Source: Clostridia bacterium
GTDB taxonomy: Bacteria > Bacillota > Clostridia > Oscillospirales > CAG-272
NCBI GenBank assembly: GCA_017456905.1
Contig: JAFTIL010000025.1
Span: forward strand, 438-64,437
Direction: 5' to 3'
Length of the DNA: 64,000 bases
Shown: positions 1-64,000 of the stretch, piece after piece
Layout: each line of letters starts with the position of its first letter
Position numbering within the stretch: the stretch's first letter is position 1
The notes under the pieces: generated by a model
Database searches by the model: none
The model's input: the letters and a program-made list of their open reading frames with translations, nothing else
What the model was told of the DNA's origin: nothing
Made by a program: the position numbers and the translations under genes

Positions 1-153
1 TTGAAAAATGAAATCAGCGTGGCTATCACCCGTGAGGGCAAGATCAGCGTGGTCACGTATCCGCTACTTTCCGACGAGAATGGCTACTATTTCGAGTACG
101 GCTGTGAGTACACCAAGCTGGCCGTAGATGACTTCAAGGAGGTGTCGGAATGA
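1..153 (+). CDS. C-terminal end of an ORF starting left of the window (hypothetical)
   Basis: Frame 1 is open from base 1 to TGA 151-153. ATGA overlap with the next small ORF. Part of the packed + strand operon. Confidence 0.35.
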   Translation: MKNEISVAITREGKISVVTYPLLSDENGYYFEYGCEYTKLAVDDFKEVSE

Positions 154-284
154 ATAACGAGAACAAGGATATCCGTCAGGAAACCAATAATAAGCCCATA
201 ATTGACCTTCTCGCTCTCTGGGAAGAGGTCGAGGATATGATCAGCGAAAGACGCGCCATCGAAGGAGGTAATAACAATGACTAA
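150..284 (+). CDS. small hypothetical protein (44 aa, MNNENKDIRQ...)
   Basis: ATG 150 overlaps the previous stop, and stop 282-284 overlaps the next ATG at 277. Supported only by the coupling pattern. Confidence 0.3.
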   Translation: MNNENKDIRQETNNKPIIDLLALWEEVEDMISERRAIEGGNNND

Positions 285-840
285 TACATATAGCAACGAA
301 ATCAGAATCGTCATCGGCTCTTGGGGCTCTTACAACGAGTGCAACGAGCGCGCTTTGGGATCCCGTTGGCTTGACTTGGCCGACTATGGAGACTGGGATG
401 AGATCGTGGAAGAATTGGAGCGTCAGGGCTTCGAGCTGGACGGCATCGACGAGGAGTTGTTCATTCAAGACATCGACAACTTCCCCTCCGACGCGACCAA
501 CTGGGATTATATGCATCCGCAACGGCTGTTCGATATTTTACACGAAGCCGAGGTACTGGACGATTCCGGCAAGTATGATACCCTAATGGCGTTCCTGGAA
601 GTGCGCGGTTTCCGTGAGTTTGAAGAACTCGTTGAGAAATATGGCGCGGACTGGGACGACGATATTTATATTTATAAGAAATACGATTGGGACGATTACG
701 GTCGTGAGATGTTCAACAACTGTGGCTATCAAATCCCGGACGAGCTACTGGATTACTTCGATTTTGAGGCCTACGGCGAGTCCTTCAAGTACGACGGTAT
801 TGAGGAATACTCCGAGGGCTTGATCGAAATCCGGAGGTGA
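277..840 (+). CDS. ardA: ArdA-type antirestriction protein
   Basis: 187 aa and very acidic. N-terminal IVIGSWGSYNEC and C-terminal YFDFEAYGES...GLIEI resemble the ArdA signature (YIANLGKYNEG ... YIDYQAYGRD) recalled from Tn916-type ArdA. Confidence 0.7.
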   Translation: MTNTYSNEIRIVIGSWGSYNECNERALGSRWLDLADYGDWDEIVEELERQGFELDGIDEELFIQDIDNFPSDATNWDYMHPQRLFDILHEAEVLDDSGKYDTLMAFLEVRGFREFEELVEKYGADWDDDIYIYKKYDWDDYGREMFNNCGYQIPDELLDYFDFEAYGESFKYDGIEEYSEGLIEIRR

Positions 841-844
841 GATT

Positions 845-1093
845 ATGAAAAACACCAAGGAAGTACAAGCCATACTGACGGCTATCTGCTGTATCAATCA
901 GACCAGCGAGCACCGGGACGAGGACATAGCCAAGATTTGCGACTATGCCTTCCGTCGGCTCTTTGGCTCCAACACCAACCTGCTCATGCTTTGTTGCGTG
1001 GGCAGGTCGAAAGAAGGAATGATGCCTGAAATCATGCAGGTCTTGGAGCAGGATACACAATACAAAAAATACTTGGAGGAATACACAAAATGA
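845..1093 (+). CDS. hypothetical protein (82 aa)
   Basis: GGAGGTG RBS upstream of ATG 845. ATGA overlap with the next gene. Confidence 0.5.
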   Translation: MKNTKEVQAILTAICCINQTSEHRDEDIAKICDYAFRRLFGSNTNLLMLCCVGRSKEGMMPEIMQVLEQDTQYKKYLEEYTK

Positions 1094-1386
1094 AGGTTCA
1101 AGAACTCTACACCATGACATTCAACGACGCTTGCGAAAAGCTATCCGAGCAGACCGATCTCATTACCACCTACGAAAGTCTGAAGGATTTTGCCATCCAC
1201 ATGATTCAGGAGGATCACCTGTATCTGGCTCTGCACATTCTGGAGGCCATCCACAGCTCGCCGGCAGACTACTATGATTACGACTACAGCATGGGCACGT
1301 TGGAAACGCCCACGGCACTGACCCTGACCTTTGACTTGGTTGATTACTGCGACGACAAGGAGAATGAAGACGATGACGAGCTTTAA
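1090..1386 (+). CDS. hypothetical acidic protein (98 aa)
   Basis: Translationally coupled ORF with an acidic C-terminal tail (ENEDDDEL). Confidence 0.5.
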   Translation: MKVQELYTMTFNDACEKLSEQTDLITTYESLKDFAIHMIQEDHLYLALHILEAIHSSPADYYDYDYSMGTLETPTALTLTFDLVDYCDDKENEDDDEL

Positions 1387-1573
1387 GACCCAAGCCCATA
1401 TCCATTCCCTCGATGGGGCTATGGATGAAATCACCGTTTTGGACAGCCGGCAGGAGTCCGACCACGTTGTCTACATCGTGGACTACAAGGGCGTGAAATG
1501 TACCGCCATTTTCAACTGGTTCGCAAACGCTTACTACGCCGACGATAAGTACGGCATCATCAAGGAGGATTAA
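1373..1573 (+). CDS. hypothetical protein (66 aa; start uncertain, 1331-1373)
   Basis: AAGGAGA lies about 9 nt upstream of ATG 1373. Overlaps the previous stop. Confidence 0.4.
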   Translation: MTSFKTQAHIHSLDGAMDEITVLDSRQESDHVVYIVDYKGVKCTAIFNWFANAYYADDKYGIIKED

Positions 1574-1575
1574 CC

Positions 1576-1833
1576 ATGAGTATTAAGAACGATATCCGCG
1601 AGCAGATCAAGAGTGCCATCCGACATTACGACTTTGAAGAAGCCATCAGCGAGGCGATGGACGAAATCGACCTGGAAGAGCTGATCACGCAAAAGATCAC
1701 CCAGCGTATCCGCGATGTGGACATTGAGCCTTTGGTAACGAGTCTTGTCGCTGACCTGATCGACGAGCAGCTGGACGATATCGACATTGAGGGCGAGGTG
1801 CTGAGCGCCTTGCAGGAAGAATTTGAGGATTGA
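1576..1833 (+). CDS. hypothetical acidic protein (85 aa)
   Basis: AAGGAGG RBS before ATG 1576. Confidence 0.5.
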   Translation: MSIKNDIREQIKSAIRHYDFEEAISEAMDEIDLEELITQKITQRIRDVDIEPLVTSLVADLIDEQLDDIDIEGEVLSALQEEFED

Positions 1834-1843
1834 GGGGTGTGAC

Positions 1844-2089
1844 GTGAAAACTGAAATGAACAATCCGTATGGCTACAAGGTCTGTTACAAGGAGGATGGC
1901 GCAAAAGGCTATACACGCCATTTCAAGACCTACACCTACCGCCAAGCAGTTAAAGCCAAGGCCGGATACATCCGCTTCCCTCCCAGAGCGAGGGAGGACG
2001 GGCATATCTTGAAGAACCCGAAGTGGGTGATCATTCCCATCAAGCGCTCCGAGGTGCGGGACGGTATCTGGCATGAGGATCCCTTCTGA
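1844..2089 (+). CDS. hypothetical protein (about 81 aa; start GTG 1844 or ATG 1856)
   Basis: GAGGGGTG lies upstream of GTG 1844. Followed by an intrinsic terminator. Confidence 0.45.
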   Translation: MKTEMNNPYGYKVCYKEDGAKGYTRHFKTYTYRQAVKAKAGYIRFPPRAREDGHILKNPKWVIIPIKRSEVRDGIWHEDPF

Positions 2090-2108
2090 TGAAGGGGTCC
2101 TTTTTCTA
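2077..2108 (+). terminator. intrinsic terminator
   Basis: ggatcccttc-tgat-gaaggggtcc hairpin (one mismatch) followed by TTTTT. Confidence 0.6.
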
Positions 2109-2145
2109 TTTATTAAGTAAAACACATGATAAGGAGGAATGAAAC

Positions 2146-2892
2146 ATGACTTTGAATCTCACCGCAACGACAACCGAAGAAAAGGTATTGAAGGAATACC
2201 TTGAACAGAATGCCAGCGAGGTGCTGGTAGATAAGATCAACAACGGCGTTCCCGTCGAGAAAGACGGCAAAAAGCTGATCTCAAAGAAGACCTTGGCGGG
2301 CTTTATGAAGTACGCCACCGATGAGGCACGAAAGCAGGCAGCCAAGGGCGCGACTAGCGCGTGTCTGCACAGCGATATCGTATTCGGCTGGGCTATCCAC
2401 TATTTTGAGGAAGACAGCATCCTTGGTACGCTTTACAACGAGGACGGTACGGAGTACAAGGCCGCTAAGCCCGCAACCAAAATTCTGCCACCACCATCCA
2501 CGGTAGCCACCAATACGCCTACAACTCCGACTCCCAAGCCAAAGCCCAAGGCGAGGCAAATGTCTATGTTTGACCTGTTCGACGAGCCGGAAACGGAGGT
2601 GGAAGATACCACCGAGACGGATGAATGCGACGAGGACGAGGTGGCCTCAGACACCTACGAGGAGGCTCCTGAAAGCCCCGTAGAGAACGTGGAATCCAAG
2701 ATGGAGCAAGTGTCTACCGTGGTGGCAAAAGAGCCCGAAAAGCCGCTGGTGGAGCATATAAACGGTCTCGATGTGGACACCACCACGGGCGAGATCATTG
2801 AACCCGACGAAGCTCCCGACCCTTATGCCGATACCGAGCTGATGTACAAAATATATCTACTGCTCGATCAGAAAGTTGAAATTGTGAAGTGA
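2146..2892 (+). CDS. PcfK-like / AcrIIA9-family-like protein with an acidic low-complexity C-terminal half
   Basis: AAGGAGG RBS. The N-terminal ~95 aa (LKEYLEQNASE...FGWAIHYFEED) resembles the remembered PcfK/AcrIIA9 pattern (YLE.RA...GQAIHYYEE). Sits directly upstream of a PcfJ-like gene, as in conjugative elements. Confidence 0.5.
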   Translation: MTLNLTATTTEEKVLKEYLEQNASEVLVDKINNGVPVEKDGKKLISKKTLAGFMKYATDEARKQAAKGATSACLHSDIVFGWAIHYFEEDSILGTLYNEDGTEYKAAKPATKILPPPSTVATNTPTTPTPKPKPKARQMSMFDLFDEPETEVEDTTETDECDEDEVASDTYEEAPESPVENVESKMEQVSTVVAKEPEKPLVEHINGLDVDTTTGEIIEPDEAPDPYADTELMYKIYLLLDQKVEIVK

Positions 2893-2904
2893 GGTAAAAA
2901 TGTC

Positions 2905-4218
2905 ATGTTGATAGAGAAAATAAAGCCTATTCCCAAATACATCGTTGAGAAGATCCGCAAGCGGGATGCCATCCGTTATCCCGAGCCCCACGGAAACACC
3001 CGTTTTTACTCCTATCTCACCAGGAATGACGGTGAGCTTGTCAAGGTCACGGTGGCTGTCCGGCATCGTTACAAGAATTGGCACTATAAGCAAGTCGCCG
3101 TCCACGGTGTCCACTCTGATCGCTGCTATGTGAAAGATATGTGCTTCACCTACATCGGCGGCTACAACGTCGGTTGGCACGCCGAAGGATTGAACAGGAC
3201 ACAAAAGTGGTATGAGGATGACGAATGGGGTTGGTATTACGACTCCGGTTTCGATCCCTACGCACCAGTGGTCAACAAGGACTACTTGGCAAAGTTCCCG
3301 GAATACCAATACTCCGCTTGGGAGCTGTACGATGAAGCGGATATTCTCAAATTTCTTCGCAATTATGAGAAGTACCCGCAGGCTGAGTACCTGATGAAGA
3401 TGGGCTTGCAGAAGTATGTGTTCAGTAAGCAGATTTTGACCAAGGCGGTTAAGGATAAGCAGTTTCGGAAGTGGCTCTGGAGCAACCGTCAGGTGCTTGC
3501 AGGTCGCTATTTTTATATATCCACGATTCTGTCCTCCTACCGTCGCGGAACGTCGTTGCTTGAAACACAGGCATATGAGGAAGTCAAGAAAACCTTTTGC
3601 CGTGAACGGGACTTCAAGCCGATTCGCGAAATGCTGGGTGGTGATTACAAGCCGTTCTTTGAGTATGTGGCAAAACAGCAGATCAGCACTCGTGTGTATC
3701 TCGACTATCTGAAAGCCTGTAACTTCCTTGGCTTGGATATGTCGGAGGATAAGAACCGTTACCCCCACGATTTCATGCGCTGGCACGATATCCGTATCGA
3801 CGAGTACAAGACCGCCAAGGCTTTGAAGGATCAGGAGGAGCGAGCTGAGCTTTACGCGAAATTTGCTTCTGTGGCTGAAAAGTATCTCCCCATGCAGCAC
3901 AACAAGCGGAGTGGCTTTGTTGCCATTATCGCACGAAGCCCTGCCGATTTGAAGATCGAGGGTGAGCTGTTACACCACTGTGTCGGCGGTATGGGATATG
4001 AGCAGAAATTCATCCGCGAGGAAACGCTGATTTTCTTCATCCGAGCCAGGGACACACAGGATACTCCGTTGGTCACGGTGGAGTATTCGCTGTCTGCCAA
4101 GAAGATCTTGCAGTGCTATGCCGACCACAACACCAAGCCCGCAGAGGATGTTCTGCACTACGTCAACAAGGTGTGGTTGCCTTACGCCAATCGCACACTA
4201 AAACAGATTGCCGCATAA
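2905..4218 (+). CDS. PcfJ-like protein
   Basis: 437 aa. The C-terminal EGELLHHCVGGMGYEQKF motif is typical of the PcfJ family. Adjacent to the PcfK-like gene. Confidence 0.6.
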   Translation: MLIEKIKPIPKYIVEKIRKRDAIRYPEPHGNTRFYSYLTRNDGELVKVTVAVRHRYKNWHYKQVAVHGVHSDRCYVKDMCFTYIGGYNVGWHAEGLNRTQKWYEDDEWGWYYDSGFDPYAPVVNKDYLAKFPEYQYSAWELYDEADILKFLRNYEKYPQAEYLMKMGLQKYVFSKQILTKAVKDKQFRKWLWSNRQVLAGRYFYISTILSSYRRGTSLLETQAYEEVKKTFCRERDFKPIREMLGGDYKPFFEYVAKQQISTRVYLDYLKACNFLGLDMSEDKNRYPHDFMRWHDIRIDEYKTAKALKDQEERAELYAKFASVAEKYLPMQHNKRSGFVAIIARSPADLKIEGELLHHCVGGMGYEQKFIREETLIFFIRARDTQDTPLVTVEYSLSAKKILQCYADHNTKPAEDVLHYVNKVWLPYANRTLKQIAA

Positions 4219-4234
4219 GAAGGAGGTCAAGATT

Positions 4235-4561
4235 ATGGCTAATTACTATCGTATCACCGCTTATCACCCAGCGGAAGATTACTGCTTCATCGTGGACTCG
4301 CACGGCCGCTTTGAAAAGCTCTGGCAATTTAGCTCCTACCTTGTAAACAAGGGAGTAAAGGTCTTGGAAGTCGCCAACGGGGACACGTTCTTGGATGGCA
4401 ATATGAAACGTGCCAAGGAGCATCCCGAGTATCTGTATATACAGTCAGCGCAGAGAGGACAGCCCACGAAAACAACCGTGACCGTGGATGGGAAGACGTA
4501 TCGTGCCATTGAGATTTGCGGACGGCGTTATATTCCCGACAGAAATGAGGTGGTCAAATGA
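4235..4561 (+). CDS. hypothetical protein (108 aa)
   Basis: AGGAGG at 4221-4226, 8 nt before ATG 4235. Confidence 0.5.
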   Translation: MANYYRITAYHPAEDYCFIVDSHGRFEKLWQFSSYLVNKGVKVLEVANGDTFLDGNMKRAKEHPEYLYIQSAQRGQPTKTTVTVDGKTYRAIEICGRRYIPDRNEVVK

Positions 4562-4806
4562 AGCCCGGATTGGAATTTGAAAACAGCGGAATGAAGCTCG
4601 TCTGTCTCGCTTTTTACTCCCTTGGAAAGCGAAATGTTGGCCTCTTTCAACGTAAGATCGACGGGATGTACATCACCGCACGAAACACCTCCAAGGAGGC
4701 TGACGGCTCTTATTCCTGGGCTTGGGGGCATTACTTCATAGAATGGGAAGAGGCAGAAAAGGACTACCGGAGTAGACTCAACGAGATGTGTCGATACACG
4801 GATTAA
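4558..4806 (+). CDS. hypothetical protein (82 aa)
   Basis: ATGA overlap with the previous gene. Followed by a terminator. Confidence 0.45.
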   Translation: MKPGLEFENSGMKLVCLAFYSLGKRNVGLFQRKIDGMYITARNTSKEADGSYSWAWGHYFIEWEEAEKDYRSRLNEMCRYTD

Positions 4807-4820
4807 CTGAATACCATTTC

Positions 4821-4847
4821 GGGGGGCTGTCAAAGGCCCCCTTTTTT
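4821..4847. terminator. bidirectional intrinsic terminator between convergent genes
   Basis: gggggc-tgtcaaag-gccccc hairpin followed by TTTTTT. Confidence 0.65.
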
Positions 4848-5835
4848 ATTGATACTGACCCTTTAGGCTATCCAAGTATGCGGTGTATCGTTCCTTTATA
4901 TCCTCGGGGCCGAGAATCGTAAGATTCTGACCAAAGGACGAACACCAACCGAAAAACAAGTCGCTGACCTGCACCTCGGCCGAAAACCGCATCTTATCCT
5001 CGCCATACAGGGTGATTTCGGCTCGCTCACCAAACAGGTCAAACACCGCATCCATCAAGTATCGGCTCATTTCCAAATGAACAGTTTTAGCTTCGCCAGA
5101 GAACATCCCGAAAAGCTGTTTCTTATGTGTCGCTATATCGAAGCCTAATTCCTCCGGAGGCATATCCGCTTGCTCGTCGATGATCTCCACCTTGTCCATG
5201 CGGTCAATGCGGTAGTGACTGATCTTGTTGTAGCGATTGTCGTAGATGACCAGATAATAATGACCATCTGCAAACACCGTGGCAACGGGGCTGACTACAT
5301 AATGGTGGCCGTTGCGACGGTACACGCGCTCATGCTTTTCGTTGTAATCAAAATACAGGAAGATGATCTTCTGTCGGTTGTTGATGGCGGTCACGATCTC
5401 GTTGACCGAATAGTAGATGCTTTCATTTGTACTCTTGGTCGTGTTGAATTGGACTATGTTCTTCTTCAGCACCAGACCCTTTTGGCTACCTGCCAAATTA
5501 GCGATCTTATCTACAAGCTCAGCAGTTTTCTTACGGGTGATGAAACTGGCAGCCTGTACCGCGTCCATGAGTATGTGAATTTCGGGACTGGAGAACTGGC
5601 GATCCTCCACATAATATTGGTTGCTTCTGCCACGGTGAACCATAACCTCGTAGCCCCAATCGTTCAGAAGCTTGATGTTCTCGTATATGGTCGTTCTGTG
5701 TGCCTGGATTCCGCACTCAGCAAGCTTGGATCGAAGCTCCTCCGTCCCCATGGGATGATCTCCATCGGTTTCGCGCTGTAGGATCTCCCAGATTTTCAAA
5801 GGACGTATGCGGTTGTACTTTTCAGCGTTATTCAT
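4846..5835 (-). CDS. HTH plus WYL-domain transcriptional regulator (YafY-like)
   Basis: 329 aa. N-terminal winged-HTH-like segment (RPLKIWEILQRETDGDHPMGTEELRSKL...TIYENIKLL) and a central WYL-like HYYLVIYDNRYNKISHYRIDRM. Confidence 0.7.
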   Translation of the reverse strand: MNNAEKYNRIRPLKIWEILQRETDGDHPMGTEELRSKLAECGIQAHRTTIYENIKLLNDWGYEVMVHRGRSNQYYVEDRQFSSPEIHILMDAVQAASFITRKKTAELVDKIANLAGSQKGLVLKKNIVQFNTTKSTNESIYYSVNEIVTAINNRQKIIFLYFDYNEKHERVYRRNGHHYVVSPVATVFADGHYYLVIYDNRYNKISHYRIDRMDKVEIIDEQADMPPEELGFDIATHKKQLFGMFSGEAKTVHLEMSRYLMDAVFDLFGERAEITLYGEDKMRFSAEVQVSDLFFGWCSSFGQNLTILGPEDIKERYTAYLDSLKGQYQ

Positions 5836-6024
5836 ATGTAAATTCCTTTTCGTTACAAAAATCTTACGCCGAATATTATACCACTTTTTACGTGTTTTGT
5901 AAATCCCAAGACCACACCGTTTCGACCGCTTTTTCCTTCTATTAAAACGGTTTTTTCTTGGTGGCAGTTCCGTGTGAGTATGTACGATAGCTATCCAATT
6001 CTGTAAGTGTTCGTCTCAAACGTG

Positions 6025-6101
6025 GTTGTTAGGCGTGTGCTTGTCTTGATACAAGTCGGGCTCGCTGCGCTCGCCCGAGACAAGCACACGCCTGCCACAA
6101 C
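6025..6101. repeat. long imperfect inverted repeat (16-bp perfect stem with a nested 6-bp stem)
   Basis: aggcgtgtgcttgtct (6031-6046) pairs with agacaagcacacgcct (6078-6093). Inner stem tcgggc/gcccga. Lies just 3' of the Rep gene. Confidence 0.7.
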
Positions 6102-6236
6102 TTGACCGTCGCAACGCGGAAAAATCAAGCGCCGACGGATGCGAGGTCGCCGCTGAGCCGCTTGGCGATCCTTCGCATTTTTCCCCTCGGCGCGGACATT
6201 GATTTTATGGAACCGGGTTGGCCCGATGTTCTGCCG

Positions 6237-7226
6237 TCAGTTAGCCTTCTTCATCTGCTTGATCACCTCGGGGCTGACCTCTCCGATATATACCCCATCC
6301 TCGAAGCATGAGAAGTTATCGAAAAGCAAGAGCTTCTGATCCTCCATCCCGATGGGACACACCACGTCGTCATCCAATATGTCTGATATGAAATACTGGG
6401 GCAAACCGCGAGAATAGACGATCTTCTCCCCGGACTTCTCGATGTATTTCATGATGTACGCCATGGCGGATCCCATCTCCGTCCGATCATGGAGGGGCTC
6501 CATATCGCAACGCCCGAAGCGTTCGTTGAAGTATGTGTTCTGAATCGTCACTTGACGGCGGTGGGTGTTGAAGTTATAGTCCTCCTTCTCATAGAGAATG
6601 CCCGGCATGGTTCCCTCGGGGATGTAGAAGATGCCGTGAAAATGAAGGCGACCGGTCTTGGGAGAGCGTTCCCACACTCCTGCGTACTTCCATCCCTTAC
6701 GGGAGCAGAAACGGTTGAAGCAAACCGATAGCCTCTCACGGAAGGTTTCCTCGGTGTGCAAGCTCCCATCGTAGGTGAAGGTGCAGAAGTAATTGAACTC
6801 ATGCAGATTGACCTTGCGGCTAAACCGCTTACGGCGGCAGATCAGATTCCGATGCTTGCGCTCCAGATGCTTGTCCACGTACTCGATAGCCTCCTGCTCG
6901 GTCTTGAAGTAGGGCCTCATGCCTTGGATCAGCTGGCCTCTCCTTGACCTCTTGGGCTCGTTCTGGAGCCTTTGATACAGTTCGTTGAACAACTCCCGCC
7001 GTGTGGCTTTTCGCTTCACAGCGGGCTTTTTTGGCTCTTCATGCGGTTGCTCCTGAAGCAATACATCAACAATTCCCTGCTCTGTTTTTATCTCTTCTTG
7101 AGCTTCATCAACCACGGAAACTAATTCCTCCGGAAGTCTTACCCCCGGATGTCTTGGAGCTGATCTTTTCGGAATCGCAATGTAGTGGCTGCCGTCGTAA
7201 TAAACTTTGGTATCTTGGTATGGCAT
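6237..7226 (-). CDS. HUH-superfamily rolling-circle replication initiator (Rep)
   Basis: Three ordered motifs are present: FCTFTYD (motif 1), RLHFHGIFY (HUH, motif 2) and AMAYIMKYIEK (catalytic Tyr, motif 3). AGGAGG RBS. Confidence 0.7.
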   Translation of the reverse strand: MPYQDTKVYYDGSHYIAIPKRSAPRHPGVRLPEELVSVVDEAQEEIKTEQGIVDVLLQEQPHEEPKKPAVKRKATRRELFNELYQRLQNEPKRSRRGQLIQGMRPYFKTEQEAIEYVDKHLERKHRNLICRRKRFSRKVNLHEFNYFCTFTYDGSLHTEETFRERLSVCFNRFCSRKGWKYAGVWERSPKTGRLHFHGIFYIPEGTMPGILYEKEDYNFNTHRRQVTIQNTYFNERFGRCDMEPLHDRTEMGSAMAYIMKYIEKSGEKIVYSRGLPQYFISDILDDDVVCPIGMEDQKLLLFDNFSCFEDGVYIGEVSPEVIKQMKKAN

Positions 7227-7286
7227 TAGTAGTACCTCCTAAAGAATTACGCCGACTGTCCGCTACGGACGCTCTCTGCGAGCCTG

Positions 7287-9395
7287 TCAGCGTTTGTATA
7301 GTCCGTTGATAAAATAGCTATTCTGCATTTTCAGTTCCTCCACAGTTGCTTTTTCGGTTTGGTAAGTTAGGTAATCGTGAAGTCCCATCTTGGACTTCCG
7401 TGCCATGTCGTTAAAGTAATCGCTGAAACAATCCGTTGAAAATCTATTTGCGTAAATCTTTTGGTTCATCAAGTAATATTTCTTCTTTTCCACGTTTCCG
7501 TCCTGGGTGCCTCGTTCCTTCTCAATCTTGGAAATGCTGTACCCGTAGCGGTTGTAGATGGTAACGTAGTGCTTATAGATCGTGGCGGTTATGCTTTTCA
7601 GAACGTGGACGAGCAAGGTGTTATCCCCGCGCCTATGGCGGAAATCGTAATACAGTGCCATGAACCGTCCGAACAGCCATTCCTGCATCATTTCCTCAAT
7701 CGTAAAGAACGGCAGGGCGAGCCGCTGTTCACCGGAGGACACGATATGAACGATTTCGCACAAATCCCTACAATCTGCTCCCCAGCTTTCGGGCCTCTGC
7801 TCGTCGGTGAATACCTTGATAAACGGAAAATGATCCACGGTTGCTGAATGGCGGCACATTTTCAGCCACGCATTGAACAGGTCATTTTTCTGATTGGTCT
7901 CGTCCTGTCCCTTCTTGACTTCCCTCAGTTCCAGATTGTTGCCGCGCTCCTTGCCAACCTCGGTGATGGCTACCACACCGAACTCAAAGCTACCGGCTTT
8001 CTCGTTGTTCTCCACCACCTTCTTGCCGAGCCGAAGGACGTCAAAGTCGAGGATGTGAGCATAGCGGCTGTTTTTGCCGTGGTCGAAACGGAAGAAGTCG
8101 AAACTCCACATGGGAAAGATACCTGCATCCAAGAAGCGATTGTCGGTGCGTATGGAATAGTTTGAGATAATGAGCGAGGACTGCATGACGTAGATGAAAT
8201 AGGCTTGGGCGTAGGTTTCTAAAACATCAAACAGGTCAGCACGGGTAAGACCGTTTTCATAGGTCATCCCGTACCGTTCCGTGTCGTAGCCATATAATTG
8301 GAGGCGACGATCCCCATGTTTGGCGTATCTCTGTTCCTTCAATCGTACCCATGCCTTGACGGTCGCAAGGTTATACACCGTCCCAAATTCCATACACCGT
8401 CGTAGCTCCATCTCAAAGCAGACCCATGGGAAATACGGAAACTTCATATCGTTCTTTTGGATAATGTCCAACGCTTTTTGTCGGAACATAACTTCCTGAG
8501 AGAGTGCCATATCCGTAATTATGGTTGTTTTCTTTTTCCCCATTGAGCCGCAGGTCATAGACACGATGGGTAGTTCGTTAATGAACCCGCAATTCCTCGC
8601 CTCCATGTGCCGGAGCTTGGCGAGGGCAACGGTTTTACGGAAGTTTAGGAACAGCGCACAGGGGATGATGAGCAGGAGCCACCCGGGGACATGGTGGTAG
8701 ATCACCAGCAAATCCACGAGTAGCTTGCCAAACTGGATGTAAAGGGTGTCGAGGCGGTAGGACACGGCGAAGAAGAAATAGTACGCCAGAAACTCTACCA
8801 CGATGGTGACAATGTTCAGACTGCACACCCATATGAGGGAGAGAATGACTACGAGCCAAATTCTTTCCCGTATGAAGTCAATATGTCCTAAAACAAACCT
8901 TTTCACGGGCTGATAATACGCCTGTGCATACCGCTTGAATAGCACTAATGGCACCGTATCTTGGTTGTGTTTGGTGTTCCCACTACGGTAGAGCTGCTTG
9001 ACCGCAACTGCCAATATGAGTACACACGGCAGCAGTACCAATCCCGCCTTTGAGATCACTTCCAGCTTTTCGGCAAACGCATAGCCATATGCGCGGAGGT
9101 TTTCAATGTCGAATAGTCGTGATAGGTATTCTCCTACTCTTGCCCAGAACGCCGCCCATTCTTCTGGAATCAGCCGCCACGGCATGACCTCCGAGAAGCT
9201 GTTGACGGTGGGCATGGTGTAGTTCGGGATCCCAAGGAGCAAACAGAAAAAGAACTTGATGGACAGCCCAAAATCCCGGAACGCCTCGCCCATGCGAAGA
9301 TAGGATGTCTGGAATGTAGTTGCCGCTTGCCATATTGTCCACGCGAATATGAATAGGGTCACGCCCCAATTAAGAAGTTTCTGTCGTCGGTTCAT
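7287..9395 (-). CDS. polytopic membrane protein with a cytoplasmic domain carrying a degenerate P-loop (possible Zot/pI-like assembly NTPase)
   Basis: 702 aa with several N-terminal hydrophobic helices. CGSMGKKKT is Walker-A-like and VVAITEVG is a possible Walker B. The NTPase class was not established. Confidence 0.45.
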   Translation of the reverse strand: MNRRQKLLNWGVTLFIFAWTIWQAATTFQTSYLRMGEAFRDFGLSIKFFFCLLLGIPNYTMPTVNSFSEVMPWRLIPEEWAAFWARVGEYLSRLFDIENLRAYGYAFAEKLEVISKAGLVLLPCVLILAVAVKQLYRSGNTKHNQDTVPLVLFKRYAQAYYQPVKRFVLGHIDFIRERIWLVVILSLIWVCSLNIVTIVVEFLAYYFFFAVSYRLDTLYIQFGKLLVDLLVIYHHVPGWLLLIIPCALFLNFRKTVALAKLRHMEARNCGFINELPIVSMTCGSMGKKKTTIITDMALSQEVMFRQKALDIIQKNDMKFPYFPWVCFEMELRRCMEFGTVYNLATVKAWVRLKEQRYAKHGDRRLQLYGYDTERYGMTYENGLTRADLFDVLETYAQAYFIYVMQSSLIISNYSIRTDNRFLDAGIFPMWSFDFFRFDHGKNSRYAHILDFDVLRLGKKVVENNEKAGSFEFGVVAITEVGKERGNNLELREVKKGQDETNQKNDLFNAWLKMCRHSATVDHFPFIKVFTDEQRPESWGADCRDLCEIVHIVSSGEQRLALPFFTIEEMMQEWLFGRFMALYYDFRHRRGDNTLLVHVLKSITATIYKHYVTIYNRYGYSISKIEKERGTQDGNVEKKKYYLMNQKIYANRFSTDCFSDYFNDMARKSKMGLHDYLTYQTEKATVEELKMQNSYFINGLYKR

Positions 9396-9564
9396 CTGTC
9401 GCGCTCCCTTCGTAGATTTCTGTTGTATCGCTCATAATCGTTTCTTCCGTCACTTCCTCCGTAAACACAGAGGGCAGCCGACGTCCCGTGAACACGAGAT
9501 AGCCGACTGCCCAAAGGATCACGGCAAGGAGAATGACAGCAAGTATTCTCTTAGCCGTTTTCAT
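9370..9564 (-). CDS. small single-pass membrane protein (64 aa)
   Basis: AAGGAGG RBS. Basic N-terminus, a TM helix (ILAVILLAVILWAVGYLVF) and an acidic tail. Confidence 0.45.
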   Translation of the reverse strand: MKTAKRILAVILLAVILWAVGYLVFTGRRLPSVFTEEVTEETIMSDTTEIYEGSATDEPTTETS

Positions 9565-9567
9565 GCG

Positions 9568-11589
9568 CTAATCCTCCTTACGATTATTTTTTCTGTCTGT
9601 GATCAAACTGATGATTGACCTGACCCCCTTGGCTATATAGTCATATACCCAAAGGATTCCTTTGAGAATGTAGGGCCACAGCGGGGCCAGCAAAAGGATC
9701 AGCAGGAGGATCATGACTAAAGCAAAGACGACCTGATACCATTCAAGCTCGCCGGGCAGATCAATCGGCGGGGTGATATCACCAATGGCGTCGATTGGGT
9801 CGGCAACCACGGGGATGACGGTGTAGATACCTTCCTTGTTGAAAGTGAGCTGGATGATATCAAAGTCAAAGAACACGTTTTCATTGGCAATATAAGCCTG
9901 ATCCTCATACTTTTTATCAGCCCCGAGAAAGCCTCCACCGGGCTCAATGATGGTCGCCGCTTGAGAATAGTAATCACTGGTCGCGAATCGGAACAGCACC
10001 ACTACCTCGTCATTGTCGGTCGCGTCCAGGTAGGTCTCACGGATGGAGTCCACGTCCTGCATATTCACAAGCAGCCGCTCGGCAACCGTGGCGTTTTTTC
10101 CTTCCAGGTCATCGGCTTTAAGAATCTGTATGGGCGCAACCACACGGCTTTCCTCATCAGGCCCGCCGGTAAAGGCCGCGCCCAGACCAAAGTTCATCCA
10201 GTTTTCCCAAAAGCTTGGTTCCTTCTCTGACCAGCTGGACAGCACTTGGGTATCGAGGTCAGCATCAAAATCGTAATAGGAATAGCCCATCTGGATCTTT
10301 CCGCTGGCGTTGTTCACCTTGCGGCTATCGTCGATATCGTTCTCAAAAAGATCTGCGCTGATGGTGCCGTTTTTCACGGGAAGTCTGCCATTTTCAAAGG
10401 TTTTGCTATAACTGCGGATGTATTCGTAAAGCTCATTGCTTTCCACACCGCCCACGCTGACCTTTTTGGCGTAGGGATCGTATTCCTTAATATCCTCAAC
10501 GTAGAACATATAGTAGAGCACGTTGGTGGGTTTATGGTAATATCCTGTACCCAAATTCCAACCCCATTGGGCTACGTACATATCTCCCGCTTTGCCCGCG
10601 CCAATGCCCAGGCTGTAGCCGATATCCTTTTCATATTCGTACTGCCCATATTGATTAGGCGTCGTTCCCAGCGGTACTCCCGCATAGGGCTTGGCTGACT
10701 CAAAAAAGGCAGCATTACTGGTGACAAGAATATCCTTGGTTTTGTACTCATACCACTCTGCCTTGATGCGTTGGAGTTTGCCATATTCCTCAATGTAGCT
10801 CTTGGGAACGGTGAAGTACACGGTATCCAGCTGATTCTGATGACCCGCGCCAAGGGTTGAAGTTTCAGAGCGGAAGAAAGTATGTTTTACGGATAATTCG
10901 ATGGTTTCCAGCTTATCTATTTCACAGTTTAAGGTGCTTTGCGTGTTCACATTGGGGCCATATCCCGCCGCGTAACCGGAGAACCGGTAGGTGGTACCCA
11001 CATGGTATTCGGTGGCGTTGCCTGAACCGTGAAGCGCCAGCTCAATGCCGGAAATATCGTAACGTCTCTCGTTGTTGTTCACTCTCTGATCGAAGGTAGT
11101 TCCATCGATCTTGCGGTCGATAACCTTGTACTTATAGAAAAGGTTCTTGTAATCCCCAGACTCCACCTTACTGCAAAACTCCAGGCTGAACTTCTCATAT
11201 ATGTTGGGACTGCCGTCCTTATTATAGGAGACCGCCATCTGGATCTTATTGCGCTTGCTGTCGGTGGAAAGATTCCTACCTTGAGGATTATAGATATACA
11301 CGTACAAACCGTAATTATCCCGTTGGTTTGCCTTAAACGCATAACAATACTCTATGAAGCTGATGACCTGCACCTCTCCGTTTTCGTTGAAGGGATAGTT
11401 TCGGATATCGAAAGGCTTCCCGTTCACGGTAGAGGTAAGCAGGTCATCCAGTACCTTGGTATTGTCGAAGCTGCTGCCGTTACCCGCCGCGTAGGCGGTG
11501 GTGCTGAAGACCCCAAAGAGAGTCACCAGCACCATCACCATGGCGGCCACGCGGAGCAGCGGTGTTTTTACTGCTCCCGCATGGATCAA
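9568..11589 (-). CDS. secreted protein with a C-terminal membrane anchor (673 aa)
   Basis: TTG start overlapping the upstream stop. Signal peptide ending TTAYA-AG. C-terminal TM (VVFALVMILLLILLLAPLW) followed by a basic tail. Confidence 0.6.
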   Translation of the reverse strand: MIHAGAVKTPLLRVAAMVMVLVTLFGVFSTTAYAAGNGSSFDNTKVLDDLLTSTVNGKPFDIRNYPFNENGEVQVISFIEYCYAFKANQRDNYGLYVYIYNPQGRNLSTDSKRNKIQMAVSYNKDGSPNIYEKFSLEFCSKVESGDYKNLFYKYKVIDRKIDGTTFDQRVNNNERRYDISGIELALHGSGNATEYHVGTTYRFSGYAAGYGPNVNTQSTLNCEIDKLETIELSVKHTFFRSETSTLGAGHQNQLDTVYFTVPKSYIEEYGKLQRIKAEWYEYKTKDILVTSNAAFFESAKPYAGVPLGTTPNQYGQYEYEKDIGYSLGIGAGKAGDMYVAQWGWNLGTGYYHKPTNVLYYMFYVEDIKEYDPYAKKVSVGGVESNELYEYIRSYSKTFENGRLPVKNGTISADLFENDIDDSRKVNNASGKIQMGYSYYDFDADLDTQVLSSWSEKEPSFWENWMNFGLGAAFTGGPDEESRVVAPIQILKADDLEGKNATVAERLLVNMQDVDSIRETYLDATDNDEVVVLFRFATSDYYSQAATIIEPGGGFLGADKKYEDQAYIANENVFFDFDIIQLTFNKEGIYTVIPVVADPIDAIGDITPPIDLPGELEWYQVVFALVMILLLILLLAPLWPYILKGILWVYDYIAKGVRSIISLITDRKNNRKED

Positions 11590-12161
11590 AACTCAATCAC
11601 CTCCTTATCGAGAATCACGCCTCGGATATCCTCGGTGACGGTGAAGTTGACACGCACCTCGGCTTCTCCGTTGTAAGATGTAACGATCAGGGTAAACATA
11701 TTCTCGTAGGCGTGGTCGTTGCAGTCAGCCACCGTGTACCCGGGATAGACCGCCGAGAGGATAGCGGTCAGATCCCCCTTGGGGGTCAGGGTAAAGGACG
11801 TGTCCTCCTGCTTGATCTCAAAGCCTGCCGTCAGATCGTTCTCGGCCTGGAAGGAGTACAGGTCACCGTTCAGACGGAAGTCAAAATCCTTATCCTTGAT
11901 GGGGTTGGGCACGACCTTGACGCTATAGCCTTTCGCCTCGTCATTGGGAGAGGCAAAGACGTATTTCACATCCACGTGCATAGAATCATCGTGACTGGTC
12001 TGGAAGTTACTACCCGTACTCAGCACGTCTTCACCGTCTACCACCGCATAAAATCCGGTGAAGTCGGTGGTAAAGCCGCCGGTGAAGTAGATGATAAAGC
12101 CCAGAATACCGATGAGAGCAAGGATGATCAGGGCATAGATGATGATTTTACTCCAATTCAT
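11586..12161 (-). CDS. N-terminally anchored protein, partial paralog of the two lipoproteins
   Basis: AAGGGGGTG RBS and an N-terminal TM. The C-terminus ...VILDKEVIEF resembles ...LDHDRMSF and ...LDYNEIIF of the neighbours. Confidence 0.55.
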   Translation of the reverse strand: MNWSKIIIYALIILALIGILGFIIYFTGGFTTDFTGFYAVVDGEDVLSTGSNFQTSHDDSMHVDVKYVFASPNDEAKGYSVKVVPNPIKDKDFDFRLNGDLYSFQAENDLTAGFEIKQEDTSFTLTPKGDLTAILSAVYPGYTVADCNDHAYENMFTLIVTSYNGEAEVRVNFTVTEDIRGVILDKEVIEF

Positions 12162-12173
12162 ACATTCACCCCC

Positions 12174-13175
12174 TTAAAAGCTCATTCTGTCGTGGTCAAG
12201 GGAGATGCTTGCCACTGCGGTGTTGTCGAAATGGATCTTGATGGTCTTGGACAGTCCCGAAGTCTTTTCTGTGAGGGTTACGGTAAAGTAACAGTCATTG
12301 ACGTAGGAACGGAACTGATTCTTGTAGGCTCTGGTGCGGCCACCATCGATACGCTCCATGCTCTCATAGTAGTCCTCGATGGCACCCAAGGTATTGACGG
12401 TCAGAACTCCATTGTTATAACTGACAGAGATAAACTTGTCCGTCAAGGTCTTGAGCTCCACCGTCACGTCGGATGCGTCGAACCACTTCTCGGTCGCGGT
12501 AGCGGTATAGTATTCGCGGTAGCCCAGGATCACCGAGCCAACCGCGCTGACATCCACCTCGATGTTGTTGAACTGCTCGCCCACCGTACCGAGAGGATTG
12601 GTCAAGGCGACGTTGAAGGTGTAGCTGCCCTCGGGAGCCAAGTGGTAGCCGTTGGCGGAAGGGGTAAGGTTAGTGGTAAAGACCATATCCGTAGGCTTGC
12701 CCACGTAATCCACCACGCACTGCGCCCAGAAGCCGCTGTCACGGGTGGTCACGGTGATGATGATATTCCCCTCAAAGGGCTTGAAGCAGGCCACAGTTGC
12801 GGTGGTACTACCGCTGGACTTGGGGGTAACGGTGAGATAGTCCGTGACGTTACGGGTATTGGCGGTATCCGCCCAGGCCACAGACCAGTCCACCTCCTTG
12901 TTCGCCGCTGTTACGGGAATGATGGTGGCGGTGAGGGTCTGGGTCAGGGTGGTTGCCTTTTCCGTCACAGAAACCGTAACGGGAGAGGCGGAGATAGAAA
13001 TGAATGGGTTGCTCTGAGGCTCAACAGCAAGCGTTCCCTCGGTGATGTATTCTGTCTCCAAAGTGGTCAGATCCAAGACAGACGGATCTTCGGGAGTACA
13101 ACTTGCCAGGGAGACGGCGGTGAGGATGGTCACCGCCGCCAAGATGAGCGACAAGAGCTTGGTTTTGTGTTTCAT
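12174..13175 (-). CDS. lipoprotein with a Big_2-like Ig domain
   Basis: Lipobox LASC. LTATIIPVTAANKEVDWSV is typical of bacterial Ig-like group 2 domains. AAGGAGG RBS. Confidence 0.65.
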   Translation of the reverse strand: MKHKTKLLSLILAAVTILTAVSLASCTPEDPSVLDLTTLETEYITEGTLAVEPQSNPFISISASPVTVSVTEKATTLTQTLTATIIPVTAANKEVDWSVAWADTANTRNVTDYLTVTPKSSGSTTATVACFKPFEGNIIITVTTRDSGFWAQCVVDYVGKPTDMVFTTNLTPSANGYHLAPEGSYTFNVALTNPLGTVGEQFNNIEVDVSAVGSVILGYREYYTATATEKWFDASDVTVELKTLTDKFISVSYNNGVLTVNTLGAIEDYYESMERIDGGRTRAYKNQFRSYVNDCYFTVTLTEKTSGLSKTIKIHFDNTAVASISLDHDRMSF

Positions 13176-13221
13176 AGGGATTCCTCCTTGTTCAGGATTT
13201 GGAAGTCATGAGACCTCCCGA

Positions 13222-14280
13222 TCAGAAAATGATCTCGTTGTAGTCCAGATTGACGTTATTGACGGTACCCACGGTACGGACGTTGAAGGTATAGGTGATA
13301 CCGGTCACCTTTTCGGTGAGGGTCACGGTGACGTAGGGCTCCATATCGTCGATGTAGCCGTCGAAAACTACCTTGGACACGGTGCCGTCGGTGTTGGTCT
13401 TCTCGCTGTTGAAGGCAGCAGGATAGTTCAGACCATTGATATAGAGCTGGCCGTCGCGGATGCCGACATAGATGCAGTTGAATGCACCCTTGTCGCTCAT
13501 GTAATAGGCGCTGTAATAGCCGACGGTGTCAAAGAAGTCCATGGTCTGCATGGTGATCTCGCTCTGCTCGGTGGAAGTCAGGTTACCGCTTGCGTCATAG
13601 GTGGTATTCTTGGTAAGAATGCCGCCATGAGCTTCCAGAACAACGTCATACTCGGGGGTGAAGTCCGCGCCGGGCTCACCGAAGACGTTGGACAGGTTGA
13701 TGGTGTGGTAGCTGGTGGTATTGTCGCCACTAATCTCAACAATGTCCACGTTCCAGTCGGTATCGGTAACGATGGTAGCATCGGACAGATCAACTTCCAC
13801 GTTAGAGGGAATGCCCACATACTTGCAGACGCACTGTGCCTTAAAGCCGCCCTCACGGGTAGTAACTTCGATGATCACGTTTCCGGTGAAGGGCTGGAGA
13901 CAGGTGACGATAACGACATTGCTTCCATCACCGTTGGAAACCAGACGGACATACTCATTGAGGTTTTCAGAACGGGTATCGTCCTCCCAGTTGATAGTCC
14001 AGTCCACTTCCTTATTCTCTGCGGTTTCAGGCAGGACGGTGGCAGTCAGGATATGCTCCAGGACGGTGCCGTCCGTGGCGGCACGAGTCACGGTCTTGGC
14101 AGACAGGGACAGGAAGGGAGAGTTCTTATTCTCAAAAGAGAGACTGTTGGAGAGCTTGGATGCCTCGGTATCGGTATCCTTACCGAGACTGTTGGGGTTG
14201 CAGGCTACGAGGGTGAGAGCCGAAAATGCCATCACCACGGCCAGCATGAGAGCCAGATGCTTCTTAATATTTTTCTTCAT
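13222..14280 (-). CDS. lipoprotein with a Big_2-like Ig domain (paralog of 12174-13175)
   Basis: Lipobox LVAC. LTATVLPETAENKEVDWTI...VTCLQPFTGNVIIEVTTREGGFKAQC is collinear with the neighbour. Confidence 0.65.
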   Translation of the reverse strand: MKKNIKKHLALMLAVVMAFSALTLVACNPNSLGKDTDTEASKLSNSLSFENKNSPFLSLSAKTVTRAATDGTVLEHILTATVLPETAENKEVDWTINWEDDTRSENLNEYVRLVSNGDGSNVVIVTCLQPFTGNVIIEVTTREGGFKAQCVCKYVGIPSNVEVDLSDATIVTDTDWNVDIVEISGDNTTSYHTINLSNVFGEPGADFTPEYDVVLEAHGGILTKNTTYDASGNLTSTEQSEITMQTMDFFDTVGYYSAYYMSDKGAFNCIYVGIRDGQLYINGLNYPAAFNSEKTNTDGTVSKVVFDGYIDDMEPYVTVTLTEKVTGITYTFNVRTVGTVNNVNLDYNEIIF

Positions 14281-14305
14281 AGGGTAATTCCTCCTTAAAT
14301 TTAGA

Positions 14306-14608
14306 TTAGTTAGATTTGGTTTTGTGATAATTTGCGTACTTATCCGAGCGGTAGCGGTTCACAACGCCTTTCTTAAAGCCTTGTGCTGCTGCCCATCTCG
14401 CGCTGTAACGCTTGGGGATGTTGTACGCTTCATCCCAACCGCGCTTGAAGCCTACGTCAAAAGCAGAATTCTTGTCACTTTTGAGCTGCTTCTGATACGC
14501 CTTGACCTGGGCGGTTTTCTTGCCCACGAAGGCCTTGGTTTTTGCGCCCGCTTTCTTGACGGTACGCTTGAAGCCCGACTCGGGCTTGTTGGTTTTGGTT
14601 GCTTCCAT
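14306..14608 (-). CDS. small highly basic protein (100 aa)
   Basis: AGGAGG lies 6 nt before ATG 14608. Lys/Arg-rich. Confidence 0.5.
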   Translation of the reverse strand: MEATKTNKPESGFKRTVKKAGAKTKAFVGKKTAQVKAYQKQLKSDKNSAFDVGFKRGWDEAYNIPKRYSARWAAAQGFKKGVVNRYRSDKYANYHKTKSN

Positions 14609-14718
14609 GGAAGACCTCCTTTGTGTGAGATAAAAACTGCGGCTCGGGTGGCTTGTCCGCATCCAAGCCGCAGAAACATATGTTTTTTACTGACCCTTTA
14701 GGGGTGACATGCCGCCGC

Positions 14719-15066
14719 TTACTTCAGCAGCATATTGAGCAGAGCCTTGTCGGACGCGCGGAAGGGCTTGATGGCGCACTCATACTCCACGCCGTACTCA
14801 TCGTAGGACTTCACCGCGTAGGTGTTGCCGCTGATGACCTTACCGGTGGCATCGTCCTTGATCTCGAAGGGCTTGACCACCAGCTCGGCGGCCATGGCAC
14901 TTCCGAAGACGATATCCAGCACGGTGTAGCCGCCCTTGTCGGGGGGAATGATGGCCACGCGGACGTCCTTGCCTCTGACGTTACCACGGATGAAGTAGGA
15001 GAAGTAAGACTTGCCGTCCTTCTCAAATACCTCGCGCTCCACGAAAATGTTCTTTTCTGCGTTCAT
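14719..15066 (-). CDS. hypothetical protein (115 aa)
   Basis: AGGAGG RBS. No motif recognised. Confidence 0.5.
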   Translation of the reverse strand: MNAEKNIFVEREVFEKDGKSYFSYFIRGNVRGKDVRVAIIPPDKGGYTVLDIVFGSAMAAELVVKPFEIKDDATGKVISGNTYAVKSYDEYGVEYECAIKPFRASDKALLNMLLK

Positions 15067-15132
15067 GTTACTTTACCTCCTGTTGCAGTTTTGGATTGAA
15101 TTTCGGTTACTTGTGCGATCCTGTTACGGGGA

Positions 15133-15393
15133 TCAGCCGCCCTTGCGCTGGGAGATCTCGCGGGCTTCCTTCTTGGACTTGCCCTCGGAAAGAGCCTTCT
15201 TGTACTTAAACAATCCTGCATGATCTCCTTGGGCTTGCAGGTACCCAGAACGGATGCCTGCCTCGTAGTCGGTGAGCTCGCGCCCCTCCTTGGGGCCGTG
15301 CTTGTGTACCTTGGCCTTACGCTCCTCGGCGTAGCCCTTGGCTCGCTTGGATGGGATCGCCCATCTGCGCTTGTTGTACTTTTCGTTTGCCAT
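15133..15393 (-). CDS. small basic protein (86 aa)
   Basis: AAGGAGG lies 7 nt before ATG 15393. Confidence 0.5.
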   Translation of the reverse strand: MANEKYNKRRWAIPSKRAKGYAEERKAKVHKHGPKEGRELTDYEAGIRSGYLQAQGDHAGLFKYKKALSEGKSKKEAREISQRKGG

Positions 15394-15749
15394 GTGCAAA
15401 CCTCCTTGTTGAGTTTTGTTGGTGCCCGTAGGTTATTCAATTGTACGCTTACATCTTGGTAAACGGTAATCTCTCCGCATTCTGCGAAACATCGTGTTTC
15501 CTGCGACCTCGTTGCTCCGAAGGTGACCACCTGTTCTTTGCAAAGTTCAGAGATCAGATGCGTCGCGGTTCTCTGCGGTGATTACGCATACAGTATAGCG
15601 AATTTCAAAGGTAAACTCAACTTTCCTGACTGCCCACTTTTCCTTTGTTTCTACACACTTTTGCATGTTTTCTGCCCATGATTGAGACACGTTTTCACCC
15701 GTTTGTTCCCGACTCTTACCAGACTATTACAGTCTCTTACAACATCGTA

Positions 15750-15786
15750 AAAAAGAGAAAGGGCAAGAACCGAAATCCTTGCCCTT
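15750..15786 (-). terminator. intrinsic terminator separating the regulatory and structural modules
   Basis: aagggcaag/cttgccctt stem, followed by a T-rich tract (tctctttttt) on the minus strand. Confidence 0.6.
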
Positions 15787-15796
15787 GATGAGTTTG

Positions 15797-16045
15797 TTAT
15801 TCCACATAAGTACGTGTGTAATTATTAGACGGCAACCGCTTGCCATTGATATGCCGCTTTCCCTGAAAAGCCAGATTGTAGGCCAGGTCTCTCTTAGGAG
15901 TACGGCGGTAATAGGTATCATGGCTGGTCAGCACGTTGTTCTCCTTCTTATGCTTCTGAATGACCATGACCTGCTTGACGATGAAGCAAGGTGTGCGGTA
16001 CACGTTGTCCGCTCCCTGCAAGTAATCGGGCATATAGTTTTCCAT
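15797..16045 (-). CDS. hypothetical basic protein (82 aa)
   Basis: Start codon overlaps the stop of the upstream gene. Terminator downstream. Confidence 0.4.
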   Translation of the reverse strand: MENYMPDYLQGADNVYRTPCFIVKQVMVIQKHKKENNVLTSHDTYYRRTPKRDLAYNLAFQGKRHINGKRLPSNNYTRTYVE

Positions 16046-16353
16046 TATGCTACCTCTTGATTCATAGCTTCGTAGAAGAAATCTACGATTTTCTTATTGC
16101 TTTTGTAAATGTAACTCACCGAATACCCCAACCTCTCTGCGGCTGCCTCGTAGGTACAGCACTCGATGTAAAGACAAACGTACACTTCATAGACCCTCGG
16201 GGGAGCCATGCAGATGATTTGGTTGTATCGGGTCACGGTTCCCAGAATGCCGTTTTGTCCCACCGAATCGAACGCCTTGGCGAAGGTATCCTTACGGGAA
16301 TAATAGTAGCGAATATTCGCGAGCTCTTTCTTGATCTGTTCCATTGTTACCAT
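16045..16353 (-). CDS. small sigma-70 region-4-like HTH protein (start uncertain)
   Basis: The C-terminal CCTYEAAAERLGYSVSYIYKSNKKIV segment looks like a region-4 HTH, as in phage/ICE late-gene activators. Confidence 0.45.
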   Translation of the reverse strand: MVTMEQIKKELANIRYYYSRKDTFAKAFDSVGQNGILGTVTRYNQIICMAPPRVYEVYVCLYIECCTYEAAAERLGYSVSYIYKSNKKIVDFFYEAMNQEVA

Positions 16354-16551
16354 ATTTCTTTCCTTTCCCGAAGTCACGTTGCGAGAAAAAACGCCTCTGC
16401 AAACAGTAACCTCACTGTGAGATTTCTGTTCGTAGAGGCGAATTGTATCCCTTTGACACGAACCTTACCCATACGGTAGAGGGGAAGGATTTACCCGAGC
16501 ACTGTTTCAACCCGACCTTCTGCTTGCCGTATAGACGTATCATGATTTATT

Positions 16552-16740
16552 TCATTGTGCTGCTTTCACGATCTTGATATGCCGCTCCCGTTCAGAGTGA
16601 TTTTTGCTGAACACGGATGCCTTGCATACGGGGCATTTGCCGGAGTAGGAGCCGTTTTCGGCTCGCTTGACCTTCATGTAATTCAGGCATTCCGGACAAT
16701 GGATCGTTATGTCCTTTTTTGTACTGCGTAAAATTTCCAT
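16552..16740 (-). CDS. zinc-ribbon protein (62 aa)
   Basis: AGGAGG RBS. CPEC...CPVC four-cysteine ribbon. Confidence 0.5.
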   Translation of the reverse strand: MEILRSTKKDITIHCPECLNYMKVKRAENGSYSGKCPVCKASVFSKNHSERERHIKIVKAAQ

Positions 16741-16906
16741 GGTTAAAAACCTCCTGTTTTTCCCCGGCATGATCAGAGGAGAAACGGATAAACCGCCTGT
16801 TGTGGGAGTGGAAAGCGCCACACATCGGCCCGGCTTATCTTCTTTCACGCCGTGTATATCTCTCCAAGTCCAAGGGTACTTGGATGATGCTGAATCAAAA
16901 CACCGT

Positions 16907-17542
16907 TTACGGTGTATGGATCACGTGATCCACAACGCCCAGAATATCCCACTCCCCGTCGGGGTGAATGTCCCGATAGATGGGCTTGCCATTTTCGTCC
17001 ACCTCATCGTTGGCGGGCTCCAGATAATACTTGCCGTGGTCGCACGCCAGAACCTTGGCGGTGACTTCCTCTTGATTAAGCCGGGCGATCACCACTTCAC
17101 CGACGTTGGCTGTATTCTGTACCTTGACCACCATGAGGTCTCCGTCGAAGATACCGCGCTTGATCATACTCTGACCCTTCGCCTGCAATATGAAGTGTTC
17201 CTCTGTGCCAAAGATCTCCACGGGGAGCGCTACCGTTGCGGTAATGTTCTCCACCGCCAGCAAGGGTGTACCGCAGGGACAGGAGCCTACGATGGAAGTG
17301 TGCTTAGTCTGTCCTATGTTCAAGTTGTCGGGAATGGAAATGATCCTTCGGCCACCCACATAAGCCACCTCGATCAACTCCCGTTCCTCCAGCGTTGCGA
17401 TCAGTTTGGATACCCAGCTTGTAGAGCTTATCCCGCAAGCCGCGCCGATTTCACGGAAGGTAGGGGACCTTCTCTCATTGATATGACAGTCTCGTATGTA
17501 CTGATAAACGTCATTCAGTTTCGATTCATCAAATCTTCTCAT
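16907..17542 (-). CDS. LexA-like repressor (HTH plus S24 peptidase)
   Basis: N-terminal RSPTFREIGAACGISSTSWVSKLIATLEEREL and a C-terminal S24-like segment (LQAKGQSMIKRGIFDGDLMVV...GEVVIARL). Confidence 0.8.
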   Translation of the reverse strand: MRRFDESKLNDVYQYIRDCHINERRSPTFREIGAACGISSTSWVSKLIATLEERELIEVAYVGGRRIISIPDNLNIGQTKHTSIVGSCPCGTPLLAVENITATVALPVEIFGTEEHFILQAKGQSMIKRGIFDGDLMVVKVQNTANVGEVVIARLNQEEVTAKVLACDHGKYYLEPANDEVDENGKPIYRDIHPDGEWDILGVVDHVIHTP

Positions 17543-17570
17543 ATCCGTACCTCATAGATCGAGCATTAAA

Positions 17571-17585
17571 AGAACGATTTGTTCT
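17571..17585. promoter_or_regulatory. palindromic operator candidate AGAAC-N5-GTTCT
   Basis: Lies 29 nt upstream of the LexA-like start. Resembles a Cheo box (GAAC-N4-GTTC) but with a 5-nt spacer. Confidence 0.4.
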
Positions 17586-17660
17586 GTTAAGAATGATACC
17601 ACGAAAGAGAGGATTTGTCAACGGGTTTCGGAGCAGAAAATCTGGCAGAGAGGGAAGGTG

Positions 17661-17864
17661 TCACTTTTTACTGACACCTTCTTTGCTTTTGGGTCTATCC
17701 CGAGACTTGTACTTGTAGTAGTTCTGTATGTGCTCTGAAAGCATCAAGTCAAGCGCTGATGCCCACACGTTGAAATCGTCATCGTGGAGCTGCCTGACAT
17801 CCGGGGGCTCGTCGATCAGTACCCGAAGCCCTGTTTTATTGCCAGTAATCTTGATCTCCTGCAT
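17661..17864 (-). CDS. hypothetical protein (67 aa)
   Basis: AAGGAGG RBS. TTTACA-17-TATAGT promoter-like sequence upstream. A 10-bp hairpin (17654-17681) spans its stop. Confidence 0.45.
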   Translation of the reverse strand: MQEIKITGNKTGLRVLIDEPPDVRQLHDDDFNVWASALDLMLSEHIQNYYKYKSRDRPKSKEGVSKK

Positions 17865-18070
17865 ACCTGTGTCCTCCTTTCTCTGTGGTTGCTATTACTA
17901 TACCATACGGGAGGGGGAATGTAAACTTACGGGACTGGACAGTTTTGAGACAGGGGTGGATTGTTTTGTTTCGTTGGTGGAAGGATTTCCTTCAATCTCT
18001 TCTGTGTTTGTTTTCAATATTACGAATCCTATGGATTAGTATTTTCATCTTACACACATTACCAATCGAC

Positions 18071-18103
18071 AAAAATCCCTGCAGCTCAAAAACGCTGCAG
18101 GGA
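18071..18103 (-). terminator. intrinsic terminator of the RR-HK operon
   Basis: tccctgcag/ctgcaggga stem followed by TTTTT on the minus strand. Confidence 0.7.
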
Positions 18104-18123
18104 TATGATATTGTTTCGCCTAA

Positions 18124-19437
18124 TCAATTATCCAAATTAACCGGCCCTGGCAGAATGATCTGTACCCCAAACATTCCGAATTCTTCAAAGTAGTCAATCA
18201 TGCCGTGATAGTCAGAAACGATCTTCTCAACGATCTGGTGTCCCCAACCGTGGGAGTCTCCGGATTTCTTCGTAGTTCGAAGTTCTTTATTGTTTTCCAA
18301 TACAGACTTTTTAACCGTGTTCTTGCAGATAATAATGCGATTGGAATTTTGTTTGGAGAACAAGAGTTCTATTCGCTTCTCTTCTACCTGCCCAACCGCC
18401 TCTATGGCATTATCCAAAATATTGCCCATGAGGCAAGCAAGATCAGCGTCTCGGATATCAGACAGATCGCCAATGGAACCGGAAATGATAACACGGGTGT
18501 TTTTCAAAGCGCACAGCTTGGAATTGATCAGATAATCCAAAATGGTGTTGTCGGACCGTATCAGTTTTCCCATTTGATCGACCTGAGGCAGAAGAGACTG
18601 AATGTATGTCTTACATGCTTCGCTTTCATCTTGCTCCAAGTAACCTGACATAACGGTCAGATGTTGCTTCATGTCATGCTGCACTTTGCGCACATTCTCC
18701 CAAACTGCCGAGGCATCATTATGGCGAGCCTTTTCAAACGCCATTTTTTCTTCCAATAGTTTTAGCTCATATCTGCTTTTTTGCAGCTTTTGAATTTGAT
18801 ACAGAAGGATATATAGAAATACATTCGTTAAAATAAATGCAAGAACGATAACGAGAATATGTGTCTGAAAATTGGTTGCTTCAGGTAAAACTGCTATGTA
18901 CAATGCGGCTCCTAAACCAAACATTGTAGCCAGCGATAGAAAGAAAGTCAATATCCCATTCCATATATTCATGGCTTCTTCAGATTTAAAAACATGAAGA
19001 ATAAATTGCAGGATCGAGAATAGGGCGATCTTGTGCAAGAATATATAGATAAATCGACTAACTCCCGTAGAACCCAGCATTAAAACTTCGAAATCTTTTA
19101 TGATCATGGACAAACCCATATACAAGAAACTACTGAGAAGAACAAATGTTACCTCATATATGCAGGCAGCCATAATGGCACGGAATTTGTGCTTTTTGGA
19201 TATCCATAATGAAAATGCAGTCGCAATCAAAAAAAGTACGATTGAGATAACCGGATAATAGTCTGGCAAAAGGAAATCGCCAATAAGAGTAATACCAAAC
19301 AACAACAAAATCGCCGGAATGGTTAATTTACTCGTTTTAAATGTAACATGATTATACCGAATTATAAAGTATACGAAAAGAATGCTATCAAACAAGGACG
19401 TTGCTATTTCAACGATAAGACCGATCGTATCTGTCAT
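18124..19437 (-). CDS. AgrC-like sensor histidine kinase (polytopic sensor plus GHKL ATPase)
   Basis: About 6 N-terminal TM helices. H-box VQHDMKQHL, N-box LMGNILDNAIEA and G-box GDSHGWGHQIV. ATGA overlap with the RR gene. Confidence 0.8.
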   Translation of the reverse strand: MTDTIGLIVEIATSLFDSILFVYFIIRYNHVTFKTSKLTIPAILLLFGITLIGDFLLPDYYPVISIVLFLIATAFSLWISKKHKFRAIMAACIYEVTFVLLSSFLYMGLSMIIKDFEVLMLGSTGVSRFIYIFLHKIALFSILQFILHVFKSEEAMNIWNGILTFFLSLATMFGLGAALYIAVLPEATNFQTHILVIVLAFILTNVFLYILLYQIQKLQKSRYELKLLEEKMAFEKARHNDASAVWENVRKVQHDMKQHLTVMSGYLEQDESEACKTYIQSLLPQVDQMGKLIRSDNTILDYLINSKLCALKNTRVIISGSIGDLSDIRDADLACLMGNILDNAIEAVGQVEEKRIELLFSKQNSNRIIICKNTVKKSVLENNKELRTTKKSGDSHGWGHQIVEKIVSDYHGMIDYFEEFGMFGVQIILPGPVNLDN

Positions 19438-20168
19438 TTGGCAAATCTCCTTCGGGTGAATTGCATATAGGATTCCTTAAAAGCCACCAATTTACGTCTG
19501 CTGATGTTTATGAGAGCACCGTTTTTCATGCCCAGGTATCCATCCTCATGGATATTCTCGATATGTTCCTCGTTCACAATATAAGCAGAATGCACACGGA
19601 AGAAATCGTATGGTTTAACACGCTCTTCAACAGATGTCATTGTGCCTCGGCAACGGTATTCTTTCCCGGAAGTCATCTTAATTACGTAATAATTCTTCTC
19701 ACCTTCAAAATACATGATGTCTCGCAATCTAAGTAACGTATCACCATCTGTAGTTTCAAAAAGCAAGGCTTCTTCATCTGAAATGCATTTTTCGATGACC
19801 TTTTTGAACGTTACCGGCAATTCCTCTTCCAAATGCGATTTCCGAAGAAAACGAAAAGGCGCATATTCAAAGGAGCTATAAACAAAATCATCATACGCAG
19901 ACACAAAAATAATGATCGTATCCGGGGTTTTCTCCTTTAGTTCAGAGGCCAAGCGAAATCCGTTGATTTTCGGCATATCAATATCTAAAAACATAATGTT
20001 GATAACATGACTTTTTACATATCGCAGAACATCTTCGCCCGAACCAAAAGCAGGAGTAATTCTACAATCAATACGATCCGGTAAATGATATGCACAAAGC
20101 TCCCGTATTTTCTTGATCAGCTGATTGGCAAATTGAGGGTTATCGTCGCATACAGCAATCGTCAGCAT
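19434..20168 (-). CDS. LytTR-family response regulator (AgrA-like)
   Basis: Receiver domain (VCDDNPQ...FLDIDMPKINGF) plus a C-terminal LytTR domain (FFRVHSAYIVNEEHI). Confidence 0.85.
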   Translation of the reverse strand: MLTIAVCDDNPQFANQLIKKIRELCAYHLPDRIDCRITPAFGSGEDVLRYVKSHVINIMFLDIDMPKINGFRLASELKEKTPDTIIIFVSAYDDFVYSSFEYAPFRFLRKSHLEEELPVTFKKVIEKCISDEEALLFETTDGDTLLRLRDIMYFEGEKNYYVIKMTSGKEYRCRGTMTSVEERVKPYDFFRVHSAYIVNEEHIENIHEDGYLGMKNGALINISRRKLVAFKESYMQFTRRRFAK

Positions 20169-20200
20169 GAGTATCCTCCTGAATAATTGGTGTTGAGTAT

Positions 20201-20229
20201 ATTATAACACATAATGTTAATAGAGTCAA
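20201..20229 (-). promoter_or_regulatory. sigma-A promoter for the RR-HK genes
   Basis: TTGACT-17 nt-TATAAT on the minus strand, with TGT immediately upstream of the -10. Confidence 0.6.
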
Positions 20230-20249
20230 TATTTCATATGATTTTAGTA

Positions 20250-20282
20250 AAGACAGGGTACGGTGTTTCCATACCCTGTCTT
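20250..20282 (-). terminator. hairpin terminator/attenuator after agrD
   Basis: aagacagggta/taccctgtctt 11-bp stem directly after the agrD-like stop. The T tract is weak. Confidence 0.5.
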
Positions 20283-20288
20283 TCTGAT

Positions 20289-20417
20289 TTACTTGCGCAG
20301 CTTCTTCAGCATAGCGGGCTCAGCGGGCTGATATACGAGCCACTGGGATGCGGTACCACCGGCAGAAACGGCAGTTTTCATTGCGAACTTTGCAATGACT
20401 TCAGCGAGTTTTTTCAT
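20289..20417 (-). CDS. agrD: AgrD-like autoinducing peptide precursor (42 aa, not in the ORF track)
   Basis: MKKLAEVIAKFAMKTAVSAGGTASQWLVYQPAEPAMLKKLRK. AAAGGAGG lies 7 nt upstream. Overlaps the agrB 3' end. Has an amphipathic leader and a YQPAEP motif like clostridial AgrD (HQPEEP). Confidence 0.6.
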   Translation of the reverse strand: MKKLAEVIAKFAMKTAVSAGGTASQWLVYQPAEPAMLKKLRK

Positions 20418-20997
20418 GATGCGTCCTCCTTTCAAATAATGGTATTATCATCAAAATAATGATCGCACCGAGGGTATAAAAAATGGTGTTACTGATTAAA
20501 GGCACGATAAATGAAATCGCAAAGCCTACCACAGACCAAATTACATACAAGGTTAAAGCGGTAATTTTATGTTTTTGTTTTTCTTGATCTGTCAGAGGCT
20601 TGTGTATGTTTTCAATAGGGCCGAAGAGCCAAATAATCAGGCAACCGATGGTTAATAGTGCAAGGAATAATAACCGAGGAACCGGAAAAACATTTGCAAG
20701 AAAAACAGATATACCAAAGCTGATAACTGTGCAGAGCTTACACATGATGTAACTATTTGCATGATATCCACCTGTATACTGCCTAATGAGGATAAATGTT
20801 GCCAGAAAAGTTAACGTTGAGATGATTTGACCGTATAGTATTCCTATAACTAATATGATGGATGTGCTGATTAGGAAAGACAATATTAGTTCCAATCCGT
20901 ATACGTAAACTTCCTCATATTCTTCGTCAATAACCTGTTTCGCACGCAATCGACGGCAAATCCACTTTGCTAATTTGTTTTCCATTTCGTGATCCAT
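20401..20997 (-). CDS. agrB: AgrB-family membrane peptidase
   Basis: 198 aa with 4-6 TM helices. The RQYTGGYHA motif is typical of AgrB (conserved His). Confidence 0.8.
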   Translation of the reverse strand: MDHEMENKLAKWICRRLRAKQVIDEEYEEVYVYGLELILSFLISTSIILVIGILYGQIISTLTFLATFILIRQYTGGYHANSYIMCKLCTVISFGISVFLANVFPVPRLLFLALLTIGCLIIWLFGPIENIHKPLTDQEKQKHKITALTLYVIWSVVGFAISFIVPLISNTIFYTLGAIIILMIIPLFERRTHHEKTR

Positions 20998-21046
20998 CCC
21001 TTCTTGAATTTGGGATTCATTTTTGTGTTCTTTAGCTGATGGTCCC

Positions 21047-21188
21047 AGTATAGCACATAATCGAGAACAAAACGAAAACTGGGATAAATGGTAGTAAATC
21101 TGGGATAAATGGTCACGAAAAAACCTTTTATCCCTTGACAGCGCATTCTATCCCACTTTTCGTTTTTGCTTCTTTTTTTGTATATAAT
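21047..21188. promoter_or_regulatory. divergent duplicated promoter/operator modules (candidate LytTR sites)
   Basis: Read in each direction of transcription, the pattern is two TATCCC direct repeats (period 21 or 20 nt), then TTTTCGTTTT, then a -10 box (TATACT at 21047-21052 on the minus strand, TATAAT at 21183-21188 on the plus strand). The -10 lies exactly 26 nt after the proximal repeat in both. Confidence 0.6.
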
Positions 21189-21219
21189 ATATCCACCAAA
21201 ACCAAAGGAGGTGGATGCG

Positions 21220-21528
21220 ATGGATCATTCACGAAACTACCTCGATCACTTGTTGGAAAGTATCGAGAAAAAACGTTTGCTCAGCATCAAAGAGTTTACC
21301 AAAACAGATCTGAATCGAAACACGGATCTGGAGGACGTTACCGCATGGTACGGTCAGCTGGCGACGTTGGTACGAAGCAAACCGCCGAACAGGTACGTTC
21401 GTTGCTTGCTAATCTACGAAGACGAGCACGGGCGAATCCAAAAAGTGGATTATGACTATTTCGAACCAACCGACGCTGAAATCGGCGATACAGTTTTTGT
21501 AATCGCCACAGACATCACATTCAAATAA
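21220..21528 (+). CDS. hypothetical protein (102 aa) upstream of the RHS gene
   Basis: GGAGGTGG RBS 5-6 nt before ATG 21220. Confidence 0.5.
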   Translation: MDHSRNYLDHLLESIEKKRLLSIKEFTKTDLNRNTDLEDVTAWYGQLATLVRSKPPNRYVRCLLIYEDEHGRIQKVDYDYFEPTDAEIGDTVFVIATDITFK

Positions 21529-21540
21529 CAAGGAAGGAAC

Positions 21541-24500
21541 ATGAAAATGGAAAACAACAAACGCTTTATGACCAGACGCGCCTTCTCCATGTGGATCAAA
21601 ACCGTCGCCTGTGTGCTTTCGATTTTGATGATGCTCTATGCAGTGCCGACCAATGTCTTTGCGGAATTGATCGATGCTATTGATGGAGCCCTGGAGAATC
21701 AAGCGGACGAGGTCACTGTCGAAGACACCTTGAAGAAAGAAGTCTTTGAAGTAATCGACCGCCGTGAGGAAACGGTGAAGCACTTCCGCACCGAAGACGG
21801 CTCTTTCACCGCCGTTCAGTATAACGTGCCCATTCACGAAAAGGACGAGAACGGTGAGTGGCAGGATATTGATAATACCCTGTCGGAGTCCGGAAGTGAA
21901 TACGCCACCTCCAATGCCCGCGTAAAATTTGCCAAGAAAACGACGGGTAATGAGACCCTGTTTACTCTCCACGACGGAAACCGCAAGATCACCATGAGCC
22001 TGTCCGGAGCCAATAAGAAGGTTGCAGGCCAGGTCACCAACACTCAGACCGAGTTCCCCGAGGACGCTACCCAGCTCCAGAAAATGATGACCTTAGATAA
22101 GCTGTCCTCCAAGATTCTGTACCCCGAAATCCTGGAAGGGGTTGATCTTGAATATGTGGTGGAATCCTGCAATATCAAGGAAAACATCATCGTCAAGGAG
22201 CGCGCTGATTCTTATAGCTACACTTTCGAGATCAAGTTGAACAATCTGGAAGCCGAGCTCTGTGTGGACGGCTCTGTGGCGATTTCGGATCCCGATACGG
22301 ATGAAGTTGTTTATACGATCCCCAAGGGATACATGTTTGATGCAGACGGAGAGTATTCTGATGCTGTGGAATATACATTGACCAATGTTGGGAACGGGAA
22401 ATACTCCCTGACCGTGACGGCAGATGCTGAGTGGATCAATGACGAGGGGAGAGCTTTTCCTGTAACCATTGATCCTACTTTGAGTAATCCTTCATATAAT
22501 ACTGTAGATGCTCAAATCAGTTCTGGTAGTAGATACTATAGCAATGACATTATTCACATTGCAGGCTCTACATACTTGTATTGGAAGTCAAACTTGCCCT
22601 CTCTGCCTGAAGATGCATATATTGTATCTGCCTATCTTTCCTATCTTAGCTCTAATGGAAGTGAAGATACGATTGGGGCATATCTTGTAACCGCAGATTG
22701 GGGGAGTAGCGGTGTCCCTGCTATTAATACAACGCTCATTGCTCACCAGCAATATGAGCTTGCGGACATGCTTGCTTTGAACTATTGGTTTAATTGGGAT
22801 ATTACCGAAGCAGTGGTTGCTTGGTATAACGGAACTCCCAATTACGGTATTTCTTTGAGGAACATGACCGATTCGAATGAAGGTATGGCTCTGTATTCCT
22901 ATGAAGCCACACAAGCGATTTGCCGCCCTCAATTTTGCATTGCGTACCGTGATGTTTCCGGTATAGAGTCTTATTGGTCATATGCGACTCAAAATGCAGG
23001 ATTGGCAGGCTCGGGTGCAGTAAATCAAGCTACCGGTGAATTGACTTTCTCGACAGATATGTTAGCAATGACAGATCATTTGTTCGGTTATACACCGGCT
23101 CTTGTTTACCAATCTTCCAAAAGTGCTGAAGAAAATACAAATGAATATAATGAAAATAGTCCCTTTATTTATTATACAACAGGATTGGGTTGGCATTTAA
23201 GTACGGATATCAGTGTATGTTGGAAACCCTTTGAAACTTCAGACGGCACAGAATACATGATCTATACTTATACAGATGGCGATGGAACAGAACATTGCTT
23301 TACAGCAAGCTCAACGGATTATGTCAATAGCGCGTATGATGAAGATGGGTTGGGGCTGTATTTGTATCATTCCATTAATAGTTCGTATATGCAGATTACA
23401 GACGCATCAGGAAATATTCAAACATTCACCGTCTATTCTTCAAACAATGGATACATGGAAGAAGGGGCACTTATTAGTTCTTATGCTGATTCAAACGGAA
23501 ACAAAATACAGTTTAATCGAGATGTTTACGGAAGTATCATGTCGCTTGGTCTCATTCCTACAGGGTTAGCTGAAATAACCTTTTTAAATTTCACCTATAG
23601 TTCCGACGGTTATTTGAGCCAAATTGAAGATTCTACTTACGGAAGAATCGTATCTTTTGAATATTCAAATGAGCCCAACGATGATGCCGACGAATGCGAC
23701 GGTGTCTACTTAAGATCTGTTGAGTATTCACACACTGAGGGAGGCACTACATGCGTGGATGCTTTGATCAAATATTCTTATACGAATATTGTAAATGAAT
23801 CTACCGAAAGTGATACCTATCGTCTATCTACTGCTACAGATACTTTGTCTGGATTAACGATTGAATATGCCTATAATGATGCCGGCCAGGTAATTGCGGT
23901 AACAGAGTACGCATCCGAAGACGGAGAAATCACTGCCGAAGGACAATCTATTCAATTTAGTTATAATGTTAGATTCACCGACATTCAGACAAGCGGTAGC
24001 GATGATGTCCTTGGAACTGACGATGATATTATCACTCGTTATTGCTTCGATCGTGCCGCACGTGCGGTTAGTGTATATTCTACTGACCTCTCTGGAGAAA
24101 CCATTTACGGAGCGTCTGCCGGAACTTATGAAAGTGAAGAAGCAGATGAATCAAGTAATAACAAGCTGAAAAGTTCTGTTGTATCGGGCGGTTCTTCGAC
24201 TAATTATTTGATCAATGGCGGTTTCGAACTCACAAATTCGTCTGCCGTGCCTTACTGGTATGCTTCTTCCAGTTCGCGCATTAGCATCAATGATCCGACC
24301 TACGGTTTGTCTAAAGAAGTTTGTTTTACACCTGCCTATAATGCACAAGATTCTATATATCAGCTTGTAAAATTGGATAATGGTAAATACACCGTTTCCT
24401 TTGATTACTCAACAATCAGTTGCGAAAATGTAGATATTTGGATCCAAGTTCAATCGAACACAAGATCAACCGTCATTGCAGAAAAGAAGTTGGCCGTCAA

Positions 24501-27500
24501 TTTGGACTACGCTGCTGAACGAGTCTTCGATAGTTTGTCTTTTGAAGCCAATCATACTTCCGGTATTGACACCTATAAAATTTCTTTCATTGTAAAGGGT
24601 ACTGCTACTGATTGCACAGAAGCTATCGTTTATGCGGATAATTTCATGTTGGAAAAGAGTATTGGCCCCAGCTCTTATACCATGATTCAATATGGCAATT
24701 TTGAAGCATTTTCTTCTCTTGAAGAAAATGCAATCAGTAACTTTTGGAATATTGCCTCCGATTCCAGTTACAGCAGCATTAGTAATGAAGAATTGCATCT
24801 TTATAGCAGCATTGAAAAGCAAGCTTTTGCATCGCAAACCATCTATAGTGCAAGTTCTGCTGCGTTGGATCAATACGATAGATTGGGAACTGTATACAGC
24901 CCTTCCGGAACATATGTTATCTCCGGCTTTGCACAAAGCGATGATGCTGTTCCTTCCGCGAGCGGATATTTTGCTCTTCGGGTCGAAGTAGAATATTATG
25001 ATAAAACAAATGGCTCCGATGTTAAGAATTTCCAATTCGATTTTTTGGACTCATTGAATGATAAGCAATTTGTAACAGGTTCATTTGAATTGGATAATAC
25101 TCGCTTCATCAAAGCAATTCGTGTTATCTGCGACTACAGCAATCAGCCCGGTGATGCGATTTTCGATGACATCAGCGTAGTCAGAGTGTCGGACAATAGC
25201 GTTTCCTCCTATGAATACTACACACAGGAAGAGGGTTCTCATGCTGCCGGCAAGATTAAAACACACCGTACACCTCAAACTACGACAAAATATTATTACG
25301 ATATCGCTACTGGTCAAGTATCTGAGTATGATACGTATACTCTTGGTGTTCTCAAGAACATGACGCTATGCTTCTACAATTCTTCCTCCAAAAAACTGGA
25401 AGAGCAGTATGATATGCGGTTCCGTGAGGATGGGTCTCTAATTGATGAGACTGTGACACTTCATACATATAACACATATGGTATGGATACCATTACAGAT
25501 ATGTATGTCATAACATATGATCCTGACGATGATAATGTCGTTGAAAGCACTTCTCCCAAATTGCGCAGCCAAACCGGATATATTACTACCTCTGGTTCTC
25601 ATATTTTCGGAGCTGTAAGCTATACCACCGATACCTCCGGAGTAAGTATGTACTATCAGTATGATAGCGCTACCGGCTGGCTGAAATTCGAGTACACGCT
25701 CAATTACTACGGTCTATACTATACCTATGATGGAATGGGACGAATAACGGCTGTTAATCCTCTGGAGTATTCTCCTACCGATTCGCTTTTTTATGCGTCA
25801 ACCACCGAAGAAGAAGTAGAATATACGTACAATGCTAAGGGACAAATCAGTCAGATGGACACCAAAACCACATCGTATGCATATACTTATGATGATTTTG
25901 GCAATACTACTTCCATTAAAGCGGGTAATAGCGTGTTGGCCCAGTATCAGTACGACCAGTTTAATGGTAAGCTCCAGACAATGACTTACGGCACGGGAGA
26001 AATTGTCCGCTATGTATACGACGAACTTGACAGAATTTCTGAAATATGGTATACTGTTCTCGGAGAAGATCCCGACTGCCGTTATCGATACACTTATACC
26101 GATCGCGGATCGCTGTCTCGTGTGGAAGATTTTGTAATTAGTCAAGAAATGCTGTATCAGTACGATGCTTCTGGCAATTTGATTGGCTGCACAGTAGTCG
26201 ATACGACGGAGAATGTGGTGCTTGCCGGCTATACGTATTGGTACGACGAAGAAAATCGCCTCTCTGAATATGAATACGGTTATGATTACTATTACGGAAC
26301 CGAAAATATGTTCAGCACGGTCTATGGACTGTATACATATGGTGAGGATCAGTCTATCGAACAATATACGCTGTATAGCGATTCTACCTGCGTAGCCAAA
26401 ATCAATTATAACTACGACAAAATGAATCGCTTGGATAGCAAAACATATACATATCCGAGCTTTAACCAGCAGGTCTTGTATACATACAAAGATCGCAGTT
26501 CTACCCTTTCAACGGTTCAGGTGTCGAAATACACCTCCAAGATCAACAATACTACATCTTCGGAATATACTTATACATACGATACCCACGGGAATATTAA
26601 GAAGATTGTCGACCTCGAAGGAAATATTACCACATATGTTTATGACGACCAAAACCAGTTGACCCGCGAGAATTTCAGCAATGCTGCTGATTCCACCAAG
26701 AGTTATACATATGTGTATGAATACGATAAAGCCGGCAACAGAACCAGTAGAAAGAAATATGCTTATACCACCGGTTCTGTCGCATCGCTGACTCCTACCT
26801 CTACCCAAACCCTGACCTATAGTACCGGGGCATGGGGCGATCAGTTGGCAAATACCACGTATGACGCCTTGGGAAATCCTCTGACCTACAACGGTTACGC
26901 TATGACTTGGGATGGCCGTCAGCTTATGGAAATGAGCATGACCGGTGGGCAGTTTGTCTATAGCTTCACATACAACGACGAGGGCATCCGTACAAGCAAA
27001 AATGCCGCCGGAAGTTTACACATCTATACCTTGGAGGGTTCCAAGGTGGTCAAGGATAGTTGGGGAAACCGTATGCTCCTTTTCCTGTATGATGAAAGCG
27101 GTTCTCCCATCGGCCTGCAATATCGAGACACAAGCTATGCCGAAGGGGTATTCGACACATACTATTTTGAGAAAAATCTTTTCGGTGACATCATCGCCAT
27201 TTATAATTCTTCTGGCACCAAGATTGGCACCTATACCTACGATGCATGGGGCAACTGCACTACAAGCACTACATCCGAATCTACCACCGCTGAAAAGCGA
27301 GTCGTAAAGAATTATAATCCCTTCCGTTACAGGGGGTATTTCTACGATTATGAGTTGGGTCTGTATTACTTGCAGAGTCGGTATTATAATCCTAACACTG
27401 GTAGATTTGTTCAACCAGCAAGCATATCAAGCTTAAATTGTGCATCTATTTATTCTTTTAACCTATATGCGTATGCAACTAATGATGCTGTGGGAATTAA

Positions 27501-28125
27501 ATATACTACAAGTGGATATGGTTTAAATGTTAGCAATGATATGGAAAGCACAATTACTTCAACCAGATTAAACCCCGCTTCGCATAACCTCGAGACTACT
27601 GTTTATGGAAAAAGCAAAAGAATAAAATTCAATTTAGACTGGCTTGCCAATGGAATATCTACTAGTTCTACCATCCACGGATTGTTTACTTCGGGTGCAA
27701 CATTACTAAATCACATTGGATACTTTAATATCGGCAAAAATATTGGAGCCTTCTCCGACGATATGATTTTGCTTGGATCGTCTGTGAAAAAAGGGATTCT
27801 AGCATTTAATGAATTTAGTTGGGGATTAGGAAAAGCAGATGTGTTTAGTATAGGGCTGGGAGTGGTTCTAGATATATACGATAGTTACCAGCGTGATGTA
27901 AGTACAGGAGGGATCATTTTAGGTGCAACTTTAACCGCTGCCAAAGGTGTGGGACTAATATACGCAAACAAATTGATTATGTCTGGTGCAACATCAATCG
28001 GGTCAGCTATTTGCCCTGGCCCAGGTACAGCGGTTGGTTTTGTAGTTGGAGGGATTGTATGTATTTTTGTTGATGTTTTTGTAAGTAGCTGGGTTGACGA
28101 ATCTATTGATTCAATAGTTGAATAG
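21541..28125 (+). CDS. Sec-dependent RHS/YD-repeat polymorphic toxin (WapA-like) with a variable C-terminal domain
   Basis: 2194 aa. N-terminal signal peptide (VPTNVFA-E). Many YD repeats (YTYD..GN, YDALGN). RHS core end YNPFRYRGYFYDYELGLYYLQSRYYNPNTGRF. About 200-aa C-terminal tip. Confidence 0.9.
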   Translation: MKMENNKRFMTRRAFSMWIKTVACVLSILMMLYAVPTNVFAELIDAIDGALENQADEVTVEDTLKKEVFEVIDRREETVKHFRTEDGSFTAVQYNVPIHEKDENGEWQDIDNTLSESGSEYATSNARVKFAKKTTGNETLFTLHDGNRKITMSLSGANKKVAGQVTNTQTEFPEDATQLQKMMTLDKLSSKILYPEILEGVDLEYVVESCNIKENIIVKERADSYSYTFEIKLNNLEAELCVDGSVAISDPDTDEVVYTIPKGYMFDADGEYSDAVEYTLTNVGNGKYSLTVTADAEWINDEGRAFPVTIDPTLSNPSYNTVDAQISSGSRYYSNDIIHIAGSTYLYWKSNLPSLPEDAYIVSAYLSYLSSNGSEDTIGAYLVTADWGSSGVPAINTTLIAHQQYELADMLALNYWFNWDITEAVVAWYNGTPNYGISLRNMTDSNEGMALYSYEATQAICRPQFCIAYRDVSGIESYWSYATQNAGLAGSGAVNQATGELTFSTDMLAMTDHLFGYTPALVYQSSKSAEENTNEYNENSPFIYYTTGLGWHLSTDISVCWKPFETSDGTEYMIYTYTDGDGTEHCFTASSTDYVNSAYDEDGLGLYLYHSINSSYMQITDASGNIQTFTVYSSNNGYMEEGALISSYADSNGNKIQFNRDVYGSIMSLGLIPTGLAEITFLNFTYSSDGYLSQIEDSTYGRIVSFEYSNEPNDDADECDGVYLRSVEYSHTEGGTTCVDALIKYSYTNIVNESTESDTYRLSTATDTLSGLTIEYAYNDAGQVIAVTEYASEDGEITAEGQSIQFSYNVRFTDIQTSGSDDVLGTDDDIITRYCFDRAARAVSVYSTDLSGETIYGASAGTYESEEADESSNNKLKSSVVSGGSSTNYLINGGFELTNSSAVPYWYASSSSRISINDPTYGLSKEVCFTPAYNAQDSIYQLVKLDNGKYTVSFDYSTISCENVDIWIQVQSNTRSTVIAEKKLAVNLDYAAERVFDSLSFEANHTSGIDTYKISFIVKGTATDCTEAIVYADNFMLEKSIGPSSYTMIQYGNFEAFSSLEENAISNFWNIASDSSYSSISNEELHLYSSIEKQAFASQTIYSASSAALDQYDRLGTVYSPSGTYVISGFAQSDDAVPSASGYFALRVEVEYYDKTNGSDVKNFQFDFLDSLNDKQFVTGSFELDNTRFIKAIRVICDYSNQPGDAIFDDISVVRVSDNSVSSYEYYTQEEGSHAAGKIKTHRTPQTTTKYYYDIATGQVSEYDTYTLGVLKNMTLCFYNSSSKKLEEQYDMRFREDGSLIDETVTLHTYNTYGMDTITDMYVITYDPDDDNVVESTSPKLRSQTGYITTSGSHIFGAVSYTTDTSGVSMYYQYDSATGWLKFEYTLNYYGLYYTYDGMGRITAVNPLEYSPTDSLFYASTTEEEVEYTYNAKGQISQMDTKTTSYAYTYDDFGNTTSIKAGNSVLAQYQYDQFNGKLQTMTYGTGEIVRYVYDELDRISEIWYTVLGEDPDCRYRYTYTDRGSLSRVEDFVISQEMLYQYDASGNLIGCTVVDTTENVVLAGYTYWYDEENRLSEYEYGYDYYYGTENMFSTVYGLYTYGEDQSIEQYTLYSDSTCVAKINYNYDKMNRLDSKTYTYPSFNQQVLYTYKDRSSTLSTVQVSKYTSKINNTTSSEYTYTYDTHGNIKKIVDLEGNITTYVYDDQNQLTRENFSNAADSTKSYTYVYEYDKAGNRTSRKKYAYTTGSVASLTPTSTQTLTYSTGAWGDQLANTTYDALGNPLTYNGYAMTWDGRQLMEMSMTGGQFVYSFTYNDEGIRTSKNAAGSLHIYTLEGSKVVKDSWGNRMLLFLYDESGSPIGLQYRDTSYAEGVFDTYYFEKNLFGDIIAIYNSSGTKIGTYTYDAWGNCTTSTTSESTTAEKRVVKNYNPFRYRGYFYDYELGLYYLQSRYYNPNTGRFVQPASISSLNCASIYSFNLYAYATNDAVGIKYTTSGYGLNVSNDMESTITSTRLNPASHNLETTVYGKSKRIKFNLDWLANGISTSSTIHGLFTSGATLLNHIGYFNIGKNIGAFSDDMILLGSSVKKGILAFNEFSWGLGKADVFSIGLGVVLDIYDSYQRDVSTGGIILGATLTAAKGVGLIYANKLIMSGATSIGSAICPGPGTAVGFVVGGIVCIFVDVFVSSWVDESIDSIVE

Positions 28126-28139
28126 GGAGGGTAGTATTC

Positions 28140-28637
28140 ATGACAAAAAAAATAGTTTCTATTTTTGATATACTGCTATACATAGCTATATGTATACCTT
28201 TCTTAACAATTTCAATATCAATTTTTTTGTTTGGAAGATTAAATGATTATGTTTGGATTTTATCGCATTGGTATTTGCTATTATTATTTGCCGTTGGTAT
28301 AATAATACCAATTGTGGGATTCCCTTTAATCAGATATGTCACAATAGATGATGGTGAAGTCGTATATTTTTATTATGCCTCTTTTACAACCAGCTGGGAA
28401 AAAATTGCTAATAGTATTGATGAAAAATGGAATCAACGTTTTTATATTTCTGAAATATCTTCTGTTGAAATTGTCAAATTAACAAAGGATGAGAAAAAAA
28501 GATTGGTTTATCTAAAGCATTTAAGAAACAAATATTTGAAAATAAATTTGAAATATGGTTCACCCAAATATATTTTTATAGGAAACTATTCAAATTTACA
28601 AATTCAAAAGATGATTAAATTATTTGTATCAAAATAA
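28140..28637 (+). CDS. candidate cognate immunity protein (membrane, 165 aa)
   Basis: GGGAGGG RBS 14 nt after the toxin stop. Two TM helices. Very AT-rich. Confidence 0.55.
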   Translation: MTKKIVSIFDILLYIAICIPFLTISISIFLFGRLNDYVWILSHWYLLLLFAVGIIIPIVGFPLIRYVTIDDGEVVYFYYASFTTSWEKIANSIDEKWNQRFYISEISSVEIVKLTKDEKKRLVYLKHLRNKYLKINLKYGSPKYIFIGNYSNLQIQKMIKLFVSK

Positions 28638-28789
28638 GTGACTTGTTTAAAGAATATAAGGTGTTCATAATAAAATAATACTATTTTAATATCCTTAAAA
28701 ACATAACAATATTCCGTATAATAATGTTGTAATAAAAAATAGAGCTTTTTCTTATATCAGTAAGATGCCCACAACAAGGAGTATAATTA

Positions 28790-29818
28790 ATGAAAATTAA
28801 ATGCTTACTTTCCACCGTCTTTTGGCTGATACCCTGTATTCTCCTTCCTTCCTGCGCCCTAGACAAAGGAGAAATCAACGAAACCCATCTCCTTGACACC
28901 ATAGCAGAAACTGTGACAATTGCGGAAACCGAGACCGAAGAACCGATTACCGAAGATAAAACCCCTGCTAAGCCCGAAATTCCTGAGTTAGATAGTTACC
29001 AAGGTATGACCGCAGATATCCCCTATACCTTGCAGTTTCAATCCAATGGAGATGGTACTTGCGTTGTCAGCGGGATCGTAGCCAATCTTCTGTATGAAGG
29101 AACTTACACGGTTGAAATTCCCGAAACGTCACCCGACGGCGAAACCGTCGTGGGTATGTATCCTCCCAAGGCTACCTACAATCTTCCTCGGTATCTTACT
29201 GTTGAGGACTATGAGATCTTGGACGGTTGGATCGAGGATTACGTCAACAAAGGTATCGAGCAAGGCGTATTTGAGAACGACATGAATCTGAGAAGATTTC
29301 GGTCATACTACGTCCTGCGTAGCGCCGCGCTTTCTTCGACACCCGAGCTGAGGGATGATCTGATCGCACAATATCCCTTGTGCGAGTATGTGCCCGTGTA
29401 TGCCTTGGATCCGGCTATCACGGAAATCCAGCTTGCCAATATCTCGCAGTTGATCGAATCGGCTGCTCCTTGGTATACCACAGATTGGTGTTATGCCGGT
29501 CTGCTCTCCATGCAAAGCGTCGCCGGTCTGATGGGAGTTCAGGACGTGTATCTGGAAAGATGTCTTTCCGAGCACAGCTACCATTTGGAGAATGCGGATG
29601 CTGTCCGAATTCCCAAAACCGTCACGCAGTTTGGCGACAGCCTGACTACTCTTTCGTATTTGGGCGCAAGCCTGCTGATTTACGACGGAACTATGGAGGA
29701 ATTCAAGACCATCGTCGATGTGGAAATGCCCACCATGTGTCCGCTGACCGTGCAATGCACCGATGGTGAGCTGACCTTCGATGTTAGCGAGACACGGTAT
29801 CCCGTTTTTGCAGAGTGA
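28790..29818 (+). CDS. lipoprotein, function unknown
   Basis: AAGGAG RBS. Signal peptide with lipobox LLPSC. Confidence 0.6.
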   Translation: MKIKCLLSTVFWLIPCILLPSCALDKGEINETHLLDTIAETVTIAETETEEPITEDKTPAKPEIPELDSYQGMTADIPYTLQFQSNGDGTCVVSGIVANLLYEGTYTVEIPETSPDGETVVGMYPPKATYNLPRYLTVEDYEILDGWIEDYVNKGIEQGVFENDMNLRRFRSYYVLRSAALSSTPELRDDLIAQYPLCEYVPVYALDPAITEIQLANISQLIESAAPWYTTDWCYAGLLSMQSVAGLMGVQDVYLERCLSEHSYHLENADAVRIPKTVTQFGDSLTTLSYLGASLLIYDGTMEEFKTIVDVEMPTMCPLTVQCTDGELTFDVSETRYPVFAE

Positions 29819-30322
29819 TTCTTGTTTCTCCCATTGCAGAGTGATATGCTCTGTAATGGGAGAGTAGGGAAGAATCAATTTTCTCTACGCCAAATTATAT
29901 GCTAAGGGCCTTCCGGCCGAACAGAGAAATCTGTTTGTCGGGGAGGCTCTTTCTTACTGTGTGGAGGCTTGTCTACATTGGTGGACAGAGCGTATCAGAA
30001 AAGTCTTCGCTGTCAAGGTGAAAAAACTTCGCTGAAAACAAAATTCAACAGACATGGATGCAAACTTTTTTCTTGTACTCAAAAATAGCTTGCTCAGAAC
30101 CTTGACTGCCGCAGACTTTTCCGATGGGGTGTAGGTGCCCTTTGGGCAGAAAGGAGAAAAGTGTATGCAGATAAGAGCAAGATACAAATTAGGGCGAAGC
30201 CAATGCAAGTGTGGCTCAAAAGTGTCCGGTAACATCGCAAAACTCGCCACATCCGTCAGTTTACATTTGTACGCTAAACGTGTATGCTTATGGGTGAAAT
30301 CAAAAGAAAGGAGATTGCACCC

Positions 30323-31840
30323 ATGAAAACAGCCGTTATCTATGCCCGCTATTCCAGCGAGCGACAAACCGAACAATCCATCGAAGGTCAGCTCAGAGAG
30401 TGCATGGCCTACGCCGAGCATCACGATATGATGGTCGTAGATACTTACATCGACCGAGCCATGACCGGCACTAATGACAACCGAAATGATTTCCAGCGTA
30501 TGCTAAAGGATGCACAGAAAAAGGCGTGGGACGTCGTACTGGTGTACAAGCTTGACCGCTTCTCACGAAACAAGTACGAAATGGCGATCCACAAGAAGAC
30601 ATTGCGGGATTACGGCATATCCTTGGTGTCTGCCAAGGAGCATATTCCTGACGGACCCGAGGGCATCATTCTTGAATCGCTCCTTGAGGGCATGGCGGAA
30701 TACTACTCGGCAGAGCTGGCGCAGAAGGTCAGCCGAGGGATGAGGGAGACCCGCATCAAGGGCAACTACGCCGGAGGAGGGATCCCTTATGGGTACAAGG
30801 TCGAGAATCGGAAATTTGTTGTTTCCGAGGATGAGGCGCAGGTCGTCATCCGTATATATGAGATGTATGCCTCGGGGGTGATTGCAAAGAACATTATCAA
30901 GGCCCTTACGGATGAAGGGATCATGCACAGTTCGGGTAAGCCGTTTACAAGGGCCATCATATACGGCATCTTGCAGAACGAGCGTTACATCGGAGTGTAT
31001 CATCATAAAACCGAAGGTGCCTACACGCAAACCTTCCCGCCAATTGTTCCACAACACCTGTTCGATACAGTTCGAGCCATCGCGGAAGGTAACCGTCATG
31101 GCAAGCATCCCGAGGACGTGGTCTACTTGCTTCGTAACAAGCTCAAATGCGGTTACTGCGGTAAGTCGATCACATCCGAGTCGGGAACATCACGAAATGG
31201 TTCTGTTGTTCGCTATTACAAATGCAGTACGCGGAAAAAGGATTCGACCAAGTGCCACAAGACACCCATCCGCAAAGAGATACTGGAGCAACTGATCGTG
31301 GATGTTACCCTTAAGGTCCTAAACAATCCGCAAACCATTAATGCGATTGCGGACCGCGTATTTGAAGCTCACGAAAAGCGGATAGCTGACACGTCGGTGA
31401 TCAACATTCTGGAAGCCGAGCGAGACAAGATCCGCAAGGCTCTCGACAATATGCTCAACGCCGTGGAGCAAGGCATTATCACCAGCTCTACCAAGCAACG
31501 CATCGAAGAATTGGAAGCCGCCTTGGAAGTTGCAGAAGGAAAGGTATTGGTGGCACGATCCAAGAGCAAGGTGCAGATCACGCCGGAAGATATCAAGAAA
31601 TTTATCCTCAAAGCTCTCAAAAAAGAACCTCGGCTGATGATCAAAACGCTCGTGAAGGAAGTGATCCTATACGATGACAAAGTGGAAATCTACTACAACT
31701 GCATAGATAAGAAAAAACCCGATGACTTGGATCATCGGGCTTTTTGCATATATAGGCAAGATTGCGATATTGATCCGAAGGATTTCGGGTTGTATCGGAA
31801 CGTAGCAGGGTATGCATTCGCATTAGAAATGTACTTTTAA
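30323..31840 (+). CDS. large serine recombinase
   Basis: N-terminal resolvase domain AVIYARYSSERQ (catalytic Ser) ...VLVYKLDRFSRN. Recombinase domain. Zn-ribbon CGYCG...YYKC. Coiled-coil C-terminus. AAAGGAGA RBS. Confidence 0.9.
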   Translation: MKTAVIYARYSSERQTEQSIEGQLRECMAYAEHHDMMVVDTYIDRAMTGTNDNRNDFQRMLKDAQKKAWDVVLVYKLDRFSRNKYEMAIHKKTLRDYGISLVSAKEHIPDGPEGIILESLLEGMAEYYSAELAQKVSRGMRETRIKGNYAGGGIPYGYKVENRKFVVSEDEAQVVIRIYEMYASGVIAKNIIKALTDEGIMHSSGKPFTRAIIYGILQNERYIGVYHHKTEGAYTQTFPPIVPQHLFDTVRAIAEGNRHGKHPEDVVYLLRNKLKCGYCGKSITSESGTSRNGSVVRYYKCSTRKKDSTKCHKTPIRKEILEQLIVDVTLKVLNNPQTINAIADRVFEAHEKRIADTSVINILEAERDKIRKALDNMLNAVEQGIITSSTKQRIEELEAALEVAEGKVLVARSKSKVQITPEDIKKFILKALKKEPRLMIKTLVKEVILYDDKVEIYYNCIDKKKPDDLDHRAFCIYRQDCDIDPKDFGLYRNVAGYAFALEMYF

Positions 31841-31987
31841 ACTTTTTTGACAAATTATTATATAATCTTGAAAGGACTTAAACGAAAGATAGGGGGCGTA
31901 CGGTTAGCAACAGCACGCCCGCCCTGTGGTCAATTGTCTTTCAAAAATCTCCCATGAATTATAAACCAATACTAACTGTCTGTGAAA

Positions 31988-34495
31988 TTAAACAATCCGT
32001 TCTTTCAGTTTGGTATAAAGACTCAATTGTTCATACAAATACAAATCCGAAAAATAATCACGGTAGAACTTGTTGGGAGAAATTTGGTTTATGGGCTCTT
32101 CACTATCGCAGTAGCGCCCAATGGCTGCGTATACGTTATCCCCCTCTAGAAGATAATCTTCATAATTTGCCGAACACAAGTCATCGTAGTTAACAGGATC
32201 CACCTTGTTCGCTATCTGTTTCTGCGCGGCGTCTTCCAAAATATCGTTGAAATATCGAACTTTATAGTCATGAATATTTCCCCGACTTCTAGAATCCTCT
32301 AGATATTTTTCGCTTGCTTGATTGGCCACTTTGACAGCGAATCTGCGAAAATCCAAATCTTCCATTTGCCAACAGTAGTATATTATGGCATAAAAGATTG
32401 CGTTGGCAATGATATTTGTTACATAACCCGACGTGCTTGTTCCATATAATTCGTCAACAATTGATTTGATGTGACTCGTCAATGGTTTAATCGCGTCGTC
32501 TTCTGTAACCGCATCAACAAACCCTTCATCATATGTTTGTTTTTTGATGGCTTCTATTTCTTTTTCATCACGTTTTTCCTCCTTGGCCTTTTCGGCTGCT
32601 TTTTCTACCTTTTCCTTCACATCCTTTTTTATTTTATCATCGTTTGGCTTAAATTGATATTCAGAAAATTTCAAATACTCTCCCCAAATCATAGCCTTCA
32701 GCAAGTATGGATTGGGTGTCATATTGTGCTTTAAACCAAGATACCCATAACCTTGACCCAATTCATCTGTAAAGTCCTGTATCTGTAAGAAGCGCTTATC
32801 GTTAGCTAAATCCTTAGCCCTGTATTGACTGAAGGTGTGGTGAATAGAGCAGATCCGCAACTGTTTGTACGGGTTGTAATAAAAATCAAAAATAAGTCGC
32901 CCGGCAGCCAAACCTATGCCTGTCTCTTTTGTAACAACATCAACATGATCGCACGCTTGAATGGTCACGATCTGTCTGCGATCAAACCAAGACAACCGAT
33001 CATGAATGTATTTGCCATCACCACAGCGACAAGTATACTCCACCCTTTTTACCGACTTACTAAAAATCGGTTTAGCATCTGCATTTACAAGCTCATTAGC
33101 ATTCTCAATGGGTTCTTGGCCTGATTGGGCATTATTAGATGACTTGGGTAAGTCAAGGTATGACCGAACAATCATATCCGATTTACGTATATAATTTGTT
33201 TCGTCAAACATCTTCAAGAAAGGAGTATGACATTTCTCGCAGAACATAAGATTAGGAGAATTCGTAATCTCGAAATATTCCCGATCCCATTCCTGAGCAT
33301 CATCGCAAAGGCGGAAGAGCCAGGACAGCGGATCCCGCGAGAATTGCATTTTGTAATGAAGTGTCTCCCCCTTTCGCTTGCTGTAGTAAAAATCAAGCGT
33401 GTGGTTATAGATAATGACAATACCGTACTCCAACGCAACCTGCTGCTCAATAGGCAGCGCATGGATGCGTCCGGTTTTGTGGTAATGCAACGCCAACAGC
33501 AACGCGGATAGCGTTCCGTGATCTCGATCCTCGAATCGTTCCTTGATCTCCTTGGGATCAACGATTTGAAACAACAGCGTATCACTCAAAAGATCCTGCA
33601 GTTGGCTGAATGTTACACTCTCGTTATCCAGCAAAACATTGAGTGGCGGGAAAAACTCGATGGCACGATCCTGTGTCTCGTAGCAGTGAGCGATTGGATA
33701 CCCAATATCGTGAAACAATCCTGCGATTGCGGAAGCCGCATACGCAATGTATCGCATGAAATAGCAGTCTGCGGGTTCCGCATCGGGGAGATGGTCCTTC
33801 TCTGCGGAAAAATTGTTTTTAATCACTGTCTTCACGTCTGAAGGATATTGCTCAAACTGATACTTCCACTTGCGTCGCTCGCTGTGAATGTACTCTGACA
33901 ACTTGCCGACAGAGGGGTTGAACAGATATTTCATAACATTGTAATAGATGTACCGATTATTCAACAGGGAATACATCATATACACATTTCTCATTTCATG
34001 AATAAAATGATCGCGATAATAGCTGTTCCGATGCTCTTTAAAATTCAGGTTTACATGCATGCTCCATTCGAAATCCGGATAATCCTCATCGTACAGAGCA
34101 GAGAGACCGGGAATGCCGATGTAATCGACAATAAACTTTTCGGCAACGGTTTCATAGAGATCCTGAAACTCCATAGCCTTTTCCAAACTGCCGTATACCA
34201 GTTTGGTATTCATAATCATGGAGGCTGTGTCATGAGGCTCTATGTTCGTAGGCCTTTTGTCACGCTCGTAAATCAGGATGTTATCTCGATCATCATTGGT
34301 GAGAGAAAACTTGTCCCAATCTTTTTTTGCTTTTATTTCTGACTGAATACGGCAACCATACTTATACGAAAGGGGATCAAAATAGTCATCAATCCGATCT
34401 TCAGTCTGATCATCAGACTGAAGATCAAATTCAACATCAAAATGATCATGTTTGATATAATCGCGGAAATTTTGAGTATCAAACCGTATGCTCAT
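31988..34495 (-). CDS. HD-domain protein (dGTPase/SAMHD1-like motif pattern) with a Cys-rich ribbon and a long helical C-terminus
   Basis: 835 aa. Ordered motifs DHFIHEM, LFHDIGYPIAH (compare HDxGxxPFxH), DRDHGTLSAL and LCDDAQEWDREY (compare DVDKWDY). CEKCH...CRCGDGK. ATGA overlap with the upstream gene. Confidence 0.7.
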   Translation of the reverse strand: MSIRFDTQNFRDYIKHDHFDVEFDLQSDDQTEDRIDDYFDPLSYKYGCRIQSEIKAKKDWDKFSLTNDDRDNILIYERDKRPTNIEPHDTASMIMNTKLVYGSLEKAMEFQDLYETVAEKFIVDYIGIPGLSALYDEDYPDFEWSMHVNLNFKEHRNSYYRDHFIHEMRNVYMMYSLLNNRYIYYNVMKYLFNPSVGKLSEYIHSERRKWKYQFEQYPSDVKTVIKNNFSAEKDHLPDAEPADCYFMRYIAYAASAIAGLFHDIGYPIAHCYETQDRAIEFFPPLNVLLDNESVTFSQLQDLLSDTLLFQIVDPKEIKERFEDRDHGTLSALLLALHYHKTGRIHALPIEQQVALEYGIVIIYNHTLDFYYSKRKGETLHYKMQFSRDPLSWLFRLCDDAQEWDREYFEITNSPNLMFCEKCHTPFLKMFDETNYIRKSDMIVRSYLDLPKSSNNAQSGQEPIENANELVNADAKPIFSKSVKRVEYTCRCGDGKYIHDRLSWFDRRQIVTIQACDHVDVVTKETGIGLAAGRLIFDFYYNPYKQLRICSIHHTFSQYRAKDLANDKRFLQIQDFTDELGQGYGYLGLKHNMTPNPYLLKAMIWGEYLKFSEYQFKPNDDKIKKDVKEKVEKAAEKAKEEKRDEKEIEAIKKQTYDEGFVDAVTEDDAIKPLTSHIKSIVDELYGTSTSGYVTNIIANAIFYAIIYYCWQMEDLDFRRFAVKVANQASEKYLEDSRSRGNIHDYKVRYFNDILEDAAQKQIANKVDPVNYDDLCSANYEDYLLEGDNVYAAIGRYCDSEEPINQISPNKFYRDYFSDLYLYEQLSLYTKLKERIV

Positions 34496-35865
34496 TTATC
34501 CTTGTCCTCCTTTTTTTCTCCTGTTTTCCAATTGTAGCCGTCTTCATTCCGGTACGCTTCGCCCGCTGTAATCACAAAAGGAGTATCAAGGGTGGAGGAT
34601 AATGCCAACTTGGGATCAAATTTGTACTGTATTACTTTATCGGAAACAATATGGGCCGTTTTTTGGCCTCCCTTATTATATGTAACCCCGCCAGGAAAAA
34701 CTCGTCCAACTTCGTCTGTTAAAGGTGTTATGGGGGCCTTTTCAATTTTTTTCTGATGCTTATTTACAATTGGACCACTAACATCAAATACCTGATTGAA
34801 AACAAACTGGATGGTAGTGGGAAACGCATTGTTATACGAGGTGGTATGGACATAGTCCTCCACCCAAGTCAAATTAGCCTGAATGTGTGCAACATCATAT
34901 GTTGAAACCACGCGCAACTCCAAGCCGGCCTTTTTTTTCTTTACTTTTTCGTCTTTCTGAAGAATATCGTAAATACACTCCGAATAGGGATCGGAATTGG
35001 GGGGCATATCAAAAATTACATGTGTAAATTTTTGGATGGAATTATCATTAAGCTTTTGGACAAAACTTCGTAGCACCTCTTTGTAATAACGAATACTAAC
35101 TACACTTCGGTATCCGCTGGCGTTCTTAGGTTGGAACATATTTTTTACCGCTTGCTCGGGCGAAGAAAATACGATATGTAGATTTTCACTGACAATAACA
35201 GCATTTTTCTCCTCAACGGTGACATCGGAGGATACATTTTCACCATTTCCATCGTTTGCGCTGGCGTCTTTTCTTTTAACCGCATAATCTCGCCAAACAA
35301 CAGTATCTTTTAATTTGGCATAGTCTTGAATTACCAGATCGGTAAAATATCTTTTTTGCTTGTCTTCATGTTTCTCAGATTGACACACTAAATATATTGA
35401 TCCGTTCAGTAAACCCGAATCGACCATTGCAATGTCGTTTTCTGATTGCAGAGAGCCGTCGCCCTTTATTTTTCCATCAACAAATCTCTCCAAACAGGTT
35501 CCCAAAATATCCATGTCAATGATAATTACATTTCGTTTGGGATCCTCTTCCAGCAACTCAATGGCCGTGCGAAGCGAAACAGAAGACTTGCCGCAACCAC
35601 CCTTTACAGAAGTTACTATTATGTATTCAAGATCATGGTTATCTTTCGAAGTAGCATCAGTAGCTTTAGCGGAACTGTCAGCTGCACGATTATTGGAAGA
35701 GGTTACTTTTCCTTGGTTCTCTGCAACCTTTTGGGCTATCTGCTCGAAACTTTGTTGGGGTGAAATTGCAGAAATACTCTCGCCGTTTTCGTCAAGGATA
35801 TTCTGTTGTGTCAAGTCGGATCCTTCTTCAGGCATTTGGGCCATATTTCCTTTTTTACTATCCAT
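34492..35865 (-). CDS. ParA/MinD (SIMIBI) type ATPase with an N-terminal low-complexity extension (start uncertain, 35844-35910)
   Basis: Deviant Walker A VTSVKGGCGKSS. A' motif IIIDMDILG. Walker B-like HVIFDMPPNSD. Confidence 0.7.
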   Translation of the reverse strand: MDSKKGNMAQMPEEGSDLTQQNILDENGESISAISPQQSFEQIAQKVAENQGKVTSSNNRAADSSAKATDATSKDNHDLEYIIVTSVKGGCGKSSVSLRTAIELLEEDPKRNVIIIDMDILGTCLERFVDGKIKGDGSLQSENDIAMVDSGLLNGSIYLVCQSEKHEDKQKRYFTDLVIQDYAKLKDTVVWRDYAVKRKDASANDGNGENVSSDVTVEEKNAVIVSENLHIVFSSPEQAVKNMFQPKNASGYRSVVSIRYYKEVLRSFVQKLNDNSIQKFTHVIFDMPPNSDPYSECIYDILQKDEKVKKKKAGLELRVVSTYDVAHIQANLTWVEDYVHTTSYNNAFPTTIQFVFNQVFDVSGPIVNKHQKKIEKAPITPLTDEVGRVFPGGVTYNKGGQKTAHIVSDKVIQYKFDPKLALSSTLDTPFVITAGEAYRNEDGYNWKTGEKKEDKDK

Positions 35866-35904
35866 AACAAAACGGCAACAGATACCATAGCACCGTATCT
35901 GTTG
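35866..35904 (-). terminator. intra-operon hairpin (possible partial terminator/attenuator)
   Basis: CAACAGATAC-9 nt-GTATCTGTTG followed by CCGTTTTGTT on the minus strand, between gene 1 and gene 2 of the operon. Confidence 0.4.
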
Positions 35905-35981
35905 CCTCACTTCCTTTCTCTGTTTGATTTTGTTTTACTGTCGCAAAGGTTTTTTCGGAGAAAATATTATTGATTTTGAAA

Positions 35982-38675
35982 TTACCGATTTTTTATAGCG
36001 GAAGTTTTTGCGTTTTCGTAAAGCTCCAACGCCTGACATCCGCAAATCTCACATGCTTTATAGATTTCGTCAAACAGCCTCAACTTTCCAAATTCCTCAT
36101 CCACCTTTTTTACCTCGTCCATTAAATACAGCAGGTAGTAATACTCAATATCCGGTAAATATCCGCTTAACCGCTTGAGCGTTCGGACAACAATCCAGCG
36201 GTCAGGAAGAAGGGTTGACGGAATTTTGCAAACATCCTCAATTTCATTTTTGTGTTCGGCCGGTAAAGACTCTACCCCCGGAACTTCAGAAACTTCAAAG
36301 GTTGTACGATAGTCTTGCTCATAATGCAATTCAAGCAACTGATAGTGAATCGCATCCTCCCAGTATCTCATCCGGCTATACAGAGTGTCTTTTAAAGCGT
36401 TTTTATAACAACACCTAAAACTACCATCGCGAAGGTTCAAAATTTTATTGAATAACTGTTCCAAATAACTTGTGAAGTCCCGACGATAATCTTCGGATAT
36501 TGCGCCCTCTCGATCGTACCAATGAATAGTATAGTGCGCTGTTTTCTCCAAATGGTCATACTTCGACTTAAAGCAAATAAAAATTTGCTTGGTTGCACGA
36601 ATCAAATCATGACTTCCCGGCTGAGAATCCTTCAAAGAAAGTATTCGGTACAACTGAGAAGTTTCTTCCGCAGAGATATTAACATCATCCAACCACTCAT
36701 AATTAATGTGTTTGAACAAATTCCAAAACGTAAACCAAATAAAATCCTTTTGAGAGCCTTGTTCGTGCTTGTCGGAATAGAATTCAAACGACCTATTGGG
36801 TTTTGATTTGAAAGTGAATAAACGAAAGCTTTTTCCTCGGAATTGTTCTTCCCGAGCCACATTCCATTTGACTGCACGCGTGTTTTCCGCACTATGTGAG
36901 GCAGACAACATCACGTGCACATGCATGTTGCGGTGTTTCTCTGTGGTGGTTACTTTCCGCAATTCATCAATCAAATCTTCCTTAATCGCGTATTCAAAAT
37001 GGCCTTCGTAATCCATAACCCCCAGGCCAAACATGTTGAACTGACGAACCATTCTTCTTACGGGCAAATTTGTTGGAGGAATCAAACTGATTTTTTTCTC
37101 TATGGATTCATACGGGAAATTTACTGCACGGGTCTTAATCCAATCTTTAAATTGATCAAGGGGATAATCGGATTTGGGAACAACGTCTGTCTTGTACAAC
37201 GCAGGGCAATCTAAAATAAAAATCACATCGTGCGCGCCCTCTACGTCGCTTCTGACCTCTGAGTCAAATTTCCCCAAAAAGTATTGCAATGCGCGCGGAT
37301 TCAGATACGGGCGTTGCTCTGGACTGCTATCCCGATATAGTATTACCGGGCAATTCCCTAATTTCAACTCTTTATATTCCAATTGGACTGCATTAGCATC
37401 GATAGAAATCCAATTTTTCGATTTATTATATTCATTATACTTATTGCACTTTTCATCCTTGGCGTTGTAATACACACCGTACTCAAATTGGTATTCCGGA
37501 TATTGTCCCGCAAGATATTTATGCAGGCAACTCAATCCGCGAGGTGAGTTTTCGTCAAGATCCACACTATTCACTATAAGAATTCTTATCTTCTTATTCT
37601 TATTCTCTGGCGCTTCAATCTTGGTTTTATACTCCGTAATATAAGCACTAATCTTTTCTATCAAACGAAAAGGCTCAATGTTCTCAACATGCGATTTGTG
37701 ATCAATACGGCAACAAGACGGATAACAATCATCATCCTCCATAGCAGTGATATGGACACGACCATGTTTTATCGTTTTCAAATAAAAATAATTAGCTATG
37801 CTTTCGTTCAAAAACTCAGCTGTTAATTCCAGCATTTGCTCGTTCTTCTTATCGTCGCTATGATTCCATTGATCAACCAGTTCAGCTATCATTTGACCCA
37901 CGACAATATAGTTCTCCACATAAACAGGAGAGAAGAAACGATATAGAAAATAATGATTATTCTCTTCTTTATTTGTTTCTCCGCGTCCTTCTGTTTTCGA
38001 TTTATCCAAATAACCCGATACTAACGCCATTCTGGTAACATCGTCGTTAATCAACTCGTTGCTGTAGAGATTGCAACATACAACAATTTCAATCAGTTTG
38101 CGATAACTCTCCAAATATTTTTTAGCCCAAAATATCGCAATCTGAATTAATTGAAAAGACTTTCCAATTGCCTCATTAATCTCTTCTTGAGAAATTTTAC
38201 CTGTTCCATCTTCCAGTATTGATCTGAGCAAACTCAAAAGGTCAAAAGAAAGAAGATCTTTCAACCGATCAACTTCCTCGTGCATCTCCCTACATATAGC
38301 AATGATTCTTTCGCCTTCCTCTTGGTTGTAGATTAGAGATGCTAAGTGTGATCCAATACCATGCCATTCGGGCAATTCAACAAAGCCCTCGCTTGCCTCT
38401 TTCGAATTCTGTCCATTCAAGTAGAAGAAGTGCAAGACATAATAGGAACTGAGGCTATCTTGTATTAGCTTAGCACGCTCGTCGGGGCGGTCGTTCAATT
38501 GGACTTCATCATCACCAAATAGGGTTGATTCATTGTTCAAAAAAACACTTCGCCAGGAAACAATCTCCTTCAAAAAAGTTTTCCAGTCATTAACGCCGAA
38601 AAAACTTTTTCTCTGGCTTCGGGGGTGTTCAGTCCCTTTAACGATTGTTTTGTCGTTGTTTTCATGAGTATCCAC
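35982..38675 (-). CDS. large protein with no recognised domain (897 aa)
   Basis: GTG start with AGGAGGGG 7 nt upstream. No Walker A, nuclease or TM motif was seen by eye. AT-rich codon usage shared with the two downstream genes. Confidence 0.65.
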   Translation of the reverse strand: MDTHENNDKTIVKGTEHPRSQRKSFFGVNDWKTFLKEIVSWRSVFLNNESTLFGDDEVQLNDRPDERAKLIQDSLSSYYVLHFFYLNGQNSKEASEGFVELPEWHGIGSHLASLIYNQEEGERIIAICREMHEEVDRLKDLLSFDLLSLLRSILEDGTGKISQEEINEAIGKSFQLIQIAIFWAKKYLESYRKLIEIVVCCNLYSNELINDDVTRMALVSGYLDKSKTEGRGETNKEENNHYFLYRFFSPVYVENYIVVGQMIAELVDQWNHSDDKKNEQMLELTAEFLNESIANYFYLKTIKHGRVHITAMEDDDCYPSCCRIDHKSHVENIEPFRLIEKISAYITEYKTKIEAPENKNKKIRILIVNSVDLDENSPRGLSCLHKYLAGQYPEYQFEYGVYYNAKDEKCNKYNEYNKSKNWISIDANAVQLEYKELKLGNCPVILYRDSSPEQRPYLNPRALQYFLGKFDSEVRSDVEGAHDVIFILDCPALYKTDVVPKSDYPLDQFKDWIKTRAVNFPYESIEKKISLIPPTNLPVRRMVRQFNMFGLGVMDYEGHFEYAIKEDLIDELRKVTTTEKHRNMHVHVMLSASHSAENTRAVKWNVAREEQFRGKSFRLFTFKSKPNRSFEFYSDKHEQGSQKDFIWFTFWNLFKHINYEWLDDVNISAEETSQLYRILSLKDSQPGSHDLIRATKQIFICFKSKYDHLEKTAHYTIHWYDREGAISEDYRRDFTSYLEQLFNKILNLRDGSFRCCYKNALKDTLYSRMRYWEDAIHYQLLELHYEQDYRTTFEVSEVPGVESLPAEHKNEIEDVCKIPSTLLPDRWIVVRTLKRLSGYLPDIEYYYLLYLMDEVKKVDEEFGKLRLFDEIYKACEICGCQALELYENAKTSAIKNR

Positions 38676-38707
38676 TCTCGTGCCCCTCCTACATTAAGCA
38701 ATTCTCC

Positions 38708-38733
38708 CCACCCTTGATTAAAATCAAGGGTGG
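38708..38733. promoter_or_regulatory. 26-nt near-perfect palindrome in the 5' leader of the operon
   Basis: ccacccttgatta/aaatcaagggtgg lies between the predicted promoter and the gene 1 start. Confidence 0.5.
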
Positions 38734-38854
38734 AAGAGTAGAATAACTAATTTATTTTAACATTATTCCATGTCCTCGGTACAAATCCTACATGTATGCA
38801 ATTTAAATTTTTTGTAAATTTTTCGTTATCGGCTTTCCTTCGTCCTACATACTA

Positions 38855-38884
38855 AGTATACCATAAGTATATGCTCCTTGTCAA
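38855..38884 (-). promoter_or_regulatory. sigma-A promoter of the three-gene operon
   Basis: Minus strand TTGACA (38879-38884), an 18-nt spacer ending in TGG, then TATACT (38855-38860). Confidence 0.55.
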
Positions 38885-39015
38885 GAAAAAATCATTTGTG
38901 TTCATTTGTTTTCTAAATATACACACAGGGCTCTGGTATTCTGACACCACAAAAAAGAATAAGAGAAAAGGCATCCGACCCATCTGCAACAAAGGACAGT
39001 TCAGTTGCATGGACT

Positions 39016-39097
39016 AGATTGCGATATTGATCCCCAAGACTTCGGATTAAGATAGAACGTATCGGAATACGTATTCACTTTGGAACTGTATTTTTGA
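39016..39097 (+). pseudogene. relic of the 3' end of a related serine recombinase gene
   Basis: Ungapped, codon-phased match to 31759-31840 (hand count 59/82 nt, first 18 nt identical). Translates DCDIDPQDFGLR*NVSEYVFTLELYF* versus DCDIDPKDFGLYRNVAGYAFALEMYF*. Confidence 0.7.
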
Positions 39098-39272
39098 ACT
39101 GCAATTCATATTGAATTTCAAAAAAATCGTGCTATACTGTATGTGTATAATTTGATTTGTTCAACGTTTTCAAGGACGAAAAAAGGCTATCAAACAAGGA
39201 TAAATTCGGCCGCTGATATAGGAGACTGCGCGCTTTTCAAGGTTGTTCAACTGGGAGAGTCCCAGGTAGGCC

Positions 39273-39309
39273 AACATAAAAGGCACCCTGCGTGGATGCC
39301 TTTTATGTT
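39273..39309. terminator. strong hairpin with A/T flanks (bidirectional terminator-like)
   Basis: aacataaaaggca...tgccttttatgtt 13-bp outer stem. Confidence 0.5.
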
Positions 39310-39437
39310 GCTTATTCGAGCAGTAAACAGAAGCCTGCGAAAGCGCGCCAGTGAATCAAGGTAGAAGACTGACCAGGGACGTGCTTTCTGCTGTGACGGA
39401 ACGGCACAGCGGCGTTCAGAATCCGCTCGGGTAGGCC

Positions 39438-39473
39438 AAAAAGAACAGTACCTACGGGTACTGTTCTTTTTGC
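39438..39473. terminator. bidirectional intrinsic terminator downstream of the HTH-TPR gene
   Basis: aaaaagaacagtacc...ggtactgttcttttt. Confidence 0.7.
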
Positions 39474-39510
39474 TTATACGAACGGTGAGAACCGCTACTA
39501 AAGCACGAAA

Positions 39511-40575
39511 TTATTTGTGCTGTTCATTGAGCTGCTTTAGTAAGCGACTTTTTTGTCGTTCAGCTTCAATTACAGCAGCGTCGTTGTCGCTGTATCCCCA
39601 TTCATCTTTAAGGCACGTAATGAGCCTATCATAAGTCTCAGTTGCATGCTTATAATCCCCCAATAATTCATAGATGACTGAAATACCGTGAAGGGCATCT
39701 GTAAATCTCGGCTTATGATCTACTTCTGTCTTCCAAGATCTTTCATAATACTCGATGGCCTTTTCATATGCACATTTTCGAGCGTAATATTGTGCCGCTT
39801 CGAAAAGAAAGCCGCTATGGTCACTATAGCTCTTTAAAGCCGTTTCTATGATCGTATCTGCCATTTTCTCATCATACTCCGCCAGCGCGATGTGAGCTTT
39901 GTAGACGGGAATTAAAAAGGGCTTGTGGGAGGGAAGGGTTTGGCAAATCTCCAAATATTGCGTTGCCTCCCTTGTGCGGTGGTCGGCGATCAAATTATCC
40001 ATGATCTCGTAATAGGGCAGGGGAGTTTTAGGACTCTCTGTGTCGCTTTCAATGACATTTTTATAGAAATCAATGATGGCCGTGTGGTTGGCTATATTCC
40101 AGTCCCAGATATGCGCGCCCTCTGCCTTCTGCAGTAGCCATTGACAATCCTTCTTTTCGGGACTTTCCATAATGGCCTCTCGTGCATATCTGCTGACTCG
40201 TCTGGAATCCGCCTCCATGCGGTGATGATATAGGTGTGCTAACAGGCTGAGGATCTTGGTTTTATCCTTGCTTTCGTCAAGCTGATTTTTCAAAAAAGTC
40301 TCGTATTCCTTGAAAACGTCTGTGGGAAATTCTTCTTCAAGATCCAGTCTCTTTTCGATTCGTTGAAGTCTTTGGTCAGTGGTCAAGTCAAAAAGATCGT
40401 CGATGGTCACGCCCAGCTCGCTTGCCAATGTGGGTAACAGCGTGATATCCGGCATGGTAATGGCGGTTTCCCATTTTGAAACCGATTGCGCGCTGATGCC
40501 CAGCTTAGCTCCAAGCTGTTCCTGTGTCAATCCCGCCTTATATCTGAGTTGTTTGATTTTATTACCGATTTCCAT
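39511..40575 (-). CDS. XRE-family HTH plus TPR-repeat regulator (RRNPP-like architecture)
   Basis: GGAGGG RBS. N-terminal IKQLRYKAGLTQEQLGAKLGISAQSVSKWE. TPR-like C-terminal repeats (AIEYYERSW, ATETYDRLI). Confidence 0.7.
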   Translation of the reverse strand: MEIGNKIKQLRYKAGLTQEQLGAKLGISAQSVSKWETAITMPDITLLPTLASELGVTIDDLFDLTTDQRLQRIEKRLDLEEEFPTDVFKEYETFLKNQLDESKDKTKILSLLAHLYHHRMEADSRRVSRYAREAIMESPEKKDCQWLLQKAEGAHIWDWNIANHTAIIDFYKNVIESDTESPKTPLPYYEIMDNLIADHRTREATQYLEICQTLPSHKPFLIPVYKAHIALAEYDEKMADTIIETALKSYSDHSGFLFEAAQYYARKCAYEKAIEYYERSWKTEVDHKPRFTDALHGISVIYELLGDYKHATETYDRLITCLKDEWGYSDNDAAVIEAERQKSRLLKQLNEQHK

Positions 40576-40801
40576 GTGTTTCCCTCCGATTGATAAATTC
40601 AAAGGCCTTTGTGAGGATATTTTAACACAAATATCCATCAAAATCAATAACGCAGTTTCATTGTAGGCTCACCTAATGGGCGATATACCGAGCTCGTCCT
40701 TGAATAACCGATAAAGATAGGACTCAGAGTATCACAGTTTTTCATGCCCCGAGAAACCTATCAGGTATTTCGCATTTTATCATCATATCTCGCTACGGAC
40801 A

Positions 40802-40830
40802 TTGACATATGCCCCAAATCTTGTTATAAT
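40802..40830 (+). promoter_or_regulatory. consensus sigma-A promoter
   Basis: TTGACA (40802-40807), 17 nt, TATAAT (40825-40830). Confidence 0.65.
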
Positions 40831-40904
40831 ATGATTGTATATGCAAGCATTTGCTTGCTTTGGGCAAAACAAAACCAAATCTTCGCAAAAGGAGGTATGA
40901 ATTT

Positions 40905-43730
40905 ATGCCGAGCCTTAAAAAAAGCCCGCCGTTGCGCGCGCTTGTCACCAGAGACGACATTCTTCTGACGGAGGACGATAAGCTCAGAGCCTATGCTAAC
41001 GCACCGACCGAGCCATATTTCCCCAAATACGCAAACGACCAGACCACATCCGAGGGTTCATCCCTGAAGGAGATCTGTGAGCGGGCACAAAAAAACAAGA
41101 CCCAAATCCTGACCTTCTTCCACGACCATTTCTTTGGCGGTGGACAGCGTGAGCTTCACCTGTCTCACCCAGAATTTGTGGACTGCACGAAAAAAATATC
41201 TGATTTTGCGGCAGCATACGGCTTGGGGATCGGCGCGAGCGTCACGAATCCCCTTGATCTCGGACGCACCTTCAAGGACGAAATGGGGGTTGGCGGTCAG
41301 CACCGCTTCTTCTCAGAGGGCATCCTCCATCCCGACGGAAGCTTCAAATTCAACGGGATTCTTTGCGAGAAATGGGCCAATAACAAGGGATATATATACC
41401 CCAAATTTGACTGCGCCCGTCTTTTTGCTTATACCGAGGAGGATCTTGGAACGCCGTATCTCGTGATCAAGCCGGAATCCGTTCATGAAATTCCAACCGA
41501 AGACTACGTTTGTACCTTGTGCGACGAGCCCTACGAGCTCAGCTCGCATTTTGGAGACAAGCATATGGTCATCGAGGGAAAGACCTCGCTCTGCGGTAAC
41601 AGAGTTTTTGCGGTGTTTTATATGGATACCCCCGAAATGGACTATTTCCACCCCCTGGCGACCCAATACGTACATAACGTCATTGATACGTACAGAGAAC
41701 GAGGCGTGGAATTTATGGAGCTTTACTCCGACGAGATGCACATTCAGTTTGACTGGGATCTGGGGGCGCATTTCGGGCCGTATGAGATTCCCACGCGCTA
41801 TATGACGAAAAGCTTTGAGGCAGAGCTGGCCAAGATCGATCCCATGTTTGAGGATTTTGACCGCGCACTCATCTACTTTGGCTATGATATGCACATTGAC
41901 AGGGCTACCCTTGGCAGATCACACACCCAGCACGTGATCGGCAACTCCAAGGCCGACCTGATCCGCACCTTCAGCTTGCGAAAGGCATATTTTGAAAGCC
42001 TCCAGGACCGCGTCGTCCATATATGCTGTGATGCGAGAGATTATATACGGGATACCTACGTCAAAAATGCGGGCTGGGATCCCATTTGCTACGGTCACGC
42101 CACCTGGCAGGAATCCCCTACCTGCGACAGATACGGTGAAGGCACGCAGGGGATGTTCAACCTCGCGACCATCAACGACATCTGCGCCTACGATTACACT
42201 CCCTCGTACGTTTATTCAAGTACCATCCGTGAGGCCATCGCGGCGTGCTACGATTATTTCAAGTGGAACGATTATTTTTCCTACGGCGGAACGGATTTCT
42301 GTGAATGCGGATGGTTTGACCGTAACTACTACGGTGGTGCCATGTCGGCATCCCTTGCCTCCCTCAATCGCAACGAGATCTGCGCGTGGGGCGCGTGGGG
42401 ATTTCCCAACAAGGTAAAGGAAAGATTCGTCAGCGTCCAGAACGGCTTCGGATCCTATATCCCCCGTGAGGGCATCGTCACCTGGAATCGCCCCCGTGAT
42501 AGCCGTGTGCTGTATATCTACCCTAAGGATCTTACCATGATCGAGGAGAGATTCGGAAGCTGGATGGTCCAGTACGGCTATACGAATTACTGTCCCGCCG
42601 ACCGTGTGACCGCCTTGGGCAAGGTGGAGAACGGCACGCTGAGGCTGGGGCTTTGCGCCTATACAACCGTCGTGGTGGGCTTTGAGCCGTTCTATGACGA
42701 AGCTTTTGTGTCGTTGCTTGAACGGTTCGCCCGCGGGGGCGGAAGTCTCGTGTGGAACAGCACCCCTCCCGCAGATCATCTTGGCAACGTGCCTGATGCG
42801 TGGCTGACGCTCTTTGGCTTGCGCTCCGCGCAAACGGTGACCGAGGGCGGCACCGCTCGGTGCATTCGCTTTTCGGGCGTGCTTTCGGGCATATCCCCCA
42901 TGAATATCCCCACGGATATGCTCCCCGACAGAGTTTATCAAATCGAGACCCAACCGGATGCCGAGCCCGTGGCCTATGCCGACACCTCTCTGATCGGTGC
43001 CGGCCGAAAATACGGTGACGGCCGCGTGACCTATATAGGCTGCCGCCTCCGCGACGACCAGTCGGGTGAGTCGGGCGATGCCCCCTCGACCCTCTTTGAC
43101 GTGCTGAAGACTCTCGGCGCGTACGGCGGCAAGGACTGCCTCGACAGCCCTGAAACGGTATCCAGAAAAAGCCCGTATTTCGCAACGAGATTCCCGAACG
43201 GCGCGTACTCCTTGTGCCGCCACTACCACACCATGCGGGAGCTGTGGCCTGAGGGCATCTTTATGCGCCATCAGGATGTGGATGCAAAATTTATGGAACA
43301 CTATGATCTGTTAGTGCCCACGGAACTTGATTTTTGCGATTTTTCCCTTGATGGACACAAGATCACCTACCACGGCAAAAATTATGTGCAATACCGACTT
43401 GACAGCGACGGAAATCTCATTGGTTTCCGCGGTGATGACACCTGCGGCATTACCATCGACGGTAAGGCATATGCGGTGACCGACACGCCCGCCAATACAG
43501 CATTTGGTATTCTTGAAGATTGCCGTGTACCCGACGGCTATCAAATGGGTTGGATGATTGACTCCGACGCCAACGTCGTGGACATTGGCAACACGATACC
43601 CGACGGTGCAGAGCTGTATATAGCTCCCGGTAGCGTTGGCGACGAGCTGATACCCTGCGAGGACCTTTCGTATAACGGCTCGAAGATCTTTAAGGGAAAT
43701 GCAAGAGCTGTCGTGGTGCTGGTGAAGTGA
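40905..43730 (+). CDS. large cytoplasmic protein, function unknown
   Basis: AGGAGG lies 8 nt before ATG 40905. 941 aa. No signal peptide and no motif recognised. Confidence 0.65.
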   Translation: MPSLKKSPPLRALVTRDDILLTEDDKLRAYANAPTEPYFPKYANDQTTSEGSSLKEICERAQKNKTQILTFFHDHFFGGGQRELHLSHPEFVDCTKKISDFAAAYGLGIGASVTNPLDLGRTFKDEMGVGGQHRFFSEGILHPDGSFKFNGILCEKWANNKGYIYPKFDCARLFAYTEEDLGTPYLVIKPESVHEIPTEDYVCTLCDEPYELSSHFGDKHMVIEGKTSLCGNRVFAVFYMDTPEMDYFHPLATQYVHNVIDTYRERGVEFMELYSDEMHIQFDWDLGAHFGPYEIPTRYMTKSFEAELAKIDPMFEDFDRALIYFGYDMHIDRATLGRSHTQHVIGNSKADLIRTFSLRKAYFESLQDRVVHICCDARDYIRDTYVKNAGWDPICYGHATWQESPTCDRYGEGTQGMFNLATINDICAYDYTPSYVYSSTIREAIAACYDYFKWNDYFSYGGTDFCECGWFDRNYYGGAMSASLASLNRNEICAWGAWGFPNKVKERFVSVQNGFGSYIPREGIVTWNRPRDSRVLYIYPKDLTMIEERFGSWMVQYGYTNYCPADRVTALGKVENGTLRLGLCAYTTVVVGFEPFYDEAFVSLLERFARGGGSLVWNSTPPADHLGNVPDAWLTLFGLRSAQTVTEGGTARCIRFSGVLSGISPMNIPTDMLPDRVYQIETQPDAEPVAYADTSLIGAGRKYGDGRVTYIGCRLRDDQSGESGDAPSTLFDVLKTLGAYGGKDCLDSPETVSRKSPYFATRFPNGAYSLCRHYHTMRELWPEGIFMRHQDVDAKFMEHYDLLVPTELDFCDFSLDGHKITYHGKNYVQYRLDSDGNLIGFRGDDTCGITIDGKAYAVTDTPANTAFGILEDCRVPDGYQMGWMIDSDANVVDIGNTIPDGAELYIAPGSVGDELIPCEDLSYNGSKIFKGNARAVVVLVK

Positions 43731-43766
43731 GATAGACGAGCTTTGCTTTATAAAGATTACCTCTAG

Positions 43767-43822
43767 AAAAGCCTCACTAATTCGCCTACTTTAAAAAGTA
43801 GGTTCAAATTAGTGAGGCTTTT
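43767..43822 (+). terminator. intrinsic terminator (16-bp stem)
   Basis: aaaagcctcactaatt...aattagtgaggctttt. Confidence 0.7.
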
Positions 43823-43832
43823 GACGTGTGTC

Positions 43833-43953
43833 CGATTTAGGTGCATGGCGCATCAAGCGAGGACAGACTAACCCCTTGGCGATGATGGGAGTTAAAAGAT
43901 TCCGCGTTCTACTGGACTTTTAACGCCATGTTTGGAAACGAGTCCTATGTAAT
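43833..43953. repeat. cassette left-flank repeat, copy a
   Basis: Near-identical core ccttggcgatgatgggagttaaaagattccgcgttctac.ggacttttaac shared with 44828-44948. Confidence 0.8.
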
Positions 43954-44463
43954 TCATTCTGGTAGCCGTTCTATGTAAACGATAATATTTCCGTATGTTT
44001 CGTTCAAGTAAACATATCCGATTTTTAAGTGTTGACCATTTTCTTTTATTACTCCGCCATGTGATTTGGTGTTATTATATCCAGGGTGAATGTTGTAATC
44101 AGAGTAAGAGAATTTAACACCGTTAATTTCAAAAGTTTCTTTTGCGTGTCCCTCATAAGGCATCGGGTCGAATTTTTCAACATATCCCTCAACGATTTGA
44201 TATTCGCCACGGCTATATGCACCAACAGTTTTATTATACATATTCAACTGGGCAATTAAAACGACCGTAGACCAAAAGGCTACAAATAGAATGCCCGCAA
44301 GGCAAAATAGTTTGACATATTTAATATTCAATTTTGCCTCTTTACCTTCATAAGATTTTCTTATGATCAACGGAAAGATCAGCATAAAAATTATCATAAT
44401 TATCGGTATAGTGAGAATTGAAAAATCAAATTTTGAAGTCGCTTCATATAAAACATTATTCAT
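43954..44463 (-). CDS. membrane protein (169 aa), cassette ORF 1
   Basis: GAGGAGG RBS. Two TM helices. Very AT-rich. Own TTGAAA-17-TATAAT promoter (44498-44526). Confidence 0.55.
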   Translation of the reverse strand: MNNVLYEATSKFDFSILTIPIIMIIFMLIFPLIIRKSYEGKEAKLNIKYVKLFCLAGILFVAFWSTVVLIAQLNMYNKTVGAYSRGEYQIVEGYVEKFDPMPYEGHAKETFEINGVKFSYSDYNIHPGYNNTKSHGGVIKENGQHLKIGYVYLNETYGNIIVYIERLPE

Positions 44464-44484
44464 TGATTACCTCCTCAAAAAATA

Positions 44485-44765
44485 CTTGTTTTGTTTAATT
44501 ATACCATAATTTTGTAAACATTTCAACCGTTTCGCGCAAATAGGCTCCCTCCGGGAGGGCGCCTGAGGGAGAGTGCGTTACCATAAAGTTTAATTAAATT
44601 TCAAAGTCACGCAGGCTCCTTCCGTCACGCTCCGCGTGCCACCTTCCTCCCGGAGGAAGGCTTTCGCCGGTTCGAATCTGTCTACAGACCCGAAATGATG
44701 CGCGAGCAGAGATCGGCGCGGAAATGCATCTACAAAATTTCGAAAAACTTCAGAGTCGAAAAAAT
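44485..44765. repeat. cassette right-flank repeat, copy 1 (promoter plus GC-rich hairpin element)
   Basis: Collinear with 45583-45876. Contains gctccctccgggagggc and ccttcctcccggaggaagg hairpins. Confidence 0.85.
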
Positions 44766-44827
44766 CAAGTGAAATATTCGGCTTGCGCCGAATGTGAAAT
44801 AATTTAGATGCAAAGCCGTGTGTGGCC

Positions 44828-44948
44828 AATTTAGATGCACGTGGGTTTTGCAGAGGGTAGACTACCCCCTTGGCGATGATGGGAGTTAAAAGATTCCGCG
44901 TTCTACCGGACTTTTAACTCCATGCTTGCAACGAAGTCCTATGTAATA
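44828..44948. repeat. cassette left-flank repeat, copy b
   Basis: See copy a. Confidence 0.8.
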
Positions 44949-44961
44949 TTATAGTATTGAT

Positions 44962-45555
44962 TCACATATTCTTTTTGCTCAGTCTTGTAGATATTTTTGA
45001 TTTTATTTTCTTAATTTCTTGGCATTCTTTTCTACACCAAAAAGCATAACTTATGACACTTCCGATAAGCATTAAGCATATCATTATCGCACAAATAATA
45101 TGGAATATTTTTTGATCATGCTCCCATTTAGCAATAGATTTATCCAAGTCAATAAACTCGTTATCCGGTGATGACAAAGACTGTGTGATCTTAGTAAATA
45201 TATTTTCGCAATATATAATGCTATACTGTTGATTGGGAATCAACTGTTGCGACAAAAGTTCCGTTTCTTCAGTTCCTGCGCCAAGTATGTATCGATCACC
45301 ATCGGTTGTATATAATACGTAGGTGCTTCTTCTCGCAACTCTTTCTCTGGAAATGTTTGAATACGTAATCTGCTTTTGTTCCCATTTTTCAGGCGGAGGA
45401 TTGATTGACATAATGCCCCACAGAACCGCCATCAAGATTGCCAATGGTACAATAACACATAAAATCTTCAACAGTATATTGAGACGCATTTCTTTCAAAC
45501 GCATATTTTGATTTTTTATATAACCATCTGTCTTTTGCTTGCCTTGGTTCGGCAT
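44962..45555 (-). CDS. membrane protein (197 aa), cassette ORF 2
   Basis: GGGAGGAG RBS. Two TM helices. AT-rich. Same promoter as cassette 1 (45586-45614). No evident similarity to ORF 1. Confidence 0.55.
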   Translation of the reverse strand: MPNQGKQKTDGYIKNQNMRLKEMRLNILLKILCVIVPLAILMAVLWGIMSINPPPEKWEQKQITYSNISRERVARRSTYVLYTTDGDRYILGAGTEETELLSQQLIPNQQYSIIYCENIFTKITQSLSSPDNEFIDLDKSIAKWEHDQKIFHIICAIMICLMLIGSVISYAFWCRKECQEIKKIKSKISTRLSKKNM

Positions 45556-45582
45556 ATTCTCCTCCCTATGCTCGATTTTATT

Positions 45583-45876
45583 TTAATTATACCATAAATT
45601 TGTAAACATTTCAACTCTTGGCATAAATAGGCTCCCTCCGGGAGGGAGCTGGCGCCGGCGGCTTGCCGCGGGCGACTGAGGGAGAGCGCGTTACAATAAA
45701 GTTTAATCAGATTTCAAAGTCGCGCAGGCTCCTTCCGTCACGCTTCGCGTGCCACCTTCCTCCCGGAGGAAGGCTTTCGCCGGTTCGAATCTGTCTACAG
45801 ACCCGAAATGATGCGCGAGCAAAGCTCCGCGCGGAAATGCATCTACAAAATTTCGAAAAACTTCAGAGTCAAAAAA
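45583..45876. repeat. cassette right-flank repeat, copy 2
   Basis: Same as copy 1, with a GC-rich insertion after the first hairpin. Confidence 0.85.
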
Positions 45877-46029
45877 GCGGAGAAATCATATTTTTTGGCC
45901 GGTAACTCCGCTTCGCTCCGTGATTCGCACGCCCTGCGCCTTGCAAGCGAGCTTGCCGATCTTCGGGCGGCGAATGTGCACCGACGCATTTGCTTTTGCA
46001 AATGCCCGGTCAAAGGGAAGGTTATCCCA

Positions 46030-46069
46030 GCCAGCAGAAAAGGCACGCCACATGGCGTGCCTTTTCTGC
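46030..46069 (-). terminator. hairpin terminator directly after tRNA-Gln
   Basis: agcagaaaaggcacgcc-acat-ggcgtgccttttctgct. Its outermost pair extends into the tRNA CCA end. Confidence 0.7.
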
Positions 46070-46144
46070 TGGCTGGGATGGCCGGATTTGAACCGACGAG
46101 TGCGGGAGTCAAAGTCCCGTGCCTTACCGCTTGGCGACATCCCA
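46070..46144 (-). tRNA. tRNA-Gln (anticodon UUG), CCA encoded
   Basis: Hand-folded cloverleaf: acceptor TGGGATG/CATCCCA, D arm GCC-AAGCGGTAA-GGC, anticodon stem CGGGA/TCCCG with loop CTTTGAC, T arm GTCGG-TTCAAAT-CCGGC. Confidence 0.9.
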
Positions 46145-46329
46145 TTAAATTGACCTAAACATTCTACCACAAAATTTGGGCTTTGTCAAGGGGAGATTTC
46201 AGATTTCCTGGTGTTTACGCGGATTTTTGTTTGAGATGTGTGTCAAGGAGGTGCAAAGAGCAGCGCATTCTCTTGACAAACTTGCCGTCCCGTGTTACAA
46301 TAGGGTAGATTTGATATGAGGAGGCTGCC

Positions 46330-47622
46330 ATGACGGATCGTATTCAAACGCTGCTGAACATGAACGGTGTCTGTGCCTGCGGGAAGATCCACCCTGTGTC
46401 CCTGCAGACGCTGGTGATGGAGCGTGGTGCCCTTGCCAAGATACCCGAGGCGATCCGTGGGCTGGGTAATTATACCCGCCTCGTCATGATCTGTGATGAC
46501 AACACCTATGCCGCCGCAGGTCAAACGGTGGAGGGGCTTTGCGCGCCGCTTTGGCGCAGAGAAGGGAAGAACTTTCAGACCGTTTGCTTGCACACCCCCG
46601 CTCACGGTCTCCGCGCTACCGAAACGGTGGTAAGTGAGGTCATGGCGTCCATGGAAGCGTGTGATCTCTTGTTGGCCGTGGGCTCGGGTACGATCCACGA
46701 TATCACCCGCTATATTGCCACCGAGTTGGGATTGGATTTCGTATCTGTTCCCACCGCCGCCAGCGTGGACGGGTTTCTGTCCTCCATCGCGGCCATGACC
46801 TGGCACGGTGTTAAGCGGTCCTTTCCAGCCAAGCCTCCCGTTGCCTTGATCTCGGACAGCGACGTGCTGGCGGCGGCCCCTTACGCCCTCACCGCTTCGG
46901 GCGTGGGTGATCTGTTGGGCAAGTATACCGCTCTCTTTGATTGGCGGGTGTCTCACATGGTTACGGGCGAATATATCTGCGAGCAGGTCATTTCTTTGGA
47001 AGAAGCCGCTCTCCGAGAGGTGCTGGCGTGCCAAGACGCGGTGGCCGCGAGGGATCCCAAGGCTGTGGAGACCGTCATGTACGGCCTTGTGCTGTCGGGT
47101 CTGGCCATGCAGATGGTGGGCAACTCCCGTCCTGCCTCGGGCTCGGAGCATCACGTGTCCCATCTCATCGAGATGGACGTGATCACCCGTGATAACCCCG
47201 CCTTGCACGGCGAAAAGGTAGGTGTGGCGGCGGCCTTGGTGGCCGAAAAGTACCACCAGATCTTATCCCTCTCTCCTGCCGCGTTGGATGTGCATGCCTA
47301 CACGAGCCTACCCGTTGACCGTATTCAAACGGTCTTTGGTGACCGCACCGACGAGGTGCTGGCCGCCGAAAATACCCCCGATCCACTTTGTGAGGCAGAC
47401 GCCACCAAATTGATGAACTTATGGCCTGAGATCAAGGTTTTGGCCGATCGGACCCTTCCCACAGGGGAAGAACTGCGCGGTCTGCTCTGTACCATGGGCG
47501 CTAAAGCCACTCTTTCGGAGATCGACCTTTCGGATGATCTGTGGAACACCTTATGGGAAGTCTCTCCCTATGTCCGTCGCCGCCTGACCTTTATGAGGCT
47601 TTGCAAGCTGATCGGACAATAA
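46330..47622 (+). CDS. iron-containing alcohol dehydrogenase superfamily, sn-glycerol-1-phosphate dehydrogenase (AraM/EgsA)-like
   Basis: AVGSGTIHDITRY, PTAASVDGF, ASGVGDLLGK and SGSEHHVSHLIEM motif order. Confidence 0.65.
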   Translation: MTDRIQTLLNMNGVCACGKIHPVSLQTLVMERGALAKIPEAIRGLGNYTRLVMICDDNTYAAAGQTVEGLCAPLWRREGKNFQTVCLHTPAHGLRATETVVSEVMASMEACDLLLAVGSGTIHDITRYIATELGLDFVSVPTAASVDGFLSSIAAMTWHGVKRSFPAKPPVALISDSDVLAAAPYALTASGVGDLLGKYTALFDWRVSHMVTGEYICEQVISLEEAALREVLACQDAVAARDPKAVETVMYGLVLSGLAMQMVGNSRPASGSEHHVSHLIEMDVITRDNPALHGEKVGVAAALVAEKYHQILSLSPAALDVHAYTSLPVDRIQTVFGDRTDEVLAAENTPDPLCEADATKLMNLWPEIKVLADRTLPTGEELRGLLCTMGAKATLSEIDLSDDLWNTLWEVSPYVRRRLTFMRLCKLIGQ

Positions 47623-47644
47623 TCTATAGAAAGAAGGAAAAAAC

Positions 47645-48355
47645 ATGAACAAGCAAATAGAGATCGGCATCATCGGTGCCATGAAGATCGAAGTGGACGC
47701 GCTCAAGGCCGCTATGACCGAGACGCAAACCCAAACTGTGGCAGGTATTGATTTTATCAGCGGAGAACTGCAAGGCCGCCGTGTGGTGGTGGCTCAATGC
47801 GGTATCGGCAAGGTTTTCGCCGCCGTGTGCGCTCAGACCATGATCCTCACCTATGCGCCCCGTGTGATCATCAACACGGGTGTGGCGGGTACGCTGACAA
47901 ATTGCCTCTCCATCGGCCAGGTGGCTTTGGCGGATCGTCTCGTTCAGCATGACATGGACACCACCGCCTTGGGGGATCCCGCAGGACTGGTTTCGGGCAT
48001 CAACGTGGTCTATTTTCCCACAGACCCCGAAGTGACCGCTTGTCTTTCCGCCTGTGTGGCCCACGAGGGGGTCAAGTCAGTGACGGGTACGATCGCATCG
48101 GGAGATCAATTCATCAGCAGTGCCGCCGTGAAGGCTCGCATCACCGAGACCTTTGAAAACTGCGTGGCTTGTGAGATGGAGGGAGCCTCCATCGCCCACG
48201 TTTGCTATATCAACAAAACTCCCTGCGCCATCCTGCGTGCCATTTCCGATGGCGGCGACGAAGAGGCTTCCGATGACTACCCTACCTTCTGTAAAAAAGC
48301 GGCGGATACCGCCATCCGCGTGCTCATGCGCTTTCTGCGTGCCTGGCAGGGATAA
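47645..48355 (+). CDS. mtnN: 5'-methylthioadenosine/S-adenosylhomocysteine nucleosidase
   Basis: IGIIGAMKIEV..., GIGKVFAA, VACEMEGASIAHVC, AILRAISD. Confidence 0.85.
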   Translation: MNKQIEIGIIGAMKIEVDALKAAMTETQTQTVAGIDFISGELQGRRVVVAQCGIGKVFAAVCAQTMILTYAPRVIINTGVAGTLTNCLSIGQVALADRLVQHDMDTTALGDPAGLVSGINVVYFPTDPEVTACLSACVAHEGVKSVTGTIASGDQFISSAAVKARITETFENCVACEMEGASIAHVCYINKTPCAILRAISDGGDEEASDDYPTFCKKAADTAIRVLMRFLRAWQG

Positions 48356-48379
48356 ACTCCAAGGAAAGGAAGAAATTTT

Positions 48380-48994
48380 ATGAAACGTGCTCGATCGTAT
48401 TTTCTTTTCGCCCTGTTGTTGGCGCTATTCTTGCTTGTAACTGTGTCGTGCGGCGTTCCCGAAATGCCCGATGGTACTGACGATCCCATCGGCCCTGCGG
48501 GACCTGCGGCGGGTACAGAGATGGAGGAAATCTCCCATGACCACGATCACGACCGTGAGACGGAGGCCTCCCCTGTTACTTACGCCCCCGATTTTGAAGT
48601 GCTGGATAAGGACGGCAAAACCGTCAAGCTGTCCGACTTTCGCGGCAAACCTGTGGTGATCAACTTCTGGGCTACCTGGTGTCCTCCCTGCAAGGCGGAA
48701 TTGCCTGACTTTAACGAGGCTGCTACCACCTACGCCGATGACGTGGTATTCTTGATGGTCAATCTGACCGACGGAGCGCGGGATACCGTTTCGGGTGTCA
48801 AGACGTTTATGTCCGCTAATGACTACACCTTCCCCGTGTACTTTGATACCACCTATAGCGCCGCCAACGCTTACCGCGTTTCTTCCATCCCCATGACCTG
48901 TTTTGTTAGTGCCGAGGGTGTTTTGGTGAAGCAACAAGTGGGTATGATCTCGGCTTCAGCTTTGGAGGCGGGCATTCAGCAGATATTAAACTGA
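48380..48994 (+). CDS. TlpA/ResA-like thiol-disulfide oxidoreductase lipoprotein
   Basis: Lipobox VTVSC and the thioredoxin motif WATWCPPCKAELP. Confidence 0.8.
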   Translation: MKRARSYFLFALLLALFLLVTVSCGVPEMPDGTDDPIGPAGPAAGTEMEEISHDHDHDRETEASPVTYAPDFEVLDKDGKTVKLSDFRGKPVVINFWATWCPPCKAELPDFNEAATTYADDVVFLMVNLTDGARDTVSGVKTFMSANDYTFPVYFDTTYSAANAYRVSSIPMTCFVSAEGVLVKQQVGMISASALEAGIQQILN

Positions 48995-49040
48995 TCATAA
49001 AATCAAGGCCGATCGGGCGTATGCTCGGTCGGCCTGTTTT

Positions 49041-50540
49041 TTAATTGTGGGGCGCTCGCCCGTAAAGCTCTGTCAAGCCCTTGATTTCTCTTGATAACGA
49101 TTGATTTGTACTGCCTGCCCTCACCCGCCAGCGCCAGTTGCCGCTTGACGTGGAGGGTGTGTTGATACGGGCCTCGTCATCAAGACCGAGATAGTCCTGC
49201 AGAGGAATGATGCACAGCTTGGCAGGGCTTTTCATGAGCAGGGAAATCAAAGCTTTGGGCAGAAGATGCTGGGGAGTGTACCAATCGTTGAGATAACCAC
49301 GCACCTGGTCCCGCTCTGCGTCGGTAATGGTGGCCAGCCAGGAGATGAGGGTCTGGTTATCGTGGGTTCCTGTATACGCGATACAATTCTCCCCGTAATT
49401 ATGAGGCAGATGCTCTCCGCGCCCACCCGTGTCCCGTGCGTCAAAGGCAAATTCAATGACCTTCATGTTGGGAAAGCCCGTGTCTTTTACGAGACGGCGT
49501 ACAGACTCAGTCATAAATCCCAGATCTTCGACGATGATCTCCCGATGGCCGAGGGCGGCTTCTACTGCTGAAAAGAGTGTCATGCCGGGGCCTTTTTCCC
49601 AATGGCCGCTATGGGCGTCGGGAGCACCGTAGGGAATAGAGAAATATTCGTCAAAGCCTCGAAAATGGTCAATACGCACCACGTCGTAGAGGCTGAAGCT
49701 GTGCTTGAGCCGTTCGCACCACCAGGCGAAGTGGGTTTGTGCATGATAAGGCCAGGCGTACAGGGGATTACCCCATAGCTGGCCGTCGGGGGAGAAGCCG
49801 TCGGGCGGACAGCCCGCTACCGCCGTGGGGCGCTTATTTTCATCCAACTGAAAAAGCTCGGGGCAGGTCCAAACGTCGGCACTGTCGTGGGCTACGTAAA
49901 TGGGGATATCGCCGATGATGCGTATGCCCTTACCGTTGGCGTAGGCCTTGAGGTTTTGCCATTGATGATGGAAATGAAATTGGAGAAAGAGGTGATAAGC
50001 TATCTCGTCCCGAAGCTGTTTGCGCGCTTCATCCAATGCCTGTGGGTCGCGTTGACGGAGAGGATCTTCCCATTCATACCAAGGTATCCCTCCGTGAGAG
50101 GCTTTGAGTGCGGCAAAGAAAGCATAGTCCCCAAGATGCGGATGGGCGTTTTTGAAATTCTCAAGCTCAGATGCCATAGACTCACGGCTTTGCTCAAAGG
50201 CGCGGCGAAGCAGGCGATAGCGGTGACGGTATTGCCGCTCGTAATCTACGAAATGAGGGGAGGCCTGCAGGTCTGCTTGGTTACATTCCTCCCGTGTGAG
50301 AAGACCTTTTTCTATGAAGGCTTCAAGACTGATATATAACGGACTGCCCGCAAAGGTGGAGAAGGCTTGGTAGGGCGAATCTCCGTAGCACGTAGGGCCC
50401 AAAGGAAGGATCTGCCAGTAGGATTGCCCCGCTTCTGAGAGGAAATCTACAAAACGATAAGCTTCGCTGTCAAAGCAGCCGATGCCGTAGGGGGAGGGAA
50501 GGGAAAAGACGGGCAACAGAATGCCTGAACTTCTGTTCAT
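49041..50540 (-). CDS. malQ: 4-alpha-glucanotransferase (amylomaltase)
   Basis: N-terminal SGILLPVFSLPSPYGIG, IRIIGDIPIYV and VRIDHFRGF are typical of GH77. Confidence 0.9.
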   Translation of the reverse strand: MNRSSGILLPVFSLPSPYGIGCFDSEAYRFVDFLSEAGQSYWQILPLGPTCYGDSPYQAFSTFAGSPLYISLEAFIEKGLLTREECNQADLQASPHFVDYERQYRHRYRLLRRAFEQSRESMASELENFKNAHPHLGDYAFFAALKASHGGIPWYEWEDPLRQRDPQALDEARKQLRDEIAYHLFLQFHFHHQWQNLKAYANGKGIRIIGDIPIYVAHDSADVWTCPELFQLDENKRPTAVAGCPPDGFSPDGQLWGNPLYAWPYHAQTHFAWWCERLKHSFSLYDVVRIDHFRGFDEYFSIPYGAPDAHSGHWEKGPGMTLFSAVEAALGHREIIVEDLGFMTESVRRLVKDTGFPNMKVIEFAFDARDTGGRGEHLPHNYGENCIAYTGTHDNQTLISWLATITDAERDQVRGYLNDWYTPQHLLPKALISLLMKSPAKLCIIPLQDYLGLDDEARINTPSTSSGNWRWRVRAGSTNQSLSREIKGLTELYGRAPHN

Positions 50541-50573
50541 GAATGATAGCTCCTTTTCTGTGGAATGGTCGGG

Positions 50574-52229
50574 TCAGGTCTCGGAGGTGGTGTGAGACTC
50601 GCTCAAGTTCAGCTTGCGCACAGTATCGCGGAGTCTCAGGACATAGGCTGGGGAGACGGAAAGCTCGTCGATGCCCATACGGAGAAATTCCTCGGTAAGA
50701 GATGTGTCAGCGGCCAACTCTCCGCAAATGCCGATCCAAGCGTCGTGGGCATGGGCATTTTGGGCCGAAAGGGCGATCAGCCGAAGAATGGCCTCGTGAT
50801 GTGTGTCGCAAAACTGTTCGATGTGGGGGTTTTGCCTGTCGCAAGCCAAGGTGTATTGGGTTAGATCATTGGTACCCATGCTAAAAAAATCCACCAAGGG
50901 GGCCAACTTGTCGCTGATGATGGCGGCAGCGGGGGTTTCGATCATGATGCCCAGCTCCACTTCGGAAGAATATTTTTTTCCTGATAAGGACAACTCCCGT
51001 TTGACCTGCTCGCAGATGGCAAGACAAGCCTCCAGCTCGGAGACGCTTGTGATCATGGGGAACATGATGCCCAGTTTGCCGAAAACTGAGGCGCGATACA
51101 GGGCGCGGAGCTGGGTCTTGAATACCTCGGGACGAGTCAGACACAAACGAATGGCGCGAAGCCCCAGGGCGGGGTTTTCTTCTTTTTCAAGACCGAAATA
51201 ATCCGCCTGCTTATCCGCACCGATGTCCAGAGTACGGATGATGACCTTTCGGGCAGGCATACTCTCAAGAACCCTTTTATAGACCTTGAATTGTGTTTCC
51301 TCGGAGGGATAGTCCTGACTTTCAAGATACAAAAACTCGCTTCTGAAAAGCCCGATGCCGTCGGCGTCGTTGAGAAGCACCGCACCGATGTTGTCTGCTG
51401 AGCCGATGTTGGCGTAAATATGGATACGCCTGCCGTCCAGGGTCACGTTTTCCTTGCCCTTCAGCTTTTGGAGCAACTCTCGTTTTTCGGCTTCCGTCCG
51501 TTGCTTTTCCCGCGCTTCACTCAGGGTCTTTCCGTCGGGGTGCAGGATAAATTCTCCTGAATGACCGTTGGCGATGGCTAAGTCACCATCCTTGATATGA
51601 TTGAGAAACTCGTCCCCTACACCGATAATGGCGGGAATGCTCATGTTTCTGGCCAAAATGGCGGTGTGGGAGCTGTAAGAGCCATGGGCTGTGACGAAGG
51701 CCAACACCTTGTTTTTGTCCAGAGAGACGGTTTCGCTGGGGGCCAGGTCATCGGCGCAGATAATGACGCCGCCATCCATCATGGGCTCGTCTGTCTTGTT
51801 GTGAGTCAGACAGGTAATGAGACGGTTGGAGATGTCGCGGATATCAGCGGCCCTTGCCCGCATATAGGCATCCTCCATGGCGGAGAACATTTCTGCGAAA
51901 TTTTCAGCAGTGGCTGCCACGGCGTATTCGGCGTTGACCCGTTGAGCGCTGATCATCCCCGTGATGGCCTCGTTGAAATCCTCGTCTTCTACCATCATGA
52001 CGTGGATGGAAAAGATTTGTGCGTTGGACTCCCCCACCTCAATGAGTGCCTTGTCATATAAGGCCTCTAACTCTTGAATGGCTTGTCGCTTGGCCGCCTC
52101 AAAGCGTTCAAGCTCTGTGCGAGGATTTTTGATCCTGTCCCGCTTCACAGGCAAATGGGAGCGCTTGAATACGGCGATCTTGCCCGCGGCTATGGCCCCG
52201 TATACGCCTTTGCCCCTGTATATCGTCAT
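50574..52229 (-). CDS. ptsI: phosphoenolpyruvate-protein phosphotransferase (PTS enzyme I)
   Basis: GSYSSHTAILARNMSIPAI (active-site His) and FFSMGTNDLTQYTLA. Confidence 0.9.
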   Translation of the reverse strand: MTIYRGKGVYGAIAAGKIAVFKRSHLPVKRDRIKNPRTELERFEAAKRQAIQELEALYDKALIEVGESNAQIFSIHVMMVEDEDFNEAITGMISAQRVNAEYAVAATAENFAEMFSAMEDAYMRARAADIRDISNRLITCLTHNKTDEPMMDGGVIICADDLAPSETVSLDKNKVLAFVTAHGSYSSHTAILARNMSIPAIIGVGDEFLNHIKDGDLAIANGHSGEFILHPDGKTLSEAREKQRTEAEKRELLQKLKGKENVTLDGRRIHIYANIGSADNIGAVLLNDADGIGLFRSEFLYLESQDYPSEETQFKVYKRVLESMPARKVIIRTLDIGADKQADYFGLEKEENPALGLRAIRLCLTRPEVFKTQLRALYRASVFGKLGIMFPMITSVSELEACLAICEQVKRELSLSGKKYSSEVELGIMIETPAAAIISDKLAPLVDFFSMGTNDLTQYTLACDRQNPHIEQFCDTHHEAILRLIALSAQNAHAHDAWIGICGELAADTSLTEEFLRMGIDELSVSPAYVLRLRDTVRKLNLSESHTTSET

Positions 52230-52247
52230 GGGAATATCCTTTCTGTG

Positions 52248-52505
52248 TCAGAGATTGTTTTCAAAAAAGGTGCGGATGGCCGCGAGAGAGGCCTCCTCGT
52301 CGCCGTCGCTGACAGTCACGGTCACAGTATCCCCACATCGGACACCCAGCCCCATGACTGAGAGGAGTCTGTCGGCGTTAACGGACTTGCCCTCCTTTTC
52401 AAGGACGACACGGCTGTCGGTGCTTTTGACAGCTTTGACCAAAAGGCCTGCGGGACGCGCATGGATGCCGAGGGGGTCTTTGATGGTGTAAGAAAACGTT
52501 TTCAT
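52248..52505 (-). CDS. ptsH: phosphocarrier protein HPr
   Basis: 85 aa. GIHARPA with His-15. KSVNADRLLSVMGLG with the regulatory Ser. Confidence 0.9.
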   Translation of the reverse strand: MKTFSYTIKDPLGIHARPAGLLVKAVKSTDSRVVLEKEGKSVNADRLLSVMGLGVRCGDTVTVTVSDGDEEASLAAIRTFFENNL

Positions 52506-53353
52506 ATGAGTACCTCGATTTCATGTGATGATGGGTGGATGTCCACGAGTACCCCGAAGTGATCCGATACCACGGGTTCGTTTTCTCCGTTGAAGACAAC
52601 GCGAAAGGAAGATACCCTGCAGGGGAAATTACAAAAGATATGGTCCACTCGGGCTCCTTCTGCGGGGAGGTCACGGTGCGTCCATCCCGCGATCCTGCCA
52701 CTGACGGTGATACCGTTGTCCCTGACAGAAGCTGCTGTATAAGTGTCTGTCCAGCCGTCTCGGGTCACGAGATCATACCCCTCACCTCTTGTCTCGGCAG
52801 GGCTGTTGAAGTCTCCCATAAGAAAGACTTGCCCCCGTCTCGCCATATGGGCGTTGACCTTAGCCCATTGCGCGGGAAAAGGCTCTTCAGGATCGTCCCA
52901 CCAACCCAGGTGGATGCTGTAAAACCAAACGTCACCCACCCGTGCGCCCAGGAGCTTGCGGGTCTTCCAGTTTTTGTAGTCGTTTACACGGCTGATTCTG
53001 ACTGTGTCGGTGGCCTCCATAGGGGCGCGGCTCAGAATCGCCACCCCTTCGTCGTAGTGAAGGTAGCCGCGCTTGATGGGAAGCCAGGTCCAATGATAAA
53101 CAAGGTCAAAGGCATGGAGCCCCTCGGCCACCGCGAGTGCATGGTTGCCCTCGCGTATAACAGCCGATGGGTCACACGAGATATAGGCCCCGAGCTTGTC
53201 CTTGGGGACGGCCGCCACATTTTGCTTTTGGTTGACCTCCTGCAAAGCTATGACGTCAGGACGCTCGCGGGAGACCGCCACGATAAAATCAGACAGCTTT
53301 TGCCTGTAGTTATCCTCTATGAGACTATGCGTGTTCAGGGTGAGCAGCTTCAT
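52502..53353 (-). CDS. endonuclease/exonuclease/phosphatase-family protein, MapP-like sugar-phosphate phosphatase candidate
   Basis: MKLLTLNTHSL...DVIALQEVNQ...SDHFGV are EEP motifs. Sits immediately downstream of a glucose/maltose-family EII gene, as for Enterococcus MapP. Confidence 0.6.
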   Translation of the reverse strand: MKLLTLNTHSLIEDNYRQKLSDFIVAVSRERPDVIALQEVNQKQNVAAVPKDKLGAYISCDPSAVIREGNHALAVAEGLHAFDLVYHWTWLPIKRGYLHYDEGVAILSRAPMEATDTVRISRVNDYKNWKTRKLLGARVGDVWFYSIHLGWWDDPEEPFPAQWAKVNAHMARRGQVFLMGDFNSPAETRGEGYDLVTRDGWTDTYTAASVRDNGITVSGRIAGWTHRDLPAEGARVDHIFCNFPCRVSSFRVVFNGENEPVVSDHFGVLVDIHPSSHEIEVLI

Positions 53354-55513
53354 AGGATATCGTTGATGTCGGATTTCAAAATATCTGCCTTGGGGCCGTA
53401 CACCGCCTGTACGCCTTCTCCCTTTTTGAGCAGGCTGAGTGCGCCCTCTGCCTTCCAGGCATCCTCGTTGGCTACCTTGGCGGGGTCTTTTACCGTGACG
53501 CGGAGGCGGGTCATACAGGCATCCACCAAGACAATGTTTTCCCGTCCGCCGAGAAGGGAAACAATGCGCTCTGCCTGGTTGTCATCGCTTCCTGACGTTC
53601 CTGCGGGGCGGTCATTGGTGGTGCCACCGTCGGAATTATCCTTCATATAGTTGCCGAGGCGTCCGGGAGTGGCGTAGCGGAACTTGCCGATCATGAAATA
53701 GGCCACGAAGTATCCCACGATAAAGAAGGCGATGCAGCTAATGATAAAATTCAGAATATCCATACCCAACCCTGCGTTCAGAGACATGGGGACACGGGTG
53801 AGGAACTCCACGTTGCCGAAGGAATGAAGCCGCAGGTCAATGACACCCGACAGGGCGAAGGCAAGGCCTTGCAGAAGGGCGTAAACGATATAGAGGGGCA
53901 GGGCGCAGAACATGAACATGAACTCCAAGGGCTCGGTAACACCTGTGAGGAACACGGCCAGCGCCGCCGAGAAGAACATGGAGCGGTAGGCGCGGCGCTT
54001 GTCCTTGTCCACACGGCGGTACATGGCCAGACCGATGCCCAGAAGCAGACCCGACGCGCCGATCATCTGCCCCACCTTGAAGCGAGCGGGGGTGACAGAG
54101 GTCAAAAGAGATTGATACGCCGCCGTATCTCCCGCGTTTTTGAGGTTGATGAGGTCGGTGATCCAGGCCAGCCACAGCGGATCTTGGCCGTACACCACCG
54201 TTCCCGCATTTGCGCCTGTGAGAATCTCGTAGGTGCCGCCGAAGGAGGTGTAGTTCATGGGGATGGTCAGCATATGATGGAGACCGAAGGGAAGGAGCAG
54301 ACGCTCCAGAGTGCCGTAAATGAAGGGCGCGAGGACGGGGGCTGTATCGGCGGAGTTTGCGATCCAGATACCGAAATTGTTGATACCCGTCTGAATGAGA
54401 GGCCATACCACCGCCAAGACGAGAGAGACGACCACCGACCAGCCGATGACCACAAGCGGCACGAACCGCTTGCCATTGAAAAAGGACAGCGCATCGGGGA
54501 GCTTTCGGAAGTTGTAAAATTTGTTATAGACGATGCCCCCGAGAAATCCCGAAATGATACCCACGAACACGCCCATGTTCAGGGCGGGAGAGCCGAGCAC
54601 CGAGGTGAAGTAGTTTTCCACTAACATTTCTTGACCGAAGATTGAGTGGGTCACAGCCGTAGGGTCTGCCAGCATGGCTGAGGAGACGCCGAACACCGCA
54701 CCTGTGATGTTATTGATGAGAATAAAGGCCAACAGCGCCGCAAAGGCACCGCCTGCCCGTTCCTTGGCCCAGGAGCCGCCGATGGCCACGGCAAAGAGAA
54801 TGTGGAGGTTGCCGATGATGGCCCAACCGATGTTTTCCAGCACGCTGCCCACGGTAAGGGCGAACTGGGCATCACCGCCCGCCATGGCGATGAGCTTACC
54901 GATACTGATCATGAGTCCCGCCGCGGGCATGACGGCGATCACCGTCATCAGCACCTTGCCAAGCTTTTGAAGCAAATCGAAGCTGGCGCCTCTGCGTGAT
55001 CTTTTCTCTTTTTTGTCGGGCTTGTCTGATGTTTTTGGGGGTGTGGGAGTCTCGGTTAAGGTCAAAAGCACGTCGCCTGCTTTGATATCCCCTTCGGCGG
55101 CTGACAGCGTTGTTCCCTCGCTCACGTCTGTGACAATGACGGGAGTGGTGAGATCTATTCCCTTGGCTTTGAGAAGAGAAAGGTCTATGTCGGCTATGGG
55201 GTCTCCTACCTTGACTTGATCCCCCACCTTGACTCGTGGGGTGAAGCCCTCGCCTTTGAGTGTGACGGTTTCCAGACCGAAATGAACGAGGATCTCGGTG
55301 CCGTCCTCGGCGGTAAAGCCGTAGGTGCTTGGTCTCGGCGATGGAGGAGACGGTTCCGCTAACAGGGCTCAAGAGCTTTCCGTCGGTGGGGAGGATGGCA
55401 CAGCCGTCACCCAGCACACGGGTGGAAAATACCTCGTCGGGGACCTTGTCGAGGGGGATGATCTTGCCGTTCAGCGGGGAACGGACGGGGGATTTCTTTT
55501 TTATTTGATCCAT
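53350..55513 (-). pseudogene. PTS EIIA-EIIC-EIIB (glucose/maltose family) transporter gene interrupted by a frameshift near 55324
   Basis: The EIIA N-terminus (MDQIKKK...SSIAETKH) is in one frame. YGFTAEDGTEILVHFGLETV..., the EIIC helices and the EIIB segment (DACMTRLR) continue in another frame. Confidence 0.7.
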
Positions 55514-55740
55514 GATTGTTTCGCGCCTCGGGTCGTGACGAGGCATCCTTTCCAAAGAGATGATGGCGGTCTGAAAACCCTTTTTATCTATTATGATTGC
55601 CCGATATCCGTGATGTATTCTACATGAGCCTGCGGGAAATTATTAAATTTCATGAAGAATTTGGCGCGAACATTGACTTTTTCATACTACCGTGTTAAGA
55701 TGGGGACAAGCTGAATTGGCTTTGAAAGGATGAGTGGGAT

Positions 55741-56511
55741 ATGGAGCTTTGGACAAGTGAGCATATAAAGACCCTGTTACCCGAGATTGGCGTGATGATC
55801 GTCTTGGCGGTGATCTTGCGGTTATGGCTGGGTAAAAAAGACCTGTCGGTGCGTATGATCCCTTTGCAAATCGTTGCGTGCCTGCTGTTGCTTTTGGAGA
55901 TCGGCAAGCAGACGGTATCTCTTGTCAAGGGGTATAATCTGTACCATCTTCCCTTTCATTTCTGCTCTCTGTTGCTTTTGGCTCTGCCTGTGATGGCTTT
56001 TTATCGCGGTAAGCATCGGCAGGTGGTTTACGGTGTGGTCTCGGCGCTATGCGCGTCTGTTTTTCTTCTGATGGCCATCTATCCCAATCTGATCTATCCT
56101 GCCGGGGACGTTCAAAACTTTTTTAACGGATATTTTCATTTCCATACCGTTGTCTTTCACAATCTGGCCATGTTTTCATTTATGCTGATCGTGGCGCTGG
56201 ATCCCCAGGGAACGGTCAATACCAAGCGTGAGGTCAAGGCTTTGTCGGTCTTTGTTGCGGGCTTCGGTGTGGTGGCGGCCACTATGGCTCATCTTCTCAA
56301 AACCAATTATGCCAATATGTATACCTGCAATATACCCGTGCTTGAGGAATTGCGTAAAACAGTTGGGGAGGCGATCGGTACAGTACCTACCCAGATTTTG
56401 TACGTGACCATCGTGTGTGTTCTGCAGATCGGCTTTACGCTCATGGCCTATTGGTTTTATCGGCTGGTGAAATATCTGCTGAACGGTACACGGAAAGAGC
56501 ATGATGCTTGA
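55741..56511 (+). CDS. polytopic integral membrane protein (YwaF/TMEM164-like)
   Basis: 256 aa with about 7 TM helices. TTGACT-17-TAAGAT promoter-like sequence upstream. Confidence 0.55.
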   Translation: MELWTSEHIKTLLPEIGVMIVLAVILRLWLGKKDLSVRMIPLQIVACLLLLLEIGKQTVSLVKGYNLYHLPFHFCSLLLLALPVMAFYRGKHRQVVYGVVSALCASVFLLMAIYPNLIYPAGDVQNFFNGYFHFHTVVFHNLAMFSFMLIVALDPQGTVNTKREVKALSVFVAGFGVVAATMAHLLKTNYANMYTCNIPVLEELRKTVGEAIGTVPTQILYVTIVCVLQIGFTLMAYWFYRLVKYLLNGTRKEHDA

Positions 56512-56594
56512 AAAATTCCGCAATTCCTTTTAAGGGGTTGCGGATTTTTCTTATATATGTTATAATGGTAAAAAACAAAGAAAGGCGGTGTTCT

Positions 56595-57725
56595 ATGGCA
56601 ACCTTCACATCCATGCTTCAAACCATGAGGCAAGCCGAAAAATATGCCGAAAAGACTCAGTTCACAACCTATATTCTCCGAAATCTCGAAAGCAAGCGGA
56701 TCAGACTGACGACAGAGGACAAGGCTGAGCTGTCTACGATGGCTTTTGCCGAGATCGCCGCCGTGGCAGGTCGCATCCCCGAAATAAAGACCTACCGTGA
56801 AAAGGACGAGGCTATCGGGTATGCGGATGATTGGGTCAGCATCGTTACTCATTGTTTTCCCTCGCCGGAGGATGTTCCTGCCGAAAAGCTGGCCGCGCTT
56901 GAGGTGTATATTTATATGCGAAACAAGGAGCGTTTCGTAGAAAACGAGGTGGACCACGTTTTTGGTGACGGACACAACAGCAGGTACGAAATGGAGCATC
57001 TGATTGAGATCATTACCCCCGTCAAGGACGAATATCAGAGGGGGATGCTTTATAACGGCATGCTTCATTATAAAGATAAGCTGAAGGACATCCCCGATGA
57101 TGCAAAGGACATCCTGACTGCCTATATGGCCGCCGAGATCAAACGCTATATCAGCGGCGAGCCTAACGAGGAAATGATCAACGCCTTGGAAGTGGCTTGC
57201 GATGTGTCAGCCTATCTTTTGAATGACGAGCTGACTGCCCTTCTGTACGAGGTGCTGAAGTTGGGATATGCCAATGTCAATTATTATGCTGTCGGTACAC
57301 TTCTGAAAGCAAGGAAGCGCATCCCCGACGAGGCGGTGAAGTCCTTGGCGGCCGATCTTGAATACGCCGGCATGACCTACGTCCTGCTGGAGCAGTACGG
57401 CCAGACCAACCGCTTCCCGCCCGAGTGCGCAACCGAGGAATACCTGGCCAAGAGCACCATGATCCGCTGGCTGGTCTCTCCCACCGAGCTGGGACAACTG
57501 CCCGATGAGATCGAATATCTGGGCAAGGTCAAGAAAAAGGAGGTCTATCACATTTTCCGCTTCAAGTCAAATAGCGACAATTTGGAGGGTGCCCGCAAGG
57601 GCGTGTGGCTCATCGGCTGGTCGTCGGAGGAGGGCGGTACCTTCTCAGAGTTTGACCTGTACGCCGATTTTGAGCAGAAGACGGTGGAGAAGACTCTCAA
57701 GTACATCAAGCGGAAACTGCTGTAA
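56595..57725 (+). CDS. hypothetical cytoplasmic protein (376 aa)
   Basis: AAAGGCGG lies before ATG 56595. No motif recognised. Confidence 0.55.
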   Translation: MATFTSMLQTMRQAEKYAEKTQFTTYILRNLESKRIRLTTEDKAELSTMAFAEIAAVAGRIPEIKTYREKDEAIGYADDWVSIVTHCFPSPEDVPAEKLAALEVYIYMRNKERFVENEVDHVFGDGHNSRYEMEHLIEIITPVKDEYQRGMLYNGMLHYKDKLKDIPDDAKDILTAYMAAEIKRYISGEPNEEMINALEVACDVSAYLLNDELTALLYEVLKLGYANVNYYAVGTLLKARKRIPDEAVKSLAADLEYAGMTYVLLEQYGQTNRFPPECATEEYLAKSTMIRWLVSPTELGQLPDEIEYLGKVKKKEVYHIFRFKSNSDNLEGARKGVWLIGWSSEEGGTFSEFDLYADFEQKTVEKTLKYIKRKLL

Positions 57726-57840
57726 CCCTGTTATTTTAACCAATTCGTCAATAAAAAAACGTACCCCCCACGCATTGCGACAAACTTTGCGCGGGGGGTA
57801 TGTTATACTTTGGGAAAAAGATGCGAAAGGAAGTGAAAAA

Positions 57841-58257
57841 ATGAATGAACGCGCATCGTTTCTCTGCGATACTGCGGGAGAGACGCTGACGGTCTATATT
57901 CGCGGAGAGATCGACCACCACACCGCCGTGAAGGTCCGCAACGGTATTGACGCCGTGTTGTTTGAAAAGCGTCCCGCACGGCTAATTTTGGATCTGTCGG
58001 AGGTGGGATTTATGGATAGCTCAGGACTGGGGCTGATCATGGGACGGTTGTCGGTGATGCGGTCCTTAAACGGGGCTATGTGTCTGCGGGATCCAAGCAG
58101 GGAGACGGAGACCATCCTATCTTTGGCAGGCATGGAACGGCTGATCTCGGTTGAATACACCCGCGAGCGGCCCGAGCCCCCGGCCAAAAAGCCCGTGAGC
58201 AAAGGAAAAAGGACGAGCACCCGCAGAAAAACGGGGCGCTCCGACAACTCGGCGTGA
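57841..58257 (+). CDS. spoIIAA: anti-sigma-F factor antagonist (STAS domain) with a basic C-terminal tail
   Basis: STAS pattern with the phosphorylatable Ser motif FMDSSGLG. Followed by spoIIAB and sigF. Confidence 0.8.
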   Translation: MNERASFLCDTAGETLTVYIRGEIDHHTAVKVRNGIDAVLFEKRPARLILDLSEVGFMDSSGLGLIMGRLSVMRSLNGAMCLRDPSRETETILSLAGMERLISVEYTRERPEPPAKKPVSKGKRTSTRRKTGRSDNSA

Positions 58258-58419
58258 GAGAAAGGAGTTAGCGTGAAAGTTCAGTGATCCAAAATCGAAG
58301 TTCACTGGATCACGCACAATTCTCCTTAAAATGGGAACCCACCCATTTTGCCGCTAAAGCGGCATGGTCGAATGACAAAATTTATTTGTGCCGCCGTGTG
58401 GCGGCGGAATGGAATTTAT

Positions 58420-58896
58420 ATGAGCAGAACAAAAAGTGCCTATAACGGCAAGGTTTTGAACAAGATTCAAATGAAATTTCCCGCACTGTCGGTCAACGAG
58501 GGCATGGCCAGATCGGCGGTGGCGGTGTTCGTATCCCAGCTTGACCCCGAGATTACCGAGCTGGCGGATATCAAATGCGCCGTTTCCGAGGCGGTGACCA
58601 ACTGTATCGTGCACGGTTACCGCCATGTCGGAAGCGGTGAGGGGATGGTGACGGTGAACGTTTCTGTCCTGGAAGGGCGGATCGTCAAGATCGAGATCAA
58701 GGACAAGGGATGCGGGATCCCCGACGTGAAGGAGGCTCGTCAGCCCCTTTATACTACTGATGCGGCAGGCGAACGGAGCGGTATGGGATTTACGGTCATG
58801 GAGAGCTTTACCGATGCCATGAGGGTGACCTCCAAGGTGGGGCAGGGGACCACCGTCACTCTGTTTAAGCGGCTGTCTGCTCTGGGGCGGATCTGA
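58420..58896 (+). CDS. spoIIAB: anti-sigma F factor (serine protein kinase)
   Basis: EAVTNCIVHGY (N-box) and GMGFTVMESF (G-box). Confidence 0.85.
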   Translation: MSRTKSAYNGKVLNKIQMKFPALSVNEGMARSAVAVFVSQLDPEITELADIKCAVSEAVTNCIVHGYRHVGSGEGMVTVNVSVLEGRIVKIEIKDKGCGIPDVKEARQPLYTTDAAGERSGMGFTVMESFTDAMRVTSKVGQGTTVTLFKRLSALGRI

Positions 58897-58951
58897 TACA
58901 TAATGCGGAGTGCGGGGAGATCCTTTGCTCTGCCAAAACAGGAGGCAAACC

Positions 58952-59749
58952 ATGACAGATTACGAAGCCCTCAACATCCCGGATCTGACGATTGCAAACA
59001 CCGACACGCCACACCCTGAGGAACGGCGTTTTTCAAAAAATATCAGCCTCATCTCTCTGGCACAAAGCGGGGATGAAGCTGCTATGGAGCGGTTGGTCGT
59101 AGAAAATATGGGACTGGTGCGAAGCGTTGCCGTGAAATTCCGCGACAGAGGCACCGAGCTGGAGGATTTGATACAGATCGGAACCATTGGTATGATCAAG
59201 GCTATCCGCAGCTTTGATTGCGACCGTGGGACGGCTTTTTCGACCTACGCGGTGCCTTTGATCGTGGGGGAGATCCGACGACACCTGCGTGACGACGGCC
59301 TGATCCGCGTCAGCCGGGGCTATCGCCATTTGGGGATGCTTCTCATGCGGGAACGGACACGTATTGCCACCGAGGAGGGACGGGATGCGACCATTGGTGA
59401 GTTGGCCGAGGCTTGCGGCGTGACCCGCGAGGAGGCGGCTACCGCGCTGGATGCCCTGTCTCCCGTGTCCTCCTTGTCAGATAACGCCTTTGGAGAGGAT
59501 TCCCCTGAACTGGGGGCGGTCATTCCCGACCAGAGCGAGGCCGACGATATGGCTCGCCGGATAGATGCCATCGCCCTAAATCAAGTGATTTCTGCGTTGC
59601 CGCCCGACTGGAAAAAGATCGTCCTGCTTCGGTATTACAGAAACATGACCCAACAGCAGGTGGCCGATCTCATGGGGCTGACCCAAGTCAAGGTATCCCG
59701 TGAGGAAAAAAAGATCATGGCCTTTATGCGGGAACGGTTGGGCGGATAG
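58952..59749 (+). CDS. sigF: sporulation sigma factor SigF
   Basis: GGAGG RBS. DLIQIGTIGMIKAIRSFD, FSTYAVPLIVGEIRRHLRDDG and a region-4 HTH (TQQQVADLMGLTQVKVSREE). Confidence 0.85.
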   Translation: MTDYEALNIPDLTIANTDTPHPEERRFSKNISLISLAQSGDEAAMERLVVENMGLVRSVAVKFRDRGTELEDLIQIGTIGMIKAIRSFDCDRGTAFSTYAVPLIVGEIRRHLRDDGLIRVSRGYRHLGMLLMRERTRIATEEGRDATIGELAEACGVTREEAATALDALSPVSSLSDNAFGEDSPELGAVIPDQSEADDMARRIDAIALNQVISALPPDWKKIVLLRYYRNMTQQQVADLMGLTQVKVSREEKKIMAFMRERLGG

Positions 59750-59764
59750 AAAAAGATGCTTTGA

Positions 59765-59793
59765 AAAGAGCTCGGCAACGGGCTCTTTTTTGT
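59765..59793 (+). terminator. intrinsic terminator after sigF
   Basis: aaagagc-tcggcaacgg-gctcttt followed by TTTT. Confidence 0.7.
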
Positions 59794-59866
59794 TCTTGAA
59801 TTGGAAAGCGAAAAACAAATTCTGCAAAAAGTCAAAAATATTTTTCCGAAATTGGAATAAAACCTC

Positions 59867-59895
59867 TTGACAAACGGAATAAGATGGTGTATAAT
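59867..59895 (+). promoter_or_regulatory. consensus sigma-A promoter of recA
   Basis: TTGACA, 17 nt, TATAAT. Confidence 0.65.
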
Positions 59896-59975
59896 GATGC
59901 TATCGAAGAAAAAAGGCCCCGCAAAGGGGTTATCAAATCATAAAAGTTTCCGTTTTGGAACGCAAGGAGGATATG

Positions 59976-61106
59976 ATGGCAAAGGCATCCAAAAAGTCTC
60001 TTACCCCTATGGTGGCACATGACGCAGACAGAGAAGAGAAGCGCAAGGCCCTGCAAACGGCCATGAAGCAGATTGAGAAGGATTTCGGCGAAGGCTCTAT
60101 CATGAAGCTGGGTGACAACCAGCGCATGACCGTGCAGGCTGTACATACGGGCTCTTTGTCCCTGGACATGGCCCTGGGTATCGGCGGTGTGCCCCGCGGC
60201 CGTATCGTGGAGATCTACGGTCCCGAGTCCTCGGGTAAGACAACCGTGGCGTTGCATATCGTTGCTGAGGTGCAGAAGGCAGGCGGCGAAGCCGCTTTTC
60301 TCGACGCGGAGCACGCCTTGGATCCCGTGTACGCCAAGGCTTTGGGTGTTGACACCGATAACCTCTTGGTCTCCCAGCCCGATTGCGGCGAGGATGCGCT
60401 GTCTATCTGCGAGTCTTTGGTGCGTTCGGGGGCTGTGGACGTGGTGGTCGTGGATTCTGTGGCCGCGCTGGTTCCCCGTCAGGAGATCGAGGGCGACATG
60501 GGCGCCGCTACCGTGGGTATGCAGGCGAGACTCATGTCCCAGGCCATGAGAAAGCTGTCTGCAGTCATTTCCAAGAGCCAGGCCGTGGTCATTTTTATCA
60601 ACCAGCTCCGCGAGAAGGTGGGTGTGATGTACGGCAATCCCGAGACAACGCCCGGTGGCCGCGCGCTGAAATTCTATGCTTCCGTCCGTATCGACGTGCG
60701 CCGTACCGAGCAGCTCAAGAAGGGCACCGAGGTTTACGGTAACCATGTACGTTGCAAGATCGTAAAGAATAAGGTGGCGCCTCCCTTTAAGGTAGCCGAA
60801 TTTGATATTCTGTATGGCAAGGGTATTTCCCGTTCCAGCGAGATCTTGGATTTTGCCATTGAGCTGGATATCATTAAGAAGAGCGGCTCCTGGTTCTCCT
60901 ACGACGGTCAAAGACTGGGCCAAGGCAAGGATACCATCCGTCAGCTTGTGGAGGATAACCCCGAATTTATGGCCGAGCTGGAGGCCAAGGTAAGAGCTGC
61001 CGGCGAGGAAGCGGATCTTTTAGCGGCCAAGGATTTTGAATTGGACGAGGATGATGAGGACGAGGAGGATTACGATATCCGTGCTCTGGGCGAGGACGAT
61101 GAGTAA
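59976..61106 (+). CDS. recA: recombinase RecA
   Basis: AGGAGG lies 5 nt upstream. GPESSGKTT Walker [10 protein letters not shown] and VVVDSVAAL. Acidic C-terminal tail. Confidence 0.95.
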
Positions 61107-61857
61107 GTCTTTTCGTCTCGTGGATGAGCTCGTCGGTAGCGGAAAAGAACAGACCCCAACCCCAACACCGTCCAAAGAAAAACGGGAGCCTTGCCACAAG
61201 CTGCTTGCATCGGATGAAGCTGTGTGGGAAACAGACGTTCAAGGCGAAGGCACCCCTTTGATCACTCACGTGACACCTATGGATGGCGGTGAGTGGGTGA
61301 GTGTGGCGGTGAAGATAGGGAAGGAACGCAAGCATTTTCGTTTGCTGACCGAGCAATATGCGGCTCTTCGCCCCGTGGTGGGCGTTGTCCCTCCTGAAAT
61401 GCTTGAGGCCTTGGAAACGGCGGAAAAGTTGTGTGATGCCATCCGCAAAGGCGCCGAGCTTCTGGGCTATGGTGCTGTTTCCAAGCGCCGATTGACCCAA
61501 AAGCTGACGGCGCGTGGCTTTGACTGCGATACCGCCGAGGCGGCAGTCTCTTATCTTTGCGAGCGCGGTCTTTTGCCCGAGGAAGATGATGCTGTCCGTT
61601 TTGCAGAGCAGGGAGTTCGCAAACTGTGGGGCCCCCGCAGGATCCGTGACGATTTGTTTGCTCGCGGTTTTCCCTCAGAGGCGATATCTATTGCCATGGA
61701 TCACCTGGAGGATGTGGATTTCGTCGAAAATTGTGGTCGTGTCATCGTCAAGAAATACGGTGGCATTCCCAAGGATCGGGGAGAAATCAAAAAAATGATC
61801 GCCGCGCTGATGCGTTTGGGCTATACCTCGGATCAGATCAGGGAGGCCATGCGGTGA
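61099..61857 (+). CDS. recX: RecX-like regulator
   Basis: Start overlaps the recA stop. The C-terminal half ([15 protein letters not shown]...[15 protein letters not shown]...[10 protein letters not shown]...[12 protein letters not shown]) matches the RecX three-helix repeats. Confidence 0.75.
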
Positions 61858-62065
61858 TGGTGTGTGACACATACCGTTTAGCCGATTTATGCGAATTTCA
61901 GTTGTGAAAAGCCTCGCTTCTTTAACTTCTCATAAGTATGTTTGGATTCTCGGCAGGGGCGAACTATGTTCGTCCGCGGGAGACCGCAGGTCTCCCCTAC
62001 GGGCACATCAACAAATTTCGGCAGAGATATTGTTTCTCTGCCGATTTTGTGATATAATGGGTTAA

Positions 62066-62204
62066 AGGAAAGGCTCCCTCCGAGAGTGAGGGGGACCGAG
62101 ATAGCGGTGGAAGGAGCCTGCGTGACATAGGGCTTGCATAAACTTTGTGGTAACGCACTCTCCCTCACCCGACTCCGTCGGGAACTCCCTCCCGGAGGGA
62201 GCCT
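62066..62204. repeat. third, inverted and shorter copy of the cassette right-flank repeat
   Basis: The reverse complement reads ggctccctccgggaggg...tgagggagagtgcgttacca.aaagttta...tcacgcaggctccttcc, as in copies 1 and 2. Confidence 0.75.
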
Positions 62205-62289
62205 TTGGATGCGTGCAATCTTAGGGGTATGGGCTTTGCCCAATGTCTTTGTAATACAAAGGCGAAACTGGCGATAAAGGAGAGAAATA

Positions 62290-62637
62290 ATGTTTACAAC
62301 AAAGAAAAAGAAAATACAAAAATATTTAGAGCAAATGGCAGACGATAACAAATGTGCATTTGACGCTCTCCTTTCTGATTATTTGGACGGAGCGTTAAAA
62401 GAAAATCTTGAGTCCGTAAAGATAGAAAGAGTTGAAATACATATAGATTGGGTTGATGATATGAAGTGTATTGGAATACAAGGTCGATATAAAGAATATT
62501 ATATGGACTTGCAAATTTACCCCAATGAGTTTAGTGTTTCGTTTGATTTAGATGAACCGGATGAAGATGTAATATATCCGCTTGAAAGCAAAGAACAGAT
62601 ATATAGTGTATTATCTGAAGCAGTTAAAACTTTGTAA
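62290..62637 (+). CDS. hypothetical acidic cytoplasmic protein (115 aa), AT-rich
   Basis: AAGGAGAG RBS. Adjacent to repeat copy 3 in the same relative orientation as the cassette ORFs. Confidence 0.5.
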   Translation: MFTTKKKKIQKYLEQMADDNKCAFDALLSDYLDGALKENLESVKIERVEIHIDWVDDMKCIGIQGRYKEYYMDLQIYPNEFSVSFDLDEPDEDVIYPLESKEQIYSVLSEAVKTL

Positions 62638-62936
62638 CATTGAACAGCCATCGCGATTATTGTACCGCGATGGCTGTTATCATCCTTATGAGAAGTAACT
62701 TTTGCGAGGCTTTTTTACATTGGTAAATTGTTGTGTAGCTTCTTTTCGCTTTTCTCTCCTCGTCGAGATGAAAAGTTAGTAAGATATACAACAATTTATA
62801 TTTATAATATAATCTTTCCAAACCTTATTGACTTTATCTCTAAAAAATTGTATAATAACTCTGTATATGTTTTGAGTCCTTATGAGAAAGAAGGTATGCA
62901 TTCATGGCAAGGACGGTTGCTCTCGGAAAGCGAGAC

Positions 62937-64000
62937 ATGAATATGACCGAAGGTCCTCTCCTGGGAAAAATGATTGTCTTTACGCTCCCCGTCATGGCCT
63001 CGGGCCTGCTTCAACTGCTGTTTAACGCCGCCGATGTGATGGTGGTGGGAAAATTCGCAGGAGATGCCGCCATGGCCGCCGTTGGCTGTTGCGGTGCTCT
63101 CATCAATTTGATCATCAATCTGTTCATCGGTTTGGCCGTGGGTGCGGGCGTCATGGCCGCTCAGGATATCGGCGCTAAACGCTACGAAGGCGTGAAAAAA
63201 CTGGTCTCCACAGCCCTGACCGCTTCTATCGTAGGTGGTATCTTCGTGGGTATTCTCGGTTTTGTGCTGGCCGAGCCTCTGCTGATCCTCATGGACACCC
63301 CCGATGATGTGCTGGTCGAAGCTGTTCCCTATATGCGTGCCTATTTTTGCGGTATTCCCGGCTGTCTTATTTACAACTACATGGCCGCCATCCTCCGTTC
63401 TACGGGTGACACCAAGCGTCCCCTTTACTTTTTAACGGCGGCAGGCGTGGCCAACGTGGGTATGAACCTGCTTATGGTCTGTGTGTTCCATCTGGGAGCC
63501 ATCGGAGTGGGGATTGCAACGGCGGTGGCCCAGTACGTATCCGCCACATTGATCCTTATCTATATGGCCCGTATGGAGGGCTATTGCCGCATCACAGGCT
63601 TTGCCGTGGACAAGAGCAAGCTGCTTCGCATGATCACCATCGGCCTTCCCGCAGGTCTGCAGGGATGTATGTTCTCCCTCTCCAACGTCTTGATCCAGTC
63701 CAACGTCAATACCTACCCCACGCCCGTGATCGCGGGTAATACGGCGGCAGGTAACCTGGAGGGCTTTGTTTATACCTCTATGAATTCGGTCTATCAGACC
63801 GCCCTGACCTTTATCGGTCAAAACGTGGGCGCGGGTAAATATGAGCGCATTAAAAAGATCTCGGGTCTTTGCGTGGGTATGGTGACTGTCATCGGCCTCA
63901 CTCTTGGTGTGGGCTTGGCGGTCTTTGGAGACAAACTGCTCCTTCTGTACGCATCGGGCGAGAACATTGACGCGGTGATTGCCGCGGGTGTGAACCGACT
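62937..64000 (+). CDS. MATE-family efflux transporter (partial, runs off the window)
   Basis: Open frame from ATG 62937: MNMTEGPLLGKMIVFTLPVMASGLLQLLFNAADVMVVGKF..., the typical MATE N-terminus. Not in the ORF track because no stop lies within the window. Confidence 0.85.
   Translation, partial: MNMTEGPLLGKMIVFTLPVMASGLLQLLFNAADVMVVGKFAGDAAMAAVGCCGALINLIINLFIGLAVGAGVMAAQDIGAKRYEGVKKLVSTALTASIVGGIFVGILGFVLAEPLLILMDTPDDVLVEAVPYMRAYFCGIPGCLIYNYMAAILRSTGDTKRPLYFLTAAGVANVGMNLLMVCVFHLGAIGVGIATAVAQYVSATLILIYMARMEGYCRITGFAVDKSKLLRMITIGLPAGLQGCMFSLSNVLIQSNVNTYPTPVIAGNTAAGNLEGFVYTSMNSVYQTALTFIGQNVGAGKYERIKKISGLCVGMVTVIGLTLGVGLAVFGDKLLLLYASGENIDAVIAAGVNR

Follow-up and report, generated by a model that had tools for sequence, protein, structure and literature searches.

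A putative bidirectional control region shared by an agr-type quorum-sensing locus and an Rhs toxin operon in an uncultured Clostridia bacterium

Between an agr-like gene set and a large Rhs operon of a Clostridia bacterium lies a control region of 142 bp (21047-21188) in which the same promoter architecture is found twice, once in each direction. We consider it probable, at roughly three chances in four, that this is the bidirectional, activator-dependent control region of an agr-type quorum-sensing locus, which drives agrBD on one side and, on the other, a small conserved protein gene (here called small102), the gene for an Rhs toxin and that of its candidate immunity protein. The DNA analyzed, referred to below as the window, is a stretch of 64,000 nt (assembly GCA_017456905.1, contig JAFTIL010000025.1, positions 438-64,437) from a member of CAG-272 (Oscillospirales), a lineage that is known solely through uncultured metagenome assemblies. 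An earlier note on this DNA had assumed AgrB, AgrD, a LytTR regulator, a GHKL kinase and an RHS protein as flanking genes, and all of these were confirmed by Pfam or NCBIfam matches. The GC content is about 40% across a block of approximately 18-40 kb, compared to 50-55% outside this block within the window, and the block encodes a large serine recombinase and a ParA-like gene, so that the whole agr and Rhs system looks like part of a mobile island. The window also encodes an HTH+TPR regulator (39511-40647), and further XRE genes are present within these islands.

Anatomy of the control region and the genes around it

The boxes and promoter elements of the control region are as follows.

21110-21100, minus strand: distal box of the agrBD side, ATTTATCCCAG
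21089-21079, minus strand: proximal box of the agrBD side, ATTTATCCCAG, followed by TTTTCGTTTTG
21052-21047, minus strand: -10 box of the agrBD promoter, TATACT, with TGC directly before it (extended -10)
21126-21136, plus strand: distal box of the small102/RHS side, TTTTATCCCTT
21147-21156, plus strand: proximal box of the small102/RHS side, TCTATCCCAC, followed by TTTTCGTTTTTG
21183-21188, plus strand: -10 box of the small102-RHS promoter, TATAAT

Direct reading of the sequence confirms the duplicated, outward-directed architecture that the earlier note had described, with four TATCCC boxes arranged as two direct-repeat pairs that face apart. The spacer measures 10 nt on both sides, between the two ATTTATCCCAG copies as well as between TTTTATCCCTT and TCTATCCCAC, and the repeat periods are 21 and 20 nt, respectively, as previously given. 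The earlier hand count of 26 nt between repeat and -10 box is also right: TATACT is located 26 nt past the proximal 11-mer of the agrBD side and TATAAT 26 nt past the proximal repeat of the small102/RHS side, and on either side this corresponds to 28 nt past the CCC. A repeat search of the region returned an 18-nt direct repeat with a spacing of 21 and an 18-nt inverted repeat (94%) that links both proximal halves (TATCCCA[C/G]TTTTCGTTTT). In line with the poor -35 region noted before, neither of the box-bearing promoters passes a two-hexamer sigma-70 scan and neither has a usable -35. If transcription starts about 7 nt past the -10 box, the boxes are positioned at approximately -47 to -41 and -68 to -62.

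Box pairs of this kind are rare in the surrounding DNA. The earlier note had proposed a motif search for TATCCC-N14/15-TATCCC elsewhere, and a broader search of the window (TATCCC-N13-16-TATCCC) yielded two matches, both of them at 21047-21188, compared to a mean of 0.03 in dinucleotide shuffles, none of which reached two matches (0/100). When two mismatches were allowed, the window contained no further credible site or regulon member.

The genes and signals on the leftward side are listed below.

18124..19437, minus strand: AgrC-like sensor histidine kinase, 437 aa (Pfam HATPase_c_5, PF14501, 74 bits, cut-off 22)
19434..20168, minus strand: LytTR response regulator, 244 aa, which presumably binds the boxes (Response_reg, PF00072, 51 bits; LytTR, PF04397, 68 bits)
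20201..20229, minus strand: promoter of the regulator-kinase operon, TTGACT-17-TATAAT, TG-extended and without boxes
20246..20285, minus strand: hairpin 3' of agrD (RNA fold -25.3 kcal/mol, z = -7.2)
20289..20417, minus strand: AgrD autoinducing-peptide precursor, 42 aa (TIGR04223, 38.8 bits, cut-off 19)
20401..20997, minus strand: AgrB peptidase/exporter (Pfam AgrB, PF04647, 138 bits, cut-off 23)

Together these form an agr-type locus, with AgrB, an AgrD that has the ring Ser and the conserved tail, a HATPase_c_5 kinase and a LytTR regulator. The true start of AgrB is probably the ATG at 20985, giving a protein of 194 aa, as indicated by L100, a near-identical locus, and by L030, in both of which the gene was called at 194 aa. 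The sequence of AgrD reads ...TA-SQWLV-YQPAEP..., with a Ser at the ring position, from which a peptide ring SQWLV, closed as a Ser lactone and followed by YQPAEP, is predicted. Since the regulator scores 43.7 bits with the AgrA equivalog model NF046049, for which the cut-off is 400, we refer to it as a LytTR regulator in an agr-type locus and not as an AgrA orthologue. The kinase gene overlaps the stop of the regulator gene by 4 nt. The promoter in front of these two genes is near-consensus (11/12) and the best match in the promoter scan, which agrees with the constitutive-looking promoter that had been ascribed to the regulator, and a homologous counterpart is present in the relatives L001-L012. 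The hairpin 3' of agrD is likely to be a terminator or attenuator that splits agrBD from the regulator operon; the T-tail that follows it is weak (UUUACUAAAA), so that read-through is possible.

On the rightward side, three genes follow the control region.

21220..21528, plus strand: small102, the first rightward gene, encoding a cytoplasmic protein of 102 aa from a conserved family, with a good ribosome-binding site
21541..28125, plus strand: Rhs-family polymorphic toxin, 2194 aa (RHS_repeat, PF05593, 43 bits; TIGR03696, 48.7 bits, cut-off 32.5)
28140..28637, plus strand: candidate immunity protein, 165 aa, with two N-terminal hydrophobic helices, starting 14 nt past the RHS stop

From this arrangement the following mechanism can be proposed. 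The regulator and the kinase would be made from their own near-consensus promoter, while AgrB would mature AgrD to a cyclic Ser-lactone peptide. Upon accumulation of the peptide, the kinase would phosphorylate the LytTR regulator, and a regulator dimer on each box pair would recruit RNA polymerase and thereby replace the missing -35. Leftward firing would yield more agrBD, i.e., autoinduction, and rightward firing would yield small102 and then the Sec-exported Rhs toxin together with the membrane immunity candidate. The toxin would thus very probably be switched on along with the signal peptide at high cell density. Activation is the direction we favor. The regulator might also bind as a repressor, with the boxes serving as operators that keep both promoters off until release, and nothing specific speaks for this; the direction of regulation cannot be read from a sequence. 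The boxes are located upstream of the -10 box and the start site without covering either, the missing -35 is a signature of activator dependence, and characterized LytTR regulators activate at such sites, all of which makes repression very improbable.

Conservation of the module and the identity of its binder

The loci of relatives were fetched by similarity of the regulator protein alone, the boxes playing no part in the selection. Twelve of these loci encode a regulator with an identity of 48-77%, and all of them originate from uncultured animal-gut members of the Clostridia, Oscillospiraceae or Eubacteriales. Exact TATCCC pairs are present in ten of the twelve, amounting to 12 pairs in 132 kb compared to 0.03 in Markov simulations, and all 12 pairs are located 96-382 bp upstream of the regulator start. 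In L008 and L011, the two remaining loci, GGGA(T/C)A variants occupy the corresponding position. No exact pair was found in 240 kb around 17 LytTR regulators of at most 31% identity. The flanking DNA of the relatives cannot be aligned with the window and is partly GC-rich; the pairs and their period persist nevertheless, and TGnTATA(C/A)T is kept 28-29 nt past the proximal box. A period and a distance to the -10 box that are retained amid diverged flanks mark a functional class of activator-dependent promoters that is tied to this regulator clade.

Closer relatives, found through small102 homologues, retain the full four-box unit, and L038 lacks the distal box unit of the agrBD side. Of 81 distinct modules, 38 have a period of 20 bp, 41 one of 21 bp and 2 one of 22 bp. 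For 77 of these modules a -10-like hexamer was assignable, and its distance from the CCC is 28 nt in 51 modules, 29 nt in 24 and another value in 2. Over the 81 modules the consensus of the box is approximately WTTATCCCA(AAA); the proximal box is followed by a T-rich tract, and the -10 box is preceded by TG. When metagenomes were scanned, the pattern TTATCCC-N13/14-TTATCCC-N25/26-TGNTATAMT matched 49 contigs, 20 of which encode relatives of the regulator, the kinase, AgrB, small102 or the Rhs N-terminus beside the match. A looser pattern (WTATCCC as the second box, N26-30 and no TG) had 12 matches in viral contigs, none of them near relatives of any of these five, and these were treated as chance matches.

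Two other explanations of the repeats can be set aside by these data. The repeats might be chance matches or the functionless, neutral remains of a local duplication, and the proximal halves, which are 94% identical over 18 nt, could stem from a recent duplication. This reading is effectively refuted by the two pairs observed against 0.03 expected per window, and by the position, period and -10 distance that are kept across loci with unalignable flanks. A role of the boxes as attachment sites of a serine recombinase was also considered and rejected, as the boxes have a fixed distance to the -10 box and are present in loci free of a recombinase.

The protein that binds the boxes is most plausibly the LytTR regulator. 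Since the box is unlike the published AgrA or VirR/RgaR boxes, it is from the co-occurrence of boxes and regulator clade that we infer this binding. The gene small102 accompanies the boxes nearly as closely as the regulator does, so that association by itself does not name the binder, and another protein could be responsible, either small102, which would then regulate itself, or an XRE-type regulator encoded by the island. In favor of such a binder, a box pair precedes small102 in nearly all loci that have this gene, and the islands encode the HTH+TPR regulator and other XRE genes. Several observations argue against it: in L007, L009 and L010 the modules lie beside the regulator-kinase pair with no small102 nearby, direct repeats of 20-21 bp that abut a weak -35 are the published LytTR geometry, the confident structure model of small102 (see below) has no match to a DNA-binding fold, and the XRE neighbors are not conserved among the loci. 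We therefore regard a different binder as improbable, and retain the regulator in this role.

The signal gene pair is less constant than the module. No agrB or agrD was found within 10 kb of the regulator in L001-L012, and the idea that agrBD is always adjacent was consequently dropped. In most relatives (L001-L012 and L106-L109) the regulator, the kinase and the module are present while agrBD is absent within 10 kb, so the link to a self-made peptide is not universal in this clade.

The small102 family and the variable genes behind it

Among the relatives, it is nearly always a small102 homologue that follows the outward-facing pair, and in all but three of the small102-bearing loci a box pair is located at most 220 nt upstream of small102. 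In two loci (L076 and L093) the agrBD operon itself is headed by small102, and L038 contains a second complete module with a decayed copy of the gene behind it. The family comprises 63 clusters, all of about 100 aa, none of which carries a Pfam domain or a functional name, and Pfam and NCBIfam searches with small102 gave no match. Conservation acts at the protein level, with 12 invariant residues over 51 sequences, and a hydropathy analysis revealed no hydrophobic segment. An AF2 model from the 51-sequence alignment (pLDDT 85.9, pTM 0.79) predicts two long helices and a three-stranded sheet; an earlier run on 18 close sequences reached a pLDDT of 46 and was discarded. Compared to the PDB with Foldseek, the best hit of this model had E = 0.53, with TM below 0.31, and a profile search of PDB sequences gave a best E of 0.68. 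A metagenome scan with the 18-sequence alignment matched 100 stretches, none of which was a relative. An Rfam search for an RNAIII-like or other RNA returned sub-threshold noise only; the rightward transcript may still have a regulatory-RNA role. Judged by these loci, the conserved rightward target is small102 and not the Rhs gene. The earlier note had named the RHS operon as the promoter target, and this stands insofar as the RHS gene does lie rightward of the promoter; the direct and conserved target is the small102 gene, which the note did not name, and the Rhs-immunity pair is variable cargo.

The Rhs protein consists of an N-terminal hydrophobic signal or anchor, the RHS shell, the Rhs core (aa 1900-1985) and a Gly-rich C-terminal domain of 209 aa that ends in a hydrophobic GxxxGxxxG segment. 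Its alignment to the Rhs protein of L036 (44% identity, aa 2-1984) stops at the core, which means that the C-terminal domain behind the core is variable. This domain had no sequence match in Pfam, NCBIfam or the PDB, nor did the 165-aa immunity candidate match a family in Pfam or NCBIfam. From their composition, the toxin would be expected to be membrane-permeabilizing and the immunity protein membrane-embedded.

The genes following small102 differ among the loci. In L030-L035 the cargo is a 1380-aa RicinB-lectin/lipase-like protein of which the first ~370 residues resemble the Rhs N-terminus, and in L036/L037 it is a 2241-aa Rhs gene product whose gene overlaps small102 (by 4 nt in L036), together with orphan toxin cassettes. 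Other cargoes are a BspA-type LRR lipoprotein (L005), a RiPP-like cluster of radical-SAM, carrier-protein, 36-aa-peptide, S8-peptidase and ABC-transporter genes (L101-L105) and short proteins without known identity (L038 and L106). In L061, L066, L080 and L087 there is no intervening small102, and the module directly precedes genes for large secreted proteins that have the Rhs N-terminal region in common; the protein of L080 carries a C70 protease domain. Elsewhere, the module is located directly before genes for an SLH protein, an ECF sigma factor, an AMP-binding enzyme, a radical-SAM/SPASM enzyme and two families of small membrane proteins. By this comparison, the Rhs pair of the window is one of several interchangeable cargoes behind small102.

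The pairing of agr and Rhs is found again in L061, where an agr locus with a regulator of 38% identity has both box pairs in divergent orientation and an RHS_repeat protein (60 bits) as partner, which indicates a recurrent arrangement and not a one-off adjacency. The proposal of the earlier note that the peptide circuit drives both its own genes and the toxin operon thus gains comparative support, from the box pairs that track the regulator clade and from the recurrence in L061; what has to be amended is the place of the Rhs gene, which is not the conserved target.

Within the window, the Rhs-immunity pair is very probably co-transcribed with small102, because the gap between small102 and Rhs is 12 nt, with a AAGGAAGGA ribosome-binding site ahead of the Rhs ATG, and a terminator scan found no terminator-like site in 21200-23000. 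An unlikely alternative is that the boxes are real regulator sites of which the regulated unit is essentially small102, with Rhs and immunity genes largely uncoupled by attenuation past small102 or by internal promoters; the toxin would then be no quorum-sensing output but a passenger beside an accessory gene of agr. It would account for small102 being the conserved partner while the cargo behind it varies and for the two loci in which small102 heads the agrBD operon, and a promoter-like site within the Rhs gene (26027-26055, 11/12 with TG) might allow the 3' part of the operon to be expressed independently of the module. However, the promoter-like matches inside the operon are not above expectation (32 compared to 26.1 ± 4.4 in shuffles), and the short gap with its ribosome-binding site and no terminator-like site after it, the small102-Rhs overlap in L036 and the four loci in which modules directly precede Rhs-N-terminus proteins without an intervening small102 all argue for coupling. 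Co-transcription of small102, Rhs and the immunity candidate from the module thus remains the preferred reading.

Comparison with known systems and meaning for uncultured Clostridia

In S. aureus, the P2 promoter serves agrBDCA and P3 serves RNAIII/hld, and each of them has a LytTR direct-repeat pair beside a poor -35. The AgrA box is of the ACAGTTAAG type. The box described here, WTTATCCCA, is unrelated to it as well as to the VirR box, which points to a distinct specificity. AgrA acts on the divergent P2/P3 region (PMC3673130), and the locus in the window resembles this system in having two outward-facing promoters in one short intergenic region, in that one side would autoinduce the peptide genes while the other would drive an effector transcript, and in the presence of AgrB, AgrD, an HPK10-like kinase and a LytTR regulator. 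It differs from S. aureus in more than the box: the regulator scores under the AgrA equivalog cut-off, regulator and kinase are placed behind a hairpin on a separate near-consensus promoter, outside the P2-type operon, and the effector transcript, in contrast to that of P3, starts with a conserved protein gene, carries a toxin operon and has no Rfam match.

A matching geometry is known from C. difficile, in which the activation of spoZ and agrB1D1 by the LytTR regulator RgaR depends on a G at -51 and at -72, within two direct repeats (PMC10602386). These repeats, 21 bp apart near -51/-72, match the geometry of the boxes within a few bases, which bears out the earlier statement that direct repeats of about 21 bp beside a weak -35 are LytTR geometry. 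The assignment of the repeats to LytTR/AgrA sites consequently holds for its LytTR part and not for AgrA, as the box does not resemble that of AgrA and the regulator is no AgrA equivalog. RgaS-RgaR is encoded apart from agrBD and, through VirR-like boxes, activates agrBD and a few other promoters, among them those of small hypothetical genes; here the regulator and kinase adjoin agrBD, the box sequence is different, and the outputs are secreted toxins and antagonism genes instead of a sporulation sRNA.

A chain from peptide to kinase to LytTR regulator, acting on direct-repeat promoters of signal genes and of antagonism or virulence genes with immunity, is known from PlnC/D, ComE, BlpR and the E. 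faecalis fsr system (gelE-sprE). The fsr regulator has its own promoter, as does the regulator of the window. Compared to the class II bacteriocin LytTR regulons and fsr, the signal here is a cyclic peptide processed by AgrB, a 2194-aa Rhs protein (elsewhere a lipase-like, C70-protease or RiPP-like cargo) takes the place of small bacteriocins or proteases, and the small102 leader gene has no counterpart in those systems.

The toxin itself resembles B. subtilis WapA-WapI, with a signal sequence, an RHS/YD shell, an Rhs core, a variable C-terminus and an adjacent small immunity gene, which here is a candidate; the C-terminal domain, unlike that of WapA, is Gly-rich, hydrophobic and without a family. 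Quorum sensing affects the expression of the wap and LXG toxins in B. subtilis (PMC12935306). The link runs there via ComQXPA/Rap-Phr and global regulators, whereas in the window a dedicated agr locus shares the promoter region with the toxin. In the searchable literature, we found no report of an agr or LytTR system that shares a control region with an Rhs toxin, and neither this box consensus nor the small102 family was found there. The P2/P3-type architecture is not new in itself, and the system is best described as a familiar design with new cargo.

Tentatively, and with clearly less confidence than the control region itself deserves, the module and small102 may be viewed as a transferable front end that puts exchangeable weapons under quorum-sensing control in uncultured Clostridia of gut and rumen, with small102 as part of the circuit. 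Its cargo would comprise toxins of the Rhs, lipase-like and C70-protease kinds, which have one N-terminal domain in common, as well as the RiPP-like cluster. The small102 protein would then, for instance, correspond to RNAIII at the protein level or be required for peptide production, and the regulator-kinase pairs without agrBD would listen to the peptides of their neighbors.

Signaling of the agr type is textbook knowledge for staphylococcal and clostridial pathogens, and to our knowledge almost nothing is known about agr outputs in the large group of uncultured gut Clostridia. For these organisms, the analysis yields an operator consensus with a fixed geometry together with a set of putative regulon members, and it connects an agr locus physically and directly to an Rhs polymorphic toxin. 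The comparison of loci provides evidence that one type of promoter precedes many different genes for antagonism. A small protein, conserved and with a modeled fold without PDB relatives, takes a central place in the circuit. That quorum sensing switches on antagonism together with immunity is already established, so that known biology is extended here and not overturned.

The small102 family and the cargo behind the module

The 102-aa gene small102 (21220-21528) opens the rightward operon, and relatives of it occur in L001-L012, L030-L038, L076, L093 and L101-L109 (L-numbers denote retrieved loci of relatives, each with its own coordinates). In the relatives' loci it is almost always the first gene downstream of the box pair, the TATCCC-type direct repeats upstream of a -10 box, whereas the agrBD operon of L076 and L093 starts with it. 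The family is made up of 63 clusters, none of which is annotated; the AF2 model of small102 is confident (pLDDT 85.9), and no fold match to it was found in the PDB. The following features lie in the Rhs gene and downstream of it:

21541-22650: N-terminal part of the Rhs protein (aa 19-367)
26027-26055 (+): promoter-like site inside the Rhs coding region, TTGACA-17-TATACT with TG, near-consensus (11/12)
28790-29818: 342-aa lipoprotein gene (lipobox LLPSC), separated from the immunity candidate before it by an AT-rich 150-nt gap
30284-31840: large serine recombinase
34492-35910: ParA-like gene
39511-40647: HTH and TPR regulator resembling RRNPP-type peptide sensors

The N-terminal part of Rhs, about 350 aa long, recurs at 25-34% identity in otherwise different large secreted proteins with lipase-like, C70-protease or CBM6 domains (L030 10343-11530, L061, L066, L080, L087), which likewise stand behind a module. 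Among domain families DUF7948 alone matches this region, weakly and below threshold; the region may serve these proteins as a shared anchoring or delivery domain. The internal site at 26027-26055 could allow module-independent transcription of the toxin 3' end and the immunity gene. Promoter-like sites overall are no more numerous than expected by chance. In L004 and L005 homologues of the 342-aa lipoprotein directly follow small102; the gene order of the window looks like the outcome of an insertion, in this lineage, of the Rhs-immunity pair between these two genes.

The agr locus and the Rhs operon both lie inside a block (~18000-40000) with a GC content of about 40%, compared to 50-55% outside it in the window. 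This block, which also holds the recombinase, the ParA-like gene and the HTH and TPR regulator, is probably a mobile island.

Variation and decay of the agr locus

The AgrB ORF as listed begins with an ATG at 20997 that directly abuts its own Shine-Dalgarno-like GAAGGG. Spacing is better for the ATG at 20985, and a start there fits L030 and L100, where the gene is called at 194 aa. The AgrD ring is SQWLV in the window (20289-20417) and in L038, and SQWFV in L030-L033 (L030 9070-9198), where the kinase is 84% identical, as against 94% for the regulator. Judged from the sequences, these ring variants and the difference in identity resemble agr specificity groups. The closest relative, L038 (~9000-9160 and ~10100-10530; regulator 99% identical), has lost one of the 21-bp repeat units that face agrB. 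Another complete divergent module stands 1.2 kb downstream in L038, and behind it comes a small102 copy interrupted by stop codons. Other agr loci are decayed:

L036 7190-8098 and L037 8814-9722: AgrB N-terminus fused with the C-terminus of the kinase (302 aa), agrD and regulator deleted
L102 5856-6392: truncated AgrB, without regulator or kinase

The adjacent module and cargo are intact in all three, and the toxin operon or RiPP operon beside these loci has lost its putative local activator.

Regulator-kinase loci without agrBD

In some relatives the stretch between the regulator's own promoter and its start codon contains 7-nt tandem repeats in long arrays of opposite orientation (CAAAATG... 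/ ...CATTTTG, or GATACAA... / ...TTGTATC; L003 150-380, and the regulator-gene leader of L004 and L005). Such arrays would give the 5' leader an extended hairpin. Most relatives of the regulator-kinase pair (L001-L012, L106-L109) lack agrB and agrD within 10 kb and retain the box module and small102. The inward-facing pair of L001 and L002 lies directly over the promoter that serves the regulator, an arrangement that would fit either excision of agrBD or a locus in which it was never inserted. Such agrBD-less loci may be orphan receivers.

Follow-up and report, generated by a model that had tools for sequence, protein, structure and literature searches.

Gabija, Septu, PARIS, Wadjet and Hachiman are defence operons that combine an ATPase with a nuclease. 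ATPases of the ParA/MinD class, to which we assign one component of the locus studied here, bind DNA or partner proteins only as ATP-bound dimers. Three-component, fast-diversifying operons have been described as the NTP-dependent ternary conflict systems, and both MinD/ParA-like domains and novel STAND NTPases belong to their repertoire (Kaur, Burroughs, Iyer and Aravind 2020; PMC7159879). Here, we examine a three-gene locus (g1, g2 and g3) in a stretch of 64,000 nucleotides from a gut Clostridia bacterium (this whole stretch is called the window), which a preliminary description had put forward as a candidate undescribed defence or abortive-infection system. The features on which the argument depends are the following.

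38884-38855, minus strand: sigma-70-type promoter, TTGACA-18 nt-TATACT with an extended -10 TG (sequence read and site scoring)
38708-38733, minus strand: perfect palindrome with 11-bp arms, CCACCCTTGAT-TTTA-ATCAAGGGTGG, read directly in the ~180-nt 5' leader
35982-38675, minus strand: g1, ORF of 897 aa with a GTG start
34492-35910, minus strand: g2, longest ORF of 472 aa; likely product of 447 aa, starting at 35835
31988-34495, minus strand: g3, ORF of 835 aa
31712-31745, minus strand: terminator-like hairpin, 240 nt past g3, within the 3' end of the convergent recombinase gene
30323-31840, plus strand: large serine recombinase (Pfam Resolvase, Recombinase and Zn_ribbon_recom), convergent with g3
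31752-31843, plus strand: copy 1 of a 92-bp direct repeat, the true recombinase 3' end (sequence comparison)
39009-39100, plus strand: copy 2 of this repeat, located upstream of the promoter as an orphan piece of a recombinase 3' end
29825-39292, approximate limits: mobile unit of ~9.5 kb, recombinase plus trio (blastn against L001 and L002, and junction sequences)

The trio is a single genuine operon, and what had been read of its architecture was largely borne out. The three co-directional genes lie, on the minus strand, behind one promoter, which has 11/12 matches and is the top-scoring promoter-like site across 31.5-39.6 kb; the proposed GTG start of g1 is preceded, 7 nt upstream, by the ribosome-binding site AGGAGGGG (38690-38683); the ATGA in which the g2 stop and the g3 start were said to overlap is confirmed by the ORF coordinates; and the AT-rich character attributed to the block is evident in a GC content of 0.38-0.44 over the trio (about 39-40% for the whole block), compared with 0.45-0.57 in both flanks. 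The start of g2 is probably ~25 codons inside its longest ORF, and the public gene call has 447 aa (34492-35835). The palindrome in the 5' leader, which matches no Rfam family, is a candidate operator or RNA hairpin. All three proteins are predicted to be soluble; no transmembrane segment or secretion signal was predicted in any of them.

The suggested recombinase setting requires some revision. The operon does adjoin a large serine recombinase, but this gene is convergent with it rather than upstream of it; likewise, the duplicated recombinase 3' end does bracket the trio cassette as a 92-bp repeat, but the two copies have only 72% identity. The block from 29825 to 39292 is common to a second locus (L002), where the flanks differ. 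Recombinase and trio travel together, and the trio is the sole cargo of this small mobile element.

Among 185,579 species genomes g3 is present in 50, mostly Clostridia, and in ~47 of these it follows the same order of a large protein, a KGGxGK[S/T] ATPase and a g3-like protein, with intergenic gaps of -13 to +95 nt at most loci. The three proteins co-evolve: their distance matrices are correlated (r = 0.86-0.91, Mantel p = 0.001), and at one locus g2 and g3 form a natural fusion. Purifying selection acts on all three genes (dN/dS against the nearest relative of 0.19-0.28), and hypervariability is localized to patches, found in g2 and the g3 C-terminal domain. Since this range of dN/dS accompanies ~47 independent syntenic loci, the trio is more than a chance arrangement; and because it is shared by so many loci, co-evolves and is once fused, the possibility raised beforehand that the genes do not co-occur in other genomes can be set aside. 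The nearest neighbours of the trio proteins cross phylum boundaries; cross-phylum transfers have taken place, and the module is horizontally mobile. There is also a five-gene variant, with an extra upstream STAND-like (nSTAND3-like) P-loop NTPase and an unknown protein of ~500 aa.

Judged by its motifs, g2 is a divergent, catalytically intact deviant-Walker-A ATPase of the ParA/MinD class (SIMIBI). The signature quoted in the preliminary description is present, and its catalytic residues, S-x-KGGxGK[ST] (with the extra lysine), the DxD of switch I and the hhhhD-x-P-P of Walker B, are invariant in the family alignment. These motifs, together with a PF10609 match of 33.6 bits (cut-off 27.1) that covers the N-terminal P-loop only, are what g2 has in common with Soj, Borrelia PF-32 and ApbC/Mrp. 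However, g2 resembles its closest PDB relatives (PF-32, Mrp and Soj) over no more than the first 60-90 residues, switch I and Walker B are set apart by a long hypervariable insert (aa 151-250), and no ParB, MinE or Fe-S CxxC partner motif was found with it; unlike these proteins, g2 has an HD-motif protein as its coupled partner and, in one case, as its fusion partner, and it fits no functional subfamily. Its N-terminal extension of ~70 aa is clade-specific.

The third protein is a member of a new family, with >167 homologues in none of which a Pfam domain was found. The ordered HD-type motifs and the CxxC...CxC ribbon previously noted in it are present and invariant across this family, as RDHFxH, FHDxGYP, DHG, NHT and CDDxQEWDRxYF, and as the zinc cysteines C419xxC422...C489xC491. 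The AF2 model of g3 is confident (pLDDT 82, pTM 0.84). In this protein an N-terminal domain precedes an all-helical module with the HD motifs (aa ~160-405), which is followed by a zinc ribbon with a beta domain (aa ~407-595) and by a helical C-terminal domain that is variable. The ribbon and the beta domain have, rather, the look of parts that bind nucleic acid. The pattern H..HD..H..H..DD on a predicted all-helical module, which g3 has in common with the Cas3 HD, dGTPase/SAMHD1 and class I PDE enzymes, suggests membership of the HD superfamily, although profile and fold searches gave nothing significant for any HD family, and the module forms part of a protein of 835 aa that also has a unique N-terminal domain, a zinc-ribbon/beta domain and a C-terminal domain. 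The specific resemblance to dGTPase/SAMHD1 that had been claimed was not supported, as no dNTPase model matches and the traces are all sub-threshold: an 18-column match with E. coli Dgt around the last-Asp motif (29% probability), a Cas3-HD model touched by 3/30 members at about 1e-3, and PDE5/7 in Foldseek (E about 6). Unlike Cas3, the trio has no helicase. There was no fold match of the g3 model in the PDB (Foldseek) or BFVD, nor any match of its sequence in Pfam, NCBIfam, PADLOC, PHROGs or PDB sequences. We propose that g3 acts as a metal-dependent phosphohydrolase or nuclease effector.

The first protein, g1, belongs to another new family, which evolves fastest among the three and has only 11 representatives among 1.84 billion proteins; its profile joins the upstream genes of 36 loci, so that the family is homologous across them. 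No motif had been recognized in it, and searches of Pfam, NCBIfam, PADLOC, PHROGs and PDB sequences were equally negative. The AF2 model is a confident fold (pLDDT 74, pTM 0.80), predicted to have helical N- and C-terminal parts and a central alpha/beta region, with no match in the PDB (Foldseek, best E 0.33). Its proposed role is that of a sensor or scaffold. Because neither g1 nor g3 has a match in PADLOC, Pfam, NCBIfam or PHROGs, no named system contains the trio, as had been surmised: these are large proteins outside known families and solved structures, and the trio is a so far undescribed module.

Its likeness to Gabija, Septu, PARIS, Wadjet and Hachiman lies in the coupling of an NTPase to a putative phosphodiesterase effector, and in carriage by mobile elements or variable islands, patchy distribution and horizontal spread. 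In contrast to these five systems, it has a SIMIBI ParA-type ATPase instead of an ABC, AAA+, SMC, OLD or helicase one, and an HD-like effector instead of a Toprim, HNH or PD-(D/E)xK one; none of g1, g2 and g3 matches their PADLOC models. A PADLOC candidate, PDC-M28, of which no description was found in the literature searched, is touched by g2 through its PDC-M28B model (E = 1.2e-4, 78/438 profile positions, around the P-loop), whereas g1 and g3 match no PDC model. The ternary conflict systems resemble the trio in their three components, and its five-gene variant in the nSTAND3-like P-loop; the trio differs from them by having no vWA or MoxR and by a ParA-like ATPase that keeps all catalytic residues (PMC7159879).

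In the reading that we tentatively favour, the trio is a mobile conflict module complete in itself, and its likeliest identity is an undescribed anti-phage or anti-plasmid defence system. Such a role is plausible from the genomic context, and in its favour we count a conserved unit, mobile and sporadic distribution (including the recombinase unit of 9.5 kb, present in two contexts with the trio as its sole cargo), the presence of conflict-system genes nearby, the nSTAND3-like P-loop protein of the five-gene variant, invariant catalytic residues and zinc cysteines, the 3/30 g3 members that touch Cas3-HD, and the solubility of all three proteins. No flanking gene family is conserved among the three-gene loci; their surroundings range from recombinases of the serine and tyrosine types, IS elements and a conjugative element to islands of flagellin or glycan genes and, in some cases, genes for restriction-modification or other defence. 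At single loci the trio adjoins three serine recombinases and PemK, a tyrosine integrase and Rep, or IS605/TnpB and an SbcC-like ATPase, or lies within a TraG/NlpC conjugative element. When 88 large flanking ORFs (three per side) were scanned with PADLOC, RdrA was found in two members, and DpdF, PDC-M33A, Cas1 and several type II methyltransferase/restriction-enzyme models in one member each, counts that do not measure per-protein enrichment, as several models can match one protein. Against a defence function, no trio component has a significant match to a known defence protein, and the classical task of ParA/MinD ATPases is positioning rather than immunity. If the module does serve in defence, g2 would be an ATP-dependent dimerization switch, made in stoichiometric coupling with g3 and acting with it in one complex; g3, with its invariant binuclear-type HD site and zinc ribbon, would carry out catalysis as the effector, either as a nuclease or as a nucleotide phosphohydrolase; g1 would supply target recognition or scaffolding and control the ATPase cycle of g2; and the hypervariable patches of g2 and of the g3 C-terminal domain could be specificity surfaces or counter-defence targets.

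Carriage by mobile elements is equally expected of element-selfish functions, which weighs against the defence reading, and the module may instead serve its carrier, through maintenance or addiction, exclusion of competing elements, or DNA handling in excision, transfer or establishment, the ParA-like ATPase positioning or loading g3 as a DNA-processing enzyme. That the trio is the only cargo of its 9.5-kb unit accords with this, as do the recombinases, integrases or Rep that adjoin it at no fewer than six loci, and the copy within a conjugative element; moreover, ParA-family ATPases are typical of plasmid/ICE maintenance, the top PDB relative of g2 being the Borrelia PF-32 partition protein, and the zinc ribbon is weakly similar to that of recombinases in 3/30 g3 members. 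We nonetheless consider it rather unlikely, for most loci have no recombinase within the 8-10 kb read, and no homologue was found among 72,556 plasmids or 50,697 phages. A nearby ParB or parS had been named as the mark of a partition ATPase, but no ParB, centromere-binding protein, repeat array or parS partner was found with the trio; at one locus (L066) a canonical ParA-ParB pair adjoins the module as a separate entity, and integrated elements have no need of partition.

A different biology could be indicated by the ~7 of ~55 loci that lie within flagellin or surface-glycan gene clusters: at three unrelated ones (L006-9, L024 and L067) the trio has flagellin genes on one side and fliD/fliS or PilZ/GT2 genes on the other, and at several more it is surrounded by glycosyltransferase, DegT or epimerase clusters. 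The trio would then be a cellular accessory system in which a MinD/FlhG-like ATPase places or regulates an enzyme complex directed at flagellar assembly or the nucleotide-sugar pools of glycosylation, and BcsQ and a tyrosine autokinase are indeed among the weak NCBIfam matches of g2, through the P-loop only. This seems quite improbable, however, because the remaining flanks are unrelated, the copy in the window belongs to a recombinase unit that lacks flagellar genes, membrane segments and secretion signals are absent from all three proteins, and the conserved MinD-type C-terminal amphipathic helix was not found in the g2 alignment; flagellin-glycosylation and glycan loci are, besides, hypervariable regions that often gather foreign genes. 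Finally, g3 might be neither a nuclease nor a dNTPase but a phosphodiesterase of signalling nucleotides, making the trio a regulatory or second-messenger-degrading module, either inside a defence pathway or unrelated to defence. The binuclear-type ligand set H..HD..H..H..D is also found in HD-superfamily phosphodiesterases, PDE5 and PDE7 catalytic domains are the only HD-related enzymes among the sub-threshold Foldseek matches, and a distant archaeal homologue has an HD-like module fused to an N-terminal GAF domain. Little credence can be given to this proposal, since all of these signals fall well short of significance (Foldseek E about 6; a single archaeal protein at 3e-7 across part of the module), the operon has no conserved cyclase or nucleotide-synthesizing gene, and the zinc ribbon and beta domain of g3 have the nucleic-acid-binding appearance described above.

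The operon examined here is a conserved, co-evolving and mobile module that brings together two uncharted protein families, those of the large protein g1 and of the HD-motif protein g3, with the ParA/MinD-like ATPase g2. The three open reading frames of the preliminary description do exist; their strand has to be corrected, all three being on the minus strand. The features of the operon and of the recombinase gene that converges on it are as follows (window coordinates).

38884-38855, minus strand: promoter with TTGACA-18-TATACT and a TG upstream; of the 13 promoter-like sites in the region it ranks first
38733-38708: perfect palindrome in the operon leader of about 180 nt
38675..35982, minus strand: g1, 897 aa, GTG start
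35910..34492, minus strand: g2, longest ORF 472 aa
34495..31988, minus strand: g3, 835 aa
31745-31712, minus strand: terminator-like hairpin for the trio operon, within the recombinase 3' end
30323-31840, plus strand: large serine recombinase, convergent with g3

The three genes are united in this one operon, in which the stop codon of g2 overlaps the start codon of g3 as ATGA and AGGAGGGG is located 7 nt 5' of the GTG of g1. A public gene call on an identical metagenome contig places the g2 start at 35835, giving a product of 447 aa. The GC content of the trio is 0.38-0.44 against 0.45-0.57 in its flanks, and a search of the operon leader against Rfam matched no family. At 6.9 kb the module is small; it is self-contained and brings its own promoter, and can hence be tested directly by cloning.

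A survey of one genome per species, covering 185,579 species, revealed 50 loci with a g3 homologue. At about 47 of them a protein of 690-1130 aa, an ATPase with the motif KGGxGK[ST] and the g3 homologue follow each other directly in this order; the refuting condition named in the preliminary description, a lack of co-occurrence of the three genes in other genomes, therefore does not hold. Nearly all of the loci are from Clostridia (Lachnospiraceae, Acetatifactor, Christensenella, Oscillospiraceae, Eubacterium, Hungatella), with one each in Rikenellaceae, Treponema and Calditrichales; these last three copies have their nearest neighbours, at 42-46% identity, in Clostridia, which is evidence for horizontal transfer. 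Two architectures can be distinguished, the three-gene form of the window and a five-gene form (loci L028, L030, L038, L040, L042, L043, L046-L053 and L066) that adds, upstream, an nSTAND3-like P-loop protein (about 520-570 aa) and an uncharacterized protein of about 500 aa. In the five-gene form g1 is longer (960-1130 aa) and g3 is shorter (520-670 aa). The idea that the five-gene g1 had taken up the C-terminal domain which the short g3 lacks was rejected, the matches to a profile of this domain being confined to the three-gene g3 proteins. At the Rikenellaceae locus (L015, 6919-15327) the gene order is rearranged: it opens with the ATPase and g3, and the g1 homologue (13084-15327) is separated from them by about 2.8 kb and three other ORFs on its upstream side.

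Correlated distances, a gene fusion and low dN/dS values are evidence that the genes of the trio work together. The distance matrices of g1, g2 and g3, compared pairwise over 30 loci, correlate with r = 0.86-0.91 (Mantel p = 0.001). The coupling of g2 to g3 becomes physical in a Lachnospiraceae MAG (L045, 1314-3848), where the two are joined in-frame as one polypeptide of 844 aa with the ATPase at aa 1-299. All three genes are under selection, the dN/dS with respect to the closest relative being 0.19 for g1, 0.28 for g2 and 0.25 for g3. The divergence from this relative is concentrated in g1 aa 701-750, g2 aa 151-250 and g3 aa 598-700; the segments in g2 and g3, where identity to a relative falls to 28-58% against 84-95% elsewhere, are mosaic or hypervariable patches, and the DNA at 35178-35459 is not alignable at all.

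The catalytic residues of g2 are conserved. In a 28-member family alignment the deviant Walker A motif with its signature lysine (S-x-KGGxGK[S/T]), the DxD of switch I (D42, D44) and the Walker B aspartate (D211 in hhhhD-M/C-P-P) are all invariant, and KGGxGK[ST] is found in the g2 position at about 47 loci. Since these motifs are invariant, g2 is predicted to be an active ATPase. Judged by its motifs and profile matches it is of the ParA/MinD class (SIMIBI), with no match that places it in a functional subfamily. The match to PF10609 (ParA/NUBPL; 33.6 bits, cut-off 27.1) covers only residues 96-147, the P-loop region; all NCBIfam equivalogs scored far under their cut-offs; and the PDB matches of the g2 profile (Borrelia PF-32, Mrp/ApbC and Soj) extend over the first 60-90 residues only. 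A ParB-like gene is absent from the operon at every locus and no repeat array (parS) was found in the window between 28 and 41 kb; because neither is present, a ParABS partition system is ruled out. At L066, a five-gene locus with a small resolvase beside the module, a canonical ParA and ParB_N pair is located nearby but separately. An inactive ParA-like domain hidden in g1 was also considered and rejected: hhalign pairs DVIFILDCPALY of g1 with the Walker B of g2 at E = 0.12 and a probability of 0.5%.

Among 5.8 billion proteins the g3 family numbers at least 167 clusters of homologues; their lengths are 520-960 aa, and Pfam recognizes no domain in any of them. In 30 members H163/H166, H262-D263, H326, H365 and D398-D399 are invariant, as are the motifs RDHFxH, FHDxGYP, DHG, NHT, CDDxQEWDRxYF and C419xxC422...C489xC491. 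The AlphaFold2 model is confident (pLDDT 82, pTM 0.84) and predicts an all-helical segment that carries the His/Asp motifs (163-404), a zinc-ribbon/beta domain and a C-terminal helical domain. The ordered HD-type motifs that had been described in g3 are upheld, with metal ligands invariant in the 30 members and a helical prediction for 163-404. Its likening to the dGTPase/SAMHD1 dNTPases is not supported and should be dropped: no dNTPase model of NCBIfam, Pfam or PADLOC matched either the g3 of the window (at E <= 1) or the 30 family members (at E <= 0.1); hhalign aligns g3 with E. coli Dgt over 18 columns only, around the CDD/last-Asp motif, with 29% probability. No HD family was matched significantly, by sequence profile or by structure. 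PF01966 (Pfam HD) reached 0.079 on the family, in one of 30 members, and TIGR00277 reached 0.057 on g3. The Cas3-HD model PDLC00940 touches three of the 30 members (best E 9.8e-4), and hhalign against the E. coli Cas3 HD domain returned 2% probability; whereas Cas3-type systems have an SF2 helicase and Cascade genes, fused or adjacent, neither helicase nor cas genes are conserved in the trio operon. Searches of the PDB sequences with the g3 and HD-module profiles found nothing relevant, and whole-chain Foldseek against the PDB and BFVD found nothing at E < 0.1. We conclude that g3 probably carries an HD-type binuclear metal site; the matches single out no HD subfamily and hence no substrate. 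Modules distantly resembling that of g3 were seen in other settings, in a 951-aa protein of a Thermoplasmata archaeon that has an N-terminal GAF domain (L057, 6045-8900; E = 3e-7) and, by itself and unmatched in Pfam, in a Chloroflexota (L058) and a Phycisphaerales (L059) genome.

The g1 family is much sparser in the databases: phmmer found 11 representatives among 1.84 billion proteins and a homologue search with the family alignment only three close matches, while an iterated profile joins the upstream genes of 36 loci. The protein has no match in Pfam, NCBIfam, PADLOC or PHROGs, and a profile comparison revealed no relation to g3. Its AlphaFold2 model (pLDDT 74, pTM 0.80), which was predicted from a shallow 12-row alignment, gave no whole-chain Foldseek match in the PDB at E < 0.1. 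There are no transmembrane segments in the g1, g2 or g3 families.

The module is mobile, and in the window it adjoins the serine recombinase gene, the last 92 bp of which recur at 39009-39100 (72% identity), so that two diverged copies of the recombinase 3' end bracket the trio cassette. Window 29825-39292, the recombinase plus the trio, is common by blastn to a second genome (L002) in which the flanks differ, and a recombinase unit of about 9.5 kb therefore carries the trio as its only cargo. No tRNA attachment site was found at the unit boundary. A search for g3 homologues in the PLSDB plasmids and GenBank phages yielded none, and IMG/VR one distant partial match only.

The preliminary description knew of no named system with this trio, and the PADLOC v2 and literature word searches agree: in PADLOC-DB v2, g1 and g3 have no system-level match, and no description of such a trio was found in the literature. 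In PADLOC v2, g2 gives only a P-loop touch to the candidate PDC-M28B, and a literature search for a description of PDC-M28 found none. The ternary conflict systems of PMC7159879 are built on vWA-MoxR (or TRAFAC GTPase) cores, and inactivity is predicted for the MinD/ParA domains that they contain, in contrast to g2, in which the catalytic motifs are intact; no member of the trio operon has a vWA, MoxR or TRAFAC GTPase Pfam domain. The trio would belong with the mobile multi-gene conflict or defence operons already known, with a non-negligible chance of something further afield.

The best-supported reading, to which we would give a little under an even chance, is that the trio is a mobile conflict (defence) module, its defence role, substrate and division of labour being what we infer. 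In such a module g2 would act as an ATP-dependent switch that is physically coupled to g3, g3 would be the HD-motif/zinc-ribbon effector, and the rapidly evolving g1 may be the sensor or scaffold. PADLOC on 88 large flanking ORFs recovered RdrA (two members), DpdF, PDC-M33A and Cas1 (one each) and several type II methyltransferase and restriction-enzyme models (one each); these figures are members per model and give no per-protein count, and an enrichment of defence genes in the flanks is for this reason suggestive only. The same neighbourhoods bear on the alternatives. The module is found with three serine recombinases and PemK, in a TraG/NlpC-P60 conjugative element, with a tyrosine integrase and Rep, and with IS605/TnpB and an SbcC-like ATPase; that the trio serves the mobile element itself we consider unlikely, and it would then reveal a cargo function new to small serine-recombinase elements. 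Three unrelated cases are in flagellin loci and several more in glycan-synthesis clusters, the flanks of the three-gene loci having no gene family in common, and a flagellar or glycan accessory system seems quite improbable. A signalling-nucleotide phosphodiesterase module has a similarly slim chance; the best HD-related enzymes in the Foldseek search of g3 against the PDB were PDE5 and PDE7, at E about 6.

Should the trio prove to be a defence system, bacterial immunity would gain a new ATPase class (SIMIBI) and a new HD-like effector, both of them from gut and rumen Clostridia, in which defence repertoires have been little explored. A bolder form of the defence reading, rather unlikely, would make the trio the founding example of a new prokaryotic immune class, in which a ParA/MinD-type ATP switch surveys DNA and licenses g3, a novel HD-like fold, with g1 as a novel sensor fold. 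Immunity would then employ machinery with which cells normally position DNA, together with two folds that have no solved relative. On any reading, g1 and g3 are two large, confidently folded families, unmatched in Pfam, NCBIfam, PADLOC, PHROGs and the PDB, that travel as a unit with an intact ParA-class ATPase.

Several observations concern the surroundings of the 9.5-kb unit. Upstream of it, TTGGCCTACC occurs twice 3' of a terminator hairpin, and the 9-mer ACTCTCCCA lies close to both of its ends; both may be attachment-site remnants. The sites of the two sequences are:

~39262-39272
~39430-39441
~29860, minus strand

In L001, a locus of a related genome, a group II intron (RVT_1 + Intron_maturas2; 17245-19132) cuts the serine recombinase at the equivalent of window 31222. 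Window 12730-15210 is 79% identical to L001 19386-21851, which is located beyond the trio there; this points either to a larger element common to both genomes or to a shared neighbourhood of insertion. Adjoining the unit at 39511-40647 is an HTH_3 (XRE) + TPR regulator gene that probably does not belong to the module, because it lies outside the block which the window has in common with L001 and L002. On the other side, within 21541-28637, a 2194-aa RHS/YD-repeat-like polymorphic-toxin ORF is followed, immediately left of the unit and in a patch of GC 0.31, by a small ORF (28140-28637) that is a possible immunity gene.
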